64,000 nucleotides of DNA from Pseudomonadota bacterium (GTDB lineage Bacteria; Myxococcota_A; Polyangia; GCA-2747355), in contig JADJTL010000001.1 of assembly GCA_016711215.1 (NCBI GenBank), forward strand, positions 1,144,067 through 1,208,066, given 5' to 3'. A program made the position numbers and the translations under genes. Below the pieces are notes generated by a model. The model ran no database searches. It was not told the origin of the DNA and saw only the letters and a list, made by a program, of their open reading frames with translations. How positions within the stretch are numbered: position 1 is the stretch's first letter; every line of letters starts with the position of its first letter. Positions 1 to 64,000 of this stretch are shown piece after piece.

Positions 1-877
1 CGCGCGTACCAGATCGTCTCCTCGGGTAGATTGCCGTACCAGATCAGCATGAACTGCGAGAAGGCGATATAGGACCAGAAGACCGTGAAGCCGAAGAGCA
101 GCTTGCCGAGATCATGGTAGTGCTCGACGCTGATGACGTCGCCGAGCACCCCGGCGCTACGCAAGAGCAGCCCGACCAGCGCGAGAAAGGCGAAGATCGC
201 GACGACGCAGCCGGAGAAGTAGTAGACGCCGAACATCGTCGAGTACCAATGCGGATCGAGCGACATCAGCCAGTCGAAGGCCGCGAAGGTCACTGTAAGC
301 GCGAAGAGAATAATGGCCGGGCCGCTCAGTCGCTGCAGGCGCAGGGTCGCCTCTGGGGCACCGTCCTGATCCTGTCGCAGGGAGCGCCGATAGAAGGCCC
401 AGGCCAGGGCGGTCCAGATGCCGAAATAGCCCAGCGCGCGCGCCACGAAGAAGGGGATGTTGAGGTAGGGCGTCTTGCTCGCCAGCAGCGCATCGTGCCT
501 GAGCGCGTCGGGGTGGGTCCAATGAAAGAGCTCATGGAGACCGCCGACGACGGGTAGAAAGAGCAGGCCGAGCAGGGGCAGCGTGATCATCGCGTGCTCG
601 GCCAACCGCCGCACGACGACGCTCCAACCCGCCCTGGTGGCGAACTGCACGATGACGAAGAAGAGCGCACCGAGCGCGATGCTGAGCCAGTAGAGCAGCG
701 CCACGAGGTAGGAGAAGTGAGCCTGGCGTGCAGCGCCCGCGCCGCGACCAAGCAGCCAGTGGGCCATCAGCGCGAGCAACCCGACGCTAGCCGCCGCCAA
801 GGAGAGCGCGCGCCAGGTCTTGGAGCGGGGCAGGCGGAGCTGCTCAGGGCGCAGGGTCGAAGGGGCGGCGTGCGTCA
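1..877 (-). CDS. actF: Alternative complex III subunit ActF (NrfD-like membrane subunit); 3' end lies beyond the window
   Basis: Not in the ORF track because it runs off the window edge. My translation of the minus strand from a GTG overlapping the actE stop gives a polytopic membrane protein (HWYSTMFGVYYFSGCVV, FSQFMLIWYGNLPEE) typical of NrfD/PsrC-like ActC/ActF, positioned directly downstream of actE. Confidence 0.7.
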
Positions 878-1546
878 CGGCGTCCTCCAGCCGCGTCGCA
901 CGACGACGTCAGGCGGTAGCTGATCGAGGGTGGCGTGGCCGGCGAGCTGGAGCGCGCGGACATAGGCGGCGATGGCCCAGCGATCGGTGACCGGGATGGC
1001 CCAGGCGTAGGAGGGCATGCTGCGCACGCCCTCGCTGATGACGCCGAAGAAGTGACCGATCGGCGCCTGGAGCAGACGCTGCTCGTGGTAGGAGGGCGCG
1101 GGTACGGCCATCTTGCGCGCGCGCAAGATCGACTCCCCATTGCCACTCGCTCCATGACAGGGTTGGCAGTAGATGTCGAAGCGCTCGCGGCCGCGCTGTA
1201 ACAAGTCGGCGGTCAGCGCCACGGGCAGGCGATCGGCTGGCTTTCCGTCAAGGGTGCCGCGATAGAGATGCTCGCTCTCGCGCAGCGCGCCGTGGGCGAT
1301 GGTGTTGGCCGGTGGCGTGCGCATCGCCCGCCCGTCGGCGAAGAAGGCATTGCTCTGCTGGGCGCCAAAGCGCGCCTGTGAAGCCATGTTCTGCTGCAGA
1401 TGAACCGGCGGTGAGCTCGATCGCCCACCGCGACAGGCGGAGAGGCCGAGCAGCAGCAGCGCCGCGACCCGAGCCGCCGCAACGAAGCCGCGTGCGTGGC
1501 GCCATCGCCGCGCCAAGAGCCTTGCTGCTTGCCTCAGCACGCCCAT
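875..1546 (-). CDS. actE: Alternative complex III subunit ActE, monoheme cytochrome c
   Basis: ORF track 223 aa; single CxxCH (CQPCHG); N-terminal hydrophobic segment with lipobox-like LSAC; sits between actD and actF. Confidence 0.8.
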   Translation of the reverse strand: MGVLRQAARLLARRWRHARGFVAAARVAALLLLGLSACRGGRSSSPPVHLQQNMASQARFGAQQSNAFFADGRAMRTPPANTIAHGALRESEHLYRGTLDGKPADRLPVALTADLLQRGRERFDIYCQPCHGASGNGESILRARKMAVPAPSYHEQRLLQAPIGHFFGVISEGVRSMPSYAWAIPVTDRWAIAAYVRALQLAGHATLDQLPPDVVVRRGWRTP

Positions 1547-1586
1547 CGGGGGCCTCCGTATGAGGGGGTCATTGGGCTTGGGGGCA

Positions 1587-2124
1587 TCATTGGGCCAACA
1601 GCTCGACGTGCGTCGCGCCGAGCTCCTTCAACCAACCGGGGGTCTGGTCGGGATCGAAACGCGGGTCCGCCGCCTCGACCGAGATGAAGAAGCGATCGTC
1701 GCCGACCCCGGCGAAGCGCTCGCTGCGAAACACAGGATGGTAGTGGCGAGGGAGCCGGTTGAAGTGCAGCATCCCCAGAACGCAGGTCAACGCGGCCGCC
1801 AGCACGCCGACCTCGAAGGTCACGGGGACGAAGGCGGGCCAGCTAAAATAGGGTTTGCCAGCGATCACCATCGGATAGGCGATGGTGCTGGTCCACCACT
1901 GCAGGCCGAGGCCGCCGGCGGCCCCGAGCATGCCGCCGACGAAGACGACCCAGGGCAGGCGCGAGGGGCGCAGACCCATCGCGCGGTCGAGTCCATGCAC
2001 TGGAAAGGGGCTATGGGCGTCCCAGCGCGAGAAGCCGCCATCGCGTAGGCGCTCGCAAGCGCGATAGAGCGCCGTCGGGTCGGCGAATTCCGCCAACACG
2101 CCCCAGGTCTCGGTGGCTGGCGTT

Positions 2125-2132
<8 letters not shown>
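1587..2132 (-). CDS. actD: Alternative complex III subunit ActD (membrane-anchored)
   Basis: ORF track 181 aa; hydrophobic segments; start overlaps the actC stop; position in the act operon. Confidence 0.65.
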
Positions 2133-3612
<1,480 letters not shown>

Positions 3613-3641
3613 ACGATGTGAACCTAGATCAGCGAGCCGGC

Positions 3642-6600
3642 TCAGCCGAGCTTGGGGTTGGGGTTGCGCACGCGCGCGAGGTAGGTCGTGCGCGGCTTGA
3701 GATTCATGTCGCCCAGCACCGCGTAGTTGCGGTCGCGCTGCTTGAGCTGCGCGACGCGGCTCCGCGGGTCATTGAGATCGCCGAAGACGATCGCCTCGGT
3801 CGGGCAGACCTGCTGACAGGCCGGCACCACCGTGCCGTCGGCGATGGTATCGCTGCCCGCGGCCTTGGCCGCGAGGCGGGCGCCGTTGATGCGTTGCACG
3901 CAGTAGGTGCACTTCTCCATCACCCCGCGAAAGCGCACGGTGACGTCGGGGTTGCGCTGCATCGCCAGCAGCGCGTTCTGCCGGTCGTGCTCGGCCTGGT
4001 AGTTGAAGAAGTTGAAGCGCCGCACCTTATATGGGCAGTTGTTGGCACAGTAGCGTGTGCCGATGCAGCGGTTGTAGGCCATGTCGTTCAGCCCCTCGGG
4101 GCTATGCGCGGTGGCGCCGACCGGGCAGACGCTTTCGCAGGGCGCCGTCTCGCAATGCTGGCAGGCCATCGGCTGCGTGACGGGCAGGGCGTCGTCGCTC
4201 TCGCCGCTGAAATAGCGATCGAGGCGAATCCAATGCATCTCGCGGCCGTTGAGCACGCGCTCCTTGCCGACGACGGGGATCGTGTTCTCTGACTGGCAGG
4301 CGATCGTGCAGGCGTTGCAGCCGATGCAGCTGCTGAGGTCGATCGTCATGCCCCATTGCCGACCCGTCGTGGGGTTGGGCGGCTCCCAGAGCAGGGTCTT
4401 GACCTCGGCGTCGGGCAGGAGCTGCGCGGCGCGGGCGAAGTCAGGGTCGCGCTGGTACTGCGCCAGCGTTGCCTCCTGCACGATCGGGCGGCGCTGGCCG
4501 GTCAGGGGCTCGATCAGCGTGCCGTGGTCCTGCGTGCAGGCGAGCGCGTAGTGCCCGCGCAGGTGGCGCAGCCTGACGCCTTGGGCGAAGCGCGAGGCGT
4601 CGACGGTGCGCAGCGCGTTGGCGTTGAAGCCGCGGCCGTCGGCCACCGGGCCGCTATGCTGGCGACCATAGCCCAGCGCCAAGGCGACGCAGCTCTCTGC
4701 GACGCCCGGCGTGATCCAGACGGCGGCCTGCAGGCGGCGACCATCATGTTCGAGCTCGATCAGCTCCTCGGACTTGAGCCCGAGCCGGCGCGCCGTGGCT
4801 GCCCCGATCAACGCCGCGTTATCCCACGTCAGCTTGGTCACCGGATCGGGCAGCTCTTGCAGCCAGGCGTTGCCGGCGAAGCGGCCGTCGTAGAGCGTCG
4901 CGTCGAGCTGAAAGACCAACTCCAGGCGTTGGTCGGTGGGGGCCGGTCTATCGAGGGCGTCCTGCGGGCGCGCCGTCCGGGCGTCCCGATCGGCCGAGCC
5001 GCTCGAGCCCTCGAGCGTTGGTCGCGCTGCGGGCCTGCCGGCGAGCTGGGTCGCAAGCGCCTGCCACTCGTAGGTGGGGCTGAGCGCGGCGAGCTCAGCC
5101 GGGCGCTGCCCGTCATGGACCAGCGCGCGCCAGCGACGCTCGTGGCTGGCCTCATCGGCCCCGGCCGGCAGCAGGCCTGCATAGGCTGCGGTCGCCGGGC
5201 GGCGCAGCAGCGTGTAGCCATCGTGGAGCTTAGAGGCGATCAGGCGCGCAACGAGCTCGATCGGCGAGAGCGAGGCGAAGAGGGGCGCGATCAGCGGCTG
5301 CTGCACGCTGATCGTGCCGTCGGCGGCGCGGAGATCGCCCCAGGCCTCGAGGAAGTGGCTTTGGGGCACGACCCAGCGCGCCAGCGCCGCGGTCTCGTTG
5401 GCCGTGGGGCAGAGGTAGATCGTCGACGGGACGCGGCGCAGCAAGGTGCCGAACTCGAGATCGGCCGGCGCGTCATAGACCGGGTTTCCGCCGACGATGA
5501 CCAGCGATGAGACGGTCTCGGCCCGCAGCGCCGCGGCGAGGGCCTCGATCCCCTCGCAGTCCGCTGCCAGGTCGGGGTAGTAGCTGACCGTCTGGCCGAC
5601 GCTGCCGAGCAGCGCGTTGGTCAGCTGGCCGAGCGCATGGACCAGCGGCGGCTGCCCTTCGCCAACGATGATCAACGCCCGCCCGCGATGGGCGAGGAGG
5701 TCCTCGGCCAGCGCGCCAATCCAGCGCTGATGCGCGGCGCTCGGCGCGCGCGCCCGCAGGCGCGCCAGGAGCTGCTCGGCGCCGGCGGGCGCCGGCAGGG
5801 AAGGCGCGAGCTTGGCGACCAGGTCGGCGAGAAAGCCACCCACCTGCGAGGCCGCCAGGCGCAGGCGATTGTCGGCGTTCATCCCCGTGACGGTGAAGGC
5901 TGGCTCGACCACGTAGAGCCTGTTCATCCCGTCGCGCGGGCTGGTGAGGCGCCGTCGTTGGGCAAAGGCGCGGGCCTGGCGGACGACGTCGCCCTCGAGG
6001 CCGAGCGGATCGGCGTCGAGGGCTAGCACGACATCGGCGCGATCGAGCGCATAGCAGGGCCGAGCCCCCTTCAGCCCGACGAGTGCTGCGCCGGCCAGGC
6101 TCTGCCGTGGTTGGGCCGCGTCGTGGACGTAGAGGCGTGCGTGCGGGTAGCGAGCGCGAAGCTCGCCCAGCAGCGCGTGGAGCGTCGGCGAACGGAGGTC
6201 CTGCAGCAGCAGCGCCAGGCCGCGCCCCTGCTGCCGCTCGAGGCGCGCCGCGAGCCCGGCCAGCGCGGCATCGCGCTCGCGCGTGGAGACCGAGCGGTCG
6301 CCGAGGCGCGTGCGCCGCAGGCGCTGCGGGTCGTAGAGATCGAGCACGCTCGCCTGCAGGAAGGTGTCGGTGGCGCCGCGACTCATCGGATGGTCGGGGT
6401 GGCCCTCGATCTTGGTCGGGCGTCCGTCCTGGCTCTCGACGAGCAGGCCGACCACCCCCCCCGTGAGCTGGGCGGCGGTGGCGTAGTAGCGCGGCTGTCC
6501 AGGGACCAGATCCTCGGGCCGCTGGTTGAAGGGCAGGATCAGCTCGCGTGGCTTGCGCACGCAGCCGCTCAGCGTGGCGCCGGCGAGGGTTAGCGAGGCG

Positions 6601-6797
6601 CCCATCACCCCGAGGAAGTCGCGGCGCCCGACGTGGTCGAGGTCGAGCTGCGCGGCATTGGGCGGAAACTCGTCGCGCTGGGCAGCCTGCGCTGGATCGA
6701 TCGGCGCGCCCTCGGCATTGAGGCTGCGCCAATGACGCGGGGCGGTGGCGTTTCCCTCGGCGGTGGCAGCGGGGGCGTGCACTCTAGGCGTAGTCAT
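3642..6797 (-). CDS. actB: Alternative complex III subunit ActB (molybdopterin-oxidoreductase-like domain fused to 4Fe-4S ferredoxin domain)
   Basis: ORF track 1125 aa. Twin-arginine signal [17 protein letters not shown]; C-terminal Cys clusters ([38 protein letters not shown]). The tracked start at 7019 overlaps actA, so the start is placed at the internal Met (MTTPRV) abutting the actA stop. Confidence 0.85.
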
Positions 6798-7522
6798 CGG
6801 TGGCACCCCGAGCAGTGCAAGGGCGGCTCGAGCTGGCGCTTGCGCCGCGGATCGCGCGCGGCGACGTAGCCCGCGGCCGCCGGGTCGTAGCCGAGGTCGG
6901 TGACTTTGTCCAACGGACCCACCCGGCCCGCTGGGTTGCGGTGGCAGTCCAAGCACCAGCTCATGCTCAGCGGCTGGACCTGGCGCACGACCGTCATCTG
7001 GTCGACGCGGCCGTGACACTGCACGCAGCCGACGCCCGCGGCCACGTGGACGCGGTGATCGAAGAAGGCGTAGTCGGGCAGCAGGTGAACGCGCACCCAG
7101 GGGAGCGGCAGCCCGCTGGCATGGGCGATGCGCAGGGGCGCGAGCTTGACGGTCTCGGGCAAGATCAGCTTCTCGTGACAGCCCATGCAGGTCTGCGTCG
7201 GGGGCACGGCGGCGACCGGCGCCCGCTCGACGGTGCTGTGGCAGTAGCGGCAGTCGAAGCCGAGCTCGCCCGCGTGGAGCTTATGGCTGAAGGGGACGGG
7301 CTGGATCGGCTCGTAGCCGACGTCGGTAAACGAGGGAGAAAACCAGTACCAGATCGCGCCGACGACCGTCGCCAAGACCACGGGCAAGGCCAGGCCGAGG
7401 TAGAGCGGAAGACGATTGGTCCAGCGCGGGAAGAGCGGGGTCACGGCTTGTCGACGCTCCCTCGGTAGCAGTAGTCGCCGGCAGTCGCCCCAGCGGCTTC
7501 GATCCCGGGCGACCTCGAGCAC
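6794..7522 (-). CDS. actA: Alternative complex III subunit ActA, pentaheme cytochrome c
   Basis: ORF track 242 aa; five CxxCH motifs (CRYCH, CMGCH, CVQCH, CLDCH, CSGCH); N-terminal membrane anchor. Confidence 0.85.
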   Translation of the reverse strand: MLEVARDRSRWGDCRRLLLPRERRQAVTPLFPRWTNRLPLYLGLALPVVLATVVGAIWYWFSPSFTDVGYEPIQPVPFSHKLHAGELGFDCRYCHSTVERAPVAAVPPTQTCMGCHEKLILPETVKLAPLRIAHASGLPLPWVRVHLLPDYAFFDHRVHVAAGVGCVQCHGRVDQMTVVRQVQPLSMSWCLDCHRNPAGRVGPLDKVTDLGYDPAAAGYVAARDPRRKRQLEPPLHCSGCHR

Positions 7523-7685
7523 ACGATGCAGCGGCCTCTGCGTGCCCGCGCCACGAACTCGACCGACGGGGGCGGCCGCGCTCGTCTTGGGCTCAGGAAG
7601 GCCGCAGGGCGGAGCGTCGGCTTGCCCCGCCGGAACGCGCGCACCCTAGCGATAACGCCCCGCGTTGGCAAGGGCCAGCGGCGAC

Positions 7686-7755
7686 GGCCAGCGGCGACGG
7701 CGGAGGTGCGGCGACGGCGGACATGCGGCGACGGCGGACGTGCGGGGCAGCTGGT
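7686..7755. repeat. Imperfect tandem repeat (~19 bp unit, GCGGCGACGGCGGAC[A/G]TGCG-like) in the actA/DAHP-synthase divergent intergenic region
   Basis: Direct reading: cggcgacggccagcggcgacggcggaggtgcggcgacggcggacatgcggcgacggcggacgtgcgg. Confidence 0.5.
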
Positions 7756-7885
7756 GGTGCGGGGTCTGCAGCGGTGGCGCTGGCCTCCCTCGCGCTGCCG
7801 AGCCTCGACGGGGTGCGCGCGGGCGGGGGAGGGAGGCTGACTTTCGCAGTAGACAGCCGGGGCGCGCTGAGTAGACTGTGCGGCG

Positions 7886-9007
7886 ATGATTATTGTGATG
7901 CGCCCCGAATGCGGGCCTGAATCCCCCGAAGTGGCCGAGGTCGTGCGCCTGGCGCGGACCTTCCCCGACGTGCAACCAGAGGTACGGCAAATCCAGGGCG
8001 CCACGCGCTCGCTGACGGAGGTCTACCTGATCGGATCGACTGGCCAACTGCCGCTCGATCGCTTCGCCGACAGCCTGGGCGTCGAGCGCGCGATCCGCGT
8101 GCGAGAGAAATATCGTGCGATTGGCCGCCACGAGGGGCAGGTCGAGGCGCTGGGCTTCGAGTACAACGGGCTCCGCTTCGGCGATGATAGCTTCCATGTC
8201 TTCGCCGGGCTCTGCGCGGTCGACACCCGTGAGAACGTCGAGCAGATGTTCCGCGCGCTGAAGCAGCTCGGGCTGCAGACGACGCGTGCCGGGGCCTACA
8301 AGCCGCGCACCAGCCCCTACGATTTCCAGGGGCATGGCCGCGCCTGTCTGCCCTACGTCTTCGAGCTGGCCGGCAAGTACGACATCAAGTGCGTGGCGAT
8401 GGAGATCACCCACGAGACGCAGCTCGACGAGATCCGCGAGGCCCTCGAGCGCGCCGGGCAGCCGACGGGTGTGCTGATTCAAATCGGCACGCGCAACGCG
8501 CAGAACTTCGAGCTGCTGAAGCACGTTGGGCAGCAGCAGGACTTTCCCGTGCTCTTCAAGCGCGGGATGGGCATCACGCTGGCCGAGTCGCTGAATGCCT
8601 GTGAATACATCGCCAGCGGCGGCAACCATCGAATCATCTTCTGCCTGCGCGGGATGAAGACGAACCTCGGCGATCCGCACCGAAACCTCGTCGACTTCGC
8701 GCATGTGCCGGTGGTCAAGCGCCTGACGCGCTTGCCGGTCTGTATCGACCCGTCGCATTCGGTCGGCCAGCGCCTGGTGGCGTTGGACGGCTTGCTCGAC
8801 ATGCATCACGCGGCAGCGCAGGGCATCGTCGCCGGCGCGAACATGGTGCTGGTCGACTTCCATCCGACGCCAAAAGAGGCGCTCTGCGACGGCCCGCAGG
8901 CCCTCTTGCTCAAGGAGCTCGAGCACTTCGTCGCCGACACCCAGCTCGTGCGCAAGGCCTACCTCGACCGGATAGCCCTCGGTCGGCGCCTGCTCCAAGA
9001 GCGCTAG
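7886..9007 (+). CDS. aroF: 3-deoxy-7-phosphoheptulonate (DAHP) synthase, KDO8P-synthase-like type I-beta with N-terminal ferredoxin-like regulatory domain
   Basis: ORF track 373 aa; motifs GTRNAQNFELLK, KRGMG, CIDPSHS; length matches Thermotoga/Bacillus-type DAHPS. Confidence 0.85.
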   Translation: MIIVMRPECGPESPEVAEVVRLARTFPDVQPEVRQIQGATRSLTEVYLIGSTGQLPLDRFADSLGVERAIRVREKYRAIGRHEGQVEALGFEYNGLRFGDDSFHVFAGLCAVDTRENVEQMFRALKQLGLQTTRAGAYKPRTSPYDFQGHGRACLPYVFELAGKYDIKCVAMEITHETQLDEIREALERAGQPTGVLIQIGTRNAQNFELLKHVGQQQDFPVLFKRGMGITLAESLNACEYIASGGNHRIIFCLRGMKTNLGDPHRNLVDFAHVPVVKRLTRLPVCIDPSHSVGQRLVALDGLLDMHHAAAQGIVAGANMVLVDFHPTPKEALCDGPQALLLKELEHFVADTQLVRKAYLDRIALGRRLLQER

Positions 9008-9025
9008 ACACTCGTTCGCCGCTGC

Positions 9026-9039
9026 GGCCCCGCGGGGCC
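9026..9039 (+). terminator. GC-rich palindrome (GGCCCCGCGGGGCC) immediately after the DAHP synthase stop; possible terminator hairpin
   Basis: Perfect 14-bp palindrome seen in sequence; no U-tract, which is common in high-GC genomes. Confidence 0.3.
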
Positions 9040-9046
9040 CGCCCTG

Positions 9047-9095
9047 CGCACGCCACGCACGCCACGCACGCCACGCACGCCACGCACGCCACCTT
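9047..9095. repeat. Tandem repeat, 9-bp unit CGCCACGCA, about 4.5 copies
   Basis: Direct reading: cgcacgccacgcacgccacgcacgccacgcacgccacgcacgccacc; intergenic. Confidence 0.85.
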
Positions 9096-9337
9096 TGGCG
9101 GGCCCGGCGTGCGCCCCTGTGCCCGAGCCGCCAGCTCAGCGCGAAGGCCAATTGCGAGCCACGGGTATCTGGGGTTGAATGGCCCCGCTTTCGAACGAGC
9201 GATCTCGGGAGCTTGCGGTCTCATGTCCCCAGGTAGCGCTTCGCGATTACTGCAACCATCCGGAAGGACAATGGTCATGCCATGGCACGAGAGCTGCTTC
9301 TAATGCTTCTCGGCAGCGTTCCTAGGAGGGGCAAGCG

Positions 9338-10540
9338 ATGACGAATCAAGACGCTCGACCAGATGCTCGACCAGATGCTCGACCAGATGCTCCACGCGAC
9401 GGCCGAGGCGTTGGCGTGCAGGCGCTGAGAGCCAGGCGGTGGGTCGCAATGCTCGGCCTTTGCGCACTGCAACTTGGCTGCGCGGGCAGCGTCGACTCGG
9501 GTGCTGCGGGGGGCGATGCCCTGGGCACCGGTGGGTCGATCTACGACGTCACCAACACCGCCGGGGCCGTCGGGTCGACCGCCAGCGAGAGCGCTATTTC
9601 GAGCGGCACGAAGCTCTTCGTCATCGCCGACGGGGCACGGGTCAACGTGACGGTGGCCGGCAGCAGCACCCCGGTGATCTGGGGCAAGCTGTCGACGGGC
9701 GACGTGCTCGGCTTCGGCTATCTCGACAAGGCCTATCGCTATGAGCACGGCGGCACGGCCACGGAGCTGCTGCCCAGCGGTTCTGCGGGCGGGATGGTGA
9801 CGAGCTCGATGGTCGCGCCGGGCGCGGAGATCGGGCTGCCCAGCCTCAACCTCACGGGGACGACCCAACCCTACGTGCTGATCGTGCGGGGACCGGAGGC
9901 CAGCGGTGCCTACGGTTATATACTTTCGCCCTGCGGCGACGCTGCCTGCTCCAACGGCCCGACGGATGCCACCGTGCGGACCGCGGTGGCCAATCAACCG
10001 GTCAACGTCGGGGGTGATTACACGCTCGAGTTCCGCCCGGTCGAGCTGAACGGCGTTGCGAAGACGCTCTTCTCGCTGCGGAGGACGACGGCCGTCGCCA
10101 CCAGCGCGAGCACCAGCGCGAGCACCAGCGCGACCACCGCGGCGACCAGCAGCGTGGCCCCGGCCGCTCCCACCCCGCCACCCCCGCCGCCCACGGCCCC
10201 CACGGCCCCCACCGCGCCGGCAAAGGCCGCCGACGACGGCTGGTCGATGACCGATTGGCTGCTGCTCGGTGGCGCCGCGGTGGGCGGGTACGTCCTGTGG
10301 ATGAAGAAATGCGACTGGTTCGATATCGCCTGCAACGGCGCACAGACGAACGCTGCCGGCGGCGGTCCCAACTGGGGTGGTAATGATCCTAGCCTTCTGA
10401 ACGGGACGGTGGGAGGCAACACAGCCGCCTTTCCTTATGGCTATCAGTCCGCGACGGGAGCTGGCTGCTACGTCGATGCGAATGGACAGGTGCGGCTCAG
10501 ATCGACGCACCTTCTCGGCGACACTTGGAGCTGCTACTAG
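9338..10540 (+). CDS. Hypothetical membrane-anchored lipoprotein with N-terminal DARP repeats, Thr/Ser/Pro-rich linker, TM helix and Cys-containing C-terminal domain
   Basis: ORF track 400 aa; AGGAGG 7 nt upstream of the ATG; lipobox LQLGC; TSASTSASTSATT...PTPPPPPPTAPTAPTAP linker; hydrophobic WLLLGGAAVGGYVLWM; no recognisable catalytic motif. Confidence 0.6.
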   Translation: MTNQDARPDARPDARPDAPRDGRGVGVQALRARRWVAMLGLCALQLGCAGSVDSGAAGGDALGTGGSIYDVTNTAGAVGSTASESAISSGTKLFVIADGARVNVTVAGSSTPVIWGKLSTGDVLGFGYLDKAYRYEHGGTATELLPSGSAGGMVTSSMVAPGAEIGLPSLNLTGTTQPYVLIVRGPEASGAYGYILSPCGDAACSNGPTDATVRTAVANQPVNVGGDYTLEFRPVELNGVAKTLFSLRRTTAVATSASTSASTSATTAATSSVAPAAPTPPPPPPTAPTAPTAPAKAADDGWSMTDWLLLGGAAVGGYVLWMKKCDWFDIACNGAQTNAAGGGPNWGGNDPSLLNGTVGGNTAAFPYGYQSATGAGCYVDANGQVRLRSTHLLGDTWSCY

Positions 10541-10654
10541 CGAGGCATGCTCACGGTTGTTGCCCCCCACAGGCCACGCCCTCGTCCACCCCAATCTGCT
10601 CAGCCGGCCCAGCTCAGTATCCGCGGCGCCCAGCGTCCACCGCAGGGCGCCGAA

Positions 10655-11869
10655 TCAGCCGCAGCCGCCACTCTTCTTGCCCTTCGGTCGCAGCTTCACC
10701 GTGGGCGTGTAGGGTAGCTTCGGCGCATGCTCGGGGTCGAGCGCGGCCGCCGGATGGCGATCGCCGAGGGCGGCCGCGAAGCGCCAATGCAGCCGGTCGT
10801 CGCCGGCGACGGCGGTCGTGATCGGCTCGACGCCGGTCGATCCCGCTCCATAGGTCGCGATCCAGCGGTTGAGGCCGCCGGCGAGGACGTAGACATTGGG
10901 CACACCGAGCAGCGCCAGGTGGCGCCAGGCGGCCGTGGCGGACGTCTCGTCATTCGAGATCAGGATCACGACGCTGGGATCCGGTAGGCTGATCAGCCTC
11001 CGCCGCTGGCTCGGCAACGCCGCGATCGAGACGCGCTCGGCGTTGGCGAGGTGAAAGCGGTTCCAGTCGCTCTCGGGCCGCAAGTCGAGCGTCACGAGCT
11101 TCAGATCGCGGTCGCCCTGCAGGGCCAGCAGCTCGGCCGGCACGATGAAGACCTCGCGGCGCGCGAGCTGGGGCTGGTACTTGGCGCCCAGTCGCTCCCA
11201 CTTGGCGTCGAGTGAGGGCTGGCCGAGCGCTGCGACGGCGCCCACGCCGCCGAGGAGCAGCGCCGTGCCGGCCATCGCCTTGGGCCAGTGGACGGGCCGC
11301 TCGTGACCGAGCCGTCGCGCCACGAATTTCAGGCCGCCGAAGAAGGCGAGGGCCAGCAGAGCGACCAGCCCCACCGCGGTGGCCGTCGAAACGCCGAAGA
11401 GGTCGGTGAGTTGGAGTGGACCGAAGTGGCCGGCGTAGTAGAACGCGCGGAAGTAATCGGCCGTCTCGCCGAAGGCGAACATGCCGAGCAAGCTGCCGAG
11501 CACGAAGAAGAACCCGTCGATCTTACCGGTAGCCAACGAGGCCAGCGACGTTCCCGGGCAGTAGCCGCCGATCGCGAAGCCGACGCCAAAGATCAGCCCG
11601 CCGAGGGCTACCGAGGGGACGTAGGTCGGATTGACCCAGAGCTGGTCGAGGTCGAGCCAGCGCAGGCCCGAGCTGAGATAGAGCAAGAGCATCGCCGTGA
11701 CGATCGCCGTGAACATCGCCTGCACGACGCGCAGCTCGCGGAAGTAGAACTGCGCCGCGAGTCGCCGCGCGTCGCCGAAGCCGGTGGACTCGAGCACGAA
11801 GCCGAAGGCCAGCCCGATCAGCACCTCGACCAGATGGGCCGACCAGCCGCCCAACGCGAAGGGGCCCAT
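10655..11869 (-). CDS. YeeE/YedE-family sulfur-compound transporter half (TsuA-like) fused to a C-terminal rhodanese-like domain
   Basis: ORF track 404 aa; conserved GGYCPG motif in a polytopic membrane domain; C-terminal ~130 aa with rhodanese-like strand/loop (VVILISNDETSATAAW) where the usual catalytic Cys position is N/D. Confidence 0.7.
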   Translation of the reverse strand: MGPFALGGWSAHLVEVLIGLAFGFVLESTGFGDARRLAAQFYFRELRVVQAMFTAIVTAMLLLYLSSGLRWLDLDQLWVNPTYVPSVALGGLIFGVGFAIGGYCPGTSLASLATGKIDGFFFVLGSLLGMFAFGETADYFRAFYYAGHFGPLQLTDLFGVSTATAVGLVALLALAFFGGLKFVARRLGHERPVHWPKAMAGTALLLGGVGAVAALGQPSLDAKWERLGAKYQPQLARREVFIVPAELLALQGDRDLKLVTLDLRPESDWNRFHLANAERVSIAALPSQRRRLISLPDPSVVILISNDETSATAAWRHLALLGVPNVYVLAGGLNRWIATYGAGSTGVEPITTAVAGDDRLHWRFAAALGDRHPAAALDPEHAPKLPYTPTVKLRPKGKKSGGCG

Positions 11870-11872
11870 GGC

Positions 11873-12415
11873 TTAGCCTTCCTCGCGGCCGGGGGTCCAT
11901 AGTCGCCGCACGAAGAAGGCGCAGCCGTAGGCCCCGGCAAAGCAGGCGAAGAGGAAGATCCACGAACCCACGGCGAGCGTCGCTCCGCCGCTGAGGCCCT
12001 GCCCCGAGGTGCAGCCACGCGCCAGCCGGGCGGCATAGCCCACCAGCGCGCCCCCGACGAGGGCGGCGATCCAGCGCACGCGCGCTGTGATCCGCGGACC
12101 GTGGAAGGTCTCGAGGCGCACGCGCCGGCGGAGCAGGCCAGAGGTCAGGCCGCCGAGCAGCACGCCACCGATCGACCAGACGATCCAGTGATCGAGAGGC
12201 CCGCCGGCGCCGCGCATGAACTCGGCCACGGCCGGGGTGCGGGCCACATGGCGCGGGGCGACGCGCTGCTCGGCCGCGGCCACGAGGCGCGCCGTGCCGC
12301 CCGAGCTGCCCAGCCCGTGGCCCGTGACGAAGAACGCCGCAAAGAGCACCAGTCCGAGCATCAGCCCGCCGAAATAGGGATTCCAATAGCGTGGGTTTTC
12401 GCCCGGCATCGTCAC
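11873..12415 (-). CDS. YeeE/YedE-family sulfur-compound transporter half (first repeat)
   Basis: ORF track 180 aa; membrane protein with ARGCTSGQG motif; separated from the partner half by one codon. Confidence 0.7.
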   Translation of the reverse strand: MTMPGENPRYWNPYFGGLMLGLVLFAAFFVTGHGLGSSGGTARLVAAAEQRVAPRHVARTPAVAEFMRGAGGPLDHWIVWSIGGVLLGGLTSGLLRRRVRLETFHGPRITARVRWIAALVGGALVGYAARLARGCTSGQGLSGGATLAVGSWIFLFACFAGAYGCAFFVRRLWTPGREEG

Positions 12416-15400
12416 TCCTTCGGCTTCGGTCGCAATGGGCCGCGTTGGGCGGCGGTGGCCAGCGGTCGCGCCGGCCGATAGGCTAGCGCGCCGTCGCTGC
12501 CGCGCTCGAGCGCGCCGTCGAGGGCGACCGTCTCGGCGCTGGCAGCGGCGGCCAACGTCGGCCTCAGGCCACCGGGCAGATAGGGGGCGACGACGAAGGA
12601 TCGCCGCGCCGCCTCTGAGCTCGGGTGGCAGCGCGCGCAGGCCCGGCTCGCTGCCGCCCCGAGCCCCACGCCGTGGTAAATCGGGTAGGGGCGCAGCTCA
12701 CCCTGGATGACGGCGCCGGCCGCGCCGAGGGCCGCGATCCCTTTGGCGACCAGCGCCACCTTGGCGGCGGTGTCGAGTCGTAGCTCCCTGTCGGTGACGC
12801 GGCCATCGTGGTTACTGTCGAGCGCGGCGATGATCTCGGCGCGATAGCCGTCACGGTCGCGGAAGACCCGCTGCACGAGCGCGGGTGGCACCGGCCGCTT
12901 ACCGACGATCCAGCGATAACTGGCCACGAGGTTCGCGGGCGTCAGCCGCGTGATCCCGTCGCCACCGCGCGCGCGCACGAGCGCTGGTTCGTAGCCCGCG
13001 AGGTAGAGCGTCGCCGGATCGACGACCTCGCCAGCGGCGGGGTCAGCGGCGGCGCTAGCGATGCCGCGGTAGAGCAGGCGAGGGGAGCCGTCCGGGCGCA
13101 CGACGGTGGCGTCGACGAGCGATCGCGCGGGGAGCGCGAGGCGTGGCACGTGGCAGGCCTCGCAGGCGACCTTGGCGAAGTGCTGCTGCTGGGCCGGCAG
13201 CCAGGGGTGCAAACCCTCCAGGCTGTGGCAGCTCTGACAGCGGCGTCGCTCGCCGGGCTTGGCTGCCCGCGCCTTGGCGATCGCGCCGCCGAGCTGCGCG
13301 GGCCGTCGGCCGCTGTAGTGGCAGGCACCGCAGCTCACCAGCCGCTGGGCGTGGATATCCCAGGGCTGCCCCTGCTGGTCTTTTTGCATCAGGTTCAACG
13401 CCGAGCGGCGTATCGCCTGCCAGGAGAACACCTGGCCGGTCGTTTCCGTCACCCACTGCGTGCCGTCGAGGACGACGTTCAGCGGCGCGCTGCCGTTATC
13501 GACCAGGCCATGGCAGGCGCCGCAGCTCGCTTCGCCCGTCCGCCCGAGCTTTAGCTCTACCGCGCCCTCGGCGTCGAAGGCCGCGGGACGCCAGCGCCAG
13601 CGTTGCGCGGCCGCCTCCTCGATCAGCGCGGCGGGCAGCGTGGCGCCGATCGACCACTCCGGCTGATCGCTGGCCAGGGCGCGCCCTCGCGCCGCGTGAT
13701 CGGCGGCCTCGAGATGACAGAGGAAGCAGTTGGTTTCTTCGCCCGTGGCGGGGGGCAGGCGGGGCCCCCAGCGCAAGAGCTCGCTGCGTGGCTGCGGCAA
13801 GGCCTCCAGCGCGAGCCCTGCGTGCAGGCGGTGGGTCGCCACGAAGCTCGCGTCCGCCAGCTCATGGCAGCCGCCGCAGGTCTGGGCGGTAGAGAGCGGC
13901 GCGGCGCTCTCAAATACCGATTGTCCGACGCGGTCCTTGAGCGTGATTCGCGGATGCTCCACGGCCTCGCGCGCGAGCGGGTCACGCGGATAGCCCAGGG
14001 CCCGCCAATCGAGGCGTCCGCGCTCGCCGTGACAGTCGCGGCAGGTCAGGGCCGCTTCCTTCCGTTGCACCATATGCGAGAGCGGCCAGAACATCTCCGT
14101 CGCCGCGAAGCCGTAGCGTCCGCTGTAGGGCAGCCCCGTGGCTTTCGCCCCCTCACGCGCCGCGAGGTCCCAGTCGAACTTGGTCCAGTAGCCCTTCGGC
14201 CCGCTGGTATTGGGCAGCAGCAGGTGGCGATGGTCTTGGTCGTAGAGCTGCTTGCCCAGATGGCGCTTGAAGGGCCAGAGCTTGGCGCTGGGATCGTGGC
14301 GGTCGCCGAGCGGTGAGGTGATCGCGGTCACGCCGCCGGGGTCGATCTTGTCGCCCAGCAGGTAGCGCGTCGAGCGCCCGTTGTACCAGCGGTACTCGGG
14401 GAGGGCGCCCTTGGCCCAGGTGAAGCGGCCCTTGATCTTGAGATAAGCGTGTGGGTCCGTGCTCGGGAGATCCTTTCCGGCCTCGGACCAATCCCAGCTC
14501 AGCTTCGTGCCCTCGGTCACGGACATCGACGGGATGTGGCAGGCCTGGCAGGCGACCCGGGCGGTGTGTCGGTTGAGCTGGCTATCGTGATGAGGCTGCG
14601 CCGCGTGGCAGTCGCCGCAGCTGACCTGGTGGGCGCTCTCGACGCTGACCGACATCGCGCGTCCGCGCAGCCGATGGTTCTGGGTGCGGTGGCAGTCGAC
14701 GCACTGCAACTCCAAGCGACCCATATGCACATCGACCCCTTCGCTGGGAAAGAGCAGGCTGCGGTCCATGTCGCCGTGCTTGACCGCGTCGCCGCCGCCG
14801 CCCATGAAGTGGCAGGCACCGCAGTTGGCGCGTCGCGGCCGGCCCACCGAGCGCGCCACCGCCAGCAGATCGACGCTCGGATCGGGCAAGCCGGCGCCCT
14901 TTGCCTGCTTGCTGTAGGTGCCGCTCTGGTCGTGACAGACGAGGCAATCGACCAGGCTCGGGTTGTTGAAGTCGAAGTCCGGTCCGTTCCAGCCGAAGCC
15001 GGCATGGCAGCTCGTGCAGGCGCCCCAGTTGGAGCTGATGCCGATGCAGAAGTTGTTGATCGCGTTCTTCTTGCCGATGCGATGCAGGCCCCGATGCCCG
15101 GGAACCGAGACCGGGTCGCCCTGCCAGGTCCAGTGCACCGTGCTCATCAGCTCGCGCGCCGCCCTCGGGTGGCACTCGAGGCAGGCGCGCGTCACCGCCG
15201 GCCCGTCCCGAAAGGGCGTGTCGAAAAACGTGCTGTGACTGACGGGCGGCGGCCGCAGCGGCAGTTGTGCGAGCCCAAGGCCAGCGGTTGGGTTGCGCTC
15301 GCAGCCGGCGGCGTAGCAGACGAAGCAGGCGGCGCCGACCACGAGCGCGCCCGCGCGAAAGGAACGCGGGCGGCCATCGCGTCGCGCGAGCTCGCCGCGC

Positions 15401-15441
15401 CGAGTACGGGTGCTCTTCACGATCAGCCCATGCGGGTCCAC
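12412..15441 (-). CDS. Large multiheme c-type cytochrome (about 15 CxxCH motifs), signal peptide or lipoprotein
   Basis: ORF track 1009 aa; CxxCH motifs counted by eye: CLECH, CTSCH, CLVCH, CGACH, CVDCH, CGDCH, CQACH, CRDCH, CGGCH, CFLCH, CGACH, CGACH, CQSCH, CEACH, CARCH; N-terminal hydrophobic ALVVGAACFVCYAAGC; 4-bp overlap with the downstream YedE-like gene. Confidence 0.8.
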   Translation of the reverse strand: MDPHGLIVKSTRTRRGELARRDGRPRSFRAGALVVGAACFVCYAAGCERNPTAGLGLAQLPLRPPPVSHSTFFDTPFRDGPAVTRACLECHPRAARELMSTVHWTWQGDPVSVPGHRGLHRIGKKNAINNFCIGISSNWGACTSCHAGFGWNGPDFDFNNPSLVDCLVCHDQSGTYSKQAKGAGLPDPSVDLLAVARSVGRPRRANCGACHFMGGGGDAVKHGDMDRSLLFPSEGVDVHMGRLELQCVDCHRTQNHRLRGRAMSVSVESAHQVSCGDCHAAQPHHDSQLNRHTARVACQACHIPSMSVTEGTKLSWDWSEAGKDLPSTDPHAYLKIKGRFTWAKGALPEYRWYNGRSTRYLLGDKIDPGGVTAITSPLGDRHDPSAKLWPFKRHLGKQLYDQDHRHLLLPNTSGPKGYWTKFDWDLAAREGAKATGLPYSGRYGFAATEMFWPLSHMVQRKEAALTCRDCHGERGRLDWRALGYPRDPLAREAVEHPRITLKDRVGQSVFESAAPLSTAQTCGGCHELADASFVATHRLHAGLALEALPQPRSELLRWGPRLPPATGEETNCFLCHLEAADHAARGRALASDQPEWSIGATLPAALIEEAAAQRWRWRPAAFDAEGAVELKLGRTGEASCGACHGLVDNGSAPLNVVLDGTQWVTETTGQVFSWQAIRRSALNLMQKDQQGQPWDIHAQRLVSCGACHYSGRRPAQLGGAIAKARAAKPGERRRCQSCHSLEGLHPWLPAQQQHFAKVACEACHVPRLALPARSLVDATVVRPDGSPRLLYRGIASAAADPAAGEVVDPATLYLAGYEPALVRARGGDGITRLTPANLVASYRWIVGKRPVPPALVQRVFRDRDGYRAEIIAALDSNHDGRVTDRELRLDTAAKVALVAKGIAALGAAGAVIQGELRPYPIYHGVGLGAAASRACARCHPSSEAARRSFVVAPYLPGGLRPTLAAAASAETVALDGALERGSDGALAYRPARPLATAAQRGPLRPKPKE

Positions 15442-15459
15442 GTTGGGCGCTGCCTACGA

Positions 15460-15678
15460 TCAGCCCTCGGTCTCGTTCGGTCGCTCGACGCGCACGGCCT
15501 TCGGTTTCCCGAGGCGCGAGACTCCGACGCGCACCCGCACCGGGTCGCCGACCTTGGGCTCGTAGGTGCAATTGAAGGCATCGAAGGGGATCTGGCGACC
15601 ATCCTCGAGCTCGACGGTGCCAAAGCCCTGTTCGCGGGCGAAGCTGAGCACCTTTCCGGGAAATAGCTCATCAGACAC
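15460..15678 (-). CDS. Cold-shock-domain-like small protein
   Basis: Likely GTG start preceded by GGAGGTG; GKVLSFAREQGFGTVELEDGRQIPFDAF resembles the CspA-type motif (GxVKWFNxxKGFGFI...DG..VFVHF); many A/T-ending codons. The tracked 101-aa ORF is probably N-terminally over-extended. Confidence 0.5.
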   Translation of the reverse strand: MSDELFPGKVLSFAREQGFGTVELEDGRQIPFDAFNCTYEPKVGDPVRVRVGVSRLGKPKAVRVERPNETEG

Positions 15679-15937
15679 GAAGCACCTCCGTCGGCTGAGG
15701 AGGAGGGGATCCGCACCCACGCCTCCCCAGCAAAGCACCTGAGGCAGTACGCCTCCGCATTCCATTCATACCTGCAAGGTCCGCGCGCCACAACTCCGCC
15801 GCGCGCCCTCTGCCGGGAGCCCGCCGCAGATCGTGCCCGACCCCAACGACGGGGCCGGCCAAGGCGCGGTGCCCTGTTCGTCACCGTCCAAGGGGGGGAA
15901 GAGGGCCTCAGGTAACTCGGGCGCGAGTGGCCGCAGC

Positions 15938-16693
<756 letters not shown>

Positions 16694-16697
<4 letters not shown>

Positions 16698-17671
16698 GCT
16701 GGCTGCTCCGCCGGCTCGTGCACGAGGCTGACGAAGATGTCCTGAAGCGAACTCTGGCTGGTATGGAGGTCTTTGAAGTCGATGTCGAGCGCGCGCAGTC
16801 GCTCCAGCAGCGAGGCGATGCCCGTCTCCTCTCGTTGCGCGTCGAAAGCATAGACCAGCGCGCGATTGGCATCGGCGAGCTCGAGCGCGAAGTCCGAGAG
16901 CTCGGCCGGGAGCTGGTCGAGCGGCGCTCGCAGGGTCAGCTTGAGTTGCTTCTTGCCGAGCTTGGCCATCAGCGTGTTCTTGTCCTCGACGAGGATCAGC
17001 TCGCCCTTGTGGATCACGCCGATGCGGTCAGCCATCGCTTCGGCCTCCTCGATATAGTGCGTCGTCAGGATGATCGTGACGCCCTGTTCTCGGAGGCGGC
17101 CCACCATCGTCCACATGTCGCGTCGTAGGTTGACGTCGACGCCGGCCGTCGGCTCATCGAGAAACAGGATTCGCGGCTCGTGGGCCAGGGCCTTGGCGAT
17201 CAAGACCCGTCGCTTCATGCCACCCGACAGCGTCATGATCTTGCTGTCTCTCTTTTCCCACAGCGAGAGCTCCCGCAGCACCCGCTCGAGGTAGGCGGGG
17301 TCCGGGGCCTTGCCGAAGAGGCCGCGGCTGAAGTTGACCGTGGCCCAGACGTTCTCGAACGCGTCGGTCGAGAGCTCTTGCGGCACCAGGCCAAGCTTGG
17401 AGCGCGCGGCCCGGAAGTCGCGGATGATGTCGTGGCCGTCCGCGTTGACCGTGCCGCTGCTAGGGTTGACGATGCCGCAGACGATGCTGATCAGCGTCGT
17501 CTTGCCAGCGCCGTTTGGGCCCAGCAGCGCAAAGATCTCCCCACGCCGAATCTCGAGGTCGAGCGCCTTCAGCGCGCGGAAGCCGGACGCGTAGGTCTTG
17601 CTCAGCTGACGAATGCAAACGATCGGATCCACGCGAGCTCCGGCGGCAAGGGCGCAGCGTAGGGGAGGCAT
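16694..17671 (-). CDS. ABC transporter ATP-binding protein (ABC-2/DrrA-like)
   Basis: Walker [10 protein letters not shown], signature LSGGMKRR, Walker B ILFLDEPT; tracked start at 17830 would overlap tRNA-Ser, so the internal Met (MPPLRC) is used. Confidence 0.85.
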
Positions 17672-17783
17672 AGCCCCGGACGCTGGCGAAGGCGAGCGCT
17701 CGCGCCGATCGCGCCGAGCGCGCCGAGCGCGCCGAGCGGCTGGTGCGTCAGGGCCAGAGCGCTGGGACCGGGTCAGGCAAATA

Positions 17784-17873
<90 letters not shown>

Positions 17874-17945
17874 GCGGGGGGCTGATTGTGCCGGTCTCCG
17901 CGGCTGGCAGCAAGCCTGCCGTGCGCTTGAGCTCGCTCCCTTCGC

Positions 17946-18641
17946 TCAGCGGCGATCCTCGAGCAGGACGTGCATCGAGCGATGCAGCACCTCCTCCAGT
18001 CCATCGAGGTCGGTGCCGTAGCGGCCGCGGATCCAACCCTGCTGATCCACCAGCACCAGGCCCGCGCTATGGGCGATGTCGATCAACCCGCTGCCCTCTG
18101 GCACCGGCTGGCCCATGTGGGTCTGGAAGCCAGTGCCGACGAGCGAGCGGATGGCCTGCTCGGTGCCGGTGAGGAAGGTCCAGCGGCTCGCGTCGGCGCC
18201 GTAGCGCGCGGCGTAGGCCCGGAGGCGCTCGGGCCTGTCGTGCTCGGGATCGACCGAGATGCTGACCAGGCGCACGTCGACGGCATAGCGATCGTACTGC
18301 TGCTGCAGCCGATGAAGGGCTTGCATGAGCTTGGGGCAGACGGAGGGGCAGCGCGTGAAGAAGAAGCTGGCGACGTAAACGTGTCCACGCAGCGCGCTGC
18401 TGCCGAAGCGCCGACCTTGCTGATCCAGTAGCGTGAAGGCCGGGAGCTGAGCCAGGCGCGGCGGTGGCGGGGGCACGCGTCGCAGCAGCGGGCGCAGCGC
18501 CGGCAAGGTGAGCAGAGCGATGACGGCCGCCCAGAGCCAGGGGTTGCGGTACCACGGGGCGCGATGCGCGGGGTCGAGCGTAGGGGTCGACGGGTTCGCG
18601 GCTGAGGTCGGCGCCGTCGCCGCGGGCGCTGGGATCATGTC
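17946..18641 (-). CDS. SCO1/SenC-family copper chaperone (thioredoxin-like)
   Basis: Motif FFFTRCPSVCP (CxxxCP); N-terminal membrane anchor; start placed at the internal Met overlapping the upstream permease stop. Confidence 0.8.
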   Translation of the reverse strand, partial: DMIPAPAATAPTSAANPSTPTLDPAHRAPWYRNPWLWAAVIALLTLPALRPLLRRVPPPPPRLAQLPAFTLLDQQGRRFGSSALRGHVYVASFFFTRCPSVCPKLMQALHRLQQQYDRYAVDVRLVSISVDPEHDRPERLRAYAARYGADASRWTFLTGTEQAIRSLVGTGFQTHMGQPVPEGSGLIDIAHSAGLVLVDQQGWIRGRYGTDLDGLEEVLHRSMHVLLEDRR

Positions 18642-19507
18642 TGGGACCCCGCCGGGCGGCGCCCGGTGGCCCAGACGGCCCAGGCCAGCCCCGCGATGGT
18701 CATCCCGCCGAGCACGAGGCAGCTCGTGAGCAGGCCGATCGGCGAGCCGACGCCGCCGAGGGTCAGCCGCACCGCGGCGACGATATAGGTCAGCGGATTG
18801 AGGCGCATCACCACCCCGAGCCAACCGTCGGGCACGGGAAACATCGCGCCCGAGATCACCCAGAGTGGGAGGAGCACGACGCTCATCAGCGCGTGATAGC
18901 CCTGCGACGAGTTGAGCAGCCAGGCCATCGCGAAGTTGATCGCCGTCAGCCCGGCACTGCCGAGGACGAGGACCGCGGCCAGCGGCAGCCAGCGCACCTC
19001 TGCCCACGGATAACCGGCGAGCGGCGCCAGCAGCAGCAGCAGCGCGGCCTGGATCAGCGCCAGCGAGGTGACGCCGGCGGTCTTGCCCAGGACCGTCGCG
19101 GCGCGCGATCCGGGCGCGACGAGCACGCCCTGCAAGAAGCCGGACTGGCGATCTTCGATGACCGAGATGGTCGCGAAGATCGTCGTGAAGAGCAGCACCA
19201 TGACGATCGTGCCGGGGAAGAAATAGACCAAGTAGCTTGCGCCACCATGCTGGGGCGCGCGGAAGCTGCCCGAGAGGCCGCTGCCGAGCAGGAGCCAGAA
19301 GAGCAGCGGTTGCAGCACTACCCCGAGCCAGCGCGAGCGCTCGCGCAGCAGGTGCAGCATGTCACGCCGCCACAGCGTGCTGATCACGCTGAGCTCCTCC
19401 GCGAGGCAGCTCCGCGCCTCGGGGCTGGCGCCGCTCGGGGCGAGGGCGCTCGTCATGCCGGCCGCGGATGGTTGACTCGTTGCTTGCTCAGACATGTCTC
19501 CCCCCAA
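18635..19507 (-). CDS. ABC-2 type transporter permease
   Basis: ORF track 290 aa; six predicted hydrophobic helices; stop overlaps the SCO1 start. Confidence 0.7.
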   Translation of the reverse strand: MGGDMSEQATSQPSAAGMTSALAPSGASPEARSCLAEELSVISTLWRRDMLHLLRERSRWLGVVLQPLLFWLLLGSGLSGSFRAPQHGGASYLVYFFPGTIVMVLLFTTIFATISVIEDRQSGFLQGVLVAPGSRAATVLGKTAGVTSLALIQAALLLLLAPLAGYPWAEVRWLPLAAVLVLGSAGLTAINFAMAWLLNSSQGYHALMSVVLLPLWVISGAMFPVPDGWLGVVMRLNPLTYIVAAVRLTLGGVGSPIGLLTSCLVLGGMTIAGLAWAVWATGRRPAGSQT

Positions 19508-19583
19508 CTAGGCCGCCCTTATAGCGCGCTCGCCGCCACCTGTGCACCTGCGCCTCGGGGCGGCATAGGCTAGAGTCCGCGCC

Positions 19584-21833
19584 GTGGAACTCGTCGTCAC
19601 CGGCCCCATCAAGCTCGAAGCCGTGCTCGCAGCCGAGCTGCGCGCCTTCGGCGCGAGCAGCGTCCGCGAGCTCGAGGGCGCAGTGGCGGCGACGGGTGGG
19701 CTCGAGCTGGCCTACCGCGCCTGTCTCTGGTCACGCGTGGCCAGCCGCGTGCTCGTGCCCGTGGCGCGCTATCGCGCCGAGAACGCCGAGGCGATCTATC
19801 AGGGCGCGCGGCGGGTGCCGTGGGTCGAGCACCTCTCGGTCGACGCCACGCTCGCGCTCGATGTCGACGGCAATACCGCCACGAACGTCGATAACACGCG
19901 CTTCGCGATGCTGCGGGTCAAGGACGCGATCGTCGACGAGCTGCGCCAGCGCACGGGGCGACGTCCGACGATCGATGCGCGCGACGCTGCCCTGCGGGTT
20001 CACGTCTACCTGCGCGGCGACGAGGTCCAGCTCGGCATCGACCTGGCGGGGCGAGGGCTGCACCGGCGCGGCTATCGGGAGTCCGTCGCTGCACCGCTGA
20101 AGGAGAACGTCGCTGCGGCGCTCTTGCTCTTGGCCGAGTGGCCGGCGCTGGCAGCCGAGGGCGGCTGGCTGGTCGATCCGATGACGGGGTCGGCGACGCT
20201 GCCGATCGAGGCGGCGCTGATGGCCTGCGATGTGGCACCGGGGCTGCTCAGTCAGCCGCGGGGCTTCCTCGCCTGGCGTGGCCACGACCCTGCCCTCTGG
20301 CAGCGCCTGCAGCGCGAAGCGCGGGGGCGCGACCTGCGCGAGCGCCTGCGCGGCGATGGACGCGGGCGGCGTTGGAGATTGACGGGCCTCGACCGCGATC
20401 CCGGCGCGCTGCGCGCCGCACGCCGCGCTGTCGAGAGCGCTGGCCTGCAGCAGCTGGTGCACCTCGAGCGACGGGGGGTCGATGAACTCGCGACCTGGCC
20501 GGCAGGGGAGGCGAGCGGTCGCGCGACGCTGCTGGTCTGCAACCCGCCCTATGGGGAGCGACTGGGTGAGGCGGCGGCGCTCAAGGGACTCTACCTGGCC
20601 TTCAGTCGGCTCTTGCACCAACGCTTCTCCGGCGCCACCGCCTGGGTCCTGAGCAGTGATGCCAAGCTCACACGCTGCCTCGGGCTGAAGGCGACGCGCA
20701 GCCAACCGGTGAGCAACGGCGGAATTGCCTGCCGTTGGCTGTGCTACCCGATCGCCCGGTCGCCTGCGCCTGCCGCGACACTCGCGCCCTCGGCGCTGTC
20801 CGCGCCAGCGGAGACGCCGACGCCCGCCGACGCGCCTGCGCCGCGCGCCCTGGGGGAAGCGGGCGGACCGACCTTGCTGCGCCTGGCGCATAGCGCCCAG
20901 GCGGAGGCCTTCGCCAACCGCTTGCGCAAGATGGCACGCCACTGGCGGCGCTGGGCGAAGCGCAGCGGGGTGCAATGCTATCGCGTCTACGACGCCGACA
21001 TCCCCGAGTATGCAGCGGTCATCGACGTCTACGAGCAGTGGGTGCATCTGCAGGAGTACGCACCGCCGGCGACGGTCTCGCCGGAGCGAGCCGAGGAGCG
21101 GCTGCACGACATGGCGCTGCTGACGGCGGAGGTGCTGCAAGTCGGCGCCCAGGATCTCTTCGTCAAGGTGCGGGAGCGCCAGCGTGGGGGCGGTCAGTAC
21201 ACGCGACTGGCGCGCAGTGGAGCGTTCCACGTCGTGCGCGAGGGCGGCCACAGATTCTGGGTCAACCTGGCCGATCGGCTCGACACGGGGCTCTTCCTCG
21301 ATCAGCGGCAGGTGCGCGCGTTGGTTGCGCAGGAGAGCGCCGGCAAGCGCGTGCTCAACGCCTTCTGCTACACGGCGGCGACGACGGTCTATGCGGCCAA
21401 GGGCGGCGCAGTGGAGTCCGTGTCGGTCGACCTCTCAGCGACCTATCTCGATTGGGCCCGACGCAACTTCGTGCTCAATGGCGTCGACGAGGGGCGGCAT
21501 CGCCTCGAGCGCGCTGACTGTCGCGAGTGGCTGGCACACGATCGTCAGCGCTACGATCTGATCTACCTCGACCCACCGACCTTCTCGCGCTCGAAACGGA
21601 TGAGCGGGGATTTCGATGTTCAGCGCGACCAGCTGCCGCTGATCGCCGCGGCGCGTGCCCGGCTGGCGCCGGGTGACGTGCTGATCTTCGCGACCAACGC
21701 GCGTCGCTTCCGCCTGGAACCCGAGGCCGTCGCCGGCGCCGATTGTCGCGAGCTCACGGCCGCCACGCTGCCGCCTGACTTCGCGCGCAGCCCGCGACTG
21801 CGCCAGGTGTGGCGCATCGGACCGGCCCGCTGA
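19584..21833 (+). CDS. rlmL: Bifunctional 23S rRNA (guanine2445-N2/guanine2069-N7) methyltransferase RlmKL (THUMP + two methyltransferase domains)
   Basis: ORF track 749 aa; LLVCNPPYGERLG motif; C-terminal second MTase domain (YLDPPTFSRSKRM). Confidence 0.8.
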   Translation: MELVVTGPIKLEAVLAAELRAFGASSVRELEGAVAATGGLELAYRACLWSRVASRVLVPVARYRAENAEAIYQGARRVPWVEHLSVDATLALDVDGNTATNVDNTRFAMLRVKDAIVDELRQRTGRRPTIDARDAALRVHVYLRGDEVQLGIDLAGRGLHRRGYRESVAAPLKENVAAALLLLAEWPALAAEGGWLVDPMTGSATLPIEAALMACDVAPGLLSQPRGFLAWRGHDPALWQRLQREARGRDLRERLRGDGRGRRWRLTGLDRDPGALRAARRAVESAGLQQLVHLERRGVDELATWPAGEASGRATLLVCNPPYGERLGEAAALKGLYLAFSRLLHQRFSGATAWVLSSDAKLTRCLGLKATRSQPVSNGGIACRWLCYPIARSPAPAATLAPSALSAPAETPTPADAPAPRALGEAGGPTLLRLAHSAQAEAFANRLRKMARHWRRWAKRSGVQCYRVYDADIPEYAAVIDVYEQWVHLQEYAPPATVSPERAEERLHDMALLTAEVLQVGAQDLFVKVRERQRGGGQYTRLARSGAFHVVREGGHRFWVNLADRLDTGLFLDQRQVRALVAQESAGKRVLNAFCYTAATTVYAAKGGAVESVSVDLSATYLDWARRNFVLNGVDEGRHRLERADCREWLAHDRQRYDLIYLDPPTFSRSKRMSGDFDVQRDQLPLIAAARARLAPGDVLIFATNARRFRLEPEAVAGADCRELTAATLPPDFARSPRLRQVWRIGPAR

Positions 21834-21866
21834 GCGCCGCGCGCGGGACGCGATCGGGGCGCTTCG

Positions 21867-22787
21867 TCAGCGGGATGGCGGGTCGCCTGGCAGCGCGCGC
21901 TCGCCGAGCAAGGCCCCGTAGCCCTCGCGAAAGGTCGGATAGCGGAGCGCGTAGCCTGAGGCGAGCAGTCGGCGATTGCTGCAGCGCTTGTTTTGGCCGC
22001 TGCTATGGGCCGTCTCCGAGGGGGTCGCTTCGCTCGTCGGTGGCGATGCAACGCCGAGCTGCTTTGCGATCCACGCCAGCACCTCATTCTGCGGTGCTGG
22101 GTCGCTGTCCGTGCCGAGATAGAGCGGCTGTGGGTCGGCGAGCGTCAGCAGATGCGCGAGCAAGCCCGCGCAGTCATCGCGGTGAATCCGGTTGGTGAAG
22201 CTCGGTGGGCCCCCGTGAAGGCGCGCGGCGCCGCTGCGGACCTGATCGACCAGCCGCGTGCGTCCCGGGCCGTAAATGCCAGTCAGTCGCACGGTCGTGC
22301 CCGGGAAGGACGCGTTGGCCAGCAAGGTCTCGCCGGCCAGCAGGTGCCGGCTGGCTGCTCGCGCGGGCTCGGCGGGGCTCTCCTCGTCGACCCACTCGCC
22401 CTCGTGCTGCCCGTAGACGCTGGTGCTCGAGACGAAGATCACGCGCCGTGGGCGCTGGCGTTGGGCTCGCAGCGCGTCGAGCAGATGCGCCAAGCCGTCG
22501 CGGTAGGTCGCCGCGTAGGCAGCGTCGTCGCCGCGATCCGCCGCGGCGGCGTAGACCACCGCGTCGAGGGCGGGCGGCAGCGCGCCCAGGGTGCTGGGTC
22601 GCGCGAGGTCGGCCTGCAGAGGTTGGATACCCGCGGGTAGGGCGGCGGGCTGGCGGCGCAGGCCCCAGACCTGATGGCCCGCGGCGGCGAGGCGGCAGCC
22701 GAGCTCGGTGCCGACATAGCCGCAGCCAGCGATCAGCACCCGCCAGCAGGCGCTTGGGCTGTAGCGTGTGCCGGTCTCAGGCATGGG
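21867..22787 (-). CDS. NAD-dependent epimerase/dehydratase family protein (SDR)
   Basis: Rossmann motif VLIAGCGYVGTELGCRL; tracked ORF N-terminally over-extended into the upstream gene. Confidence 0.7.
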   Translation of the reverse strand, partial: PMPETGTRYSPSACWRVLIAGCGYVGTELGCRLAAAGHQVWGLRRQPAALPAGIQPLQADLARPSTLGALPPALDAVVYAAAADRGDDAAYAATYRDGLAHLLDALRAQRQRPRRVIFVSSTSVYGQHEGEWVDEESPAEPARAASRHLLAGETLLANASFPGTTVRLTGIYGPGRTRLVDQVRSGAARLHGGPPSFTNRIHRDDCAGLLAHLLTLADPQPLYLGTDSDPAPQNEVLAWIAKQLGVASPPTSEATPSETAHSSGQNKRCSNRRLLASGYALRYPTFREGYGALLGERALPGDPPSR

Positions 22788-23322
22788 ATTGGCCGTCGCT
22801 GGGGTCGAGCTCGATCTGCAAGGCCAGCTCCTCGCCGAGGCGCTCGAGCTGCACCGCGAGCGTCTCCACCGCCGCGTCCGCGGGCAGCTCCACCTCGGCA
22901 TCCAGGTTGAAGACCGGCGTCCCGCTGAAGGCCGCATGGGTGAGGCGCGACTCGAGCGAGGCGATGTTGGCGCCATGCCCGGCGATGAGATCGCCGATGC
23001 GGTGGACGATGCCGGGCTGGTCCGCGCCGGCCAGCCGCACGCGATAGCGGCGTCGCGGGAGGGCGGTCGCTACGGCCCGCGTATCCTTGAGGGCGATGCG
23101 GAACTCGAGCTTCTCGGCCAGCGCTGCGGTGGCCTGCTCGGCTCGCAGGACAGCCTCGGCGGCGCCGCTGAAGAGCAGGATCAAGGCGAACTCCCCCGCC
23201 AAGACCGCCATGCGGCTGTCCTCGAGGTTGCAGCCGGCGGCGTGGATCGCGCCGGAGAAGGCCTTGACGATGCCCGGGCGGTCGGAGCCCACGGCGGTGA
23301 GGACGACGTGACGCTGGTTCAT
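22777..23322 (-). CDS. ACT-domain protein (GcvR-like, two ACT domains)
   Basis: Two repeats of a DRPGIV / DQPGIVHRI-type ACT motif; start placed at internal Met MNQRHVV. Confidence 0.65.
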   Translation of the reverse strand: MNQRHVVLTAVGSDRPGIVKAFSGAIHAAGCNLEDSRMAVLAGEFALILLFSGAAEAVLRAEQATAALAEKLEFRIALKDTRAVATALPRRRYRVRLAGADQPGIVHRIGDLIAGHGANIASLESRLTHAAFSGTPVFNLDAEVELPADAAVETLAVQLERLGEELALQIELDPSDGQSHA

Positions 23323-23506
23323 CTCTTGCCTCGCGCCGCCACTCTGCCAAATTCCACGGCTGCTGGCGAGCCGGGGAGGGCGGTGCGGGCGAGCGCGGCC
23401 GCTCACGCGCACTGGCTCGCCTGCGGCGGCTTGGTGTAAGCAAGGGACGAGTCTTGCTGTCGTCTACTGGCGCGTTGCAGGCGCGCTCGGCGCGCGCGAG
23501 GAGCGG

Positions 23507-24148
23507 GTGAGGGACATGGTTGGGAGTGAGCGGCGGCCGATGGTGATCGCGATCGCGGGTGGCACCGGTTCGGGCAAGACGACGGTAGCCCGCGAGCTGG
23601 CGGCGGCCTTGCCGGCAGGGAGCGCGGTGATCCTGGATCACGATGCGTACTATCGCGATCAGCGGACGCTGCCCCTGGCCGAGCGCGCCCAGCTCAACTT
23701 CGATCATCCCGATGCGCTGGAGACAGAGCTCCTGGTGACCCACGTCGAGACGCTGCGGCAGCGTCAGCCGGCGGAGCTGCCGGTCTACGACTTCAAGACC
23801 CATCGCCGGCGCGCGGAGACGCGCCGCGTCGAACCGGCGGCCGTGGTGATCGTCGAGGGCATCCTCGTGCTGGCGCACGAAGCGCTCCGCGCCCTCTGCG
23901 ACCTCAAGGTCTTCGTCGACACCGATGCCGACCTCCGCGTGATGCGGCGCGTGCGGCGCGACATGGAGGAGCGCGGGCGCAGCTTCGCGAGCATTCGCGA
24001 GCAGTACTATGGCACCGTGCGCCCGATGCATTTGCAGTTCGTCGAGCCCTCCAAGCGCTGGGCGGATCTGATCATTCCCGAGGGCGGTCGCAACGCCGTC
24101 GCGCTCGACACGATCGTCGGCAAGCTGCTACATGTCCTCGGCGGATGA
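23507..24148 (+). CDS. udk: Uridine kinase
   Basis: P-loop IAGGTGSGKTT; length and overall pattern of uridine/cytidine kinase. Confidence 0.8.
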   Translation: MRDMVGSERRPMVIAIAGGTGSGKTTVARELAAALPAGSAVILDHDAYYRDQRTLPLAERAQLNFDHPDALETELLVTHVETLRQRQPAELPVYDFKTHRRRAETRRVEPAAVVIVEGILVLAHEALRALCDLKVFVDTDADLRVMRRVRRDMEERGRSFASIREQYYGTVRPMHLQFVEPSKRWADLIIPEGGRNAVALDTIVGKLLHVLGG

Positions 24149-24158
24149 GCCCCCCGCG

Positions 24159-24178
24159 CGCTGGCCTCGGCGCCAGCG
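24159..24178 (+). terminator. Possible terminator hairpin after udk (CGCTGGC-ctcggc-GCCAGCG)
   Basis: 7-bp stem seen in sequence about 11 nt after the stop; no U-tract. Confidence 0.25.
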
Positions 24179-24193
24179 GCGGCGAGGGATGAT

Positions 24194-24266
24194 GCGAGCG
24201 CGATGGATGCCAGCGAGCGCGATGGATGCCAGCGAGCGCGATGGATGCCAGCGAGCGCGATGGATG
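24194..24266. repeat. Tandem repeat, 19-bp unit GCGAGCGCGATGGATGCCA, about 3.8 copies, immediately upstream of tRNA-Val
   Basis: Direct reading of the sequence. Confidence 0.85.
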
Positions 24267-24286
24267 ATGCGGCAGAGCAGCAGTAG

Positions 24287-24361
24287 GGGCGGTTAGCTCA
24301 GCGGTAGAGCGCCTGGTTTACACCCAGGTGGTCGGGGGTTCGAACCCCTCACCGCCCACCA
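24287..24361 (+). tRNA. tRNA-Val (anticodon TAC)
   Basis: GGGCGGTTAGCTCAGCGGTAGAGCGCCTGGTTTACACCCAGGTGGTCGGGGGTTCGAACCCCTCACCGCCCACCA; acceptor GGGCGGT/ACCGCCC; anticodon loop TTTACAC. Confidence 0.85.
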
Positions 24362-24450
24362 GCAGCGGTGCCCCAGCAGTGGTGCCGCCAGTGGCGGCGC
24401 AGCGGCGCGCGCTGCGCGGACGCGCGTGTCCTGCCGCCAACGGTGTCCTG

Positions 24451-25092
24451 CTAGGAACCGAAGGCAAAGCGCAAATAGCCCAGCGCCTGGAAATCCCAGC
24501 CGGCCGAGTTCAGGTCGGTCTCGGTCGGATCGTCGTCTGCCCCGCCGAAGAAGTAGTGGTAGCCGAGCTGCGGCGTCACGCCGAGCGAGAGGACGCGCCA
24601 GAAAGAATAGCGTAGACCGATCCCGCCGCGTCCCCCCACGCCGCGCGTATTGACGCGTTGGCTGTCGACCAGCTTGCCGTCGAAATCGTGCGTCTGGGCC
24701 TCGAGCGAGCCGAGATAGAAGGTGCCGACCAGGCGCATCACGACGCTGAGCCCGTGGCCGATATCGATCGAGCCATCACCGCCGAGGTTGAGCCCGATCA
24801 GATGCGCGTCGGCATCGCCGTCGAAGAAGCGCAGGTAGTCGAGATAGGCGCTGATGAAGAGCAGTCGCGCACCGACCTCGAAGCCTCCGGCCGGGCCTCC
24901 GGCCCAGCGGTAGAAGTCGCGGCCGGTCTTCCCATTGCCAGTGGCGGCGCCGACGAGGCCCGAGCCCCAGAACTCGAGCACGCGCGCCCCCGCGACGCTG
25001 GGTGCGATCAAGAGCATGCCCGCGAGGAGCGCGGCGCAGGCCGTCCGCGAGCGGCGATCGAGGCAAGCAGTGCTGCACGGGCGGTGTTTCAT
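24451..25092 (-). CDS. Putative outer-membrane beta-barrel protein
   Basis: ORF track 213 aa; signal peptide; alternating hydrophobic/aromatic pattern with Gly-rich turns; assignment by pattern only. Confidence 0.4.
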   Translation of the reverse strand: MKHRPCSTACLDRRSRTACAALLAGMLLIAPSVAGARVLEFWGSGLVGAATGNGKTGRDFYRWAGGPAGGFEVGARLLFISAYLDYLRFFDGDADAHLIGLNLGGDGSIDIGHGLSVVMRLVGTFYLGSLEAQTHDFDGKLVDSQRVNTRGVGGRGGIGLRYSFWRVLSLGVTPQLGYHYFFGGADDDPTETDLNSAGWDFQALGYLRFAFGS

Positions 25093-25832
25093 GTCAGTCG
25101 ACCTCCAAGCAAAGCCGTGATCCGCGCCGCGTCGAACCCCTCGATCAGGGTGCCACCGACGTCGAGCACGGGCACGCCCGACGGCGAGATGCCTTGGCGC
25201 TGGGCCTTGGTCATCAGCTCAGCGCTGGCCGCGGGGTCGCGCTCGATGTCACGTTCGACAAAAGCCACGCCATGCGCCGTCAGCCAGGCGCGAGCCGCGC
25301 GGCAGGCGGGGCACCACGAGGTCGCGTAGAGCACGACGCGAGGCTTGCTCGGAGGCTTGCCCGGCGCCGGCGTGCCCGTGGCCGCGCTGCCGGTCGTCGG
25401 CGTGCCCGTGGCCTCGGCGCCGCCGAGCGCCCGCCGCGGCGCGAGCTGCTCGAAGGTCGCCCGTGGCAGCACGACATAGGGATAGCTGGCGTCGGCTCGC
25501 GCGGCGCGAAGATCGGCGACGTAGACGAGTTGATGGTCCTGGCGCTGACCTGGGCGCAGCGCCAGATCGACGACGCGGACCCAGTCTCGGCTGGCCACGG
25601 GAACGTCGGCCAGCCGGGTCGTCGACGCGAAGGCACCCTGCGCCGCGGCGAAATAGGTGAACAGCAGCTTGCGATCGGCCTTGATTGCCAAGCGCGGCAG
25701 GGATGAGGCCTGCGGCGCCGTGGCTGGGGCGGGCGGGGTTGGCTCCCGGCAGCCGACCAGCGCCGCGAGCATGCTCAGGGCTAGGGGCAGCCCGAAGCCG
25801 ACCTGTCGGTGGGCCGTGAGGGCGATAGGCAT
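25089..25832 (-). CDS. Lipoprotein with C-terminal glutaredoxin-like domain
   Basis: Lipobox LVGC; VVLYATSWCPACRAARAWL ... GVPVLDVGGTLIEGFD resembles Grx/NrdH fold. Confidence 0.65.
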   Translation of the reverse strand: MPIALTAHRQVGFGLPLALSMLAALVGCREPTPPAPATAPQASSLPRLAIKADRKLLFTYFAAAQGAFASTTRLADVPVASRDWVRVVDLALRPGQRQDHQLVYVADLRAARADASYPYVVLPRATFEQLAPRRALGGAEATGTPTTGSAATGTPAPGKPPSKPRVVLYATSWCPACRAARAWLTAHGVAFVERDIERDPAASAELMTKAQRQGISPSGVPVLDVGGTLIEGFDAARITALLGGRLT

Positions 25833-25859
25833 AGCGGCGAGCTTATAGCACCGGCGACC

Positions 25860-27086
25860 TCAGCGCACCTGCCGTAGCAGCGCCAGCAGGCGGCTGGGAT
25901 CGAGTCCCTCGCCGCCGCGCGCCGCCTCGTGGCCGTCGCTGCCGAGCAGGACGAGCTGCGGCAGCTCGTGGGCGCGGTACTTGGCTTGCAGCGCGCGGTC
26001 GAGGGCGGTGTCGCGTGAGACGTCGACCTTCAGCAGCACGAAGCGGCTGAGCGCGCGTCGCACGGCCGGATGCGTGAGTACGCGGCTCTCCAGCAGCCGG
26101 CAGGGGCGACACCACGAGGCCGAGAAGTCGATCAATATCGGTCGCCGGCGGCGCGTGGCCTGCGTCAGCGCGGCGCTCTCGTCGTGCAACCAGGGCAGCT
26201 TGACGGGTGGTGTCAGCACGAAGTTCAAGAGGCCCAGCAGCGCCAGACTCGCCAGCAGGATGCCGGTGGTCTTGCGCACCACGCGCCAGAGCGGCGCCGC
26301 GCGGAACTCGCGCTGGAGCTGGGCCAGGAGCAGGCCGCCCAGAGCGAGGGCTGCGTTGAAGGCGGCGAAGTGCCACGCGCTCGAGGTGTAGCGCGCCAGC
26401 GGGGTGACGAGGTCCTGCAGGTAGTAGAGCGCCGTCGTGACCAGGGCCACGCCGAAGATCCCGCTGACGAAACGCATCCAGGGGCCGGCCTTCGGGAGAC
26501 TGACGGCGAAGGTCGCGAGCAACCAGAAGAGCACGCCGATGCCGCTGGCATAGCTGAAGAGCAGACTGGCGCCGAGGGCGACGTTGCGGGTGCTGGCGAC
26601 GTAGGCCAGCAGGCCAGCGAGCACCGGGCCGGTGCAGGGCGCGATGATCACACCGCCGACCAACCCCATGGCGAAGGCGCCACGCTTGCCCCGTCCTCCG
26701 ACCAACGCCATGCGACTCGTCAGCCAGTGCGGCAGGTGGATCTCCCAGAGGCCAAACATCGACGCGGCGAGCGCCAGCAGCAGCGCGCAGAGCGGCAGCA
26801 CCACCCAGGGCGACGCCAGCAGACTGCCGGCCGCCCAGCCGCCGAGGGCAGCCAGCACGCCCATGGTCGTATACATCGCCGCGATGCCCATCACGTAGCA
26901 GGTGGCCAACCAGAAGGCCGCCCGGCGCGTCGGCGCGCGGCGCGCGCCAAAGATGCTGACGGTGATCGGTATCATCGGGTAGACGCAGGGCGTCAGGCTC
27001 GTCGCCACGCCGGCGCCGAAGACGCTGAGCAGCGCCCAGCCGGTGCCCCGCGCCAGGGCTTCTTCGAAGGAACCCATCGGCGCTAC
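25860..27086 (-). CDS. DsbD-like thiol:disulfide interchange protein (CcdA-type membrane domain + C-terminal thioredoxin domain)
   Basis: TPCVYPMIP and APCTGP Cys motifs in the membrane domain; C-terminal WCRPC; internal Met (MGSFEEAL) used as start because the tracked N-terminus is Arg/Ala-rich and overlaps the upstream gene. Confidence 0.75.
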   Translation of the reverse strand, partial: VAPMGSFEEALARGTGWALLSVFGAGVATSLTPCVYPMIPITVSIFGARRAPTRRAAFWLATCYVMGIAAMYTTMGVLAALGGWAAGSLLASPWVVLPLCALLLALAASMFGLWEIHLPHWLTSRMALVGGRGKRGAFAMGLVGGVIIAPCTGPVLAGLLAYVASTRNVALGASLLFSYASGIGVLFWLLATFAVSLPKAGPWMRFVSGIFGVALVTTALYYLQDLVTPLARYTSSAWHFAAFNAALALGGLLLAQLQREFRAAPLWRVVRKTTGILLASLALLGLLNFVLTPPVKLPWLHDESAALTQATRRRRPILIDFSASWCRPCRLLESRVLTHPAVRRALSRFVLLKVDVSRDTALDRALQAKYRAHELPQLVLLGSDGHEAARGGEGLDPSRLLALLRQVR

Positions 27087-28996
27087 TCGCTCGCGCCGGC
27101 CAGGCGGTAGACGGCGACCTGCTTCGGCGCCAGCGCCAGGCGTGTCTGGCCCGCGTGCAGCGCCGGCGCGCCGATGGTCAGCGCGCCGCCGCCGGGGCTG
27201 TCGATCAGCGGCGCGCGCGCCTCCCAGCTCCGATTGAGCACCCACAGCAGGGGAGCTCCGTCCGTGGTTTCCACCTCGCGCAGCTGTACCAACGGGTCGC
27301 TGGAGCGCAGCGTCGGCTGGAGCCCCGCGGCGGCCGCCAGCAGGCCGTAGAGCGCTTCGCTCTGGTCCCGCGCGTTGATGTCGGACTGCTCGGCCAGGTA
27401 GTACTCGAGCGGACAGTGCAGCAGCAGCATTTGGCCTGCGCCGTGGCGCTTTCGCGTCAGCGCCGGCCGACCCCGCTGGTCGTGGGCGAGCACCACCGTG
27501 CCATGGCCGGAGAGCGGCTCGATCGGCAACACGGCCCGCGGATAGGGCCGCGCGCCGACCTTGGTCGCGAGCGCCAGCGCGAGGCCGTCGCCGCGCAGCA
27601 GGAGCTCGTCGTCGGGCAGGTCGAAGCAGCCATAGCGCAGCGCATGGCGACAGCCCGTCAGCTCCTCGAAGTTGCTGCACCAGGCGCCCTGATGGAAATT
27701 GTAGTCGCCGCCGAAGTACGACCAGTAAACCGTGGCGCCAGCGCGCGCCGCTTGGAGCAGGGCGCTCCAGGTCGGACTGAGCAGCTTCTGCGTCGCCGGG
27801 GCGAGCAGTAGCTGGTAGCTCCGGTTGGCCAGCGCCGCTTCGGGCACGAGCTCGACCTCGAAGCCGGCCTTCACGCAGAGCACATAGGCCTGCAGCAGCG
27901 TCCGCCGCATGCGGTCGCGCTCTTCCCAGCTGAAGGGGTAGGTGGTGTTGAAGTAGGAGGGCACGATGATCGCGGCCCGCGGGGTCGGCGGGATCAACGT
28001 CGCGGCGTCCACGGCGCGCAAGAGCGCTGCGACTGCGCGGAGCTCGTCACAGGCGGGCTTTTCGCTGCCGTCGGCGCGCGTGATGCCGAAGGTCAGCTCG
28101 AAGGCGTGGTGGTCGTAGGGCGTCTCGTCGGCAAGGTCGAAGTCGCTGTAGCACCAGCCCAGCGCGCCCGCCGCGCCGACGGAAAGACAGCTATGCACCA
28201 CCTCGCGGTAATAGAGGGCCTGCTCCTGCTCGCCGGCCTGATTGGAGGAGCAGCCGAACTCCTCGAAGAGCACGGGCAGCCCGAGATAGCGCAACGAGCG
28301 CACGCAGAATTCGACATTGAGCGCCTGGCGCAGCGGGTCGCTGTCGCCGTAGTAGCTGTGGGGTCCGACGAAATCGAGCGTCCCGCGCAGGGCGTCGACG
28401 TCGAAGCCATTCTGCCCGCCCTTGAGGTTCATCACGCCGTCGCCGAGGCTGAAGGGCCGCGCCGGATCCGCGCTGCGCAGCGCCCGACGCAGCGTCTCGG
28501 CCCAGGCCACGATCGTCTCCGGGCTGCTCTTGCCGCCCCAGAGCGGCATCTCGTTGCTCGCCAGGTAGGCGGCCACCGCCGGGTGGCCGGCGCCCGCCGT
28601 GCCCAGCGCCCGCATCAGCGCCACCTGCCACTCGATCACCTCGCTGGCGCTGTAGGGAGAGCGCCCGTGTTGCCCGGGGAAGTCGAAGTTCTGACCCGAC
28701 ATGTGCCCCACGAGGGCCGAGGGAATCGTGTGCAGCCCGCTGGCCTGGCAGATATCGAAGAACTGACGCAGGCGCTCGATGGGGGCCTGGGCCAGCACCC
28801 CGGGCTGCGGCATGAAGCTCGGAATGAAGGCGAAGCTGCGGCAAACATTGAGCCCGATCGCTCGCATCTGATCGGTCTCGGCGCGCACGCGCTCGGCGTC
28901 GAAGCGCTCCCACATCCGCGGCCCGCCGGCCCGTGACCAGTAGTTGACGCCAAGCAAGAAGGCCGGTCGGCCGTCGAGCGTGAGCAAATGGGACAT
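27083..28996 (-). CDS. Glycoside hydrolase, GH5-like (beta/alpha)8 domain with ~300-aa C-terminal extension; no obvious signal peptide
   Basis: LLGVNYW, acid/base-like ASNEMP, nucleophile-like VLFEEFG; start at internal Met MSHLLTLDG. Confidence 0.6.
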   Translation of the reverse strand: MSHLLTLDGRPAFLLGVNYWSRAGGPRMWERFDAERVRAETDQMRAIGLNVCRSFAFIPSFMPQPGVLAQAPIERLRQFFDICQASGLHTIPSALVGHMSGQNFDFPGQHGRSPYSASEVIEWQVALMRALGTAGAGHPAVAAYLASNEMPLWGGKSSPETIVAWAETLRRALRSADPARPFSLGDGVMNLKGGQNGFDVDALRGTLDFVGPHSYYGDSDPLRQALNVEFCVRSLRYLGLPVLFEEFGCSSNQAGEQEQALYYREVVHSCLSVGAAGALGWCYSDFDLADETPYDHHAFELTFGITRADGSEKPACDELRAVAALLRAVDAATLIPPTPRAAIIVPSYFNTTYPFSWEERDRMRRTLLQAYVLCVKAGFEVELVPEAALANRSYQLLLAPATQKLLSPTWSALLQAARAGATVYWSYFGGDYNFHQGAWCSNFEELTGCRHALRYGCFDLPDDELLLRGDGLALALATKVGARPYPRAVLPIEPLSGHGTVVLAHDQRGRPALTRKRHGAGQMLLLHCPLEYYLAEQSDINARDQSEALYGLLAAAAGLQPTLRSSDPLVQLREVETTDGAPLLWVLNRSWEARAPLIDSPGGGALTIGAPALHAGQTRLALAPKQVAVYRLAGASE

Positions 28997-29055
28997 AGCG
29001 TCGGCTCCATCAGCGCTGCTAGCGCGACAGCGGCGCGCTCGGGCGCCGAAGGGGT

Positions 29056-30459
29056 TCAAGGCATCGCCACCGAGGGCCCGCAGGGTGGGCGTTGGTCCTG
29101 GCGACAGAAGGGCAGCGTGCGGCAGACCGCGCTGCTCGCCGCGGCGGCGGTGCAACGTAGCATCATGCGGCTCGCCGGGTAGTCGAGATCAGTCTCGAAA
29201 AAGGACAGCCACTCGCCGCCCAGCACGATGTCGAGATCGGGAACGCGAGGCCGCAGCTCCTGGCGCAGACCCTGGAGCAGCGGCGAGCGATCGTCGACGA
29301 TCGCGAAGGCGATCGGGGCGCCGACCCAGGCCACCGCCGCGCCTCGTTCGTCGCGATCCTGCGCCGCATCGAGCGCAAAGCGGTCGAGACGCAGCAGGCG
29401 CCAGCGCCGCGCGAGCTCGCCGCAGGGGCCAAAGTTACGCCGCGGGTCGTCGAGCGTGCGGGTCATGTCGGCCACCAGGGCGGCACGCGGAATCGACACC
29501 AGCGAGACGATCTCGCTGCCGGTTGGCAGATAGAGCGTGTGCCCGGGCGCTTCCTGCAGCTCGGGATGGCGCGCCTGGAGCTGCTCGAAGGCCGAGCGAG
29601 CGATCAGCGGAGTGCCCACCCCCGAGGCCACGATCGCCACCGCGTCGAGACCGCTGGCCGCGGTCGGTGGTGCGGCGTCACCGGTGGGATCGTAGTCGTC
29701 GGGCAGCAGGCAGAGCGGCGCGATCACGCGGCGGCCGGGGAGCACCGTGCTCTCGCCGGCGATCGAGGCGCGCCCGCCGCCGCGCAGCCCGCCGGCGAAG
29801 ACGGCCGCGCAGCGCTCACTGCGCAGGCCGTCGGCGGTGACAAGGCGCGTGACGTCGCAATCGGCTGCCAGCTGGTCGTTGCTGCCCGCCAACTCGGAGC
29901 GCAACGTCAGCGCGCGGGGCGCGGCCGTGGCGCTGCCTCCGTCTGCTACCCCCAGGTAGTTGAGCGTGACGGCGAAATGCGCGAGGACGTCGACGCCGAG
30001 CAGCAGGTCGACGGCCAGCGGCGCATCAAGACCAATCGGACCGGCGCTGGCCTCGAGCAGCTCGAGGTCGTGAAAGACGAAGCGCGTGACGGTTGGACGC
30101 AGCGCATCGAGCAGGCGCAGCGCCACGCGCCGGCGACGACTGCGGAAACCCTCGCTCTGCCTGAGTAAGGTCAGCGACGCGGCGTTGTCGACGACCGCGC
30201 GCAGCGGGGGACCGTCGTCGACGCGCACCCGCGCGACGAGCACGCCCTGTTCGAGGGTGGCCGGAATCGGCTCGCCAAGAAAGCCCTCGTAGCGCAGCTC
30301 ACCGCAGCCGCCGAGGCCCAGCGCGAGCAGCACTGCGCATGCTGCGCATGCCGCGCATGCTGCGCACGCTGCGGAGCGTCGCCCTGGTCGGCCAGCGCCT
30401 TGAGGCGCTCTAGGCCGGGTCCTTGAGCTTGCTCCGCAGCTTCTCGACGAGTGCGCCAT
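29056..30459 (-). CDS. Hypothetical lipoprotein (start uncertain)
   Basis: Lipobox-like LLALGLGGC; N-terminal region encoded by a 9-bp GCATGC-type repeat; the tracked N-terminus overlaps the MlaC-like gene; no known catalytic motif. Confidence 0.45.
   Translation of the reverse strand: MAHSSRSCGASSRTRPRAPQGAGRPGRRSAACAACAACAACAVLLALGLGGCGELRYEGFLGEPIPATLEQGVLVARVRVDDGPPLRAVVDNAASLTLLRQSEGFRSRRRRVALRLLDALRPTVTRFVFHDLELLEASAGPIGLDAPLAVDLLLGVDVLAHFAVTLNYLGVADGGSATAAPRALTLRSELAGSNDQLAADCDVTRLVTADGLRSERCAAVFAGGLRGGGRASIAGESTVLPGRRVIAPLCLLPDDYDPTGDAAPPTAASGLDAVAIVASGVGTPLIARSAFEQLQARHPELQEAPGHTLYLPTGSEIVSLVSIPRAALVADMTRTLDDPRRNFGPCGELARRWRLLRLDRFALDAAQDRDERGAAVAWVGAPIAFAIVDDRSPLLQGLRQELRPRVPDLDIVLGGEWLSFFETDLDYPASRMMLRCTAAAASSAVCRTLPFCRQDQRPPCGPSVAMP
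30335..30375. repeat. Tandem 9-bp repeat (ATGCGCAGC-type, about 4 copies) at the 5' end of the lipoprotein gene
   Basis: Direct reading: gcgcatgctgcgcatgccgcgcatgctgcgcacgctgcgg; encodes AACAACAACAACA in one frame and MRSMRGMRSMRS in another. Confidence 0.8.
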
Positions 30460-31027
30460 ACGACTGCCGCTGGATGATGCGGTTGAACTGCGAGCGGTAG
30501 TTGCGGACCACGCTGACGTCGTCGGTGATGACATCGTAGACCATCCAGCCATCGGTGCCTTGGCGCATCTTGTACTGGATCTGCAGCGCTTCGCTACGCC
30601 CCTTGCGCTTGACGTCGATCGCCGTGGTGATCGCGGCCTTGTCGCCGACGATCTCCTCTCCGAGGTAGCGGACGGCGTAGTTCAGATTCGAGCGCAGCTG
30701 CTTGAGGTAGTTGCGTTCGATCAGCTGGCGCAGCAGCTCGCTGAACTCCTGACGCTCGGCGTTGGTGCGCTTCTCCCAGTGTCGGCCGAGGGCCAGCCGC
30801 GCGAGCTCGGGGAAATCGAGGAACTGCGCGACGACGCGAGTCAGCTCGCGATCGATCGGCTTGGGGGCGCGGCCGCGCGTCTGTTTGCGCAGCAGCATCG
30901 CGATCTGGTCGTTGGTGCGCCTTACCTTGATCAGCGGCCCGTCGGTGCGCGCGGCCGCCGCGTGCCCCGTGACGCCGATCAACGAGAGCGCTGCCAGCAA
31001 GATCAGCGGATGCCGGGCGTGGCGCAT
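30410..31027 (-). CDS. MlaC/Ttg2D-family periplasmic lipid-binding protein
   Basis: Signal peptide LILLAALSLIGVTGHA; overall MlaC-like pattern (FDFPELARLALGRHW, YLKQLRSNL, GWMVYDVITDDVS). Confidence 0.65.
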   Translation of the reverse strand: MRHARHPLILLAALSLIGVTGHAAAARTDGPLIKVRRTNDQIAMLLRKQTRGRAPKPIDRELTRVVAQFLDFPELARLALGRHWEKRTNAERQEFSELLRQLIERNYLKQLRSNLNYAVRYLGEEIVGDKAAITTAIDVKRKGRSEALQIQYKMRQGTDGWMVYDVITDDVSVVRNYRSQFNRIIQRQSYGALVEKLRSKLKDPA

Positions 31028-31179
31028 CGTTGGCCCCCTTCGTGTGGTGTGCATAGTCTAGTTCATACACGAGGGGTGGCGACTCAACAACGTGTGGCGG
31101 CGGGATTTCCCGCCAGCTGCTCAGCGCGCGAAGCGAGACAGGAAGGCGATGCGCGCGACCATGTGCCTCGGCGCGGCGC

Positions 31180-32643
31180 CTAGCGGGCGGCGCTGGGCGC
31201 GGGGGTCCGAACCAGGGTGCGTTGCAGCTCGGCGGTCGCCAGGCCGACCTTGCGGGCCAGCTCGGACCAGCCCACGTTGACGTCGAAGCTGGACTGAAGG
31301 GAGGTCAGCCGCAGGCGGAAATACGCGACGAGGGCGTCGGTCAGCTCCTTGGGCTCGGCCAGGCCGGCGCTGAGGTTCTGCGAGGTGGCGACCAGCCAGC
31401 TCCGCGCGCTGCGCGTTCCACGCTCGGCGACGACAAGGCGCTGCTGAGCCTCCTGCAGCTCGAGGTAGGCTTTTTCGAGCTCGAGCGTCATAGCGCTCAA
31501 TGCCGCTTGTCGCTGCGCCGCCAGGCGGCGCGCGTCGGCCAGCGCCTCGCGCAGGCGGCCCACCTGTTGCACAGTGTCGAGCTGCCAGTGCAGGGCGAGC
31601 CCGAGCGCCGCGCTGCTGAAGTTGAAGGGGTTGTTGAAGAAGGCGTTCTGCGGGAAATCGACGTTGGTTGCGCGGCCGATCCCGGCTCGGCCGACGAGGA
31701 GCAGATCCGGCCAGAGGCGCGCGCGCTCGAGGGCGCTACGGGCAGCCACCGCGCGCAGCGCCGCCTCGAGCAGGTGCAGCTCCGGTCGCTCGTGCATGGC
31801 CGCGCGCTGGTAGTCGGCGCTGTAAAGCAGCTCGGCGCTCGAGGCCTCGAGGGGGAGGGCATCAAGCGTGAGCTGATCGGCGCGGAGGCCCGTCAGCGCG
31901 GTCAGTGAGCGCAGGGCGAGCTGCTCCAGCTTCTGCGCCTCCAGGGTGCGGGTATCAATCTCGACGGTGTAGGTCTTGAGTCGCAGCTCATCGGTGACGG
32001 TGGCGTCGCCGGAATCGTCCTCGAGCTGTTGGGCGATGCGGGCACTGGCCTTGTCGAGGTGCTCGCGCCCTTCGTGAATCATCTCCAAGATCGCGCGGGC
32101 CAGCTTGGCTCCCCAGTAGGCCTTGGTGACGTTGAGCTCGAGGTCCCGCCGCGCTGCCACCAGGCGGGCCTGCTCCGCCGCGACGCCAGCGTGGGCCGCG
32201 TGGCTCAACGCTGAGAGCTTGCCAAAGGTGTAGAGCGGCATCCCGAGCTCGACCTGCGCCCGCCCGAACACGCCGTTGAGATTGAAGGCGATCTGTTTGA
32301 TGTTGGTGCGCACGCAGCTCTGCTCGTCGGGATTGCCCGCGGCGTCAAAACAGCGGATCTCGGGCGTTGGCGCGAAGAGCGCGTTGAACTCGCCGCGTGG
32401 CGCCCAAGCCCAGCGCGCCTGAAAGAGCTTCTGCTCCATCGCCGTCACCGCATGCTCGGCCGCCTCGATGCCGGGATAGTGGCTTTGGGCGCGGGCGATC
32501 AGCGCGGCGAGCGCATAGCCTGCGCCAGGGGACGGGGCCGGCTGGGCGGCGAGGGGGCCGCCAAGGGCAAGCGCGGTGAGCAGTATGGCGGAGCCAAAAG
32601 CGATCGACGAGCGGCGCGGCATGCTGAACTCCGGCGCGGGCAT
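31180..32643 (-). CDS. TolC-family outer-membrane efflux protein
   Basis: ORF track 487 aa; signal peptide; two-repeat coiled-coil/beta-barrel architecture typical of outer membrane factor. Confidence 0.75.
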   Translation of the reverse strand: MPAPEFSMPRRSSIAFGSAILLTALALGGPLAAQPAPSPGAGYALAALIARAQSHYPGIEAAEHAVTAMEQKLFQARWAWAPRGEFNALFAPTPEIRCFDAAGNPDEQSCVRTNIKQIAFNLNGVFGRAQVELGMPLYTFGKLSALSHAAHAGVAAEQARLVAARRDLELNVTKAYWGAKLARAILEMIHEGREHLDKASARIAQQLEDDSGDATVTDELRLKTYTVEIDTRTLEAQKLEQLALRSLTALTGLRADQLTLDALPLEASSAELLYSADYQRAAMHERPELHLLEAALRAVAARSALERARLWPDLLLVGRAGIGRATNVDFPQNAFFNNPFNFSSAALGLALHWQLDTVQQVGRLREALADARRLAAQRQAALSAMTLELEKAYLELQEAQQRLVVAERGTRSARSWLVATSQNLSAGLAEPKELTDALVAYFRLRLTSLQSSFDVNVGWSELARKVGLATAELQRTLVRTPAPSAAR

Positions 32644-32785
32644 GCCCCGATGGGCGGGTTAAGGTGGCTTGTAGCGCGGCCGACACGCGGGCAGCAAGGG
32701 GCGGGCCGGCACCTCTTCGGGCCGGCACCCTTGGCTGCCGGCTGACGCGCTTGCGGCGCCTGGGTCGCGCTGCTATGACGCGCCG

Positions 32786-33010
32786 ATGTCGGCAAGCTTC
32801 CATGAGTACCTTGAACTCTTCGACTACTTCGGTCGTGGGGGAATGGTGCGGCTCAACCGCGGGGAGTTCGAGGCACGGACGGCGGAGCTTGAGGGGCTAT
32901 TGCGGCAGCAGGAGCCTTTCAGCGACGAGCAGCTGGCCCGCCTCGTCGCGCTGCGGGCGGCGCTCTTCCACGAGCGCCCGAAGCTCGAGCAGCTCGTACG
33001 GGGCCGCTGA
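32786..33010 (+). CDS. Small hypothetical protein (74 aa), possibly translationally coupled to ygfZ
   Basis: ORF track; genome-typical GC3; its stop TGA is followed 1 nt later by a GTG in the ygfZ frame. Confidence 0.35.
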   Translation: MSASFHEYLELFDYFGRGGMVRLNRGEFEARTAELEGLLRQQEPFSDEQLARLVALRAALFHERPKLEQLVRGR

Positions 33011-33011
33011 G

Positions 33012-34103
33012 GTGGCGCCGCGCGACGAAGCGGGGCCGCGCGAGCCCGGCAATCCGGCGGCTGGGCGCCCGGCTGCTGGCGTTGCGCTGCAAGCCCAGTT
33101 GGCGGCGCTGCGCCAGGGCCTCGTGAGCTGTAGGCGCGAGGATCTCGGCCGGGTCGAGGTCAGCGGCCCGGGCGCGCGGGCCTTCCTGCAGCGCCTCGTG
33201 ACCGCGGACCTGCGCGCGCTTGCGCCGGGCGACGCGGTGCCCGCCGCGCTGCTGACGCCGAAGGCGCAGGTCGTCGCCTTGCTCCGCGTGATCGTCCGCG
33301 GCGAGGAGGCGCTGAGCTGCGTCGTCGATCGCGCGCTGGTGCCGACGGTCTTGGCGCTGCTCGACCGCTACAGCATCGGCCACGCCGTCAACCTCGAGGC
33401 CTCCGCCGGCGAGGTGGTCGGGCTCTACGGTCCCGGGCTCCGTGCTTGCACCGCGCTCGGCGCGGCGGCAGCGCTCGCGCCCTACGCGCAGGCGACGTTG
33501 GTGGCGGGCGGCGCATGCTGGCTCGCCCTGGGTGATGATGAGCTCGGCGGTGCCGGGCTGCTCTTGTTCGGGCCTGCGGACAGCCACGCGGGAGCGGCGC
33601 TCAGCGAGTGGCTGCGGCCCGCGCCGGTGCTGGCGCTGGAGCCGGCCGCGTTTGAGGTCGCGCGGCTCGAGGCCGGCGCGCCGCGAATGGGCGTCGACGT
33701 CGACGCTGAGACGATGCTGCTCGAGGCCGGGCAGCTCAGCGCCGTGAGCTTCGAGAAGGGCTGCTATCCGGGACAGGAGCCGGTCTGTCGCGTGCATAGC
33801 CGTGGCCAGGTGAACTGGCGGCTCTTGGCCCTCCGGGCGGCGGCGGACCGCCTGCCCGCGGCGGGTGAGACGCTGCGGCACAGGGCCCTTGCCGAGGCGG
33901 GCCGCATCACCTCGGCGGCCTACTCGCCGACGCTCGACGCCATCGTGGCCCTGGGCTACGTGCACCGCCGCGCGCTCGAGAACCCCGGAGCGCTGGAGCT
34001 GGCCGGTGGTGGCCGCGCGGAGGTCGTCGCGCTGCCGCGCGTCCCCGGCTTGCTCGTCCCGCTCAGCGCTCCGCGCTACGGGGAGGGCGCGGCAGCGCGC
34101 TGA
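33012..34103 (+). CDS. ygfZ: YgfZ/GcvT-family folate-binding protein
   Basis: Signature KGCYPGQE; GcvT-like fold pattern; tracked ORF N-terminally over-extended, start inferred at GTG. Confidence 0.7.
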   Translation: MAPRDEAGPREPGNPAAGRPAAGVALQAQLAALRQGLVSCRREDLGRVEVSGPGARAFLQRLVTADLRALAPGDAVPAALLTPKAQVVALLRVIVRGEEALSCVVDRALVPTVLALLDRYSIGHAVNLEASAGEVVGLYGPGLRACTALGAAAALAPYAQATLVAGGACWLALGDDELGGAGLLLFGPADSHAGAALSEWLRPAPVLALEPAAFEVARLEAGAPRMGVDVDAETMLLEAGQLSAVSFEKGCYPGQEPVCRVHSRGQVNWRLLALRAAADRLPAAGETLRHRALAEAGRITSAAYSPTLDAIVALGYVHRRALENPGALELAGGGRAEVVALPRVPGLLVPLSAPRYGEGAAAR

Positions 34104-34187
34104 TCGCGCAGGGCCTGCGACGCCCTCGCGGTGGACAGCGCGCCGCGGGCGATGGTAAGCGACCAGGACTTCAGTGGTGAGGGCGTG

Positions 34188-35291
34188 ATGGCTGAGCTCG
34201 AGCAGGTTCCGGCGGCGATGGCGATGGGCAAGGTCCTGGTGACCGGCGGCGCCGGGCACCTCGGGGCGAATCTGGTGCGGCGATTGTTGGCGGATGGAGT
34301 CGTCGTGCGAGCGCTCGTGCGGCGCGACAGCAACAACGCCGCGCTGCACGGCCTCGATGTCGAGTGGTGCTTTGGCGATCTGCGCGACGCCGAGGCCACC
34401 GCGCTGGCCGCGCGGGGCTGCACCCACGTCTACCACTGCGCGGCCAGTCTCTCGACGGTCTACGGCAGCGTGGACGCGGCGCGCGAAATCTATGAGAGCA
34501 ACGTCCTGGGCACGCGCAACCTGCTGCGGGCGGCGCGCCTCGCCGAGGTGGCGCGGGTGGTTGTGACCGGATCGTTCAGCGCCACGGGCTACGACCTCGA
34601 CGATCCGAGCCGTCCGGCCAATGAGACGATGCCCTTCTTCCCCTTTGCGCGACCACTGCCCTACGAGCAATCGAAGGCCCTCGCCGAGCACGAGGCGCTG
34701 AAGGCCTTTGCCGACGGCCTCGACGTCGTGGTGGCCACCTCTTGCGCGATTCTCGGCCCCCACGACCACAAGCCCTCGCGGATGGGGCAGGTGCTCTGCG
34801 ACTTCGCCCGCGGGCGCGTGCCGGCCTATATCCCGGGCGGCTTCGAGTTCGTCGCCGCGCGCGACATCGTGCAGGGTCATCTGCTGGCGATGGCGCGCGG
34901 ACGCGCCGGACAGAAGTACATCTTCGCCACGCGCTTCTGCACGATGGACGAGCTGATGGGTTGGTTCGAAGAGGTGACCGGGCGGCGGCGCCCGCGGCTG
35001 CGGCTGCCGCCGGCGCTGATGGCCGGCATCGCCGAGCTCGTGACCCCCGTGCTGGCGCGCCTACGCCCCGACGCTTCGCAGCGGCTGACGCCGGGCGCCG
35101 TGCGCATCCTGCGCATGCAACGGCACGCCGACTGCACGAAGGCGCGGCAGGAGCTGGGCTACGAGCCGACCGCGATCGTCGACGCGATTCGCGAGGCCTA
35201 TGACGACTTCGTGCGCCGAGGGCTGATCGATCGCCCGCGCAGGGCGGCCGGGGGGGAGTCCGAGGCCAGCGCGTCGGCCAGCGCGGGCTAG
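34188..35291 (+). CDS. NAD-dependent epimerase/dehydratase family protein (SDR)
   Basis: GKVLVTGGAGHLGANLVRRLL Rossmann motif; YxxxK-type active-site region (PYEQSKALAEH). Confidence 0.7.
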   Translation: MAELEQVPAAMAMGKVLVTGGAGHLGANLVRRLLADGVVVRALVRRDSNNAALHGLDVEWCFGDLRDAEATALAARGCTHVYHCAASLSTVYGSVDAAREIYESNVLGTRNLLRAARLAEVARVVVTGSFSATGYDLDDPSRPANETMPFFPFARPLPYEQSKALAEHEALKAFADGLDVVVATSCAILGPHDHKPSRMGQVLCDFARGRVPAYIPGGFEFVAARDIVQGHLLAMARGRAGQKYIFATRFCTMDELMGWFEEVTGRRRPRLRLPPALMAGIAELVTPVLARLRPDASQRLTPGAVRILRMQRHADCTKARQELGYEPTAIVDAIREAYDDFVRRGLIDRPRRAAGGESEASASASAG

Positions 35292-35368
35292 CGCACGACA
35301 GGTCGGCGCCTCGACCGACGGTCGGCGCCGTGGCATGGTGTGAGCTGACGCGGCAGGAAGTAGCTCGG

Positions 35369-35854
35369 ATGAGTGCCTCGGTCCAGACCATCCACGACTT
35401 CTTCGAGCGCTACGGCTGGCAGTGTGACTTCGACGGTGCGACCGCGACCTGGGTCACGGGCTTTCGCGGCAAGACCGCGAACTTCAACATCATGGTCCAC
35501 CTGACGGAGAACTGGCTCTACTTCATCGTCAGCCCCTTCGCGAACGCGCCGCAGACCGTCGTTTGCGAACAGCGCCTCAGTCAGTATCTGCTGCGTCTCA
35601 ATCACACGATCAACCTGGCGAAGTTCAGCGTCGACGGCGAGGGCGACGTCGTGCTCACGGTGGAAATACCAACCGAGGGCCTGACCTATAGTCAGTTCCG
35701 CGATGGGCTCAACGCCGTCAGCTACTACGCTGACTGCCACTACCTCGATGTGATCAACCTGGCGCAAAGCGCGAGCTATGTGCCGGCGCCGGTCGCCGAC
35801 GAGAAGTGGTGGGCGAGCGAGGTCGAGGCCTTCGAGCTAGAGAAGCCCAACTGA
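35369..35854 (+). CDS. YbjN-domain protein (putative sensory-transduction regulator / chaperone-like)
   Basis: ORF track; YbjN-like pattern (ANFNIMVHLTENWLYFIVSPF). Confidence 0.5.
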   Translation: MSASVQTIHDFFERYGWQCDFDGATATWVTGFRGKTANFNIMVHLTENWLYFIVSPFANAPQTVVCEQRLSQYLLRLNHTINLAKFSVDGEGDVVLTVEIPTEGLTYSQFRDGLNAVSYYADCHYLDVINLAQSASYVPAPVADEKWWASEVEAFELEKPN

Positions 35855-35881
35855 GCGCGATCGCAGCAGCGCGCCCCACCG

Positions 35882-37552
35882 CTAGCGCCGCCAGGCTCGA
35901 TTGCGCGCCACGAGCTCGTGGTAGGCGACGACCTGGCGCGCGCGCTCGTCCGCGCTCCAGCCGAGCGCCTCGGCCAAAGCCTCCGCGACCGCTTCGCTGG
36001 CCGCCAGCCCCTGGTCGCTCGCTCGATAGAAGAGCTGGACGCGGCGCACCAGGACGTCGTCGAGGTTGAGCGCCAGCTCCTCGCGCGCGGCGTGCGCGAC
36101 TTCGGCCCAAATGAAGGGCAGGCCGCTGACGATGCGCCGCCCGAGCGCCGGCCGCTCGGCGACCCGGGCGACCAGGCGCGTCGCGACGACGCCATAGGTC
36201 GTCGCCAGGTGGTGCGCGAGGCGCTCGTCGCCGCCGAGTCCCTCGCGCAGCCCGGCAACGAGGCGCTGCAGCTCCGCCTCGCTGCGCAGGCCGCTGGCGC
36301 CCGGCAAGGGTCGATCGGCGGTGGTGCTCGGTCCGCGGGGCGGGCGGTCGGCGTCGAGCAACGGACGCGCTGCCTCGAGGGTCTCAGCGGCCAGGCGACG
36401 GTAGGTCGTCAGCTTCCCTCCGGCGACGACGATGATCCCGTCGGCGCGGATCGCGATGCGGTGTTCGCGCGAGACGGCGCTCGTATTGCCGTGCTCGGAC
36501 GTGGCCGACGCCAGCAGTGGACGCACGCCGCTCCAGCTGGCGAGGACGTCGTCGGCGCGCAGCCCGGCGTCCGGGAAGTAGTGGTTCGCCGCCGCCAGCA
36601 GGTATGCGACCTCCTCGGCCGCGGCCTGCGTGCCCGCGGCTGGCGCTTGGAGGTCGGTGTCGGTCGTGCCGACCACCGTATGCTCGAAGAAGGGAAGCAC
36701 GAAGAGCACGCGAGCGTCCCGCGGATGGTAGGCCACCAGCGCGCGCGGCACGCTGAGGCGATCGCCCCGCAGGACGATGTGCACGCCCTTTGTCGGCCGC
36801 AGCCAGGGATGGTGTTGCGGATCGACCAGCGTCAGCAGCTCGTCGGTTTGTGGGCCGGCGGCGAGGACCCAACAGCGCCCCCTGATCTGCAGCCGCGCGC
36901 CGCTGAGTTGATCGCGCAGGGCTGCCGTCGCAACCCGACCCTGAAGCGTCTCGAACGCCTCGAGCGCGCAGTAGCTGGCAGCGGCCGCACCGGCTTGCCG
37001 GGCGTCGAGCACGTTCTCCAGCACGAGGCGCGCATCGTCCGTCTGGCCATCGTAGTAGAGGACACCGCCGCGCAGCTCCTGCTGGCGTAGCCCTGGCAGC
37101 AGTCCGACCAGGCGCCTCGGGCCGAAGTATTGGTGGCGCGCGTGGCCTTGGAAGAGCGCCAGCGCGTCGTAGATCCAGAGCCCGAGCTCGACGAGCGCGG
37201 CCGGCCAGCGATCACCGCGATAGACCGGCGCGACGAAGGGCAGCGGTCGCACGAGATGGCGCGCGAGTCGGCTCAGCTGTCGGCGCTCCGCCAGGCTCTC
37301 GGCGACCAAGGCCAGCTCGCCATGCTCGAGGTAGCGCAGACCGCCGTGGATCAGCCGACTCGAGCGGCTGGAGGTGCCCGACGCCCAGTCGCGGCGCTCG
37401 ACGAGCGCGACGCGGTAACCGCGCAACGCAGCGTCGCGCGCGATCGCGGCGCCATTGATTCCGCCACCGACGACGACCAGGTCGAAGCACTCGGACGCCA
37501 AGCGCGCCAGCGTCGCACGTCGTTGATCGGGGGCCGAGGGTGGCTGCATCGT
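35882..37552 (-). CDS. glpD: FAD-dependent glycerol-3-phosphate dehydrogenase
   Basis: FAD motif DLVVVGGGINGAAIARDAALRG; C-terminal GlpD domain. Confidence 0.75.
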   Translation of the reverse strand, partial: TMQPPSAPDQRRATLARLASECFDLVVVGGGINGAAIARDAALRGYRVALVERRDWASGTSSRSSRLIHGGLRYLEHGELALVAESLAERRQLSRLARHLVRPLPFVAPVYRGDRWPAALVELGLWIYDALALFQGHARHQYFGPRRLVGLLPGLRQQELRGGVLYYDGQTDDARLVLENVLDARQAGAAAASYCALEAFETLQGRVATAALRDQLSGARLQIRGRCWVLAAGPQTDELLTLVDPQHHPWLRPTKGVHIVLRGDRLSVPRALVAYHPRDARVLFVLPFFEHTVVGTTDTDLQAPAAGTQAAAEEVAYLLAAANHYFPDAGLRADDVLASWSGVRPLLASATSEHGNTSAVSREHRIAIRADGIIVVAGGKLTTYRRLAAETLEAARPLLDADRPPRGPSTTADRPLPGASGLRSEAELQRLVAGLREGLGGDERLAHHLATTYGVVATRLVARVAERPALGRRIVSGLPFIWAEVAHAAREELALNLDDVLVRRVQLFYRASDQGLAASEAVAEALAEALGWSADERARQVVAYHELVARNRAWRR

Positions 37553-37630
37553 CGAATCGCGCCGGCGATGATAGCAGGGCACCCGCGCAAAAGGGGAGGT
37601 GCCCAGCGCGCGGCGCGGAGCCGCCGCCGA

Positions 37631-39535
37631 TCAGTCGGCCAGCCGCACGTGCAGCTCGCGCAGCTGCGCCGCCTCCGCCGGGCCAGGAGCGCTGGTCAGC
37701 AGGCAGGTGCCCTTCTGGGTCTTGGGGAAGGCGATGACATCGCGCAGCGAGGTGGCGCCGCACATCAGCATCACCAGCCGATCGAGGCCGATGGCGATGC
37801 CGCCGTGCGGCGGGGGACCGAAGCGAAACGCCTCGAGCAGGAAGGAGAACTTGGCCTCGGCTTGTGCTGGGCTGAGGCCGATCGCGGTGAAGAGCTGCGC
37901 TTGGATCTCCGGCTCGTGATTGCGAATCGATCCGCCGGCGATCTCGACGCCGTTAAGCACGAAGTCGTAGGCGCGGGCGCGCACGGAGCCCTGCGCCGGG
38001 GTGCCGAGCAGCGGCAGGTCCTCCGGGCGCGGCGCGGTGAAGGGATGATGGCAGGCGACCCAGGCGCCAGCCTCGCTGCGCTCGAGCAGCGGAAAATCCG
38101 TGACCCAGAGCGGCGCCCAGGCAGCGTGGTCGATCAGCCCGAAGCGCTCGGCCATCTGCGCGCGCAGCAAGGCGAGCGCGTTGTTGGCGATGCCCGGTTG
38201 ATCGGCGAGGAAGAGCAGCACGTCGCCCGCCGTGGCGCCGAGCCGGGCGTCGATCGCGCGCATCGTCTCCGGCCGCAAGGCCTTGGCGAAGGGGGCCTGC
38301 CAGCTCGTCTCGCCAGCGGCCGGCTGTAGGCGCGCATAGGCCACGCCCTTGGCGCCGACCGGACGCACCAGCTCAGGTAGGGCGTCGAGGTCCTTGCGCG
38401 AGAGCTCGCTTGCGCGGCCGGGCAGGCGCAGCGCCTTGACGATCCCCCCGGCCTCGATCGCGCCGTCGAAGACGCGGAACCCAGAGCCGGCGCAGAGATC
38501 GCTGACGTCGGTCAGGCGCAGGTCATAGCGCAGATCGGGCTTGTCGCAGCCGTAGCTGGCGATGGCCTCCTGATACGTCATCCGCGGAAAGGGCACGGGA
38601 AGCGTCACGCCGAGCGCCTGGGTGAAGAGCCGGGCCATCAGGCGCTCGACGATGCCGTAGAGCAGCTCTTCATGGGCGAAGGCCAGCTCGAGGTCGATCT
38701 GCGTGAACTCGGGCTGCCGGTCACCGCGCAGATCCTCATCGCGGAAGCAGCGCACGATCTGGAAATAGCGGTCGAAGCCAGCCACCATCAGCAGCTGCTT
38801 GAAGAGCTGCGGCGACTCCGCCAGCGCGTAGAACTGCTGTGGGTTGAGGCGACTCGGCACCAAGAAGTTCCGCGCTCCACCCGGCGTGTGCTTGATCAGC
38901 ACCGGTGTCTCGAGCTCGAGAAAGCCCTCCGCGCTGAGCTGCTCACGCGTGGCGCTGCTAACCGCCGCCCGCAGCGCGAAGTTGCGCTGCAGGGCGGGGC
39001 GCCGCAGATCGAGGTAGCGGTAGCGCAGGCGCAGGCTTTCGCGCGTGTCGGTCTCGTCGTCGAGGGAGAAGGGCGGCGTTTGCGAGCGCGAGAGGATCTC
39101 GAGCTGCGCCACGCTGACCTCCACGGAGCCGGTTGGGAGCTTGGGATTGACGTTGTCGCCGCGGTCGGCGACGCGCCCGCGCACGGCGATGCAGAACTCG
39201 CCACGCAGATCGCCAGCCAGGCGATGAGCCTCGGCGCCGACATCCGCGCGAAAGACGAGCTGCGTGATGCCGTAGCGGTCGCGCAGGTCGACGAAGATCG
39301 CGCCGCCGTGATCGCGGCGGTTGGCGACCCAGCCCATCAGCACGACCTCCTGGTCGCGATGCTCGGGACGCAGGTCGCCGCAGGTATGGGTGCGACCGAC
39401 CGCCAGCAGGACGCTCGGCGTCGTGGCCGCGGCCTGCGGTGCGGCGGCGGGGTCGGCCGTTGACGAGACTGCGGACGGTGGTGCGGTAGTCGCGGTAGTG
39501 ATGTCGGACACGAGGACCTCCAGCGACCTCCTCAT
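37631..39535 (-). CDS. aspS: Aspartate--tRNA ligase
   Basis: RTHTCGDLR N-terminus, class II motifs (FRDEDLRGDRQPEFTQIDLE, GGSIRNH, GLDRLVMLM); true start probably downstream of the tracked Met. Confidence 0.9.
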   Translation of the reverse strand: MRRSLEVLVSDITTATTAPPSAVSSTADPAAAPQAAATTPSVLLAVGRTHTCGDLRPEHRDQEVVLMGWVANRRDHGGAIFVDLRDRYGITQLVFRADVGAEAHRLAGDLRGEFCIAVRGRVADRGDNVNPKLPTGSVEVSVAQLEILSRSQTPPFSLDDETDTRESLRLRYRYLDLRRPALQRNFALRAAVSSATREQLSAEGFLELETPVLIKHTPGGARNFLVPSRLNPQQFYALAESPQLFKQLLMVAGFDRYFQIVRCFRDEDLRGDRQPEFTQIDLELAFAHEELLYGIVERLMARLFTQALGVTLPVPFPRMTYQEAIASYGCDKPDLRYDLRLTDVSDLCAGSGFRVFDGAIEAGGIVKALRLPGRASELSRKDLDALPELVRPVGAKGVAYARLQPAAGETSWQAPFAKALRPETMRAIDARLGATAGDVLLFLADQPGIANNALALLRAQMAERFGLIDHAAWAPLWVTDFPLLERSEAGAWVACHHPFTAPRPEDLPLLGTPAQGSVRARAYDFVLNGVEIAGGSIRNHEPEIQAQLFTAIGLSPAQAEAKFSFLLEAFRFGPPPHGGIAIGLDRLVMLMCGATSLRDVIAFPKTQKGTCLLTSAPGPAEAAQLRELHVRLAD

Positions 39536-39733
39536 AGCCCGCTGCTCCCGGGCCCGTCAACGCAGCGGGTCGCTGCGCGATCGGTTCTTCGGCTCCTGGG
39601 CGCCAGGCGCCAGGCCGTGGCGCTGATCCCGCGCCGTCGGCAATGGGGCCTTACCAGTGGAGCATTGCCCGCGGGGCATTAGCGCTGGGGCATCGCATTG
39701 CCGTGGGCGATGAATAGTCATAGCGTACGCGCG

Positions 39734-40615
39734 ATGCGCATCGCTCACCTCTCGGATCTGCATCTGCGCACCGACCTGCCGATACCGCGCAGGGCGTGGC
39801 TGAGTCAGCGGGTCCTCGGCGCGATCAACCTGTCGCTGAGGCGCGGGCGGGAGTACCCGGAGCGCCTCGTCGAGGTGCTTTGGGCCGAGCTGAGGCAGGT
39901 GGCGCCCGATCATCTGATCGTCTCGGGCGAACTGACGAACCTCTCGCTGGGCGGCGAGTTCGAGCGGGCGCGGCGCGCGCTCCTGGCCCTGGGCCTGCCG
40001 AGCGCGGCGATCACGGTCGTCCCGGGCAATCATGACGCCTATACCTGGGGCAGCGTGCGCGACGGCGACTTCGCGCGGGTGATGGCTGACTTCCTGCACA
40101 CAGACCTGCCTAGCGGCAGTGCGGGGCCCTATCCGCTGGTGCATCTGCGCGGACCCGTCGCGATCGTCGGTCTCAGCAGCGCCGTATGGTCGCCGCCGCT
40201 GATGGCTACCGGCCGCGTGGGCGCGACCCAGCTCGCGGCCGCCGAGGCGCTGCTCGGCCATCCCGAGGTGCGCACGCGTACGCGAATCGTCGTCGTGCAT
40301 CACCCGCCGCGCTCGCCGCATGCACACTGGCATAAGCGGCTGGTCGACGGCGCGTCGCTGCTCGCGATGCTTGAGCGGACCGGCGCCGACCTGCTGCTCC
40401 ACGGCCATCTGCATCGAAGCTGCGCCGACAGTCTGCCCGGCCCCGCGGGCCAGGCGATCCGCGTGATCGGGCTGACCTCGAGCACCTGGCTCAGCCCGGA
40501 TCCCGCGCGGCGGGCGCGCTACAACCTCTTGGAGGTCGACGCCCCGGGCGCGTCGCCAAGGGTAGGGTCGCGCCGCTTCGCCCCGGCGCTGCGGGCCTTC
40601 GTCGCCGATTCCTGA
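39734..40615 (+). CDS. Metallophosphoesterase (calcineurin-like)
   Basis: MRIAHLSDLHL, GNHD, VVVHHPP, HGHLHR motifs. Confidence 0.75.
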   Translation: MRIAHLSDLHLRTDLPIPRRAWLSQRVLGAINLSLRRGREYPERLVEVLWAELRQVAPDHLIVSGELTNLSLGGEFERARRALLALGLPSAAITVVPGNHDAYTWGSVRDGDFARVMADFLHTDLPSGSAGPYPLVHLRGPVAIVGLSSAVWSPPLMATGRVGATQLAAAEALLGHPEVRTRTRIVVVHHPPRSPHAHWHKRLVDGASLLAMLERTGADLLLHGHLHRSCADSLPGPAGQAIRVIGLTSSTWLSPDPARRARYNLLEVDAPGASPRVGSRRFAPALRAFVADS

Positions 40616-40627
40616 GCGCCGCGGTCG

Positions 40628-41488
40628 TCAGTAGACCACGCCGGCGTAGCCGACGAAGCTGGCATTGGGGCGCACGTCGGCGCTGGTGGCGTAGCGCAGG
40701 CGCTCGCCGCTGCTCGCGCCCAAGCGCTGTGCGCATTGCCAGGCGGCGGCCACGGCACCAGGGCAACACGCATTGCGGTGCAGGCGGCCGGTTTGCAGCA
40801 CCTCGAGGGGCGTGCCCTCACAGGCTGCGGCGAGGAAGAGCGGGTCATTGGTCTCGCGCACCCAGCGCTCGGCGCCGGCGCCGCTGCCCTGTGGCGTCCA
40901 GCCGTAGTTCGGACCGTAGTGCGTCAAGTCCGTCGAGGCGATCACCGCGATCGGACGGCCGAGTCGTCTCGCGGCCTCGACCACGGCGTCCGCGAGCTGC
41001 AGCGTCGCGGCCCGCGGCGGCGCGCCGAGGATCACGAGGCGCGCGGCCGGGAAGAAATGCTTGATCAGCGGAAACACCACCTCGGCGGAGTTGTCCTGCG
41101 TGTGGTTGAGGGGGCTCTCCGCGCGCAGCGGCGCGGCGGTGGCGAGCTGCTGCACGAGGGCCTCATCGGTGTCGAGCGGGCCGAAGGGCGTCCAGCACTG
41201 GCCGTGCTGCATCACCGTGCTCGCGGCGTCGGGCCCGAGGTGGCCAGCGAAGAGCACGATCGTCTCGGAGGCGCTGGCGGCCGCAGCGAGCTCGCGCACG
41301 ACGTTGTAGGCGATCGCGCCAGAGAAGGCCCAGCCGGCGTGCGGCACGATGCCCCCGACGAGCTGCGTGCGCTGGCTGTCGACCGCGCCGCGCTCGAAGC
41401 GACCGAAGCTCGCCTGGCAGCCCGCGGGCGTCGCGGGATACCAGCTTCCGGCCAACTCGGCCACGCGAAGCTGTTGCGGTCTGGCCAT
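40628..41488 (-). CDS. Memo1-family protein (AmmeMemoRadiSam system protein B-like)
   Basis: VPHAGWAFSG motif and Memo-like length; no adjacent AMMECR1 or radical SAM partner in the window. Confidence 0.6.
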   Translation of the reverse strand: MARPQQLRVAELAGSWYPATPAGCQASFGRFERGAVDSQRTQLVGGIVPHAGWAFSGAIAYNVVRELAAAASASETIVLFAGHLGPDAASTVMQHGQCWTPFGPLDTDEALVQQLATAAPLRAESPLNHTQDNSAEVVFPLIKHFFPAARLVILGAPPRAATLQLADAVVEAARRLGRPIAVIASTDLTHYGPNYGWTPQGSGAGAERWVRETNDPLFLAAACEGTPLEVLQTGRLHRNACCPGAVAAAWQCAQRLGASSGERLRYATSADVRPNASFVGYAGVVY

Positions 41489-41678
41489 CGATCGCTCCCC
41501 GCGCGGCCGCGCGAGGTTCGCCCGCGCAACAGGTTTCGCCCGCGCAACACAGAGTGCCACTCGTGGCGGTGAGGTCAACGTTATCGCCCGGGCGGCCGGG
41601 GTCGTGGTGGCAGCGGGGCGTGTATACTCCCGCCCGAGGCGCGCGGCGCTTGACGGGGAACGCGCGCGGGATGGGGAG

Positions 41679-43004
41679 ATGATGAACGCATTGGACGAGC
41701 GACTGGATCGGGCCGATGAGGCGTGGATCGCCGGACAACAGGCCGCGGCGCTGCGCCGCTACTGCGAGCTGCTGCGCGGGGCGCCTGATTCCCTCTACCT
41801 CTGGTATCGCACGGCGGCTGCTTTGGGCGCGCTGCAGGGCTGGGCGGAGGCCGCGCGGGGGCTCGAGCTCTGCGCAGAGGCGCTCGCGGAGCAGGGCCAG
41901 CTCCTGCTCGCCTTGGGCGCGGCGCAGGACCTCGGGCACGCCGATCCTGCTGCGGCTGCGCGGGTCCTGCGCGCGATCGCCGAGCGCTATGGTGCCGGCT
42001 CCCCGCGTCTGGCCACGGGGCGATCGAAGCCGCCCCCGCCACCGGCCCCCGACGCCATTGCTCCCGAGCCCGAGGAGCTGAGGGTGGCCGAGGGCCCGGC
42101 CTTGTTTGCGTTGGCGCATGAGCTTTGCGGCGACGCGCTCCAGCACTGGCGCCGGATCAGCGCGGAGCCCTCCCCGCTGCCGCCCCACGCGCTCCTTTCG
42201 GCGCTCAGCGCGGAGGATATCGTCGAGCTCGGTGGCCTCCTGCAGCGGCGCGAGCTGGCGGCGGGAACGGTGATCGTGCGGCAGGGCGACGCGGGGACCT
42301 CGCTCTTCCTGCTCGCGCATGGGCTGGTGGCGGTGGAGCGCGACGGCGTGACGCTGGCGCACCTGCGGCCCGGCGCGTTCTTCGGCGAGATGGCCCTGCT
42401 GACGCAGGAAGGGCGCCTGGCCAGCGTCACGGCTGAGCGGCCGGCGCTGGTCTTCGAGTTGGCGCGCGGCGCGCTCGAGGACGCCGTCAGCGGTGCACCG
42501 CGCCTGGCCGAGGGGCTCGCGCGTGCGGCGCGGCAGCGCCTGTTGCGGGCGCTGCTTGCGACCTCGCCGCTCTTTCGGCCCCTCGAGCCCGAGCGGCGCG
42601 AGGCGTTGGTCGCGCTCTTCAGCGCGCAGGTCTATGAACGCGGTGAGGTGGTCGTGCACGAGGGGGGGGCGGCCGAGGGGCTCTACGTCGTGCTCAGCGG
42701 CACCGTGCGCGTGGTTCGCGACGACCAGGGGGAGCCGCTGCTGCTGGCCGACTTCGGTCCGGGGCAGGTCTTCGGTGAGATCTCGCTGCTGCACCAACGT
42801 CCGGCCACAGCGACCGTGACAGCCGTCGACCGCGCCGTCGTGCTCTGTCTACCGCGCGCGGCCTTCAATGCGCACGTCAGTGAGTTCCCCGAAGTGGTGG
42901 CGCACGCCTATCAGCTCGCCCTCGAGCGCGAGGCCAGCAACGCCGAGCTGGGGCGGAGCCGACCGCTTCTCATCGACGAGCTCGATGGCGCAGTGATCGT
43001 CTAG
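41679..43004 (+). CDS. Protein with two cyclic-nucleotide-binding (cNMP) domains
   Basis: Two copies of the cNMP fold signature (GDAGTSLFLLAHG...FFGEMALL and GGAAEGLYVVLSG...FGEISLL); start at internal MMNALDERL. Confidence 0.7.
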   Translation: MMNALDERLDRADEAWIAGQQAAALRRYCELLRGAPDSLYLWYRTAAALGALQGWAEAARGLELCAEALAEQGQLLLALGAAQDLGHADPAAAARVLRAIAERYGAGSPRLATGRSKPPPPPAPDAIAPEPEELRVAEGPALFALAHELCGDALQHWRRISAEPSPLPPHALLSALSAEDIVELGGLLQRRELAAGTVIVRQGDAGTSLFLLAHGLVAVERDGVTLAHLRPGAFFGEMALLTQEGRLASVTAERPALVFELARGALEDAVSGAPRLAEGLARAARQRLLRALLATSPLFRPLEPERREALVALFSAQVYERGEVVVHEGGAAEGLYVVLSGTVRVVRDDQGEPLLLADFGPGQVFGEISLLHQRPATATVTAVDRAVVLCLPRAAFNAHVSEFPEVVAHAYQLALEREASNAELGRSRPLLIDELDGAVIV

Positions 43005-43116
43005 TCGCGCGTCAGACGGGCGTCCTGATTCCGCGTGGCGGGAGCCTTGCCAAGGCTCCGGCTGCTGATCTAGAGAGCTGATCCCACAGGGGCGTGAAGC
43101 GAGGAGGAGGGGTCGA

Positions 43117-44460
43117 ATGTTGCAGATAGGGACGAGGCGCGCGCTGCTCGCCTGTGTCGGTCTGGTGGGCGTGCTCGCGTGTGTCGAGCAAGAGCCCGAT
43201 CGCCCGACCGCCACCGACTGGGCGGCGATCGGCAAGCAGTTGCTCAAGAGCGATCCCAAACCGCAGTTTCCGGTGAACGCCGACCTCGAGGGCAAGGTGA
43301 TCTACCTCGGGCTCGATGTCAGCCCGCAGCCGATCATCGCCGGCAAGCCCTTCACGCTGACGCACTACTGGCGAGTCAAGCAACCGGTGCCGGGCTGGGA
43401 GACCTTTACGCATCTCACCGACCCCAGCCTGAAGCAGTTCATCAACGCCGACCACCGGGCGATCGGTGGTCGGTATCCGGCGAGCATGTGGAAGGCCGGC
43501 GACGTGATTCGCGACGAGCACACCGTCTCGCTGCCCGCAGGGTGGCCGGCGACCCGACTCGAGGTCTTCACGGGGCTCTGGCGCGAGAGCCTGCGGATGC
43601 GGATCAAGGGCCCGCAGGACGATAAGAGTCGCGTGCTCGCCGCTTCGATCCCCGTCGCTGCCGGCCCGACGACCCGTCAGGAGCGCCCAGCGTTGGTGCG
43701 TCTGATCGCGCGACAGGCCACGGGCGCGCTGAAGATCGATGGCAAGCTCGACGAGGCGAGCTGGCGCGCGGCCGCGCCCACCGGCGCCTTCGTCGATACC
43801 TTGACCGGCGCGGCCGGCGAGGTGAGGACGACCGCCCGGATGCTTTGGGACGCGCGCGGGCTCTATGTCGCCTTCGAGAACGCCGACAGCGACATCTGGA
43901 CCACCCTGAAGCAGCGCGACGACAAGCTCTGGACCCAGGAGGCCGTCGAGATCTTCCTCGACGCCGACGGGGACGGGCGCGACTACATCGAGCTGCAGGT
44001 CAACCCAGCCGGCGCGATCTTCGACAGCTACCTGTCCGACTACCGCGAGAACGACAATGCGTGGAACTCGGCGATCGAGGCCGCAGTGCAGGTCGACGGC
44101 ACGCTAGACCGGCGGGACGACGTGGACCGTAGCTGGACGGTGGAGCTCTTCTTGCCGTGGCGCGACGTGCGCGGCAAGGAGGGCGTGGTGGGCCTGGGCA
44201 CACCCCCCTCCCTCGGCGACCGCTGGCGGATCAACTTCTTCCGGCTTGATGCCCCGAAGGGGAAGGCGCAGCTTGCGGTCGGATGGTCGCCCCCGCTGGT
44301 CGGCGACTTCCATAAGGTCGACCGCTTCGGTGAGCTGGTTTTCGGCGACGCGACCGGTGCCACCGTCGCCGCCACGGCCACGCCTCCAGCCCCTGCCGCA
44401 GCGGCGAAGGCCGCGCTCAGCACGACGAAGCAGAAGCAACACAGGCCGGCGCAGAAGTAG
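43117..44460 (+). CDS. Lipoprotein with CBM9-like / DOMON-like carbohydrate-binding domain
   Basis: Lipobox VLAC; DGKLDEASW...GLYVAFE...EAVEIFLDADGDGRDYIELQVNPAG pattern resembling family-9 carbohydrate-binding modules. Confidence 0.45.
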   Translation: MLQIGTRRALLACVGLVGVLACVEQEPDRPTATDWAAIGKQLLKSDPKPQFPVNADLEGKVIYLGLDVSPQPIIAGKPFTLTHYWRVKQPVPGWETFTHLTDPSLKQFINADHRAIGGRYPASMWKAGDVIRDEHTVSLPAGWPATRLEVFTGLWRESLRMRIKGPQDDKSRVLAASIPVAAGPTTRQERPALVRLIARQATGALKIDGKLDEASWRAAAPTGAFVDTLTGAAGEVRTTARMLWDARGLYVAFENADSDIWTTLKQRDDKLWTQEAVEIFLDADGDGRDYIELQVNPAGAIFDSYLSDYRENDNAWNSAIEAAVQVDGTLDRRDDVDRSWTVELFLPWRDVRGKEGVVGLGTPPSLGDRWRINFFRLDAPKGKAQLAVGWSPPLVGDFHKVDRFGELVFGDATGATVAATATPPAPAAAAKAALSTTKQKQHRPAQK

Positions 44461-44468
44461 CAGCTCCC

Positions 44469-45986
44469 GTGGCGCTCTCAGCGGCGGCGGCGGATGCGCA
44501 GCCCGTTCTGCGCCCTGGCGTTAGCGCGCAGGAGCGGCGCAGGCGAGCCTTGCGGCGCGGCGCTGCGCTGGCCGTGGCCAGCGTTGGGTTGACGGCCTGC
44601 GCCTCCTCGCGCCCCCTCTCCCCAGGCGCCCGCCCGGCGCTGTCGCCAGGGCTGTCGCCAGGCGCGTCGGCCACGAGGTCGCGCGTCTCGCTCCGACCCG
44701 GTGGCGCGCCGGCGACCCACTACGGGCTGGCGTCACCCTGGCTACCTCAGGGCGTCGCCCTTCGCCTTGCCGCCGCAGTCGGGCGCGCAGCGCGCGATGC
44801 GCAGGTGCCGTCGCCATGGCTCGACCGCGAGGCGGTTCAGGCCGCGCGCGACGTTTGCCGCGGACTGCCGCGCGCAGGCCCGCCGTCCCCCCGGCTGCTG
44901 GAGTTCGCGCTGCGGACGCGGGGATTGATCGAGCCGTTGCCCGATGTCGTGGTCGGCGACTGGCTGGCTACCGGGACTGAGCATGCCGCGGAGGCGCTGC
45001 GAGAGCGCCTTGCCGGCCTGCTGAAGCGGACGCGCTACGCCCGGGCGGGCGTCGCGGTCTGTCGATCGCTGCTTCGACCCGAACGCCGGCGCGTCGTCGC
45101 GCTGCTCTTGGAGAGCGCTGTGCGACTGGAGCCAGTGCCGCGCCAGGCGGCACTGGGGCAGCGCCTGCGCCTCCGCTTCCTGCGCCGCCAGCCCGGTCCC
45201 GCCCTCGCGTTGACCGTGACCTTTCCAGACGGGAGCGTGCGCGGCCTGCCGCTGCAGGTCCGCCAGGGCGGCTACGATGCCCTGGTCACCTGCGAAGCGC
45301 GCGGAAGGTACCGGATCGAGATCAGCGGGGAGGGCCCCTACGGCGACGAGGTGCTGGCGAACTTCCCGCTCGATTGCGCCGCCGCGCCGCCCACCACGCT
45401 CGAATTGCCGCCGAGCGCGCCGACGCTTGGGGCTGGGCCATCGACTGGGCTATCGACTGGGCCATCGACTGGGCTATCGACTGGGCCATCGACTGGGCTA
45501 TCGACTGGGCTATCGACTGGGCCCGCCGGATCGACGGCGGAGCAACTCGAGGCGGAGCTGTCGCTGCTGACGGCGACGCTACGCAGCCGATCGGGTCGGG
45601 CGGCGCTCGAGCCCGACGCGACGCTGGCCGGCGTGGCCCGCCGGCACGCGGAGGACATGCTAGCGCAGGGCTATCTCGGACATCGGGCGCCGCGCTTTGG
45701 CGGGCCGGTCGAGCGATTGCGCCGCGCTGGCCTGGCCTGTGCCGTGCTGCGCGAGAACGTCGCGCGTGGCTACGCTGTAGACGAGCTGTTGCACGCGTTG
45801 GCCGAGAGCCCTGCCCACCGCGCCAACCTGCTCGCCGAGGACGTCACGACCCTCGGCAGCGGCCTGGCCATTGACAGGGAGGCTCAGCCGCCCGTGCTCT
45901 TCGTGGCCCAGCTCTTCGCGGGGGGCCCCTGCACGCGTGTCACCCCCACGCCTGCTGCCTCCACGCCCGTCGCCCCCACGCGTTGA
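44469..45986 (+). CDS. Lipoprotein with C-terminal CAP (YkwD-like/SCP) domain and internal GPSTGLSTG repeat
   Basis: Lipobox LTAC; C-terminal HAEDMLAQGYLGHRAP...RENVARGY...SPAHRANLL matches the CAP/YkwD pattern. Confidence 0.6.
   Translation: MALSAAAADAQPVLRPGVSAQERRRRALRRGAALAVASVGLTACASSRPLSPGARPALSPGLSPGASATRSRVSLRPGGAPATHYGLASPWLPQGVALRLAAAVGRAARDAQVPSPWLDREAVQAARDVCRGLPRAGPPSPRLLEFALRTRGLIEPLPDVVVGDWLATGTEHAAEALRERLAGLLKRTRYARAGVAVCRSLLRPERRRVVALLLESAVRLEPVPRQAALGQRLRLRFLRRQPGPALALTVTFPDGSVRGLPLQVRQGGYDALVTCEARGRYRIEISGEGPYGDEVLANFPLDCAAAPPTTLELPPSAPTLGAGPSTGLSTGPSTGLSTGPSTGLSTGLSTGPAGSTAEQLEAELSLLTATLRSRSGRAALEPDATLAGVARRHAEDMLAQGYLGHRAPRFGGPVERLRRAGLACAVLRENVARGYAVDELLHALAESPAHRANLLAEDVTTLGSGLAIDREAQPPVLFVAQLFAGGPCTRVTPTPAASTPVAPTR
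45430..45522 (+). repeat. In-frame tandem repeat, 12-bp unit GGCCATCGACTG/GGCTATCGACTG, about 7-8 copies, inside the CAP-domain gene
   Basis: Direct reading; encodes (GPST/GLST) repeats. Confidence 0.85.
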
Positions 45987-46042
45987 CCGGCGGCGAAACC
46001 GCATGCTAGAGACCCGCGCGGCGGGTGGACGCCGTGTGCGAG

Positions 46043-46074
46043 GCCGCGACAGACCGCGACAGACCGCGACAGAC
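46043..46074. repeat. Tandem repeat, 10-bp unit CGCGACAGAC, about 3 copies, upstream of mtnP
   Basis: Direct reading: gccgcgacagaccgcgacagaccgcgacagacgggg. Confidence 0.8.
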
Positions 46075-46087
46075 GGGGAGTGTGCGA

Positions 46088-46987
46088 ATGTCGGCTCCAG
46101 CCATTGGCGTGGTCGGTGGAAGCGGTCTCTACGAGATCGAGGGCCTCACCCAGGCGCGTGAGCTGCGGCTGGAGACGCCCTTTGGTGCGCCCTCGGACGC
46201 CTACGTCGTCGGCGAGCTCGCCGGGCGACGGGCAGTCTTCCTCCCACGGCATGGCCGCGGCCATCGCTTGCTGCCGGGCGAGATCAACTACCGCGCCAAC
46301 GTGCACGGCTTCAAGCAGCTCGGCGTGCGCTGGCTGGTCTCTGTCAGCGCCGTCGGCAGCATGCGCGAGCAGATCGCGCCGGGTGAGCTGGTTATCGTCG
46401 ATCAGTTCATCGATCGGACGCAGGGTCGCGCGGGCAGCTTCTTCGGCGAGGGCGTCGTCGGCCACGTTCAATTCGCGGATCCGATCTGTGGCGGGCTCGC
46501 CGCGGTGTTGGCCGCGGCGGCCGAGCAGAGCGGGGCAGTGGTGCATCGCGGTGGCACCTACCTTTGCATCGAGGGGCCCCAGTTCTCGACCCGCGCCGAG
46601 TCCCGGCTCTACCGGCAGTGGGGCGTGGACGTGATCGGCATGACCAACCTGCCCGAGGCGCGCCTGGCCCGCGAAGCCGGCATTTGCTACGCGACCTTGG
46701 CGATGGCCACCGACTATGACTGTTGGCATGAGGGCCACGAGGACGTCTCGGTGCAGGCCGTCCTCGCTGTCATGGCCGGCAACGTCCAGCGCGCGCGCGG
46801 TATTCTCGCCGCGACGATTCGCACCGTCGATCTCGGCGGCGCCTGTCCGCATGCCGAGGCTGGACGACGGGCGGTGGTGAGCTCGCCGGAGGGCCTCGAC
46901 CCCCGCAGTCGATCGCGCTTGGACGTTATCCTCGGCGAGAGCATCGCCAGCGAAAATCGCCCCCAGGCAGAAGGACCTGCCAAATGA
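46088..46987 (+). CDS. mtnP: S-methyl-5'-thioadenosine phosphorylase
   Basis: IGVVGGSGLY N-terminus, PNP/MTAP family pattern (GMTNLPEARLAREAGICYA). Confidence 0.8.
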   Translation: MSAPAIGVVGGSGLYEIEGLTQARELRLETPFGAPSDAYVVGELAGRRAVFLPRHGRGHRLLPGEINYRANVHGFKQLGVRWLVSVSAVGSMREQIAPGELVIVDQFIDRTQGRAGSFFGEGVVGHVQFADPICGGLAAVLAAAAEQSGAVVHRGGTYLCIEGPQFSTRAESRLYRQWGVDVIGMTNLPEARLAREAGICYATLAMATDYDCWHEGHEDVSVQAVLAVMAGNVQRARGILAATIRTVDLGGACPHAEAGRRAVVSSPEGLDPRSRSRLDVILGESIASENRPQAEGPAK

Positions 46988-47901
46988 GCCTGCTCGTCGT
47001 CGGCAGCGTGGCGCTCGACTCGGTCACCACCCCCCTCGATGCTCGCGAAGAGATGCTCGGCGGCTCGGCGTCGTTCTTTGCCATGGTCGCCTCGCTGATT
47101 ACGCCCGTGCGCCTGGTGGCGGTGGTCGGGGAGGACTTCCCCGCGGAACACCTGGCGCTCTTGCGCGAGCGCGGCGTTGACCTGGAGGGGTTGCAGCGGA
47201 CGCCAGGACGCACCTTTCGCTGGCGCGGGCGCTACCTCCCCAACTTCGTCGACCGCGAGACGCTCGATACTCAGCTCAACGTCTTCGAGCACTTCCATCC
47301 GCGACTGCCCGCGCCTTGGCGCGACTCGCGCTACGTATTCCTCGGCAACATCGCTCCACAGCTGCAGCTCGAGGTGCTGCAGCAGGTCCAGCGACCGGCG
47401 CTGGTCGGCTGCGACACGATGAACTTCTGGCTGCACGAGCCCTGTGTGACGACGTTGAAGGAGGTGCTGAAACGCACCCAGGTGCTCTTCCTCAACGATG
47501 AGGAGGCGCGCCTGCTCTCGGGTCAGCATAACCTCGTCAAGGCGGCCGCGGCGATCCGCCTGCTCGGCGTGGATCATGTGGTGATCAAGCGCGGCGACGC
47601 CGGGGCGCTGCTCTTCGACGACGGTGGGCCCTTCTGGGCGCCGGCCCTTCCGCTCGCGCAGGTGGTCGACCCGACGGGCGCAGGGGACTGCTTTGCCGGC
47701 GGCTTCATGGCGTACCTGGCGCACACCGGCGACCTCGGCCTGGCCAATATCCGGCGCGCGATGATCTTCGGTAGCACGACGGCCTCCTTCGCCGTCGAGG
47801 ATTTCAGCGTCGACCGCTTTCGCTCGGTGAGCCGCGCTGACCTGTTGCAGCGTTGTGCTGAGTTCGCGCGCCTCGTGCACTTCGATCCGGTGCAGCTCTA
47901 G
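46984..47901 (+). CDS. PfkB-family carbohydrate/nucleoside kinase
   Basis: PfkB signature [13 protein letters not shown]; start overlaps the mtnP stop. Confidence 0.75.
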
Positions 47902-47932
47902 GGCGCCGCGCGGGACGCGCCTCAGGTCGTTC

Positions 47933-48418
47933 GTGAACCACGACGTCGGCACGATTGCTTGCAACACCGCGCGGCGCACGCGCACCTGCGGCCGCCGGCT
48001 CGGGCTGCTGCTCCAGCCGGGCGACGTCGTCGGGCTCGAGGGCGAGCTGGGCGCTGGCAAGACGCTCTTCGTTGGCGGTGTGGCGGCTGGACTGGGCCTC
48101 GCGCCGGGCTACCGGGTGGCGAGCCCGACCTTCACCTTGATCAACGAGTACCCGGGCCGCTTGCCGATCGTTCATGTGGATCTCTATCGGCTCGACGACC
48201 AGGCCGAGATGCAGGAGATTGGCATCCTCGATTACCTCGGCGGTCCCTGCGTCTGCCTGGTCGAGTGGTTCGGTCGCCTCGCCGGCGCCCGGCTGCCCGA
48301 CCATCTGCAGGTGACGATCGAGGTCACCGGCGACCACACGCGGCGCTTGAGGGTTGCGGGTAGCGGCCCGCGCGCGAGCGAGCTGGTGCGGCGCTGGATC
48401 GCCGCGTGCGCGTCTTGA
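47933..48418 (+). CDS. tsaE: tRNA threonylcarbamoyladenosine biosynthesis protein TsaE
   Basis: GELGAGKT P-loop, SPTFTL and VHVDLYRL motifs; start inferred, since the tracked ORF is N-terminally over-extended. Confidence 0.75.
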
Positions 48419-48456
48419 CGTTGGCGCGGCGTGCCGCCGATACTGCGGCGTGCGTT

Positions 48457-48533
48457 GCGCCCGTAGCTCAGTCGGATAGAGCGTCGGACTTCGAATCCGC
48501 AGGTCGGGTGTTCGAGTCACCCCGGGCGCACCA
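48457..48533 (+). tRNA. tRNA-Arg (anticodon TCG)
   Basis: GCGCCCGTAGCTCAGTCGGATAGAGCGTCGGACTTCGAATCCGCAGGTCGGGTGTTCGAGTCACCCCGGGCGCACCA; acceptor GCGCCCG/CGGGCGC; anticodon loop CTTCGAA. Confidence 0.8.
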
Positions 48534-48569
48534 AGCCAGCCTCCGCCGCTACGACGCGCCCGGCCCCGG

Positions 48570-50760
48570 CGCAGGCGATCGCCGAGGCGGCTGCAACGCT
48601 GCTCGACGCGGTCGTTGCGGACGGCGATTCCCAGCGCCTTGCGGCTGCCGACGATGACCACCAGCCGTCGAGCGCGGGTCAGCCCGGTGTAGACCAGGTT
48701 GCGCTGAAGCATCGCATAGTGCTGCGTGTGCAGCGGCATGACGACGACGGGGTATTCGCTGCCCTGGGCCTTGTGGATCGAGCAAGCGTAGGCCAGCACG
48801 AGCTCGTCGAGCTGGCCGTGCTCGTAGCGCACCAGGCGCTCGTCATAGCTGACCGTGAGCTGCTGCTCGTCCTCGTCGATCGACGCGACCCGGCCGATGT
48901 CGCCGTTGAAGACGTCGAGATCGTAGTTGTTGCGGAGCTGCATCACCTTGTCGCCGATCCGCAGCAAGCGGCTACCGCGGACTAACGCCGGTCCCGTGGG
49001 ATTGAGCAGGGACTGTAGCTCGGCGTTGAGGTTGATCACCCCGAGCAGCCCCTTTCGCATCGGCGTCAGCACCTGCACGCCGAGGGTCGGGTCGACCTTG
49101 AAGCGGCGCGGGATGCGCTCGCCGACGAGGTCCTTGATCGTCGCGAGGATCTGGTCTGGGTCGCCCCGCTCGATGAAGTAGAAGTCGCTGAGTTCTCCGC
49201 TCTCCTGCTCGCTCGTCATCGGCGGTAGCTCGCCGTGGTTGATGCGATGGGCGTTGACCACGATCTGGCTGCGCTGCGCTTGGCGAAAGATCTCGGTCAG
49301 GCGCACGACGCCGGCCCAACCCGAGCCGATGAGGTCGCGCAGCACGTTGCCCGGCCCGACCGAGGGGAGCTGATCGACGTCGCCGACGAGGATCAGCTGC
49401 GCCGCCGGCGGCAGCGCCTGCACCAGCGCGTGGAATAACACGATGTCGATCATCGAGGTCTCGTCGACGATCAGGGTGTCGACCTCGAGTGGACGCTCGC
49501 CGTCGCGCTCGAAGCGCTGCGTGCGCGGCGAGAACTCGAGCAGGCGGTGAATCGTGCGCGCCTCCTGGTCCGTGGTCTCGGCGAGGCGCTTGGCGGCGCG
49601 GCCCGTCGGGGCGCAGAGGAGGATACGGCGCCGTCCCCTACGAGCAGGCGCAGGATCGCATTGACGATCGTGGTCTTGCCGGTACCCGGGCCACCGGTGA
49701 TCACCAGCACCTTGCGCCGGGTGGCCTCCTCCACGGCCTGGCGCTGCTGCTCGGCAAGAGCGAGCTCGCGTTCCCGCTCGAAGCCCTCGATCGCCAGCGC
49801 GGCCCCCGCCAGGGGCGCCAGCGGGACCTCGCCGAGCTCCAGCAGTCGGGCCGCGGCTCCGCTCTCCGCGGCGTGCAGGGCCTTGAGGTAGATCGCGTCG
49901 TCCTCGGGGAGGGGCTCGCGCACGAGGGTGCCGGCGGCGAGCTGCGCGGCGATGGCCTCTTCGACCGGCAGCACGTCGAGCTCGAGGAGCTGCGTGGCGG
50001 CCGCGACTAGCCGCTCGTGCGGGAAGAAGACATGGCCCTGGTCCGCCAACTCGCCGAGCAGGTAGCGCACCCCGGCCTCGGCCCGCTGGGGTGAGTCGCG
50101 CGGGATCCCGAGCGAGGCGGCGATCTTGTCGGTGCTCTTGAAGCCGATGCCGACGACGTCCGAGGCGAGCTGGTAGGGGTTCTGGCGCACGACGGCGATC
50201 GCTCGCTCGCCGTACTGCTTGAAGACCCGCACGGCGTAGGCGGTGGAGACCCCATGCGTCTGCAGGAAGATCATCACCTCCTTGATCGCGCGTTGCTCAA
50301 GCCAGGCCTCGCGAATGCGCAGCGAGCGCAGGGGTCCGATGCCCGCGACCTCCCGCAGACGCTCGGGCTGGTTCTCGATCACGTTGAGGGTCTCGAGCTG
50401 GAAGCGCTCCACCAGGCGCGCCGCGATGCCGCGACCGAGCCCCGGGACGAGGCCCGAGGCGAGGTACTTCTCGATGCCGACGAGCGTCGCCGGTTGGATC
50501 GTCAGGTAGCTGTGGACGCGGAACTGCTCGCCGTACTTGCGGTCGTTGACCCACCAGCCGCGCAGGCGCAGGTTTTCACCCGGCTGCACGCCGAGCAGGC
50601 TACCCACCGCGGTGACCGTGCGCTGCTGCTGCAGGACGGTGATCCGCACCACGCTCCAGGCCGTCTCTTCGTTGGCGTAAACGACGCGGTCGAGCGCACC
50701 CTCGAGGACCTCGGGCGGGTCGCCGACGGGAGCTTCGGCGCGATGGCGATGGCCAGACAT
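48570..50760 (-). CDS. recD2: RecD2-like ATP-dependent DNA helicase with apparent -1 frameshift near 49625 and no nearby in-frame stop (possible pseudogene or sequence error)
   Basis: Two tracked ORFs: 49471..51531 carries the N-terminal domain and Walker [10 protein letters not shown] then becomes nonsense; the correct continuation ([18 protein letters not shown]...[11 protein letters not shown]...[16 protein letters not shown]...[14 protein letters not shown]...[17 protein letters not shown]) is in another frame (47804..49453), which then reads antisense through tRNA-Arg. Confidence 0.7.
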
Positions 50761-51067
50761 GCCGCGGCATCCTAACAGGGCGCTCGCCGGGCCGAAACCG
50801 CCCCCCGGGGCGCTTGCGGCCCGGCGCGCTGGGGCTTGCGCGGCGGGTCGGCCGAGCGGCGGGCGAGACTGGCGATCGGCCGCCCTCGACATGCCGCGGG
50901 TTGTCGACCAGAGGCAGCGGCGGTTGCGTGCGGCAAGCCGAACGCGCCCACCTGCCGTCGCCGTGTGAGCGCTCCGGTGAAGGCCCGTCGTGCGCGCCAG
51001 CGGGTGCCGGCGTGCGTGGCGTCTCCCGTCTGTGGTCGTCAGCAGCCCGCGACCACCCGGCCGGGGC

Positions 51068-53539
51068 TCAGCGAGCCGGCCTTTCCTTTGGCCGCGCGCT
51101 CTCGGTGCCGAGGCGCAGGACGAGTTGATCGAAATCGCGCCGCGAAATGGGCCCTGTCCGGCCGCGGAAAGGGCGGAAGCCGCCGTCGCCCTCGGGTGGT
51201 GTGTGCTCGGAGAGCCCCGGCACGTTCCAGATACCCTTGGACTCACTATCGGCCGGATCGTTTGGCGGCAGGCAGGCAAGCAGCGGCGTGGCGACCATCT
51301 GAGAGGAGGCCTTGGCGAGCGCCCGCCGATACGCTGCGTCGAGCTCCGAGGTCCACGGCCCGTGGCCACCCGACGGGGGGTTCTGCGGATCGATTCCCGC
51401 CGGAAGCTCGCCGGCGCGCTCCAGCCAGGTGAGCAGCTCGTAGCGCCAATGCGGTAGGCGCGCTTGCCAGCGGCTCGCCTCCTCGTCGGAGATCTTGCCC
51501 AGGCGGCGGAGCAGCCGGAGGTCAGCGCCATTCCATACCGCCCCGACGGGCGGCATGTCCCAGGTGGAATACGCCGCCAGCGCGCTCGACTCGTAGGACC
51601 TCGGCGACGCGAGGGGTGGAACGACGCTCCCTCGGAAGGCGTCCCAGTCGTAGGCCCAGCGGGCCAGCGCGTAGCCGTAGAGCCCCGCCTGTCTTCTCTT
51701 CTCGTCGAAGCCAGCGGGTGGGGTGCCGAGGTTCTCGGCGATCACCAGGCAGTGATGGCGACGACTCAGGAGGGTGATCACCGCCATCAGCTCCGGGAAG
51801 GGGTAGGCCACGTAGCCAGATCGCGCTGCGTCAAAGGCGCCGTCGGCAGTCCAGGCCGGCGAGAAGAGCCCGTGGATCCAGAACGCGTTGTCGAGACGTA
51901 GCCCGCCGGCGTTCGCCATCGAGCGCGTCAGCCTCGCCGCGAAGCGCGTCAGCCCATCGCGGATCATCGCCAGCGGATTTCGGATTGATCCGCCCCAGTC
52001 CTGGGGCAGATTCGGCGAGGTATCGTCGGGTGGCGCCCCTGCGTGCATGCCGCGCAGGTAGCCGTCGGGCCATTGCTCAACCTGAGGACCATTGGTGACG
52101 ACGGGCTGGTCCCTGATCCAACCGAGGGCCATCGGGGCTGCGCCGTCGGCGCGCGGATCGACGGCGGCCTCGCGAACTGCCAGCTCTTGCACCGCATAGG
52201 CCCACTCTGTGAAGAGCGCGAGCTCCGGATCGCGCAGCTTGCGGCGGCGGCCCAGGTCGAGGCCGGCGTCGCGTTGGGCTGGATGCTGGGCGACCCAGGC
52301 CTGGTACGCGCCCCAGGCCTTCCCCGGGACGCCGCCAGCGCCTGCCTGCGCCTTGAACCAACCCCAGAGAGTAACGAGCCCCTGCGTCGTCAGCCTCGAG
52401 ATCAACGTGGGATTGAGCTGCCGAGCGCTAAGGGCCCTTGTGCGCCGCGAGGCAAGGGATCCCTGGAAGACCGGGTCTGAGAAGCCGATCTGCCGCGCCA
52501 GCACGCCGAGATCGACCATTCGCGGGTCGCCGTGACCGGTGTGCAGCGTGTCGTAGGGGCTCGCCGCGCTCGGGTTCACCATCGTCGTCGGTGGCGTCGA
52601 CACGCCGTCAAAGCCGGCGCTGCGCGCCGCCGCCACGACCCGCCGCAAGGTCTCGAGATTCCCCGCGCCGACGCCCTGCGCGCCCTCGAGGTTGAGCGCC
52701 GCGATCGGCGTCTCGAGGATGGCGATGCGCTTGCCCGCGGGAAGCTCGTGCGCCCGCTGTGGCGCGATCACGAGCGTCATCGCGCCCGCTATGCTCCGAG
52801 GCGAACCGCCCAGCCCGTGGCTCACGCGAACCTGGTGCATGCCGAAGCGCCGCTCGCCGACCTCCGCAGTGAGGGTTCGCACCAGCGCGGGCACATCGAG
52901 CATCCGGTAAGCGGGTGCCGGCGACGCGTCCGACTCGGCACCACCAAAGGCTGTGCCTCCTGCGCGGCGGCGAGGCGCAGGCCGCAGGCGCGCGCTGATG
53001 TCCCTCCAGGCGCCTGCTTCCTTCGCTTCGTCCTCGAGGCGCAGCTCGACCTTGAGGCCAGACCACGCACCCGCTGCGCCACCCGCCAGGCCGAGGCGCA
53101 AGCGCGGCATGCCCTCCGTCTCCGGATGACCTTCCTGGAAGGCATGGAGCCAGGGCAACGCGTTGGCCCGCCGCTCGGCGTTCAGCGCCTTGAGCGCTGC
53201 GCCGAAGCCCATGCCCTCGCCGCGCCACGGCGCGATCACCGCCCCGCCGACGCGCTCGAAGAAGCGAGGGTCGGCGTGCACCTCGCGCCAATCGACCGAG
53301 CTCAGGTATTTGGGGTGGGCGAAATGCGCACCGAGGTGCCGCTGGGCACGGGCCTCAGCGGTCCGCTTCGCGCTTGGCTCGGCTGCAGCGACGTCCTGCG
53401 CCGCTGCCAGCGACAGGAGGGCCGCGAGCAGCAGGGCAGACGGGTCGGCCGCCGCCGCCCTAACCAAGGCCTGGCCCGCGACGATCGCTTGGCTGCGGTT
53501 GGCGCTCGCGTCTGGTGTTCGTGTCTGGCGCCATTCCAA
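51068..53539 (-). CDS. Secreted GH77-like (4-alpha-glucanotransferase family) protein with long N-terminal extension
   Basis: C-terminal motifs resembling the GH77 RIDH and EDLG regions (LRLDNAFWIHGLF, LVIAENLGTPPAGF); N-terminal ~400 aa of unknown function. Confidence 0.45.
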   Translation of the reverse strand: MEWRQTRTPDASANRSQAIVAGQALVRAAAADPSALLLAALLSLAAAQDVAAAEPSAKRTAEARAQRHLGAHFAHPKYLSSVDWREVHADPRFFERVGGAVIAPWRGEGMGFGAALKALNAERRANALPWLHAFQEGHPETEGMPRLRLGLAGGAAGAWSGLKVELRLEDEAKEAGAWRDISARLRPAPRRRAGGTAFGGAESDASPAPAYRMLDVPALVRTLTAEVGERRFGMHQVRVSHGLGGSPRSIAGAMTLVIAPQRAHELPAGKRIAILETPIAALNLEGAQGVGAGNLETLRRVVAAARSAGFDGVSTPPTTMVNPSAASPYDTLHTGHGDPRMVDLGVLARQIGFSDPVFQGSLASRRTRALSARQLNPTLISRLTTQGLVTLWGWFKAQAGAGGVPGKAWGAYQAWVAQHPAQRDAGLDLGRRRKLRDPELALFTEWAYAVQELAVREAAVDPRADGAAPMALGWIRDQPVVTNGPQVEQWPDGYLRGMHAGAPPDDTSPNLPQDWGGSIRNPLAMIRDGLTRFAARLTRSMANAGGLRLDNAFWIHGLFSPAWTADGAFDAARSGYVAYPFPELMAVITLLSRRHHCLVIAENLGTPPAGFDEKRRQAGLYGYALARWAYDWDAFRGSVVPPLASPRSYESSALAAYSTWDMPPVGAVWNGADLRLLRRLGKISDEEASRWQARLPHWRYELLTWLERAGELPAGIDPQNPPSGGHGPWTSELDAAYRRALAKASSQMVATPLLACLPPNDPADSESKGIWNVPGLSEHTPPEGDGGFRPFRGRTGPISRRDFDQLVLRLGTESARPKERPAR

Positions 53540-53613
53540 GCTCCAGCGCTGAGTGAAAGGGGGCGCCGCTCCAATCAGCGCCGCCCGAGGGGGCGTGCAT
53601 GCCCCGGCGGCCC

Positions 53614-54660
53614 TTACACGTTGAAGCGGTAGTTCACGACGTCGCCGTCCTGGATCTCGTAGTCTTTGCCTTCCAATCGGATCTTGCCGGCGGTCTTGAG
53701 GGCCGCTTCTGTGCCGAGGCGCTCGAGGTCCTCCAGACGATAGACCTCGGCGCGGATGAAGCCGCGTTCGATGTCGCTATGGACCTTGCCGGCCGCGCGC
53801 CGGGCCACGGTGCCTCGCCGCAGCGGCCAGGCCCGGCATTCATCCGGACCCGCGGTGAGGAAGCAGATCAGGTCGAGCAGTCGGTAGGCGGCGCGGATAA
53901 AGACGTTGCGCGCCGGCTCGCCCAACCCGAGCCCGACGAGAAACTCCTGCTGCTCCTCTGCAGGCAAATCGGCGATCTCGGCCTCGATCGCGCCGCAGAG
54001 GCCGAGCGAGAGGGCGGAGGGACCGCGCTCCTGAAGCTCTCGCAAGCTGGCCTGCGCCGGATCGCCCCACGCGGTTTCGCTCAGGCTGAAGAGGGTGATC
54101 GATGGCTTGATCGACAGGAGCTGGATACCGACGAAGGTGGCCTCCTCCTCATCGCTGAGCCCCAGCGCGCGCAGGGGCTGGCCCGCTTCGAGCTGCGCCA
54201 CGCAGCGCTCGTTGATCGCCACCTCGGGACCCTTCTTTGACTCCTTGCGCAGTCGCTCCTGGCGGCGCTCGAGCACCTGCAGATCGTGAAGCACCAGCTC
54301 ATCGCTGAAGAGGGCGTCGTCGCGCGCCGGATCGGCCGGGCGGGCAACCAGGGGGTTGTCGAAGCCGCGGACGACGTGCACCAAGACGTCGACGTTGCGC
54401 ATGTGCTGCAGCACGTCAGGGCTGAAGGCCCCCGTATCGGCGCGGCCCCCTTCGCCACCGACGTCGACGAAGGTGACCTCGCCGTAGGTCTTGCGCTTGG
54501 GCGAGAAGATCGTGGCCAGGCGGTCGACGCGGACGTCGGGCACCTTGATATTGCCGAGCGCGACGCCGCCGCGGTCGCTGCGAGCGCCGGGCGCCAACGC
54601 CGAAAACACCGTCGATTTTCCAGAGCCGGCGTAACCGGCGAGTCCCACGCGCATGGCCAA
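53614..54660 (-). CDS. ychF: YchF/OLA1-family P-loop ATPase
   Basis: N-terminal VGLAGYAGSGKST P-loop; C-terminal TGS-like GKDYEIQDGDVVNYRFNV. Confidence 0.65.
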   Translation of the reverse strand: MAMRVGLAGYAGSGKSTVFSALAPGARSDRGGVALGNIKVPDVRVDRLATIFSPKRKTYGEVTFVDVGGEGGRADTGAFSPDVLQHMRNVDVLVHVVRGFDNPLVARPADPARDDALFSDELVLHDLQVLERRQERLRKESKKGPEVAINERCVAQLEAGQPLRALGLSDEEEATFVGIQLLSIKPSITLFSLSETAWGDPAQASLRELQERGPSALSLGLCGAIEAEIADLPAEEQQEFLVGLGLGEPARNVFIRAAYRLLDLICFLTAGPDECRAWPLRRGTVARRAAGKVHSDIERGFIRAEVYRLEDLERLGTEAALKTAGKIRLEGKDYEIQDGDVVNYRFNV

Positions 54661-54930
54661 CCTCCCGACGCCGCTGCGCGGCCAGTGTCGTCTACAGCAG
54701 GGCGTGCGAGGCGTCCAGCGTTGGTTTGGCGCGGACGCGGTGTCGTACCGGCAGCGACGAGCAAGAGCAACCGCCCATGATCAAGGGCGAAGTCGTCGCC
54801 CTTGCCGCGCCTCTCAGGCACTGCGGGAGGTTAACCCGCTACAGCGCGCGCGGACTCCGCCTTCTACCGTCGTCGCCCCTCGCTTCGACCCCGCCCGCGC
54901 CGTGCAACCCTTTGCGATCGTACCCCTGCA

Positions 54931-55926
54931 GTGCAGGCGGGTGCAGCGCCGGTGCGTTGCTTCCGGCCACCCGGCGGTGCGCCCCGCGTAGTGGCGCCGG
55001 AGCTGCCAACGCCACTACTGGATGCGCACACGCACGTCTACAGCAGGCAGCTGGTGCGCCAGGTCAACGGGCGGTTGGGCCGGTCGGAGTTCACGGAATT
55101 CACCGCGGCACAACTGGTCGAGCGCCTTGACCGCCAGGGCATTCAACGCGCAATCGTCATCTCCGGCGCGTACCTCGCTGCGGCCGACGTCTACCCGAAC
55201 GCGTTGCCGCCGAAGGAGGAGCTCGCAGCGACGCGCAGAGAGAACGACTTCGCCGCCGCTGAGGTCTCTGGCTGGTCCGATCGCCTGATCCTTTTTTGCA
55301 GCGTGAACCCCAAGCGCCCGTGGGCAGCCGACGAGGCTGCGCGTTGCCAGCGTGAGCTTGGCGCACGCGGGCTGAAACTGCACTTCTGGAACTCGCTGGT
55401 CGATCCGCAGGAGGCGAGTCACCGCACGGCGCTGCGTGCAGTGCTGATCCGAGCCGAGGCGCTCGACTTACCCGTGCTGCTGCACGCGTACAACGGCCAG
55501 CTAACGCACTTCGGTGCGCCCCAGATCGACTGCGTCGTCGCAGACACCCTCCAAGCGTGCCCGGAGCTACGTGTCTGTTTCGCTCACGTCGGAGGAGCGG
55601 GGGGCTTCGATCCCTCGGTGGAGGAAGCCTTCGAACGCCTGACCACCTTGGCCGCACGGCCGGCATTCGCCCAACGAAGCTGGGTCGACCTGGCAGCGGT
55701 GGCCTTCGCGCGGAGGACGCGAAGCTACGAGCGCTCCTCAGTGGCCCAGCTCTCCCGACTCGCCCGGCTACTTGCGCGCTGGGCTCCCGACCGCATCCTC
55801 TGGGGCAGCGACAACATCGAGGACTACCTGGCCCAGACTGCCGCCGTCTGGCCGCTGGCGCCCGAGGTTTGGCGGACCATCGCGCAGAGCGACGGGCACC
55901 ACTTTGTCACGCGGGCGACACGGTAA
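54931..55926 (+). CDS. Amidohydrolase-family metal-dependent hydrolase (TIM barrel)
   Basis: LLDAHTHVY metal-binding HxH, later conserved His/Asp positions (HFW, HAY, WGSDN); start uncertain. Confidence 0.55.
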   Translation: MQAGAAPVRCFRPPGGAPRVVAPELPTPLLDAHTHVYSRQLVRQVNGRLGRSEFTEFTAAQLVERLDRQGIQRAIVISGAYLAAADVYPNALPPKEELAATRRENDFAAAEVSGWSDRLILFCSVNPKRPWAADEAARCQRELGARGLKLHFWNSLVDPQEASHRTALRAVLIRAEALDLPVLLHAYNGQLTHFGAPQIDCVVADTLQACPELRVCFAHVGGAGGFDPSVEEAFERLTTLAARPAFAQRSWVDLAAVAFARRTRSYERSSVAQLSRLARLLARWAPDRILWGSDNIEDYLAQTAAVWPLAPEVWRTIAQSDGHHFVTRATR

Positions 55927-56020
55927 GCGACGCCCCGTCGCGACGCCCCGCCTTCTGTAGAGGGCGTGCGCGCGCCTGGCGCGCTAGGCTGGGCGTCCCA
56001 GGTCCAGGAGGGCGAAGGCG

Positions 56021-56620
56021 ATGGTCGAGGCAGCAGAGGTCCTAGCGTTTTGGTTCGGCGAGATCCGCGCGGATGGAAGCGTCGACGGCCAGCGCGCCGC
56101 GCTGTGGTGGAAGAAGGATCCCCTGACCGACGAGACCATCCGCGGGCGCTTCGAGCCGCTGGTGCGGCAGGCTGCGTCGGGAGAGCGCGACAGCTGGGCA
56201 GAGACGGCAGAGGGCCGGCTGGCGCTGATCATCTGCCTCGATCAGTTCCCCCGCAATATCTACCGCCAGGACCCACGCGCTTGGGCCTTCGACGCGATCG
56301 CCCAACGCCTCTGCCTGGAGGGCCTGGACCGCGGCCACGATCAGCGGCTACCGGTGATCCAGCGCGTCTTCCATTACATGCCGCTGGAGCACGCCGAGGA
56401 TCGCGACTTGCAGCAGCGCTGCCTCGAGCGCTTCGAGCAGCTACAGGTCGACGCGCCGCCGGCGCTGCAGGAGGCCTGCGCCGCTTACCTGAGCTACGCC
56501 GAGCAGCATCACGCGATTATCCAGCGCTTTGGCCGCTTTCCGCACCGCAACCAGGTTTTGGGCCGGAAGTCGACCGAGGAGGAGACGGCGTTTCTCAAGC
56601 AACCCGGGTCGTCATTCTGA
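56021..56620 (+). CDS. DUF924-family protein
   Basis: DQFPRNIYR-type motif and length typical of DUF924. Confidence 0.55.
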   Translation: MVEAAEVLAFWFGEIRADGSVDGQRAALWWKKDPLTDETIRGRFEPLVRQAASGERDSWAETAEGRLALIICLDQFPRNIYRQDPRAWAFDAIAQRLCLEGLDRGHDQRLPVIQRVFHYMPLEHAEDRDLQQRCLERFEQLQVDAPPALQEACAAYLSYAEQHHAIIQRFGRFPHRNQVLGRKSTEEETAFLKQPGSSF

Positions 56621-56754
56621 CCTCGGGTCGTCGTTCTGACCTTCCCACGGCGAGCCGGCGTCGCTCCGGAGGCGAGCGCCCTGCCGCGCAACGAGACGGC
56701 TATTGACAGCCCGCGCGCAGGTTGCTCTACTGCGCCGCCGCCACGAGGGAACGC

Positions 56755-57318
56755 ATGTACGATACCTCCGACTTCCGCAAGGGACTGAAGGTCCTGATCG
56801 ACGGCCAGCCGTATATCGTCGTCGATTTTCAGTTCGTCAAGCCGGGCAAGGGCGTGGCCTTCACGCGCGCGCGCGTCAAGAACATGCTGACCGGCTCGGT
56901 GCTCGACAAGACCTACCGCTCCGGCGAAAAGCTCGAGCCCGCCAACATCGACGAGCGCCAGATGCAGTACCTCTACCAAGAGGGAGAGAACTACTGCTTC
57001 ATGGACCAACAGAGCTTCGATCAGGTCTTCGTGCCGGGGGAGATCCTCGGCGACAGTGCCAAGTACCTCTCGGATAACCTAGAGGTCTCGGTCGTCTTTT
57101 TTGCAGAGCGCCCCGTCGACGTGACCTTGCCGAACTTTGTCACACTCGAGGTGGTCGAGACCGACCCCGGTTTCCGCGGCGACACGGCGACCGGCGCCAC
57201 CAAACCCGCGCGGCTCTCGGCGGGCGCGGTGATCAACGTGCCGCTCTTCGTCGAGCAGGGCGAGTGGCTCAAGGTCGATACCCGCACGGGCAGCTACGTC
57301 GAGCGCGTGAAGCGCTGA
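56755..57318 (+). CDS. efp: Elongation factor P
   Basis: MYDTSDFRKGLKVLIDGQPYIVVDFQFVKPGKGVAFTRARVKN N-terminus with the conserved KPGKG loop; start at internal Met. Confidence 0.9.
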   Translation: MYDTSDFRKGLKVLIDGQPYIVVDFQFVKPGKGVAFTRARVKNMLTGSVLDKTYRSGEKLEPANIDERQMQYLYQEGENYCFMDQQSFDQVFVPGEILGDSAKYLSDNLEVSVVFFAERPVDVTLPNFVTLEVVETDPGFRGDTATGATKPARLSAGAVINVPLFVEQGEWLKVDTRTGSYVERVKR

Positions 57319-57422
57319 CGCAATTACGTCGAGCGCGTGAAGCGCTGACGCAATTACGTCGAGCGCGTTACGTCGAGCGCGTGAAGCGCTGACGCAATTA
57401 CGTCGAGCGCGTGAAGCGCTGA
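57295..57422 (+). repeat. Tandem repeat, 30-bp unit TACGTCGAGCGCGTGAAGCGCTGACGCAAT, about 4 copies, duplicating the last codons and stop of efp
   Basis: Direct reading: the first unit is the efp 3' end (YVERVKR stop); further full or partial copies follow until 15 nt before the epmA ATG. Confidence 0.9.
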
Positions 57423-57432
57423 TCCCCTGACG

Positions 57433-58719
57433 ATGGCCACGGCACGCTGCCTCTGCGCCGAGCTCGGTCCCGAGCGCCTGGCCCAGGGGGAGGCCTTCGT
57501 CTGTGGGCGCGTGTTGGGCGTCGATCCTGCGCGGCGTGAGCTGATCGTCGTCGACCGCTCAGGTCGGGCCTGCGTCGCCTTACCGGAGCCCTTGCCGCTG
57601 CCGAGCCCGGGGGACATCGCGCGCCTCGAGCTGGGCCCCGCGTGGCCGGCCTGCGCCGCCGCTCTTCAGGTGCTGACGCCCTATCGTCGCGCCGAGCCCT
57701 TTCCCTCGCCCGGCGCGGATTACTATCGGCTGAACGCGGGCACCAGCAGCCGCGCGGAGCGGCTTCGCTTGCGCGCGCGTTTGTTGGCCGCCGTGCGCGG
57801 GTTCTTCGACGCAAGGGGCTTCGTCGAGATTCAGAGCCCGCAGCGCGTCGCCTGTCCGGGGCTAGAGCCGCAGCTCCTGGCCGAGCCGGCGGGGGAGGGG
57901 TTCTTGATCACCTCCCCCGAGTATCAGCTCAAGCGCCTGTTGGTCGCCGGTTTCGAGCAAATCTACTTTCTCGGCGGCTGCTGGCGCGCCGACGAACGCG
58001 GACCGCTGCACCTCAATGAGCTCTGCATGCTCGAGTGGTACCAGGCCTACGATGAGCTCGAGGCGCTGCTGCTGCTGACCGAGGCGCTGCTGCGCGCGGT
58101 GGCGCAGCAGGTCCTCGGCACGCTGCGACTGCGCTGGGGCGGTATGGAGGTCGATCTCGGACAGCCCTTCCGCCGCCTGAGCGTCACGCAGGCGCTGCGC
58201 GAGCTCGCCGGGCTGCAGCTCCGCGGGCCGCTCGACGATCCGCGGATGCTGCGTGAGGCCGCGCTGGCGGCGGGTATCGGCCCCTTCGCTGCCGACGCCG
58301 ACTACGACGAGGTCTTCTCGCGCATCGTCCTCGAGCGCATCGAGCCAGCCCTGGCGACGATGGGCGCCGTCTTCTTCACCGACTTCCCGGCCCCGCTCGC
58401 CGCGCTGGCCCGCCGCCACCCGCGCGATGCAGCGCTGGCGCGACGCTCTGAGCTCTATGTGGCGGGCGTCGAGCTGGCCAACGCCTTCGAGGAGCTCACC
58501 GATCCAGACGAGCAGCTCGCCCGACTCCGTGCTGATCAGGCGCTGCGCGCGCGCCGTGGGCTGCCCATCTACCCGATCGATCAACGCTTCATCGAGGCGC
58601 TGCGCGAAGGCATGCCACCGAGCAGCGGTATCGCCCTCGGCGTCGACCGCCTACTGCTGCTGCTGAGCGGCGCGAGCCACATCGACGAGACGGTGGCCTT
58701 CGCCACCCCTGAGCTTTGA
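57433..58719 (+). CDS. epmA: EF-P lysine aminoacylase EpmA (GenX/PoxA, lysyl-tRNA-synthetase-like) with N-terminal extension
   Basis: Class II aaRS-like core (FVEIQSP, ELCMLEWYQAY, GIALGVDRLLLLL); directly downstream of efp. Confidence 0.75.
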   Translation: MATARCLCAELGPERLAQGEAFVCGRVLGVDPARRELIVVDRSGRACVALPEPLPLPSPGDIARLELGPAWPACAAALQVLTPYRRAEPFPSPGADYYRLNAGTSSRAERLRLRARLLAAVRGFFDARGFVEIQSPQRVACPGLEPQLLAEPAGEGFLITSPEYQLKRLLVAGFEQIYFLGGCWRADERGPLHLNELCMLEWYQAYDELEALLLLTEALLRAVAQQVLGTLRLRWGGMEVDLGQPFRRLSVTQALRELAGLQLRGPLDDPRMLREAALAAGIGPFAADADYDEVFSRIVLERIEPALATMGAVFFTDFPAPLAALARRHPRDAALARRSELYVAGVELANAFEELTDPDEQLARLRADQALRARRGLPIYPIDQRFIEALREGMPPSSGIALGVDRLLLLLSGASHIDETVAFATPEL

Positions 58720-58789
58720 GGGCGCTGACCGAGGCGTCTTCGCTCCGGATCGCCTGCGGCAGCGAAGGGCCAAGCCGTTGGCGGCGCGG

Positions 58790-58835
58790 ATGTTGCATTG
58801 CGATTGCAAGATGTTGCAATTATTCTCTCGGATGG
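58790..58835 (+). promoter_or_regulatory. AT-richer segment with repeated/palindromic TTGCA(A) motifs upstream of the hypothetical gene
   Basis: ttgcattgcgattgcaagatgttgcaattattc seen in sequence; markedly lower GC than surroundings. Confidence 0.25.
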
Positions 58836-58882
58836 TGGCCCAGGGCAGAATCCCCTCTCGTTTTCAGCGAGCAGCGTCGGCG

Positions 58883-60304
58883 ATGCAAGCGACAACAAGA
58901 GCGACCGGGCAAACGACAGGGCGGCGAAGACTGCTGGCGGCGCTGGTCGCAGCGCTCGTTGCACCCCAGTTGCCATCGCTTGGCGCCAACCGCGGGCCGC
59001 AGGGGCGGGCCTGGATCAGGCTGGCCGCGGCTCGGCCTCAACCCAGGGCGCGCCGCCTCTCCGCCGCGGCGTGGGCGATCGCGGAGCACGCGCCACAGAC
59101 CTTGGCACGGGCCAGATGGGCTTATGGCGTGGTCTGGATGGGAGATATCACGCCGGTGCAGCTCATGGCGCACGCGCTGCTGGAGAATGCCTACGCGACT
59201 GCGTCGACCGCTCCTGCGGCGGCCAAGCTCTATCCCTACGAGACCTTCCTGGCGTGGCGCCTTCGCGACCTCAGCCTGGTGGAAATCCTGCAAGTGCGGC
59301 GCGCGGTGAAGGCCGGGGCGAGGCAGTGGGCCGAAGCGGCAAGGATTCGGGGACCCAGAGCGAAGCCGGAGGGCAGGAGTGATCGGGGCAGCGAGGTGGA
59401 TGCGGTGGTCCGGACCCGTCGGCTGGCGCTGGAACTGACGCGTAGGGCGTGGCACGACGCGGCGAGCATGGAGCGCTTGCTGCGCGCATCGCTGCCGCCA
59501 CAGACCCTTCGAGCGCATGACGAGCCGTTGGCCGCGTCGCTCGCGACCGCCGCGGACTTGCGCCCTGGGGGAGCGAGGGTTGGGCTCCTCGGGGCGCTCG
59601 CCTGGAAGGTCGATACAGCCCGAAGATCGCTTATCCCCCCCGCGCTGCGTCCGAGGGAAATCGAGCGGTGGGTCGAGGCGCTGCATGGCGACCTGAAGCT
59701 GCGCGTTGGATTGGGCGACGGTTCAGCGGGCCCGGTCAGAGTGCTGGTCGGATCACTGAGCGAGGTGTCGTGCCCGACGCCTAATGTGAACGGCTCATAC
59801 GCCTTCACCACCGGCGAGGCGGAGACGATGCACCGATCGGCTGAGCGCCGGCGGCAGCTCGCTGAGGTTATGGTGGATACCTTGCTGCACGGGAGGTGTC
59901 CTCGCGAAGTTCTGCCCCGCGCGCGGGACGCGATAGTTCGTCTTGCTGGGCACTTTGAGAGGGATCTCAAGGAGGCTTTCCCGGGCGAGGGCGGCGCCCC
60001 TGACCTCACTGACGGCCAACCCGGCGTCGAAGCGCGCCTGCGCCGCGTCGAAGCGCGCCTGAGCACAGCCGTGCAGGCGCTGCCCGCTGACTTGCACGAG
60101 CTCCTCCGTCCTCTGGGCGAAGTGGCGACCGAAAGCGCTGGATCAGCAAATGGCGAGGCTTCGCCTGGGGAAGGGTGCTGGTCGCGGCTGGATCGCCATT
60201 GGACCGCCCTCGAGGCGCTGGTCGAGGCCCAGGATGACCTCGAGGCTTGGGCTGAGGTCGCCGCTGCCCTTGAACCGGAGCGACCCCGCCGCGTTCGCGA
60301 GTGA
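58883..60304 (+). CDS. Hypothetical secreted protein (possible Tat/Sec signal), atypical codon usage
   Basis: ORF track 508 aa with probable internal start MQATTRATGQTTGRRRLLAALVAALVAP; many A/T-ending codons (aca, aga, caa, gat, aat, gaa, ata, gtt, ctt, tca) unlike neighbouring genes; no recognisable domain. Confidence 0.5.
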   Translation: MQATTRATGQTTGRRRLLAALVAALVAPQLPSLGANRGPQGRAWIRLAAARPQPRARRLSAAAWAIAEHAPQTLARARWAYGVVWMGDITPVQLMAHALLENAYATASTAPAAAKLYPYETFLAWRLRDLSLVEILQVRRAVKAGARQWAEAARIRGPRAKPEGRSDRGSEVDAVVRTRRLALELTRRAWHDAASMERLLRASLPPQTLRAHDEPLAASLATAADLRPGGARVGLLGALAWKVDTARRSLIPPALRPREIERWVEALHGDLKLRVGLGDGSAGPVRVLVGSLSEVSCPTPNVNGSYAFTTGEAETMHRSAERRRQLAEVMVDTLLHGRCPREVLPRARDAIVRLAGHFERDLKEAFPGEGGAPDLTDGQPGVEARLRRVEARLSTAVQALPADLHELLRPLGEVATESAGSANGEASPGEGCWSRLDRHWTALEALVEAQDDLEAWAEVAAALEPERPRRVRE

Positions 60305-60383
60305 GCGGCCCGCGTTAGCCGCAGTCGGCGCGGGGCGCCCGCCCCCGACGGGGTCGACCAGATCAGTCGCGGGTGCGACCGGA

Positions 60384-62012
<1,629 letters not shown>

Positions 62013-62092
62013 GTGAGGATCCCCCGCCGGCCTTTTTAGCGCGAGGGAGGGTTTGACTCCAGTGGCACGGTGGCCTCCTCAGCGTCCCCTAA

Positions 62093-62137
62093 TCAGCGCG
62101 AGACGGGTCAGCTCAGCGCGAGACTGATCAGCGCGAG
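62093..62137. promoter_or_regulatory. Three direct copies of TCAGCGCGAG spaced 20 and 15 bp, upstream of fumarase (minus strand) and downstream of uvrA
   Basis: Direct reading: aatcagcgcgagacgggtcagctcagcgcgagactgatcagcgcgaggcgg. Confidence 0.3.
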
Positions 62138-62197
62138 GCGGCTGCTGTGCCCCAGGGCAAACTCGAAAATGAAGGGGCCTCGGCCGGCATCCTTCGC

Positions 62198-64000
<1,803 letters not shown>

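What the first reader, a model, noticed from the sequence alone, without database searches (positions are those of the whole stretch)
10655..15441. Operon coupling a ~15-heme c-type cytochrome to a split YeeE/YedE sulfur transporter with fused rhodanese-like domain
Three minus-strand genes with overlapping or abutting boundaries (12412-12415 overlap; one-codon gap at 11869/11873). The first is a 1009-aa secreted or lipid-anchored cytochrome with about 15 CxxCH motifs. The next two are the two halves of a YeeE/YedE (TsuA-like) transporter, each with the conserved Cys motif (GCTSGQ, GGYCPG), the second carrying a C-terminal rhodanese-like domain. YeeE/YedE proteins are known thiosulfate importers and rhodaneses handle sulfane sulfur. 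A direct genetic coupling of such a transporter to a giant multiheme cytochrome suggests an uncharacterised periplasmic sulfur-compound (thiosulfate/tetrathionate/sulfite/polysulfide) redox module linked to uptake. I cannot place the cytochrome in a known family (MccA, OTR, Hao-like) by eye.
Basis: partly seen in the sequence, partly recalled or inferred. Interest (0 to 1): 0.65.

Follow-up and report, generated by a model that had tools for sequence, protein, structure and literature searches.

The report
Multiheme OTR cytochrome–sulfur channel cassette
A three-gene operon joins a 15-heme periplasmic enzyme of the 'octaheme tetrathionate reductase' (OTR) family to a two-piece sulfur channel carrying a cysteine-tipped arm, and the same partnership recurs across more than ten bacterial phyla, giving a testable clue to what this long-puzzling enzyme family does.

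Summary
In detail: three translationally coupled minus-strand genes (12412-15441, 11873-12415, 10655-11869).

- **Cytochrome.** It can be placed. Residues 68-491 are a bona fide OTR (TIGR04315, 573 bits against a cut-off of 375; PDB 1SP3, E 3e-146; Lys heme ligand conserved). Residues 492-1009 are a diverged OTR paralog that has lost exactly the catalytic heme and its Lys. That leaves seven hemes, apparently all bis-His: an electron wire.
- **Channel.** The two membrane genes are PmpA/PmpB-type halves of a YeeE/YedE channel, each with one invariant Cys.
- **Rhodanese and tail.** The rhodanese domain lacks the catalytic Cys (Ser in its place) and is predicted to be periplasmic. It ends in a flexible tail, ...GGCG-COOH, conserved in 46/47 orthologs. 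The tail resembles the SoxY carrier arm.
- **Synteny.** It is very strong. 48 of 49 loci with the heptaheme gene and enough downstream DNA carry the YeeE pair, and 3/3 reverse look-ups also hold. The usual form has OTR and the heptaheme protein as separate genes, the latter fused to a PhsC-like cytochrome b, plus an ArsR-type regulator. The window is a fused variant without cytochrome b.
- **Most likely function.** Periplasmic sulfur redox chemistry on or beside the arm cysteine, coupled to import.

I found no published description of this cassette. Function is untested.

The parts
12412..15441 (-). Gene 1: 1009-aa secreted (probably lipid-anchored) 15-heme c-type cytochrome; GenBank MBK8480424.1
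   Evidence: [quoted passage not shown]
15301..15441 (-). N-terminal signal peptide with weak lipobox (YAAGC, Cys47)
   Evidence: Read directly from the sequence. 9 of the 19 fused homologs aligned with the window protein have lipobox-like LxxC motifs at the same place
13969..15240 (-). Catalytic OTR domain (aa 68-491), 8 hemes
   Evidence: TIGR04315 573 bits vs cut-off 375; PDB 1SP3 E 3.2e-146 over aa 69-491
15070..15072 (-). Lys124 codon, equivalent to Lys56 of 1SP3 (proximal ligand of the catalytic heme)
   Evidence: Alignment with 1SP3; invariant in 80/80 OTR domains; Lys ligation of the OTR catalytic heme described in PMC13562315
15004..15018 (-). CTSCH (aa 142-146): attachment motif of catalytic heme 2
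15046..15048 (-). Cys132 codon: invariant non-heme Cys (= Cys64 of 1SP3) eight residues after the Lys ligand
   Evidence: Invariant in 80/80; role not tested here
12415..13968 (-). Heptaheme 'pseudo-OTR' domain (aa 492-1009). An OTR paralog with a ~30-residue gap covering the Lys ligand and the catalytic-heme motif
   Evidence: hhalign of the N-terminal half against the C-terminal half: probability 98%, E 2.3e-13, heme motifs aligned one to one except heme 2. Foldseek: the only significant PDB hit is 1SP3. 7 invariant non-motif His for 7 hemes
12784..12819 (-). EF-hand-like loop DxNxDGxxxxxE (aa 875-886) in the heptaheme domain
   Evidence: Conserved in alignment A1; weak Pfam EF-hand hits, E 0.2-0.34
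11873..12415 (-). Gene 2: YeeE/YedE half A (PmpA-like, corresponds to the C-terminal half of YeeE), 180 aa, predicted N-in/C-in
   Evidence: PF04143 positions 175-309, 73.6 bits; charge distribution
12011..12013 (-). Cys135 of half A (GCTSGQ), at the position of YeeE Cys293 on the periplasm-facing side
   Evidence: 54/54 conserved; mapping from PMC11582611 and PMC7449682
11225..11869 (-). Gene 3, membrane part (aa 1-215): YeeE/YedE half B (PmpB-like) plus two extra TM helices (TM5, TM6)
   Evidence: PF04143 positions 10-149, 53.3 bits, and DUF6691; AF2 helices; hydropathy and charge
11558..11560 (-). Cys104 of half B (GGYCPG), at the position of YeeE Cys91
   Evidence: 46/47 conserved
10856..11140 (-). 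Cys-less rhodanese-fold domain (aa 244-338), predicted periplasmic; Ser305 occupies the catalytic position
   Evidence: PF00581 45.9 bits; AF2 pLDDT above 90; Foldseek hits to single-domain rhodaneses; catalytic position is S 35, G 9, A 2, C 1 of 47
10658..10837 (-). Conserved C-terminal extension (aa 345-404) ending in the flexible tail ...KGKKSGGCG-COOH
   Evidence: Tail motif in 46/47 orthologs; last 6 residues pLDDT below 50; 50 of 53 pattern hits among 9250 ORFs are this module
10661..10663 (-). Cys403 codon: candidate sulfur-carrying arm cysteine

Best explanation
The operon encodes one membrane-associated periplasmic machine.

**Electron path (inferred).** Electrons pass along the seven bis-His hemes of the dead OTR-like domain into the eight hemes of the catalytic OTR domain, ending at its Lys-ligated heme 2. 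In the common form of the cassette the wire is fused to a PhsC-like dihaem cytochrome b, which connects it to the quinone pool. The window's fused form has no cytochrome b and is probably lipid-anchored, so it must exchange electrons with periplasmic carriers.

**Membrane module.** The enzyme works together with a heterodimeric PmpA/PmpB-type YeeE/YedE channel. The B subunit crosses the membrane two extra times. This displays a non-catalytic rhodanese-fold domain and a flexible, lysine-rich tail ending in GGCG-COOH in the periplasm.

**Proposed mechanism (inferred, not shown).** The tail Cys403 covalently carries an S-S-bonded sulfur species, either a thiosulfonate formed from tetrathionate or thiosulfate, or a persulfide. 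The OTR heme reduces or forms that adduct. The sulfur is then passed to the channel's periplasm-facing Cys135 (subunit A), then to Cys104 (subunit B), and is imported.

**Shown here:** gene organisation, family membership, domain architecture, conserved residues, predicted topology and conserved synteny.

**Inferred:** the substrate, the direction of electron flow, covalent carriage on the arm, and import.
For: - **Coupling.** A 4-nt overlap and a 3-nt gap join the genes.
- **Synteny.** The YeeE pair follows the cytochrome genes in 48 of 49 informative loci from Chloroflexota, Planctomycetota, Myxococcota, Gammaproteobacteria, Gemmatimonadota, KSB1, Bacteroidota and others.
- **OTR identity.**
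- **Dead paralog wire.**
- **Three conserved cysteines.** Exactly three are conserved in the membrane module: A-C135, B-C104 and B-C403.
- **Periplasmic placement of rhodanese and tail, three lines of evidence.** (a) YeeE topology from PMC7449682 combined with a six-TM count. (b) Positive-inside charge distribution averaged over 47 orthologs. (c) Stand-alone versions of the module start with a signal anchor, and in those lineages the gene is split exactly in the TM5/TM6 loop.
- **Flexible tail.**
- **Precedents for a heme enzyme acting on a Cys arm.** SoxAX conjugates thiosulfate to the SoxY swinging-arm Cys (PMC5336275). An otr gene lies next to soxY-soxZ in lucinid symbionts (PMC11237559).
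- **Sulfur context.** The cytochrome b is closest to the thiosulfate reductase subunit PhsC: 138 bits, against 52 for the hydrogenase b subunit. An Acidobacteriota otr was induced 36-fold by tetrathionate (PMC8528874). PmpAB-type proteins are linked to sulfur uptake (PMC11582611). YeeE-family selenoproteins carry Sec in the GUxSG motif, the position of A-C135. This marks that residue as redox-active (PMC13188914).
Against: - No experiment supports any step.
- Purified OTRs reduce nitrite and hydroxylamine better than tetrathionate, and otr deletion in Shewanella has no tetrathionate phenotype (PMC12949373).
- The tail is not homologous to SoxY (no SoxY Pfam hit). The resemblance is a short motif.
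- Orphan OTRs without any arm or YeeE exist (L068, L077, L079), and the OTR sequence hardly differs between the two groups. The arm therefore cannot be obligatory for the fold's chemistry.
- No cytoplasmic sulfur acceptor (TusA, TsuB or DsrE) is conserved in the cassette.
- The window's variant lacks the cytochrome b, so its redox partner is unknown.
- Topology is predicted, not measured.
Confidence: 0.45

Rival explanations
1. Free-substrate model. The OTR reduces a free periplasmic sulfur oxyanion: tetrathionate to thiosulfate, or sulfite to sulfide as proposed for Shewanella ANA-3. The product diffuses to the adjacent YeeE-type channel for uptake. The rhodanese-like domain and the tail cysteine only dock, gate or sense, and carry no substrate.
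For: In-vitro tetrathionate reduction is the family's name-giving activity, and sulfite reduction was suggested in 2026. YeeE transports free thiosulfate without covalent chemistry (PMC7449682). Orphan OTRs work without an arm. OTR sequences hardly differ with or without the cassette.
Against: This model does not explain why a flexible, Lys-rich GGCG-COOH tail is conserved in 46/47 orthologs across phyla while the rhodanese catalytic Cys is absent. It also does not explain why the module is kept even when encoded as a separate anchored protein.
Confidence: 0.25
2. Selenium (or tellurium) handling. The cytochrome reduces selenite or a related oxyanion, and the YedE-like channel with its Cys arm takes up the reduced selenium.
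For: The best, though weak, NCBIfam hit of half A is the selenium-metabolism YedE/FdhT model (E 9e-8). The rhodanese domain weakly hits a 'rhodanese-related (seleno)protein' model. Sec-containing members exist in both the YeeE/YedE and the OTR families (PMC13188914).
Against: All these scores are far below the curated cut-offs (31.6 vs 350; 20 vs 115). TsuA models score about equally. No selD, selA or yedF genes are conserved in the cassette. The cytochrome b is closest to a thiosulfate reductase subunit.
Confidence: 0.1
3. Nitrogen-oxide enzyme. The OTR domain is physiologically a nitrite or hydroxylamine reductase, and the sulfur-type membrane genes serve an unrelated or accessory purpose.
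For: Nitrite and hydroxylamine are the best in-vitro substrates of purified OTRs. The Lys-ligated heme resembles that of NrfA.
Against: A 98% linkage to a sulfur-family channel across phyla and a PhsC-like cytochrome b are hard to reconcile with pure nitrogen chemistry. No nitrogen-cycle genes are conserved nearby.
Confidence: 0.07
4. Oxidative direction. The module oxidises thiosulfate or sulfide, conjugating it to the arm Cys in a SoxAX-like reaction. Electrons go to the cytochrome c pool (window form) or to quinone (cytochrome b form), and the oxidised or sulfane sulfur is imported for cytoplasmic use.
For: The window organism is respiratory: alternative-complex-III-like genes and SCO1/SenC lie nearby. 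The fused form lacks a quinol-oxidising subunit. Precedents are SoxAX and TsdA. Import of SoxY-derived sulfane sulfur through YeeE-like SoxT has been proposed (PMC11582611).
Against: The closest cytochrome b (PhsC) works in the reductive direction. OTR thiosulfate-oxidase activity is reported as very low. This is a sub-variant of the best explanation rather than a true alternative. Its 0.1 is a share of the best explanation's 0.45 and should not be added to the other confidences.
Confidence: 0.1

Closest known systems
Shewanella oneidensis octaheme tetrathionate reductase (OTR, PDB 1SP3; NCBIfam TIGR04315)
   Same: aa 68-491 align end to end with it (E 3e-146). All eight CxxCH motifs, the Lys heme ligand (K124 = K56) and the neighbouring Cys (C132 = C64) are conserved.
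   Different: Here the OTR is fused to a second, catalytically dead heptaheme OTR-like domain, is probably lipid-anchored, and is translationally coupled to a YeeE-type channel. The Shewanella enzyme is described as a soluble single-domain protein whose physiological role is unresolved.
PmpA/PmpB two-piece YeeE/YedE proteins and the full-length thiosulfate importer TsuA/YeeE with TsuB/YeeD
   Same: Two adjacent genes. One matches the N-terminal half of YeeE (Cys at the C91 position) and the other the C-terminal half (Cys at the C293 position). Predicted orientations are opposite, as the YeeE pseudo-symmetry requires.
   Different: Subunit B carries two additional TM helices, a periplasmic Cys-less rhodanese domain and a GGCG tail. 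The third YeeE cysteine (C22) is absent. No cytoplasmic TsuB, YeeD or TusA partner is encoded. Scores are far below the TsuA equivalog cut-offs.
SoxYZ carrier with the heme enzyme SoxAX (and, from my own knowledge, DsrC with DsrAB)
   Same: A periplasmic cysteine sits at the very C-terminus in a Gly-rich flexible arm (SoxY: VTIGGC...; here: GGCG-COOH), genetically tied to a c-type heme enzyme of sulfur metabolism.
   Different: There is no SoxY fold and no SoxZ. The arm hangs on a rhodanese-fold domain tethered to a transporter. The heme enzyme is an OTR rather than a Cys-ligated dihaem SoxAX. This is an analogy, not homology.
Thiosulfate reductase PhsABC (cytochrome b subunit PhsC) and the octaheme sulfite reductase MccA with its quinol dehydrogenase
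   Same: In the common form of the cassette, a periplasmic sulfur-compound reductase is wired to a membrane quinol-oxidising subunit. The cytochrome b is closest to PhsC (138 bits).
   Different: The catalytic subunit is a multiheme cytochrome rather than a molybdoenzyme. The score is below the PhsC cut-off of 204. The window's variant has lost the cytochrome b altogether. There is no MccA-type CX15CH motif.
Wolinella succinogenes Sud (periplasmic rhodanese-like polysulfide-sulfur transferase, PDB 1QXN)
   Same: A periplasmic rhodanese-fold protein associated with a respiratory sulfur reductase. It appears among the Foldseek hits.
   Different: From my own knowledge, Sud carries sulfur on the canonical active-site Cys and is soluble. 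Here that Cys is absent, and the only periplasmic Cys is in the C-terminal tail.

Membership tests
Octaheme tetrathionate reductase family (TIGR04315) | Whole-protein score above the curated cut-off | tested here: met
   573.3 bits vs 375
Octaheme tetrathionate reductase family (TIGR04315) | Eight CxxCH motifs in OTR spacing, alignable end to end with the 1SP3 structure | tested here: met
   aa 69-491 vs chain residues 4-435, E 3.2e-146; motifs at 87, 142, 166, 207, 247, 275, 298, 467
Octaheme tetrathionate reductase family (TIGR04315) | Lysine from a neighbouring helix as proximal ligand of the catalytic heme, which is attached by a normal CxxCH | tested here: met
   K124 aligns with K56 of 1SP3 and is invariant in 80/80; feature described in PMC13562315. 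The ligation itself cannot be seen without a heme-containing structure
Octaheme tetrathionate reductase family (TIGR04315) | Tetrathionate (or nitrite or hydroxylamine) reductase activity | not testable with these tools
   Needs purified protein
Octaheme tetrathionate reductase family, applied to the C-terminal half (aa 492-1009) | Presence of the catalytic heme 2 and its Lys ligand | tested here: not met
   hhalign shows a ~30-residue deletion covering exactly K124 to C142xxCH. TIGR04315 does not report this half as a second full match. It is a homolog of the fold, not a member of the enzyme family
YeeE/YedE (Pfam PF04143 Sulf_transp) | Pfam gathering threshold | tested here: met
   Half A 73.6 bits and half B 53.3 bits vs 27
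TsuA/YeeE thiosulfate importer (NF041049, NF052577) | Equivalog-level score; single ~330-350-aa chain with nine TM helices and three conserved Cys | tested here: not met
   13.6-29.4 bits vs cut-offs of 400-645; split into two genes; only two channel Cys conserved
TsuA/YeeE thiosulfate importer (NF041049, NF052577) | Adjacent cytoplasmic TsuB/YeeD (TusA-like) partner gene | tested here: not met
   No such gene in the window operon and none among the genes conserved across 80+ loci
PmpA/PmpB-type two-piece YeeE/YedE | Two adjacent genes, each about four TM helices with one conserved Cys. [quoted passage not shown] | tested here: met
   Pfam profile ranges 10-149 (B) and 175-309 (A); one invariant Cys each; definition from PMC11582611. 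B is atypical in carrying a ~270-aa extension
Rhodanese sulfurtransferase | Rhodanese fold | tested here: met
   PF00581 45.9 bits; AF2 pLDDT above 90 and Foldseek hits to many single-domain rhodaneses
Rhodanese sulfurtransferase | Catalytic cysteine at the start of the active-site loop | tested here: not met
   Ser305 in the window; S 35, G 9, A 2, C 1 of 47 orthologs; the loop is an acidic 'SNDE'
SoxY sulfur carrier | C-terminal Gly-Gly-Cys swinging arm | tested here: met
   ...SGGCG-COOH; 46/47 orthologs; flexible in the AF2 model; SoxY signature 'VTIGGC' from PMC11237559
SoxY sulfur carrier | SoxY domain (PF13501) and SoxZ partner | tested here: not met
   No SoxY hit at E up to 0.1; no soxZ in the window operon
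MccA / NrfA / HAO-type multiheme enzymes | CX15CH (MccA) or CxxCK (NrfA) catalytic-heme motif, or best profile match to those families | tested here: not met
   No CxxCK. The only long-spacer match is incidental and overlaps the heme-2 motif. No MccA, NrfA or HAO model appears in the NCBIfam output (E up to 0.1). The only nitrite-reductase-related hit is the small subunit NrfH, at 21 bits vs a cut-off of 134

The most novel reading that the evidence does not exclude
The physiological substrate of cassette-type OTR enzymes is not a free ion. It is a sulfur adduct (S-thiosulfonate or persulfide) carried on the C-terminal GGCG cysteine arm of the transporter subunit. The cassette would then be a heme-c-based, membrane-tethered counterpart of SoxAX-SoxY or DsrAB-DsrC. 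It would cleave or build S-S bonds on a protein arm using quinol-derived electrons and feed the sulfur straight into a two-cysteine YeeE-type channel. This would explain why isolated OTRs show only feeble tetrathionate activity.
Probability: 0.25. Interest if true: 0.85.

Novelty: new variant of a known kind. Interest (0 to 1): 0.7.

Why it matters
- **An open question becomes testable.** OTR was crystallised in 2004. A 2026 study still states that its physiological function has never been established (PMC12949373). A cassette conserved across many phyla physically ties OTR to a sulfur-type channel and to a cysteine arm. That gives concrete hypotheses: which substrate to try, which residue to mutate, which peptide to analyse by mass spectrometry.
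- **A possible third carrier-arm system.** It would add a third example, after SoxY and DsrC, of sulfur redox chemistry done on a protein-borne C-terminal cysteine. It would be the first in which the carrier is part of the transporter.
- **Annotation of environmental genomes.** The cassette occurs in abundant, mostly heterotrophic environmental lineages: Anaerolineae, Planctomycetota, Myxococcota, Gemmatimonadota and Lysobacterales. Metagenomic studies currently annotate these genes simply as 'tetrathionate reductase' and 'thiosulfate transporter', so sulfur-cycle inferences from such annotations may need revision.

Tried and rejected
1. **L037 'tail-only' ORF.** It follows a short OTR and looked like a stand-alone arm. 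It has no start codon, is followed by unrelated genes, and its OTR nests inside the cassette clade. I treat it as a deletion remnant, not as support.
2. **Residues separating cassette-linked from orphan OTRs.** Only two positions (342, 375) discriminate the groups. Uninformative.
3. **Promoter and terminator scan of 10300-16100.** No promoter-like sites and one terminator-like site on the wrong strand, fewer than in shuffles. This gives no information on transcription units in this 70% G+C genome.
4. **Rfam scan of 9000-17000.** No hits.
5. **Pfam and PDB sequence searches of the C-terminal half.** Only generic multiheme models and no PDB sequence hit besides 1SP3 for the N-terminal half. Homology to OTR emerged only from profile-profile and fold comparison.
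6. **Small ORF 15460-15765 just upstream of the cytochrome.** No Pfam family and not conserved in other loci. I do not count it as part of the cassette.
7. **Sulfur versus selenium from NCBIfam.** All hits are far below cut-off and about equal. Undecided.
8. **Conserved alternative redox partner in fused-type loci.** None: flanking genes are unrelated.
9. **ArsR regulator subfamily.** Only the generic ArsR/SmtB model passes. TsoR and BigR are sub-threshold.

Full report
**1. Observation**

The window is about 70% G+C. On the minus strand it holds three ORFs exactly as described: 12412-15441 (1009 aa), 11873-12415 (180 aa) and 10655-11869 (404 aa). The first two overlap by 4 nt, and the second and third are separated by 3 nt. 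The first protein has exactly 15 CxxCH motifs and no CxxCK. All 15 are invariant in 20 diverse full-length homologs. The other two proteins pass the Pfam Sulf_transp threshold, and the third also passes Rhodanese. The proteins are identical to GenBank MBK8480424.1 and MBK8480422.1, from a 'Proteobacteria bacterium' MAG on a 1.33-Mb contig.

**2. The cytochrome is an OTR plus a dead OTR paralog**

*N-terminal half.*
- Residues 69-491 align end to end with the Shewanella oneidensis OTR structure 1SP3 (E 3.2e-146).
- In OTR the catalytic heme is attached by a normal CxxCH but ligated by a lysine from a neighbouring helix (PMC13562315).
- That lysine (K56 by my count of the 1SP3 chain) aligns with K124.
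- K124, C132 (= C64), N129, N130, N138 and the heme-2 motif C142xxCH146 are invariant in 80/80 OTR domains.

*C-terminal half (aa 492-1009).*
- It gave only generic multiheme Pfam hits.
- An AlphaFold2 model (pLDDT 72.8) has one significant PDB match, OTR itself (probability 0.99, but TM-score only about 0.25).
- Profile-profile comparison of the two halves gives probability 98% and E 2.3e-13.
- The heme motifs align one to one: 87~522, 166~572, 207~640, 247~704, 275~735, 298~760.
- A ~30-residue gap in the C-terminal half removes exactly the Lys ligand and the heme-2 motif.
- The seven remaining hemes have exactly seven invariant non-motif histidines. I infer all-bis-His ligation, that is, an electron-transfer domain with no second active site.

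**3. The membrane proteins**

- *Which half is which.* Half A matches the C-terminal half of the YeeE profile, and half B the N-terminal half. This is the PmpA/PmpB arrangement described by the Dahl laboratory, with single cysteines at the YeeE C293 and C91 positions (PMC11582611).
- *Conserved cysteines.* Across 47-54 orthologs extracted from related loci, exactly three are conserved: A-C135 (GCTSGQ, 54/54), B-C104 (GGYCPG, 46/47) and B-C403 (46/47).
- *Rhodanese domain.* The catalytic position is Ser, Gly or Ala in 46/47, within an acidic 'SNDE' loop. The fold is nevertheless confidently rhodanese (pLDDT above 90; Foldseek).
- *Tail.* After the rhodanese domain comes a conserved, structured ~50-residue extension. 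Then comes a flexible tail (pLDDT below 50) ending ...[FY]xPK[VI]K[LV]..K....GGCG-COOH.
- *Specificity of the motif.* Among 9250 six-frame ORFs of all loci, 50 of 53 matches to the C-terminal pattern are this module.
- *Resemblance.* The tail recalls the 'VTIGGC' C-terminal swinging arm on which SoxY carries sulfur intermediates (PMC11237559; PMC5336275). B has no SoxY domain, so this is an analogy.

**4. Topology**

- YeeE has its N-terminus outside and its C-terminus inside. The N-terminal half (H1-H6) begins and ends outside, and H7 reverses the topology (PMC7449682).
- B has the N-half elements plus two further helices, at 162-186 and 195-215.
- The sixth segment is hydrophobic in all 47 orthologs (19-residue Kyte-Doolittle mean 1.9, minimum 1.37) and is preceded by a K/R-rich loop.
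- Family-averaged K+R counts are 0.3, 0.2 and 1.1 for the predicted outside segments. They are 3.4 and 3.9 for the predicted inside loops.
- A shows the opposite orientation, N-in and C-in, as the inverted pseudo-symmetry requires.
- *Independent evidence.* An exhaustive HMMER search with aa 216-404 found 568 representatives at E up to 1e-3. They fall into two architectures: fused proteins of about 400-445 aa, and stand-alone proteins of about 197-217 aa.
- The stand-alone proteins start with a K/R n-region, about 18 hydrophobic residues and the same 'GQP' motif. They keep the Cys-less loop and the GGCG end.
- In two such contigs the upstream gene ends right after TM5 of the YeeE half.

I conclude that the Cys-less rhodanese domain and the Cys arm face the periplasm, where the cytochrome is. 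This is a prediction, not a measurement.

**5. Synteny and the common form of the cassette**

- A scan of one genome per GTDB species gave 80 loci.
- Mapping the window's domains onto them shows the common form: OTR as its own gene | heptaheme domain fused to a C-terminal cytochrome b561-type membrane domain (PF01292) | YeeE-A | YeeE-B-rhodanese-tail.
- Of 49 loci with the heptaheme gene and at least 1.5 kb downstream, 48 carry the YeeE pair. Six more show it near contig ends. Only L012 lacks it.
- Two OTR-only loci (Opitutaceae, Bacteroidales) also have the pair directly downstream. Five orphans do not.
- An ArsR/SmtB-type regulator sits immediately upstream and co-oriented in about 37 loci. 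Its subfamily is undetermined.
- The cytochrome b part is closest to the thiosulfate reductase subunit PhsC: 138 bits (cut-off 204), against 52 for the hydrogenase and 36 for the formate dehydrogenase b subunits. It has at least six conserved histidines.

*The window's variant.*
- OTR and the heptaheme domain are fused into one protein, and the cytochrome b is absent (no tblastn hit in the window).
- More than 115 metagenomic protein clusters share this ~980-1000-aa architecture.
- Other fused loci (L001, L081, L082) show the same compact three-gene unit.
- About half of the fused proteins have lipoboxes. A lipid anchor may replace the lost membrane domain.
- In an NJ tree without support values, the fused forms nest among split-cassette OTRs, and true orphans form a separate clade.

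**6. Mechanism**

*Shown:* gene coupling, family memberships, the dead-paralog wire, three conserved cysteines, a flexible periplasmic Cys tail, and cassette conservation.

*Inferred:*
- Electrons run (quinol to cytochrome b to) heptaheme to OTR heme 2.
- The substrate is an S-S-bonded sulfur species.
- The tail cysteine carries it covalently.
- The sulfur is relayed Cys403 to A-Cys135 to B-Cys104 and into the cell.

*Support for a sulfur substrate:*
- the PhsC-like cytochrome b;
- induction of an Acidobacteriota otr by tetrathionate (PMC8528874);
- the link of PmpAB-type proteins to sulfur uptake;
- an otr-soxY-soxZ arrangement in lucinid symbionts (PMC11237559);
- Sec replacing the GCxSG cysteine in some YeeE-family proteins (PMC13188914).

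Tetrathionate is used experimentally to load SoxY's cysteine, so spontaneous capture by the arm followed by two-electron release of thiosulfate is chemically plausible. From my own knowledge, DsrC offers a second precedent of a C-terminal Cys arm serving a sulfite reductase. That would fit the 2026 proposal that OTR reduces sulfite.

*Against:*
- no experiment;
- OTRs prefer nitrite and hydroxylamine in vitro, and otr mutants show no tetrathionate phenotype;
- orphan OTRs exist, and OTR sequences barely differ between groups;
- there is no conserved cytoplasmic sulfur acceptor;
- the redox partner of the window's form is unknown.

**7. Comparison with the known, and novelty**

Each part belongs to a known family: OTR, two-piece YeeE/YedE, the rhodanese fold, and (in the common form) cytochrome b561. 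Four features are not described in the literature I could search:
- the conserved cassette itself;
- the recognition that the second cytochrome module is an OTR paralog lacking the catalytic heme;
- the periplasmic, Cys-less rhodanese domain;
- its C-terminal GGCG arm.

Public annotation names the proteins only by family. I classify this as a new variant of a known kind.

**8. Verdict**

| Score | Value |
|---|---|
| Interest | 0.7 |
| Confidence in best explanation | 0.45 |
| Probability of the most novel reading (OTR acts on an arm-bound substrate) | 0.25 |

The interest is high because the finding turns the long-open question of OTR's physiological function into specific experiments.

Noticed in passing
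window 15938-16697 (-): An ABC-2-type transporter permease appears split into two overlapping reading frames (16041-16697 and 15938-16315). Only the C-terminal piece hits PF01061. This is a frameshift, either real or an assembly error. The cognate ABC ATPase is at 16694-17830.
   Followed up: partly
window 3642-7522 (-): Alternative-complex-III-like genes lie nearby: a multiheme ActA-like cytochrome (6794-7522) overlapping a large molybdopterin-like/4Fe-4S ActB-like protein (3642-7019). This indicates a respiratory organism. They are not conserved with the cassette.
   Followed up: partly
window 12784-12819 (-), aa 875-886 of the cytochrome: A canonical EF-hand-type loop (DxNxDGxxxxxE) is conserved in the heptaheme pseudo-OTR domain across homologs. 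It suggests a Ca2+ site in a periplasmic multiheme domain. The Pfam EF-hand hits are only weak (E 0.2-0.34).
   Followed up: no
window 9047-9092 and 9338-10540 (+): A perfect 9-bp x 5.1 tandem repeat (CGCACGCCA) lies in the intergenic region. The convergent downstream ORF (400 aa, no Pfam family) begins with a 12-bp x 3.7 repeat encoding DARP repeats and contains further low-complexity TSAS and PTAP runs.
   Followed up: partly
window 15460-15765 (-): A small ORF ends 18 nt upstream of the cytochrome start. It has no Pfam family and no counterpart in related loci. It could be co-transcribed with the operon but is not part of the conserved cassette.
   Followed up: partly
L037:9311-9580: Directly after a short OTR gene lies a start-less fragment encoding only the last ~50 residues of the B protein, including ...GGGCG. 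Unrelated genes (nrdR, ftsZ, ftsA) follow. It looks like the scar of a deleted cassette.
   Followed up: yes
L046:4464-6810 and L044:3002-5218: Some Anaerolineae carry a second OTR copy just upstream of the full cassette. In L046 it is followed by its own cytochrome b gene and has no heptaheme module.
   Followed up: no
L082:11501-13520: In a 4.7-Mb genome (GCA_041320475.1) the fused cytochrome and YeeE-A are intact. The B gene, however, is called as several small ORFs. This is either pseudogenisation or frameshift errors in the assembly.
   Followed up: no
L086:2-890 and L087:1-791: In some lineages the B protein is naturally split. One gene ends after TM5 of the YeeE half. The next encodes a signal-anchored Cys-less rhodanese with the GGCG tail (~210 aa).
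   Followed up: yes
L005 (contig DATKXY010000198.1): A complete cassette sits on a contig binned as 'archaeon'. Its heptaheme and cytochrome b parts are separate genes. This is either mis-binning or transfer into an archaeon.
   Followed up: no
window 17946-18740 (-): An SCO1/SenC-family copper chaperone (PF02630) is encoded about 2.5 kb upstream of the operon, consistent with aerobic respiration in this organism.
   Followed up: no
Literature lead (PMC13188914): GenBank annotates a selenocysteine-containing member of the OTR family (WP_331457571.1). YeeE/YedE selenoproteins have Sec in the GUxSG motif, the position of A-Cys135. Which OTR residue is Sec could reveal a catalytic cysteine, possibly Cys132.
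   Followed up: no

Follow-up and report, generated by a model that had tools for sequence, protein, structure and literature searches.

One of the described systems closest to parts of the locus presented here is Mla, in which an MlaC protein is accompanied by the lipoprotein MlaA, a trimeric outer-membrane porin (OmpC/F) and MlaFEDB. For hopanoid transport, a secondary MlaC-like shuttle with an outer-membrane MlaA-like lipoprotein (HpnM/HpnS/HpnN) has been proposed, which is still a prediction (PMC12324291). Further points of comparison are TolC-type tripartite efflux and type I secretion, the DsbD/ScsB/CcdA reductases, the pepsin A1 family and, for a glycosidase of the locus, Op5Man5 (7bob), a GH5 exo-beta-1,4-mannosidase that is homotrimeric and carries a trimerisation domain of the GH42 type (PMC8233224).

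The locus lies in the window, by which we mean the whole 64,000-nucleotide stretch of DNA that was analysed. The seven consecutive minus-strand ORFs at 24451-32643 described by an earlier, sequence-only reading are real, and with their flanking features they are as follows.

24194..24266: perfect 19-bp tandem repeat, 3.8 copies, in the udk-tRNA-Val spacer (TRF score 146)
24287..24361, plus strand: tRNA-Val(TAC), bounding the block (ARAGORN; Rfam, 72 bits)
24451..25092, minus strand: g7, small secreted protein (signal peptide; five orthologs, 49-61 % identical)
25089..25832, minus strand: g6, lipoprotein with a C-terminal glutaredoxin/NrdH-like domain, W-C-P-A-C (Pfam PF00462, 50.6 bits)
25860..27077, minus strand: g5, DsbD beta and gamma (thioredoxin, WCRPC) domains, no alpha domain (Pfam, NCBIfam)
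27083..28996, minus strand: g4, cytoplasmic glycosidase of GH5 type (assigned by profile search of PDB sequences), 637 aa, lacking a signal peptide
29056..30459, minus strand: g3, lipoprotein with lipobox L-G-G-C and a bilobal pepsin-like fold
30333..30373: in-frame 9-bp tandem repeat, 4.6 copies (TRF), encoding (Ala-Cys-Ala)n in the g3 signal peptide
30410..31054, minus strand: g2, periplasmic MlaC/Ttg2D-family lipid-binding protein (Pfam PF05494, 127 bits)
31180..32643, minus strand: g1, OEP/TolC-family efflux protein of the outer membrane, 487 aa (Pfam PF02321; SPase-I type signal peptide)
32798..34103, plus strand: small ORF (~70 aa) followed by the gene for a YgfZ/GcvT-like folate-binding protein (Pfam GCV_T, GCV_T_C)

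The gene labels of that reading were essentially right. Pfam backs five of the seven (OEP, MlaC, DsbD_TM plus Thioredoxin_7, Glutaredoxin and, through a weak Glyco_hydro_42M match, the hydrolase); the beta-barrel label given to g7 has no family or structure match behind it. At the junctions, the ATGA overlap of g6 and g7 at 25089-25092 is genuine and is preceded by GGAGG ~9 nt upstream. The stop/start overlap reported for g4 and g5 at 27083-27086 is absent and a 5-nt gap is found instead: g4 ends on the TAG at 27083-27085, positions 27084-27086 read GTA, and the ATG of g5 lies at 27077. The g1-g2 gap is 125-152 nt and no gap in the string exceeds 152 nt. On the g7 side, the tRNA-Val and the adjacent 19-bp repeat were both recovered. 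The tRNA also adjoins g7 in the sister locus L094, where the udk-tRNA spacer is only ~57 nt, so that the array (0 matches in a shuffle control) is local to the genome of the window. On the g1 side, the ~70-aa ORF is kept in all related loci and YgfZ is divergent from the OEP gene wherever the flank is long enough to tell. At 12412-15453, ~9 kb from the block, lies the gene for a large multihaem cytochrome c.

A run of seven co-oriented genes is statistically unremarkable in a bacterium; it is the conserved sub-blocks that go beyond what chance would give. In a comparison set of ~20 related loci, all from uncultured Polyangia/Myxococcales genomes (MAGs), the string resolved into block A, consisting of OEP-MlaC-g3 with the glycosidase gene (GH) usually next, and block B, consisting of DsbD-Grx-g7. 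OEP-MlaC-g3(-GH) recurs in ~16 loci and DsbD-Grx-g7 in ~6, with the OEP, MlaC and g3 genes adjacent in L002-L004, L007, L008, L015, L022, L081, L082, L085-L087 and L094. Across these, GH is 44 to 87 % identical and g3 22 to 78 %. The MlaC-g3 junction is tight (3 nt in L085, 8 nt in L081), g3 and GH overlap by 4 nt in L085, and the OEP-MlaC gap ranges from 125 to 375 nt, the window included. Furthermore, the trio persists whilst its outer flanks vary from locus to locus.

All seven genes are contiguous only in the window and in the sister MAG (L094, ~82 % identity); elsewhere the order is interrupted by antisense genes. An antisense pilT-like gene stands between the blocks in L081, L002, L087, L001 and L088, a GGDEF gene does so in L082, and GGDEF, beta-lactamase-like and aro genes separate them in L007, L008 and L022, such that unrelated genes span 6-8 kb in some relatives. 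GH is missing from L087 and L088 and DsbD from L002, in which g3 is also inverted, and neither L085 nor L004 has block B near block A. In 11 of ~14 informative loci, at least part of block B is found no more than 10 kb from block A or from the GH of block A. Gene order is kept outside this genome as two sub-blocks and not as a seven-gene string. We consider it probable, at roughly 60 %, that the string is a lineage-specific deletion composite of block A, block B and GH, as opposed to one ancestral module, with A serving in the trafficking of lipids or hydrophobic ligands and B as a periplasmic reducing system. The sequence-only reading had left two options, an envelope maintenance or export module not described before and a set of unrelated genes that are just densely packed. 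Both hold in part.

Within block A, g1 matches PF02321 with 107 bits in two stretches, corresponding to the two OEP repeats of an outer-membrane factor. Its scores against all NCBIfam TolC/NodT models are far below the cut-offs, which makes g1 a divergent member of the family; in each related locus that is informative, the g1 ortholog stands upstream of MlaC. Unlike TolC in tripartite efflux or type I secretion, it has no adjacent membrane-fusion protein (MFP) or inner-membrane pump: no MFP, RND, ABC or MFS protein was found among the seven block genes and the 20 flanking proteins scanned, nor do the genes called in L081, L082, L085 and L094 include an MFP or inner-membrane pump. The g2 product is well above the Pfam threshold (127 bits against a PF05494 cut-off of 26), and translation likely starts at the ATG at 31027, which has AAGGGGG ahead of it. 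Block A resembles Mla in that a gene of the MlaC family sits beside genes for a lipoprotein and for a member of a trimeric outer-membrane beta-barrel family, with signal peptides on all three products. It differs in that the lipoprotein has a pepsin fold and is not MlaA, the barrel belongs to the OEP/TolC family and is not a porin, and g2 remains below the cut-off of the NCBIfam MlaC equivalog (NF011697, 34.4 bits against 195). Neither MlaD, MlaE nor MlaF of MlaFEDB is encoded within ~15 kb, and with no inner-membrane partner over that distance no energy source for block A is apparent, a point against the reading favoured here. The likeness to HpnM/HpnS is that of a specialised second MlaC-like gene outside an mla operon with an outer-membrane lipoprotein gene alongside. 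Although HpnM (TIGR03481) is the best NCBIfam match of g2, it scores far below its cut-off (69.7 bits against 160.1), no hopanoid genes (hpnN, shc) occur among the scanned neighbours, and the lipoprotein is of another fold family.

The third gene of the block, g3, is as yet uncharacterised, and travels with the MlaC and OEP genes except in a more distant clade. Its start is ambiguous, since the ATG at 30459 gives a 50-nt overlap with g2 and NCBI places the start at a GTG at 30333; the 9-bp repeat in its signal peptide is not present in the orthologs P0122 and P0123. The protein has neither a Pfam model nor a match to MlaA. It is a pepsin-fold protein, not discernible as such by eye, with a bilobal beta fold and two psi-loops. 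Of 97 family members, 94 retain the N-lobe Asp, and both psi-loops have a conserved Thr. The motif in the window reads D-N-A, and across the family the Gly of DTG is often replaced by Leu, Ala or Met, some orthologs having the canonical D-T-G-T. In contrast, none of the 97 members has the C-lobe Asp, its place being taken by Ala in 49, by Ser in 39 and by other residues in the remainder, which leaves the catalytic dyad incomplete and excludes the classical two-Asp mechanism. Inactive pepsin-fold binders (Bla g 2, soybean Basic 7S globulin, TAXI xylanase inhibitors) match g3 as strongly as enzymes do. Compared with pepsin A1, these inactive relatives and an exported Bacteroides fragilis protein (9iy9), g3 is a bacterial lipoprotein with 7-18 % identity; it is further set apart from the pepsin A1 family by its own conserved cysteine pattern. 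The mature protein contains 8 Cys (family median 14), each of six Cys positions is kept by 78 or more of the 97 members, and no other secreted protein of the seven-gene string is multi-disulfide. Distant-clade relatives adjoin 4HBT-YgfZ at the same chromosomal position without OEP, MlaC or GH (g3 lies beside YgfZ with neither OEP nor MlaC in L084, L096 and the P0224 contig), and g3 is therefore independent of these three genes, which, like its inversion in L002, counts against the favoured reading.

The top PDB profile match of g4 is Op5Man5 (1e-41), with GH5_18 beta-mannosidases next. No variation is seen among 20 homologs at N148-E149 and E245-E246-F247-G248, and E149 and E246 align with the catalytic Glu156 (acid/base) and Glu281 (nucleophile) of that enzyme. 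A GH42-like second domain is probably common to the two proteins, and neither has a secretion signal, which agrees with the earlier description of a GH5-like enzyme without an obvious signal peptide (Met1 is invariant in 20 homologs). The match to Op5Man5 is, however, patchy, comprising three stretches, and g4 has an extra C-terminal region resembling GH42 beta-galactosidases, which align to residues 194-627 (5e-9, PDB profile search) and point to a GH42-like trimerisation/C-terminal architecture. PF08532 reaches 18.5 bits against a cut-off of 25.8, this family being annotated in most homologs. In other phyla, homologs of g4 reside in sugar-uptake loci (sugar-ABC/LacI, SBP-permease-LacI). The best reading is that GH, a probable exo-glycosidase, is a facultative passenger, often presumably co-transcribed after g3 and dispensable to the cluster.

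Like DsbD, ScsB and CcdA, the first protein of block B, g5, combines a DsbD_TM domain (PF02683, 167 bits) with a C-terminal thioredoxin CxxC. It contains eight hydrophobic segments, with Cys31 and Cys148 inside such segments and WC323RPC326 in Thioredoxin_7. The alignment to the NCBIfam DsbD model (NF001419, 225 bits against a cut-off of 330) begins at model position 166. Unlike DsbD, the protein has neither the N-terminal alpha domain (DsbD_N) nor a signal peptide and begins at TM1, which places its length between those of CcdA and DsbD; a full alpha-beta-gamma DsbD, with DsbD_N, occupies its position in L088. The downstream partner also differs from those of DsbD systems, being a Grx/NrdH-like lipoprotein and not DsbC, DsbG or CcmG. 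This protein, g6, has a conserved N-domain of ~100 aa with no assigned fold; five orthologs all keep the lipobox Cys28 and C174/C177, with the motif W-C-[P/G]-A-C. It scores 66 bits against the YruB family (TIGR02196), which, like all NCBIfam equivalogs, leaves it below the cut-off. For g7, Pfam, NCBIfam and PDB sequence searches returned no match. The signal peptide, the Gly/aromatic-rich composition and the C-terminal Gly-Phe (G-F in three of four orthologs) are consistent with the beta-barrel proposed earlier, and judging from these sequence features g7 is possibly an 8-stranded outer-membrane beta-barrel.

Several other explanations were weighed against the composite of two blocks and GH. 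The best-surviving of these, although unlikely, is that the synteny is purely historical, with unrelated backbone residents packed together by deletions and not even OEP-MlaC-g3 forming a functional unit. The surrounding backbone does rearrange slowly (TamA ... YgfZ ... aroA ... pheA ... DsbD ... KAS), its residents (Omp85/TamA, ACBP, 4HBT, YgfZ, aroA, pheA, KAS) recur across clades, and part of the observed conservation could be historical. The distant g3 genes that stay by YgfZ without OEP or MlaC and the inversion of g3 in L002 fit this account, as does an OEP-MlaC gap with room for separate promoters. It accords poorly with the very tight or overlapping MlaC-g3(-GH) junctions of several lineages, the survival of the trio when adjacent flanks are replaced, and the nature of its products, all of which are secreted envelope proteins with compatible roles.

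Slightly less credible is the idea that block B has no general role in envelope maintenance and is instead a CcdA/ResA-like supply of reductant for cytochrome c maturation. The CcdA-type membrane domain of g5 (the Pfam name of PF02683 is 'Cytochrome C biogenesis protein transmembrane domain') and the multihaem cytochrome c gene in the window suggest such a link. Against this, no ccm/ccs genes were present among the 27 window proteins scanned, the partner is not a TlpA/ResA-type thioredoxin, and the cytochrome gene is unlinked to block B in related loci.

We are more doubtful still that all seven genes form one envelope module, in which block B would keep g3 (and OEP) folded and GH would process a glycolipid cargo. 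The contiguity in the window and L094 and the frequent proximity of the blocks can be read in this way, as can the cysteine content of g3 and the presence of a VKOR-DsbA fusion near one distant g3 paralog. In most relatives, however, antisense genes or long tracts of unrelated genes split the blocks, block B, DsbD or GH can each be missing from the neighbourhood as detailed above, and GH sits in sugar-catabolic loci in other phyla. Finally, that g3 is an active periplasmic peptidase, making block A a protease-plus-channel system and not a lipid system, is highly improbable given the replacement of the C-lobe Asp in every family member, the degenerate N-lobe motif and the equal match to inactive binders, the conserved N-lobe Asp and psi-loop Thr and the occasional D-T-G-T notwithstanding.

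To return to the composite of block A, block B and GH, in most relatives block B has a putative divergent promoter region of its own, common to the antisense pilT-like gene. With that gene gone from the window and the sister MAG, where g5 lies 5 nt past g4, block B is now most likely read through from block A. Block A may move a hydrophobic molecule, such as a lipid, between periplasm and outer membrane, a function and direction of transport that we infer, with the MlaC-like protein as a putative shuttle. Modelled on MlaC/MlaA-OmpC and on the pairing proposed for HpnM and HpnS, g3 would be a non-catalytic docking or binding partner at a membrane. Block B, in turn, may constitute a periplasmic reducing relay, in which electrons would pass from cytoplasmic thioredoxin to the membrane cysteines of g5, on to its thioredoxin domain and from there to the CPAC redoxin of g6, with g7 as a candidate outer-membrane partner.

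The region between positions 24451 and 32643 of the window comprises seven consecutive ORFs, all on the minus strand as the sequence-only reading had it, and these fall into two syntenic blocks, the first with a facultative glycoside hydrolase gene. Using Pfam, we assigned the first product to the OEP/TolC family (107 bits, two repeats), the second to the MlaC family (127 bits; under the NCBIfam MlaC and HpnM equivalog cut-offs), the fifth to DsbD_TM (167 bits) plus Thioredoxin_7, and the sixth, a Grx-like lipoprotein, to the Glutaredoxin domain (50.6 bits). For the fourth, a GH5-type hydrolase (GH), the sole match was a weak one to Glyco_hydro_42M, and neither the third, a lipoprotein (g3), nor the seventh, a small secreted protein (g7), matched Pfam or NCBIfam. 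We refer to OEP-MlaC-g3, usually followed by GH, as block A, and to DsbD-Grx-g7 as block B. The G+C content of the window is ∼70 %, and its nearest relatives were MAGs labelled Polyangia, Myxococcales or Deltaproteobacteria.

Reading the junctions from the sequence, we found the proposed stop/start overlap between the Grx and g7 genes to hold (ATGA at 25089-25092, with GGAGG upstream). The overlap proposed for GH and DsbD at 27083-27086 had to be withdrawn, as the GH stop codon TAG occupies 27083-27085 and the DsbD ATG lies at 27077, leaving a 5-nt gap. DsbD and Grx are separated by 27 nt, g3 and GH by 59 nt, and OEP and MlaC by 125-152 nt. The g3 start is either ATG 30459, which overlaps the MlaC gene by 50 nt, or GTG 30333; a normal lipoprotein signal peptide is obtained only from ATG 30459. 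Right after the MlaC stop codon lies a palindrome without a T-run (30394-30409, minus strand; AGCGCC-TCAA-GGCGCT, 6-bp stem and 4-nt loop), which falls within the g3 5′ region if ATG 30459 is the start. The tRNA-Val reported to flank the string, together with its adjacent 19-bp tandem repeat, was confirmed, and the tRNA alone was recovered from Rfam at E ≤ 1. The region contains two tandem repeats:

24194-24266: perfect 19-bp tandem repeat, 3.8 copies, between udk and tRNA-Val
30333-30373: in-frame 9-bp tandem repeat CTGCGCATG, 4.6 copies, encoding an (Ala-Cys-Ala)n run that lies within the g3 signal peptide, in its hydrophobic core

The 19-bp array is specific to the window genome, because the udk-tRNA spacer in the sister MAG (locus L094) is only ∼57 nt, and the 9-bp repeat is a local, length-variable tract, since orthologs at 78-82 % identity lack it. 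A promoter and terminator consensus scan, which has little power at 70 % GC, returned nothing above shuffles.

For synteny, all window proteins were compared by tblastn with related loci (the L numbers below), namely 80 GH-containing loci (one genome per species), eight g3-containing metagenome loci recovered with a g3 alignment closer than the 97-sequence one used for structure prediction, and several annotated contigs. OEP, MlaC and g3 were adjacent in every locus that had a window-clade g3 and enough upstream sequence (L002-L004, L007, L008, L015, L022, L081, L082, L085-L087 and L094). GH came next after g3 in most loci, was absent from L087 and L088, and lay ∼2.6 kb from g3 in L003. Block B recurred in L001, L081, L082, L087 and L094, was present without DsbD in L002, and in L088 a full-length DsbD occupied that position. 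Between the blocks we found an antisense pilT-like ATPase gene (∼83 % conserved in L081, L002, L087 and L001; 69 % in L088), a GGDEF gene (L082), or a gap of 6-8 kb holding GGDEF, beta-lactamase-like, aminotransferase and prephenate dehydratase genes (L007, L008 and L022); no pilT-like gene occurs anywhere in the window. Conservation of gene order outside this genome, which the proposal of a single envelope module presupposed, was therefore borne out for two recurring sub-blocks and failed for the whole, the contiguous seven-gene string being common, among the loci compared, only to the window and L094 (∼82 % identity). Outside the blocks the flanks vary from locus to locus, and udk, ACT-domain and epimerase genes as in the window recur only in L094. 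From these comparisons we conclude that the string is probably a fusion of two units, made by loss of the intervening gene. Because of this deletion, all seven genes would be co-transcribed in this genome, and we conclude that in the window lineage block B has no room for a promoter of its own outside GH.

Several further features of these loci were recorded. Block A is invariably preceded by two divergent genes, one YgfZ-like and the other a small ORF of ∼70 aa; in the window the latter (32798-32995, plus strand; no Pfam match) is directly upstream of the YgfZ-like gene, and it is kept in all related loci at 44-61 % identity. A radical-SAM gene, absent from the window, directly precedes OEP in the same direction in L081 (5295-6341), L002, L004 and L086. 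In L002 only the g3 ortholog (8669-9940) is inverted with respect to its MlaC and GH neighbours, the frame being confirmed by a minus-strand GC3 of 0.89, and in L094 (10385-12300) gene calling splits the GH ortholog into ORFs of 513 and 125 aa, reflecting either an assembly frameshift error or a pseudogene. Alignment of the OEP-MlaC spacers of six loci revealed no conserved element. Sigma-54-like -24/-12 motifs were seen in this spacer in L081 and L087 (TGGCAT-GGGGT-ATGCA and TGGCAC-GCGAC-ATGCT), the former locus also having a sigma-54 activator gene nearby; the window's spacer lacks the motif.

The lipoprotein at 29056-30459 had been marked for a profile search, and here a predicted pepsin fold was found. 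Word-indexed searches yielded just five or six relatives of g3, and exhaustive HMMER was needed for the rest, giving 681 representatives (clusters at 50 % identity) at E ≤ 1e-3, of which 189 passed E ≤ 1e-30. With 89 of these added to eight sequences (97 in total), AlphaFold2 returned a model with pLDDT 92 and pTM 0.91, for which Foldseek gave 469 PDB matches at E ≤ 1e-3; among the matches listed, all were pepsin-fold. Sequence comparison pointed weakly but consistently to the same kinship: Pfam Asp_protease_2 matched 19 of the 97 members (best E-value 9e-5), and PDB sequence matches were solely to retropepsin-like domains (DDI1/2, ASPRV1 and HTLV protease; best E-value 0.0075). Some orthologs carry a hydrophobic-hydrophobic-D-T-G-T motif, which in the window reads V-V-D-N-A-A. 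By column statistics, the predicted catalytic position of the N-lobe is Asp in 94/97 members and that of the C-lobe is Ala or Ser, with Asp in none of the 97, and Thr is conserved in both loops; the missing C-lobe Asp therefore excludes a classical two-Asp mechanism across the family. All orthologs have a lipobox, and of the eight Cys of mature g3, six are kept in at least 78/97 members. Literature searches on pepsin-like lipoproteins and 9iy9 returned nothing relevant, and no published description of the g3 family was found in them.

The sequence-only reading had noted a GH5-like enzyme without signal peptide, and indeed GH has none, its start being fixed by a Met1 invariant among homologs. 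Its family is large (479 matches among scored candidates). A profile search of PDB sequences recovered 7bob (1e-41), followed by GH5_18 beta-mannosidases, and GH42 beta-galactosidases aligned to residues 194-627. The first of these is Op5Man5, a homotrimeric GH5 exo-beta-1,4-mannosidase with a GH42-type trimerisation domain (PMC8233224), whose catalytic Glu156/Glu281 align with the invariant E149/E246 of GH. In Pseudothermotoga, Paractinoplanes and Pseudonocardia, homologs sit beside solute-binding proteins, ABC permeases and a LacI regulator. We conclude that GH is probably a cytoplasmic catabolic glycosidase and not intrinsically an envelope protein.

In block B, DsbD has about eight hydrophobic segments, with Cys31 (TPCVYP) and Cys148 (APCTGP) inside, and a C-terminal WCRPC thioredoxin domain; NCBIfam alignment and hydropathy showed neither an alpha domain nor a signal peptide. 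The Grx-like lipoprotein has an invariant lipobox Cys and, in orthologs, an invariant W-C-[P/G]-A-C redoxin site, preceded by a conserved N-domain of ∼100 aa without a match. Orthologs of g7 are 49-61 % identical, with a signal peptide, a Gly/aromatic-rich composition and, in 3/4, a C-terminal Gly-Phe. As g7 had no match in Pfam, NCBIfam or PDB (Pfam and PDB even at E ≤ 10), its earlier beta-barrel label is still a guess.

Taken together, block A may act at the outer membrane on a ligand that is a lipid or hydrophobic, with the MlaC-like protein as shuttle and g3 as its non-catalytic partner, for which MlaC/MlaA-OmpC and, as proposed for hopanoids, HpnM/HpnS (PMC12324291) are analogues. Block B would form a DsbD-driven periplasmic reducing relay with the Grx-like lipoprotein as its endpoint. 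In full, OEP-MlaC-g3 would be a previously unrecognised outer-membrane trafficking system for lipid (or lipoprotein or a hydrophobic metabolite) in Polyangia-type Myxococcota, in which a dead pepsin-fold lipoprotein replaces MlaA as docking partner of the MlaC-like shuttle, a TolC-family barrel replaces the porin, and the DsbD-Grx relay keeps the disulfide-rich g3 functional; we give this a probability of roughly 15 %. Literature searches on MlaC, TolC and Myxococcus yielded nothing relevant, nor was a published description of the block cluster found.

This interpretation has three main weaknesses. One is backbone synteny, in that Omp85/TamA, ACBP, aroA, pheA and ketoacyl synthase genes recur. 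Another is that in a distant clade (L084, L096 and the contig of g3 homolog P0224), g3 still adjoins 4HBT-YgfZ and lacks OEP, MlaC and GH. These recurring neighbours and the placement of distant g3 mark the region as belonging to a conserved chromosomal backbone, and gene-order conservation is therefore partly historical. The third weakness is that no energising inner-membrane partner was seen. No MlaFEDB, MlaA, membrane-fusion, RND or ccm gene occurred among the 27 window proteins scanned within ∼15 kb. The genes following distant-clade g3, before aroA, encode a BPD_transp_1 permease and an ABC ATPase (in L096, 8001-10682, and the P0224 contig, the permease is 220 aa and the spacing after g3 5-13 nt); they look like modB and modC, g3 occupying the place where modA would normally be. 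We considered g3 as the binding protein of these genes; given the modB-like appearance of the permease, the adjacency may be incidental. Other g3 paralogs (L090-L093) have unrelated neighbours. A sterol or hopanoid role, suggested by the HpnM-like score and a nearby 3beta-HSD/epimerase match, was rejected, as the former is below cut-off and the latter generic. Elsewhere in the window, a multihaem cytochrome c gene (12412-15453, minus strand; ∼1000 aa; Cytochrome_cB, c7 and c3 domains) adjoins one for a Sulf_transp/rhodanese membrane protein (together 10655-15453, minus strand), with a molybdopterin/4Fe-4S protein farther off at 3642-7280.

These findings illustrate that an apparent operon can arise through deletion of a gene separating two units, and such cases caution against inferring function from one genome. 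Should block A be merely historical synteny, the lasting result would be smaller: a new bacterial family of predicted pseudo-pepsin lipoproteins, plus a DsbD that lacks the alpha domain and has a periplasmic Grx-like lipoprotein as its partner. To our knowledge, outer-membrane lipid traffic in diderms beyond model proteobacteria is largely uncharted. A specialised shuttle role has been suggested for secondary MlaC-like copies only recently (PMC12324291), and this locus offers a concrete, recurrent candidate, in which an MlaC-like gene stays linked both to a TolC-family gene and to a predicted pepsin-fold lipoprotein family that has neither a Pfam model nor a characterised member.

Follow-up and report, generated by a model that had tools for sequence, protein, structure and literature searches.

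A helicase gene in the stretch of DNA analysed here (64,000 nt of contig JADJTL010000001.1, referred to as the window) is spread over two reading frames and has no stop codon at its expected end. This raises the question whether the bacterium has lost the gene, expresses it in an unusual way, or carries an intact gene that is misrepresented in the assembly. With one base restored at the frame break, the two parts were translated as a single protein of 733 aa, and this repaired translation was scored against the RecD2 equivalog TIGR01448, for which a curated cutoff of 500 bits is used. A score of 860.2 bits was obtained, with residues 21-729 aligned to profile positions 1-712 of 713. A match of this size over nearly the whole equivalog is, judged by the repaired protein, not due to chance, and it bears out the preliminary description of this locus, in which a RecD2-like helicase split between two frames had been proposed. 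In the window itself, recD2 was not found as one uninterrupted ORF ending near the end of the TIGR01448 profile. Compared with RecD2 of Deinococcus radiodurans (PDB 3E1S) the repaired protein gave an E-value of 1.8e-79, and the alignment ran through the junction without a gap. All SF1 helicase motifs (I, Ia, II, III, V and VI) were present and aligned with 3E1S, with motif I (GGPGTGKT) at residue 356 of the repaired protein, Ia at 383, II (IVDETSM) at 431, III at 458, V (SIHKAQGSE) at 661 and VI (VYTGLTRAR) at 690.

The domain set of RecD2 was complete when both frames were taken together, comprising OB_YrrC, HHH_RecD2, the P-loop helicase core, SH3_13 and UvrD_C_2. The order in the repaired protein (OB_YrrC, HHH_RecD2, P-loop 1A, SH3_13, UvrD_C_2) was that of known RecD2 proteins. 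Unlike the members of this family (TIGR01448; PDB 3E1S/3GP8; Bacillus subtilis RecD2/YrrC), the ORF in the window is interrupted after motif I and carries no stop at the usual C-terminus. The RecD subunit of RecBCD (TIGR01447) was considered as an alternative identity and rejected, as the score of 274 bits lies below the cutoff of 310 for that family. RecD of RecBCD (Escherichia coli RecD, PDB 1W36 chain D) shares the SF1B motor core with the window protein, as seen in the same 274 bits and in an E-value of 1.3e-41 to 1W36_D; in contrast to RecD, the window protein bears the RecD2-specific N-terminal OB and HHH domains. Because of the score below the RecD cutoff and these RecD2-specific domains, the protein was assigned to RecD2 and not to RecD. 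On the evidence of its sequence, the split gene is the orthologous single-copy recD2, encoding an SF1B 5'-3' DNA helicase, of a high-GC, Myxococcota-like bacterium. For the repaired protein, an ATP-dependent 5'-3' helicase/translocase activity is predicted from its family.

The gene lies on the minus strand. Its 5' part in the original frame (49631-50760) starts with the ATG at 50760, the start codon and its upstream context being common to the two closest relatives described below. It encodes OB_YrrC (PF23139, residues 17-90), HHH_RecD2 (PF14490, residues 155-245) and the first portion of helicase domain 1A, as far as the residues LLVGDG. The Walker A sequence, helicase motif I (GGPGTGKT), is found at 49672-49695, as aligned to 3E1S. 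After LLVGDG the frame continues for 51 out-of-frame residues, rich in Ser, Arg and Pro, and is closed by a premature TGA at 49471-49473. The remainder of the helicase is encoded in the -1 frame (48572-49630), which contains motifs Ia, II, III, V and VI, SH3_13 (PF18335) and UvrD_C_2 (PF13538), and reaches to RCSRLGDRL. The AAA_19 profile of 134 positions was cut cleanly by the break, the first frame matching positions 1-39 and the second positions 43-134. It had been stated before that the N-terminal ORF turns into nonsense after Walker A and that the true continuation lies in another frame; the presence of motifs Ia to VI in the -1 frame from 49630 onward is in full agreement with this.

In order to place the break at the nucleotide level, intact relatives are required. 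Among 5.8 billion proteins the closest were intact single ORFs, namely P0001 with 741 aa (89% identity) and P0002 with 737 aa (86% identity). The former originates from the MAG GCA_016702545.1, contig JADJDT010000005.1 (locus L001), the latter from the Logan assembly of SRR14092388 (locus L002). The nearest relatives were all MAG or metagenome sequences. Among the matches listed, all 120 homologues were single uninterrupted ORFs. A three-way DNA alignment of the window, L001 and L002 was colinear from the start codon to the tRNA gene behind recD2 and contained a single one-base gap, located in the window. Compared with the window, recD2 of both relatives holds one extra base at the break and an in-frame TGA before the same tRNA. 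MAFFT set the gap between 49631 and 49630 (GACGG-CGCCGT). The lost base is equally assignable to a GGGG run slightly upstream in the gene (49638-49635), as the window, L001 and L002 differ from one another in the four residues that precede the conserved Arg-Arg. From the DNA alignment, the interval that is one base short of the intact orthologues was therefore taken as 49630-49641. A Viterbi scan of the frames gave the switch at 49626/49627. The initial estimate of about 49620-49635, with one base missing, was thus accurate, as the gap at 49631/49630 falls inside it and exactly one base is lacking relative to two intact orthologues. When metagenome contigs were scanned for the exact pattern spanning the shift site, the extra base being optional, no match was obtained.

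The gene order of L001 is like that of the window (ychF ... recD2 / tRNA-Arg(TCG) / tsaE / pfkB / PNP), and on L002, a contig of 2.7 kb, nothing but recD2 and, behind it, the same tRNA-Arg is found. Synteny with L001 extends over 22 kb, and within this region all 13 genes of the window other than recD2 are of full length. The window differs from L001 in an ORF between recD2 and ychF that has no counterpart there. This ORF of 823 aa (51071-53539, minus strand) matched GH77 4-alpha-glucanotransferase only in part (profile 198-405 of 465, 84 bits), and the corresponding gap in L001 measures only about 1.3 kb. A further difference concerns an EpmA/PoxA-like protein with a class II tRNA-synthetase fold, which has 428 aa in the window (57433-58719, plus strand) and 604 aa in L001 (5063-6877, minus strand). 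The extra 180 residues in L001 are of low complexity (FFSPSFFSFLFFSLPSFSPFSPPPP...) and have no counterpart in the window, pointing to a lost stop or a frame error of the L001 gene itself.

Genes with programmed -1 frameshifting, for example dnaX and those of IS3-family transposases, are a known case of one protein made from two frames. The window recD2 is like them in being spread over two overlapping frames that lie -1 apart. This geometry would suit recoding, in which the ribosome would shift by -1 near 49635 and full-length RecD2 would be made. No heptamer of the type X XXY YYZ was found within 49641-49630, the only interval that homology permits. The nearest one (CCCGGGT at 49690) sits in Walker A, upstream of residues that are still encoded in the original frame. 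The 89 nt downstream folded with a minimum free energy of -26.3 kcal/mol versus a shuffle mean of -31.1 (z = +1.45), and 191 of 200 shuffles folded at least as well. Moreover, the shift was absent from L001, L002 and all 120 listed homologues, each with a single ORF, and recoding would leave the missing stop unexplained. Programmed -1 frameshifting in recD2 was consequently regarded as extremely improbable and rejected, since the slippery heptamer, the stimulatory structure and the conserved shift that mark the dnaX and IS3 type of gene are all lacking here.

The second peculiarity of the gene is found at its 3' end. The homology to RecD2 ends at RLGDRL (48572), and the frame is then open for 252 more codons until the first in-frame stop, a TGA at 47804-47806 (minus strand). 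This agrees with the early observation of a stop missing around the expected C-terminus near 48570, the next stop being that at 47806-47804. The first 13 codons behind the homology (48534-48571) form an unconserved C-terminal tail without in-frame stop. They are followed by a convergent tRNA-Arg(TCG) gene on the plus strand (48457-48533; RF00005, 69.6 bits) and by tsaE, also on the plus strand (47855-48418; PF02367, 117 bits), which is syntenic in L001. As had been noticed at first inspection, the open frame reads antisense through both, spanning 48457-48533 and 47855-48418. At a GC content of 70% the frame stays free of stops because it is the antisense shadow of tsaE. Close by, a sigma-70-like promoter match was observed at 48415-48444 on the plus strand (TTGACG, an 18-nt spacer and GATACT). 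It directly precedes tRNA-Arg and overlaps the stop codon of tsaE; shuffling the region 50 times produced no such match.

Long open frames on both sides of the break might also point to a helicase made as two subunits that reassemble, or to a natural C-terminal extension of 252 aa on the 3' ORF. The break falls between motifs I and Ia and so divides the RecA-like domain 1A. In the 3' frame no start codon occurs before the ATG at 49453, past motif II, so that a separate C-terminal piece would be devoid of motifs I, Ia and II. The 252-codon extension shows no coding signal of its own, being the antisense shadow of tRNA-Arg and tsaE. Neither arrangement was observed in any homologue (L001, L002 and the 120 listed). 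In view of the domain cut, the late start codon and the missing coding signal, a functional split or extended RecD2 was rejected as scarcely credible.

Two routes to the lost stop are compatible with the tail. It contains a GGGG run (48567-48564) and, in the next -1 frame, a TAG at 48551-48549. One more missing base upstream of this TAG would restore a tail of normal length ending RLRRGPGAS-stop; one candidate is a G lost from the run at 48567-48564, which would then have had five. Alternatively, the tail holds an in-frame GGA (48544-48542) and an in-frame TGG (48538-48536), each a single substitution away from a stop. A former TGA or TAG may have mutated into one of these codons, and the stop could be lost by such a point substitution rather than by a second indel. 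The tails of the relatives after RLGxRL vary, with 10 further residues and a stop 9 nt before the tRNA in L001, and 6 further residues and a stop 40 nt before it in L002. Beyond RLGxRL the tails of the window, L001 and L002 were not alignable with each other, which leaves an indel and a stop-codon substitution indistinguishable from sequence, and the second lesion was not placed. The alignment to intact RecD2 orthologues that had been recommended earlier for both sites located the indel but did not place the second lesion.

Two disabling lesions, the frameshift and the loss of the stop codon, are of the kind expected in a pseudogene. We consider a real and very recent pseudogene a serious possibility, if a somewhat doubtful one. 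It would have arisen when 1 nt was deleted between motifs I and Ia and a second mutation then abolished the stop, whether by an indel in the tail or by a substitution (for instance TGA to GGA, or TGA/TAG to TGG). The product would be 429 residues long (378 native and 51 out-of-frame residues); it would be without a working ATPase, and RecD2 function would be lost. In favour of this, the one available sequence does contain the lesions, and the C-terminal tail is mutationally labile, as its length and its sequence differ between L001 and L002. The loss of RecD2 would be tolerable, since the protein is non-essential in the bacteria studied so far and modulates replication restart and RecA activity without performing an essential step (PMC8989531, PMC12143592).

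A gene without function is expected to lose its constraint, and the decay of recD2 was examined by Nei-Gojobori dN/dS. Values of 0.129 (window versus L001) and 0.146 (window versus L002) were obtained, with 0.118 before and 0.147 after the break. For comparison, the pair of intact recD2 genes from L001 and L002 gave 0.163, and ten intact neighbouring genes ranged from 0.07 to 0.26. When aligned with 120 homologues, the window protein departed from the consensus at 19 of the positions with at least 90% conservation, and its two intact sisters at 18 and 21. Changes private to the window at positions with at least 97% conservation were limited to E536D and L690V, both of them conservative. Relaxed selection in recD2, as raised dN/dS or as loss of conserved residues, was not found. 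The undecayed state indicates that purifying selection acted normally until very recently at most, and that the lesions are either very young or absent from the organism. This speaks against the pseudogene. As dN/dS is close to 0.13 before as well as after the break, and conserved-position changes do not exceed those in the intact sisters, the neutral period must have been very short, and two independent hits within it become less likely.

The frame quality of the window as a whole was assessed with a six-frame codon-usage Viterbi scan, which reports every direct same-strand frame switch; a GC3 threshold scan was too noisy for this purpose. Exactly two internal frame breaks were detected among roughly 56 genes, one in recD2 and the other in a gene for an ABC-2 permease of the YadH/PRK15066 type. 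The remaining same-strand switches were ordinary gene boundaries, where an upstream stop overlaps or adjoins a downstream start. The frame-broken permease gene (15938-16697, minus strand) lies 32 kb from recD2 and lacks 2 nt in a CG repeat (ACCGCG(CG)CGTC, 16328-16319). Its halves matched profile positions 6-129 and 131-256 of 257, and the joined protein of 253 aa scored 231 bits against a cutoff of 225. Nearly all of the best 120 permease homologues have 253 aa and the remainder are a few residues longer; in an alignment of the repaired permease with seven homologues, T-A-R-x-F-V-P was invariant across the junction. From the homologue length and this invariant stretch it follows that the window is without two bases in the CG repeat. 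The joined permease was 82-84% identical to intact homologues of 253 aa, and the upstream ATPase gene of the same pair (about 16694-17671) is intact. G4 runs lie inside both recD2 intervals and the CG repeat lies at the permease break, but at 70% GC runs of this kind are frequent, and real mutations cluster in them as well. The homopolymer-length spectra of the window and L001 revealed no informative difference.

Taken with the permease, the data lead us to regard the recD2 lesions as probably, though by no means surely, uncorrected indel errors in the assembly consensus rather than mutations. This lineage is known from MAGs only, and many MAGs derive from long-read assemblies. Residual homopolymer indels that fragment genes have been documented in long-read assemblies and MAGs (PMC9262707, PMC12007338). 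Both recD2 lesions are repairable by lengthening a G4 run, and small deletions at G runs or at a CG repeat would account for all the lesions. The consensus may, for example, have been called one base short at each of the two G runs (49638-49635 and 48567-48564). Restoring both would yield a RecD2 of 740 aa that ends in RLRRGPGAS and is followed by the TAG at 48551-48549. The organism would then make a normal RecD2, and the pseudogene would exist only in the record. A free-living bacterium is estimated to carry fewer fresh pseudogenes at any one time than two per about 56 genes. Two fresh, undecayed lesions in conserved single-copy genes among about 56 genes thus fit random consensus errors better than standing pseudogenes. 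If recD2 were a genuine pseudogene, an equally fresh frameshift in an unrelated conserved permease would have to be a coincidence. The similarity of the two frameshifts tilts the balance modestly toward sequence error.

The distribution of the lesions stands against errors in the consensus. Two lesions in the 2.2 kb of recD2, with 13 syntenic neighbours intact, represent an event of about 10% under uniformly scattered errors. Two disabling hits in one gene next to intact neighbours would come about more readily if that gene was dead already, which supports the pseudogene. Furthermore, short G runs and CG repeats are hotspots of replication slippage in living cells as well.

A third way to account for both genes takes the two frameshifts as real and fresh. 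The lineage would have just lost RecD2, its rate of indels and slippage would have been raised, and a natural mutator would have been caught in the act. Bacillus subtilis recD2 mutants have a mutator phenotype. RecD2 has been linked to replication-fork progression and to RecA control (PMC8989531, PMC12143592). A loss of RecD2 would explain the undecayed CG-repeat frameshift in the permease gene 32 kb away. We regard this as very unlikely.

Consensus errors remain the explanation that we favour for recD2. The pair of alternatives put forward at first inspection, an inactivated helicase or two sequence errors, is supported by the analysis. The locus is biologically ordinary, consisting of a known helicase gene with a trivial lesion, and it presents neither a new mechanism nor a new family. 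Its relevance lies mainly in annotation hygiene. Gene callers would deliver a truncated N-terminal fragment and a spurious ORF of 549 aa that runs antisense across tRNA-Arg and tsaE. A frameshift flag on the locus, or a corrected consensus, is called for. The locus also hints at possible indel errors in the consensus of the contig. Should the lesions be real, the bacterium would lack RecD2, a modest consideration when its DNA-repair repertoire is inferred.

Two further regions of the window drew attention during the inspection. No coding signal was obtained in the codon-model scan for 58708-60386 (1.7 kb). An ORF of 508 aa in this region (58778-60304, plus strand) gave no Pfam hit, and the GC3 of its enclosing stop-to-stop frame was 0.75, below most coding ORFs of the window. 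At the beginning of the window, 1-7465 on the minus strand resembles by eye what we take to be an alternative-complex-III-like cluster. It presumably includes a multihaem cytochrome c that bears CxxCH motifs (6794-7465), after which come what we assume to be a large subunit of the molybdopterin/FeS type (3642 to about 6730) and presumed further membrane and cytochrome subunits.

Follow-up and report, generated by a model that had tools for sequence, protein, structure and literature searches.

A probable minisatellite derived from the end of efp between the efp and epmA genes of a group of uncultured bacteria

Background

In the stretch of DNA analysed here (64,000 nucleotides, hereafter the window), the gene for elongation factor P (efp) is followed by the gene of its presumptive modifying enzyme (epmA), and the short gap between them is filled with further copies of the 3' end of efp, including its stop codon. 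This arrangement raises the question of what the copies are: they might be a regulatory device acting on the downstream gene, a safeguard of termination, an error of assembly, or an unstable repeat with no role of its own. An earlier note, made from the sequence of this DNA, had left the choice between an effect on transcript structure, a consequence for stop-codon readthrough and a replication-slippage hotspot with variable copy number. We approached the question by dissecting the array, by comparing the equivalent junction in related assemblies, and by searches for structures and signals in the RNA.

Results and discussion

Anatomy of the array

The array is 128 nt long and is laid out as 30+30+14+30+24 nt, with copies that are mutually 100% identical, as seen by direct reading of the sequence, by Tandem Repeats Finder (TRF) and by pattern search. 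Its repeat unit consists of the 24-mer TACGTCGAGCGCGTGAAGCGCTGA, which corresponds to the last seven codons of efp (YVERVKR) plus the TGA stop codon, followed by the spacer CGCAAT. The individual features are:

57295..57422, + strand: whole tandem array, of which only the first 24 nt are coding
57295-57318, + strand: copy 1, the genuine end of efp, followed by the spacer CGCAAT at 57319-57324
57325-57348, + strand: copy 2, followed by the spacer CGCAAT at 57349-57354
57355-57368, + strand: partial copy of 14 nt, TACGTCGAGCGCGT, delimited from the sequence, TRF and frame analysis
57369-57392, + strand: copy 4, followed by the spacer CGCAAT at 57393-57398
57399-57422, + strand: copy 5, the last, an exact 24-mer
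57423-57432, + strand: linker of 10 nt, TCCCCTGACG, between copy 5 and the epmA ATG at 57433

A pattern search of the window recovers four exact matches to the 24-mer (starting at 57295, 57325, 57369 and 57399), compared to none in 100 dinucleotide-preserving shuffles and none expected by chance. Even with up to three mismatches allowed, the unit matches the 64-kb window at the array locus only, and a search of a viral contig collection with the unit returned no match. TRF describes the same region as a repeat of period 30 present 2.5 times and a repeat of period 44 present 2.0 times, each at 100% identity. With 4.27 units of 30 nt, the array thus displays head-to-tail units in the range of about 10-100 nt at a frequency beyond chance, as is characteristic of VNTRs. 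The tandem repeat described in the earlier note is therefore real, and its coordinates, unit and copy number were correctly given; the distance of 15 nt that it placed between the array and the epmA start is in fact 10 nt.

The reading frames of the copies differ. Copy 2 lies in the efp frame and reads RNYVERVKR*, with a UGA ten codons past the efp stop, while the 14-nt partial unit shifts the reading frame such that copies 4 and 5 are displaced from the efp frame by +2. The shifted frame still meets a TGA soon, and stop codons sit in two of the three frames of the repeat unit. The proposal that the efp stop is followed by several in-frame copies ending in TGA hence holds for copy 2, and fails for copies 4 and 5. 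The layout can be described either as an 84-nt array with one 44-nt tandem duplication, or as five units with one 16-nt deletion, and as far as can be judged from the arrangement of the units both of these putative histories fit equally well. Two further properties of the sequence are relevant to its origin. Firstly, the terminal 24 nt of efp themselves hold an imperfect 9-nt tandem, namely GTCGAGCGC followed by GTGAAGCGC (encoding VER and VKR). Secondly, the segment 57399-57432 amounts to the complete efp-epmA junction of the closest relative, L014 (see below), except for one base (GTG in the window, GTC in L014).

Flanking genes and the transcription unit

The elements that surround the array are:

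56693..56754, + strand: conserved block TTGACAGCCCGCGCGCAGGTTGCTCTACTGCGCC...GAGGGAACGC, then ATG (from the sequences of the window and of the relatives L001, L002 and L014)
56755..57318, + strand: efp, elongation factor P of 187 aa, with the Pfam domains EFP_N, EFP and Elong-fact-P_C
57433..58719, + strand: EpmA-like EF-P lysine aminoacylase of 428 aa, with the Pfam domain tRNA-synt_2 (class II synthetase-like)

Both gene assignments of the earlier note are upheld by Pfam and NCBIfam, with the EpmA match falling just under its cut-off. The efp product scores 256.8 bits against the NCBIfam model TIGR00038 (cut-off 185.8) and has the KPGKG loop lysine. For the EpmA-like protein the best NCBIfam match is EpmA/GenX (TIGR00462) with 279.7 bits, slightly below the cut-off of 286.9, and an NCBI MAG contains an identical protein under the name 'EF-P lysine aminoacylase GenX'. 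Its catalytic class II domain starts around residue 104 and is preceded by an N-terminal extension (about 95 aa) that is common to EpmA relatives of 400-460 aa and absent from the 325-aa E. coli enzyme. This extension (window 57433-57740; GRVLGV...ELIVVDRSG...) is possibly a remnant of an OB-fold.

The gene upstream of efp codes for a DUF924 protein (56021-56620; Pfam). The block between it and efp, which contains TTGACA and a GAGGGA Shine-Dalgarno sequence, is kept even though the preceding gene differs, being that of the DUF924 protein in the window and L014 and that of a YchF GTPase in L001 and L002. Going by its sequence and conservation, this block probably comprises the promoter, leader and Shine-Dalgarno sequence of efp; a consensus promoter scan did not flag it. 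The promoter and terminator scan found neither a sigma-70-like promoter nor an intrinsic terminator in the efp-epmA junction. Given the conserved upstream block and the lack of such signals in the junction, efp and epmA most likely form one transcription unit. No Shine-Dalgarno-like motif precedes epmA in 57399-57432.

The junction in related assemblies

Relatives were gathered by a scan of a genome collection (L001), a scan of metagenomes (L002, L003), protein searches, contig look-ups and a cluster listing, with most of the junction alleles stemming from members of the EF-P cluster. At least 16 independent assemblies of related uncultured bacteria, drawn from NCBI, JGI, ENA and Logan, carry the same junction in differing states. 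Several of these records are labelled as wastewater or activated-sludge metagenomes, and the names of homologues place the group near Kofleriaceae (Myxococcota). Exact-protein look-ups with the EF-P and EpmA of the window yielded no further assembly of the same strain; both proteins were found in one NCBI MAG only, so that the copy number in the window rests on a single assembly. The states of the junction are:

L014, the closest relative (EF-P 98% identical): one copy, consisting of the efp end, TGA, TCCCCTGACG and ATG
L025: two copies with the spacer CGCAATGT, the second copy ending in TGG
L017 and L021: three copies of about 32 nt with the spacers CGCAATCT and CGCGGCG, the last copy degenerate (TCCGTCGAGCACGTCAAACGCTGG)
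L015, L016, L018, L019 and L022: four complete copies of about 32 nt, the extra unit with the spacer CGCAGTGT
L005, L020, L023 and L024: contigs that break off within the array and agree with the four-copy allele
L001 and L013: efp end, spacer GGCGGCGC, then A(CGTCGAGCG)x4 CTGA
L004: arranged as in L001 and L013, with the 9-mer CGTCGAGCG present three times
L011: the 9-mer CGTCGAGCG three times, one of them bearing a substitution
L002, L008, L009, L027 and L028: four diverged 9-mers, with the end CGA
L003 (outgroup): unique spacer of about 170 nt between efp and epmA
L006 (outgroup): epmA abuts efp
P0007 (outgroup): 8-nt gap, as read from the contig gene map only

Copy number at this locus thus varies among close relatives, the second hallmark of a VNTR. 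Three units (L017, L021) and four units (L015, L016, L018, L019, L022) are found behind an identical EF-P protein, and three and four 9-mers occur at 99.4% efp DNA identity (L004 versus L001 and L013). The comparison of the junction across relatives that had been proposed earlier hence reveals differing copy numbers at the equivalent locus, with 1, 2, 3 or 4 units of about 30 nt, or 3 versus 4 9-mers, and supports the suggestion of a slippage hotspot. The length of the amplified unit is itself variable across the alleles (9, 30, 32 or 44 nt); the copies are 6-8 nt apart in every allele. The spacer CGCAAT of the window has counterparts in CGCAATCT of the L015 lineage and CGCAATGT of the L025 lineage, and the spacer CGCGGCG is common to the L002 and L015 lineages. 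Older arrays have a degenerate copy next to epmA, with the stop TGA changed to TGG or CGA and the hairpin described below gone. Seven of eight lineages have kept two or more copies, over approximately 10-12% divergence of efp DNA. The repeat is absent from the outgroups L003, L006 and P0007 (52-59% EpmA identity).

Certain contigs show irregularities of their own. The ENA contig L012 (around 690-718) breaks inside the repeat and ends in CTGTCTCTTATACA, which we take to be a remnant of a Nextera adapter, and is uninformative for copy number. In L001 (around 5250-5290) the epmA frame overruns the expected stop, with a probable indel error near ...HIDETVAF. In L004 (764-2155) the gene caller has stretched epmA upstream across the repeats to 463 aa, overlapping efp.

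History of the array

We constructed a neighbour-joining tree of efp DNA (405 nt, single gene), with L006 as the root. In this tree the window has the single-copy L014 as its sister (bootstrap 0.96), and the remaining array-bearing lineages form the sister clade to this pair; a grouping of the array-bearers to the exclusion of L014 obtains a bootstrap of 0.02. The spacers CGCAAT and CGCGGCG are not derivable from the flanks of the single-copy sequence. Taken together, the topology of the efp tree and the spacers common to different lineages suggest, as the most economical history, that the clade probably inherited an array with two or more copies from its common ancestor. Thereafter, the lineage of the window probably expanded and homogenised its array, L014 collapsed to one copy, and the other lineages diverged. 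Recombination of the first with the last copy would give exactly the L014 sequence. This history, with an ancestral array and a later collapse, rests on the 405-nt tree and on similarities between spacers of 6-8 nt. Alternatively, arrays could have been gained twice independently, with spacers that converged; in both cases the junction sequences point to an unstable locus.

Additional hints of exchange within the array come from codon 185 of efp, where the synonymous variants GTG and GTC are swapped between the coding and the downstream copies when the closely related alleles L015 and L025 are compared. This pattern fits unequal exchange inside the array. The 100% identity of the copies in the window implies that the expansion there is recent, and the spacer motifs shared across lineages suggest an old array that expands, contracts and homogenises.

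Comparison with known repeat systems

The closest parallels of the array are bacterial intergenic VNTR or minisatellite loci, such as the MLVA loci of Yersinia pestis (PMC3689786), in which units some tens of bases long likewise follow each other head to tail at one locus. In both cases copy number varies among close relatives, copies of recent origin do not differ from each other, and the edges carry partial units. Unlike these VNTRs, the unit of the present array is made of the last seven codons and the stop of the upstream gene, and different lineages have amplified differing sub-units.

The mycobacterial interspersed repetitive units (MIRU-VNTR), which are said to have been described by Supply et al. 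in 1997, are comparable in being minisatellites of variable copy number between the cistrons of operons, and in touching both the upstream stop and the region of the downstream start. MIRUs are a dispersed family with dozens of loci, and ORFs internal to their units are thought to maintain coupling. In contrast, the unit of the array is a copy of the end of the adjacent efp gene, is confined to one locus in 64 kb and carries stops in two of its three frames, and an assignment to MIRU-type dispersed repeats was accordingly rejected. A search of the array for small relay ORFs that could hand ribosomes on to epmA found just 3-codon VKR ORFs and one out-of-frame ORF of 42 aa.

The REP/BIME elements of enterobacteria are imperfect palindromes with hundreds of dispersed copies and are mobilised by RAYT transposases. 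They share with the array the presence of G+C-rich stem-loops just past a stop codon within an operon, sometimes in tandem, which could stabilise upstream mRNA or interfere with termination. The array differs from them in that its hairpin is short (9 bp), not dispersed in the 64 kb and not conserved between alleles; together with the weak folding scores of the unit, L001 and L015 given in the next section, this speaks against membership of the REP/BIME class. A phase-variable contingency locus was likewise rejected, as both ORFs are unaltered by copy number and the scan found no promoter-like site.

RNA structure and the possible effect on epmA

The strongest rival explanation, which we nevertheless consider unlikely, is that the array is a selected regulatory element. 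It could work like a rheostat, uncoupling the translation of epmA from that of the highly expressed efp, or as a set of REP-like stem-loops that stabilise the efp part of the transcript, with copy number setting the EF-P:EpmA ratio. The folding of the repeat, which the earlier note had singled out as a check, offers little to this proposal or to the idea of an altered transcript structure: the fold of the whole array barely beats shuffled sequences (z = -2.1). A single unit is predicted to form a 9-bp hairpin with the stop codon inside it (-14.3 kcal/mol, z = -1.5), while the L001 array and the degenerate last copy of L015 yield z = +0.4 and z = +0.06, respectively. Folding of the array, of single units and of the alleles of relatives recovered no significant structure common to the alleles, and apart from the efp-derived core the alleles have neither sequence nor structure in common, even the unit length being inconstant. 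An intrinsic terminator or attenuator can be set aside, since there is no terminator-like site in 57290-57440 and no T run (a U-tract in the transcript) after any copy. The same is true of a known Rfam family: the only hit of the array, to COG3610-DE (E = 0.05), scores 25 bits where the threshold is 73.5. Variation of copy number among close samples, and the single copy with which the closest relative manages, also speak against a selected element.

There are nevertheless features that the regulatory proposal would accommodate. The efp stop and the epmA ATG are separated by 114 nt in the window and by 10 nt in the single-copy state. In the single-copy junction of L014 the SYV codons of efp are predicted to pair with the epmA AUG (-16.6 kcal/mol, z = -2.4); the version in the window has a different 5' flank. 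A 10-nt gap, the lack of a Shine-Dalgarno sequence and an AUG predicted to be paired with the last efp codons correspond to the geometry expected for coupling by RNA unfolding (PMC12548453), and the L014 junction has the layout typical of translational coupling. Unlike such junctions, the array places 114 nt before the AUG together with a copy of the pairing partner, the one adjoining the epmA ATG, that is never translated in the window. The efficiency of coupling drops steeply with the distance between stop and start (review, PMC12548453). On the minisatellite reading as well, in view of the 114-nt distance, the missing Shine-Dalgarno sequence and the structured region, the array may weaken the translational coupling of epmA to efp and lower the synthesis of EpmA relative to EF-P. 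If coupling exists, the repeat would therefore disrupt rather than mediate it, and an effect on epmA would be the sole plausible phenotypic effect of the array.

That seven of eight lineages retain two or more copies also favours a regulatory role, as this is longer than one might expect for a purely neutral insertion of 30-100 nt and makes some selective value possible. So does the state of the epmA-adjacent copy in older arrays (TGG or CGA in place of the stop; z = 0.06 without the hairpin), which fits selection for an accessible start; this loss of stop and hairpin could equally be neutral decay. On balance, nothing indicates a dedicated function of the array. The more specific proposal that it is a heritable, fast-mutating tuner of EpmA synthesis, operating through distance and RNA structure at a start codon without a Shine-Dalgarno sequence, appears very improbable to us.

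Assembly artefact, back-up stops and att sites

A further alternative is that the array, or at least its exact shape of 30+30+14+30+24 nt, was created by the assembly or polishing of a long-read MAG. The EF-P and EpmA of the window are known from a single NCBI MAG, and the name pattern of the sister MAG L001 suggests that it belongs to a set of activated-sludge MAGs that were assembled from Nanopore reads with CANU and polished with Racon, medaka and Illumina reads (PMC8012365). The apparent frameshift near the 3' end of the L001 epmA indicates that such assemblies do hold indel errors. Several observations argue against this origin. Long reads easily span 128 nt, the copies are 100% identical and free of homopolymer-type errors, and clean 30-nt units are not what polishing errors produce. 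Short-read assemblies of relatives, made independently (JGI, ENA, Logan), have equivalent arrays as well as long-read ones, which makes an artefact unlikely as an explanation of the phenomenon. We hold the chance that it accounts for the array in the window, or for its exact shape, to be slight.

Least credible of all are the notions that the copies serve as back-up stops against read-through of the efp UGA-C, or that they are the scar of an integrative element at the efp 3' end: copy 2 does provide an in-frame UGA, and the consequence for stop readthrough raised in the earlier note stands to that extent, but one extra stop would suffice, the later copies are out of frame, and the last copies in relatives lack a stop (TGG or CGA). 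Duplicated gene 3' ends are typical of att sites, and the array does duplicate one, but there is no integrase and no element DNA between the copies, only 6-8 nt, and the unit matches neither the viral contig collection nor any other part of the window. An attL/attR duplication was hence rejected, the neighbours being just the DUF924 gene, efp and epmA.

Other tandem repeats in the window

The window is rich in short perfect tandem repeats, with 26 rows reported by TRF. The last codons and TGA of the DUF924 gene are themselves duplicated at 56605-56642 (19 nt twice with one mismatch, CGGGTCGTCATTCTGACCT and CGGGTCGTCGTTCTGACCT), and L014 has a single copy at this place. On the minus strand, the stop codon of a gene ending at 60384 is covered by a 21-nt unit present about 2.2 times (60351-60394; CGACTGATCCGGTCGCACCCG and CGACTGATCTGGTCGACCCCG). 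Together with efp, three stops thus lie inside tandem duplications within 4 kb. Of the 41 gene stops tested in the window, 2 lie inside tandem repeats against a background of 1.0% (P = 0.06), the more diverged repeat at 60351-60394 having been seen by eye in addition to these two; the enrichment of stop-spanning duplications is suggestive only. Such duplications are likely due to tolerance, as translation still ends at the first stop and the protein is unchanged.

Further arrays are found elsewhere in the window. A perfect 19-nt repeat (GCGAGCGCGATGGATGCCA) is present 3.8 times at 24194-24266, downstream of a gene ending at 24148 and about 20 nt upstream of tRNA-Val(TAC) at 24287-24361. Short arrays, perfect or near-perfect, also occur at gene edges or in intergenic gaps at 45433-45523 (12/24 nt, 7.6 times), 9047-9092 (9 nt, 5.1 times), 30333-30373 (9 nt, 4.6 times) and 46044-46074 (10 nt, 3.1 times). 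Short tandem duplications seem to arise unusually readily in this genome.

Origin and significance of the junction array

Taking these lines of evidence together, we conclude that the array is most likely a slipped-strand VNTR or minisatellite, non-coding, that lies in the efp-epmA intercistronic gap and derives from the efp terminus. It is an ordinary, unstable tandem repeat rather than a new kind of element. Going by the pattern of the alleles, copies would be gained and lost by slipped-strand mispairing or unequal recombination. Slippage might be favoured by the imperfect 9-nt direct repeat in the efp end (GTCGAGCGC and GTGAAGCGC), and by the G+C-rich hairpin (about -14 kcal/mol) that is predicted to hold the stop codon. 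EF-P is unchanged because the first stop codon is intact, and equivalent duplications within efp would be expected to meet counter-selection.

The junction of these uncultured bacteria offers a natural series of a gene-terminus duplication at different stages, with 1, 2, 3, 4 or 4.3 copies, or with expansion of a 9-mer. The series shows that stop-spanning duplications are a tolerated class of mutation, and that downstream copies decay, losing the stop and the hairpin. In practical terms, such repeats mislead gene callers, as with the prolonged epmA ORF of L004, and typing of the locus might help to tell apart strains of this uncultured lineage, which occurs in wastewater and activated-sludge metagenomes. 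If copy number modulated EpmA levels, a hypermutable repeat would be linked to the modification of EF-P. Were the tuner reading true, copy number would set the beta-lysylation of EF-P and hence the translation of polyproline proteins, populations would be heterogeneous in translation capacity, and the clade-wide retention of the array would be explained.
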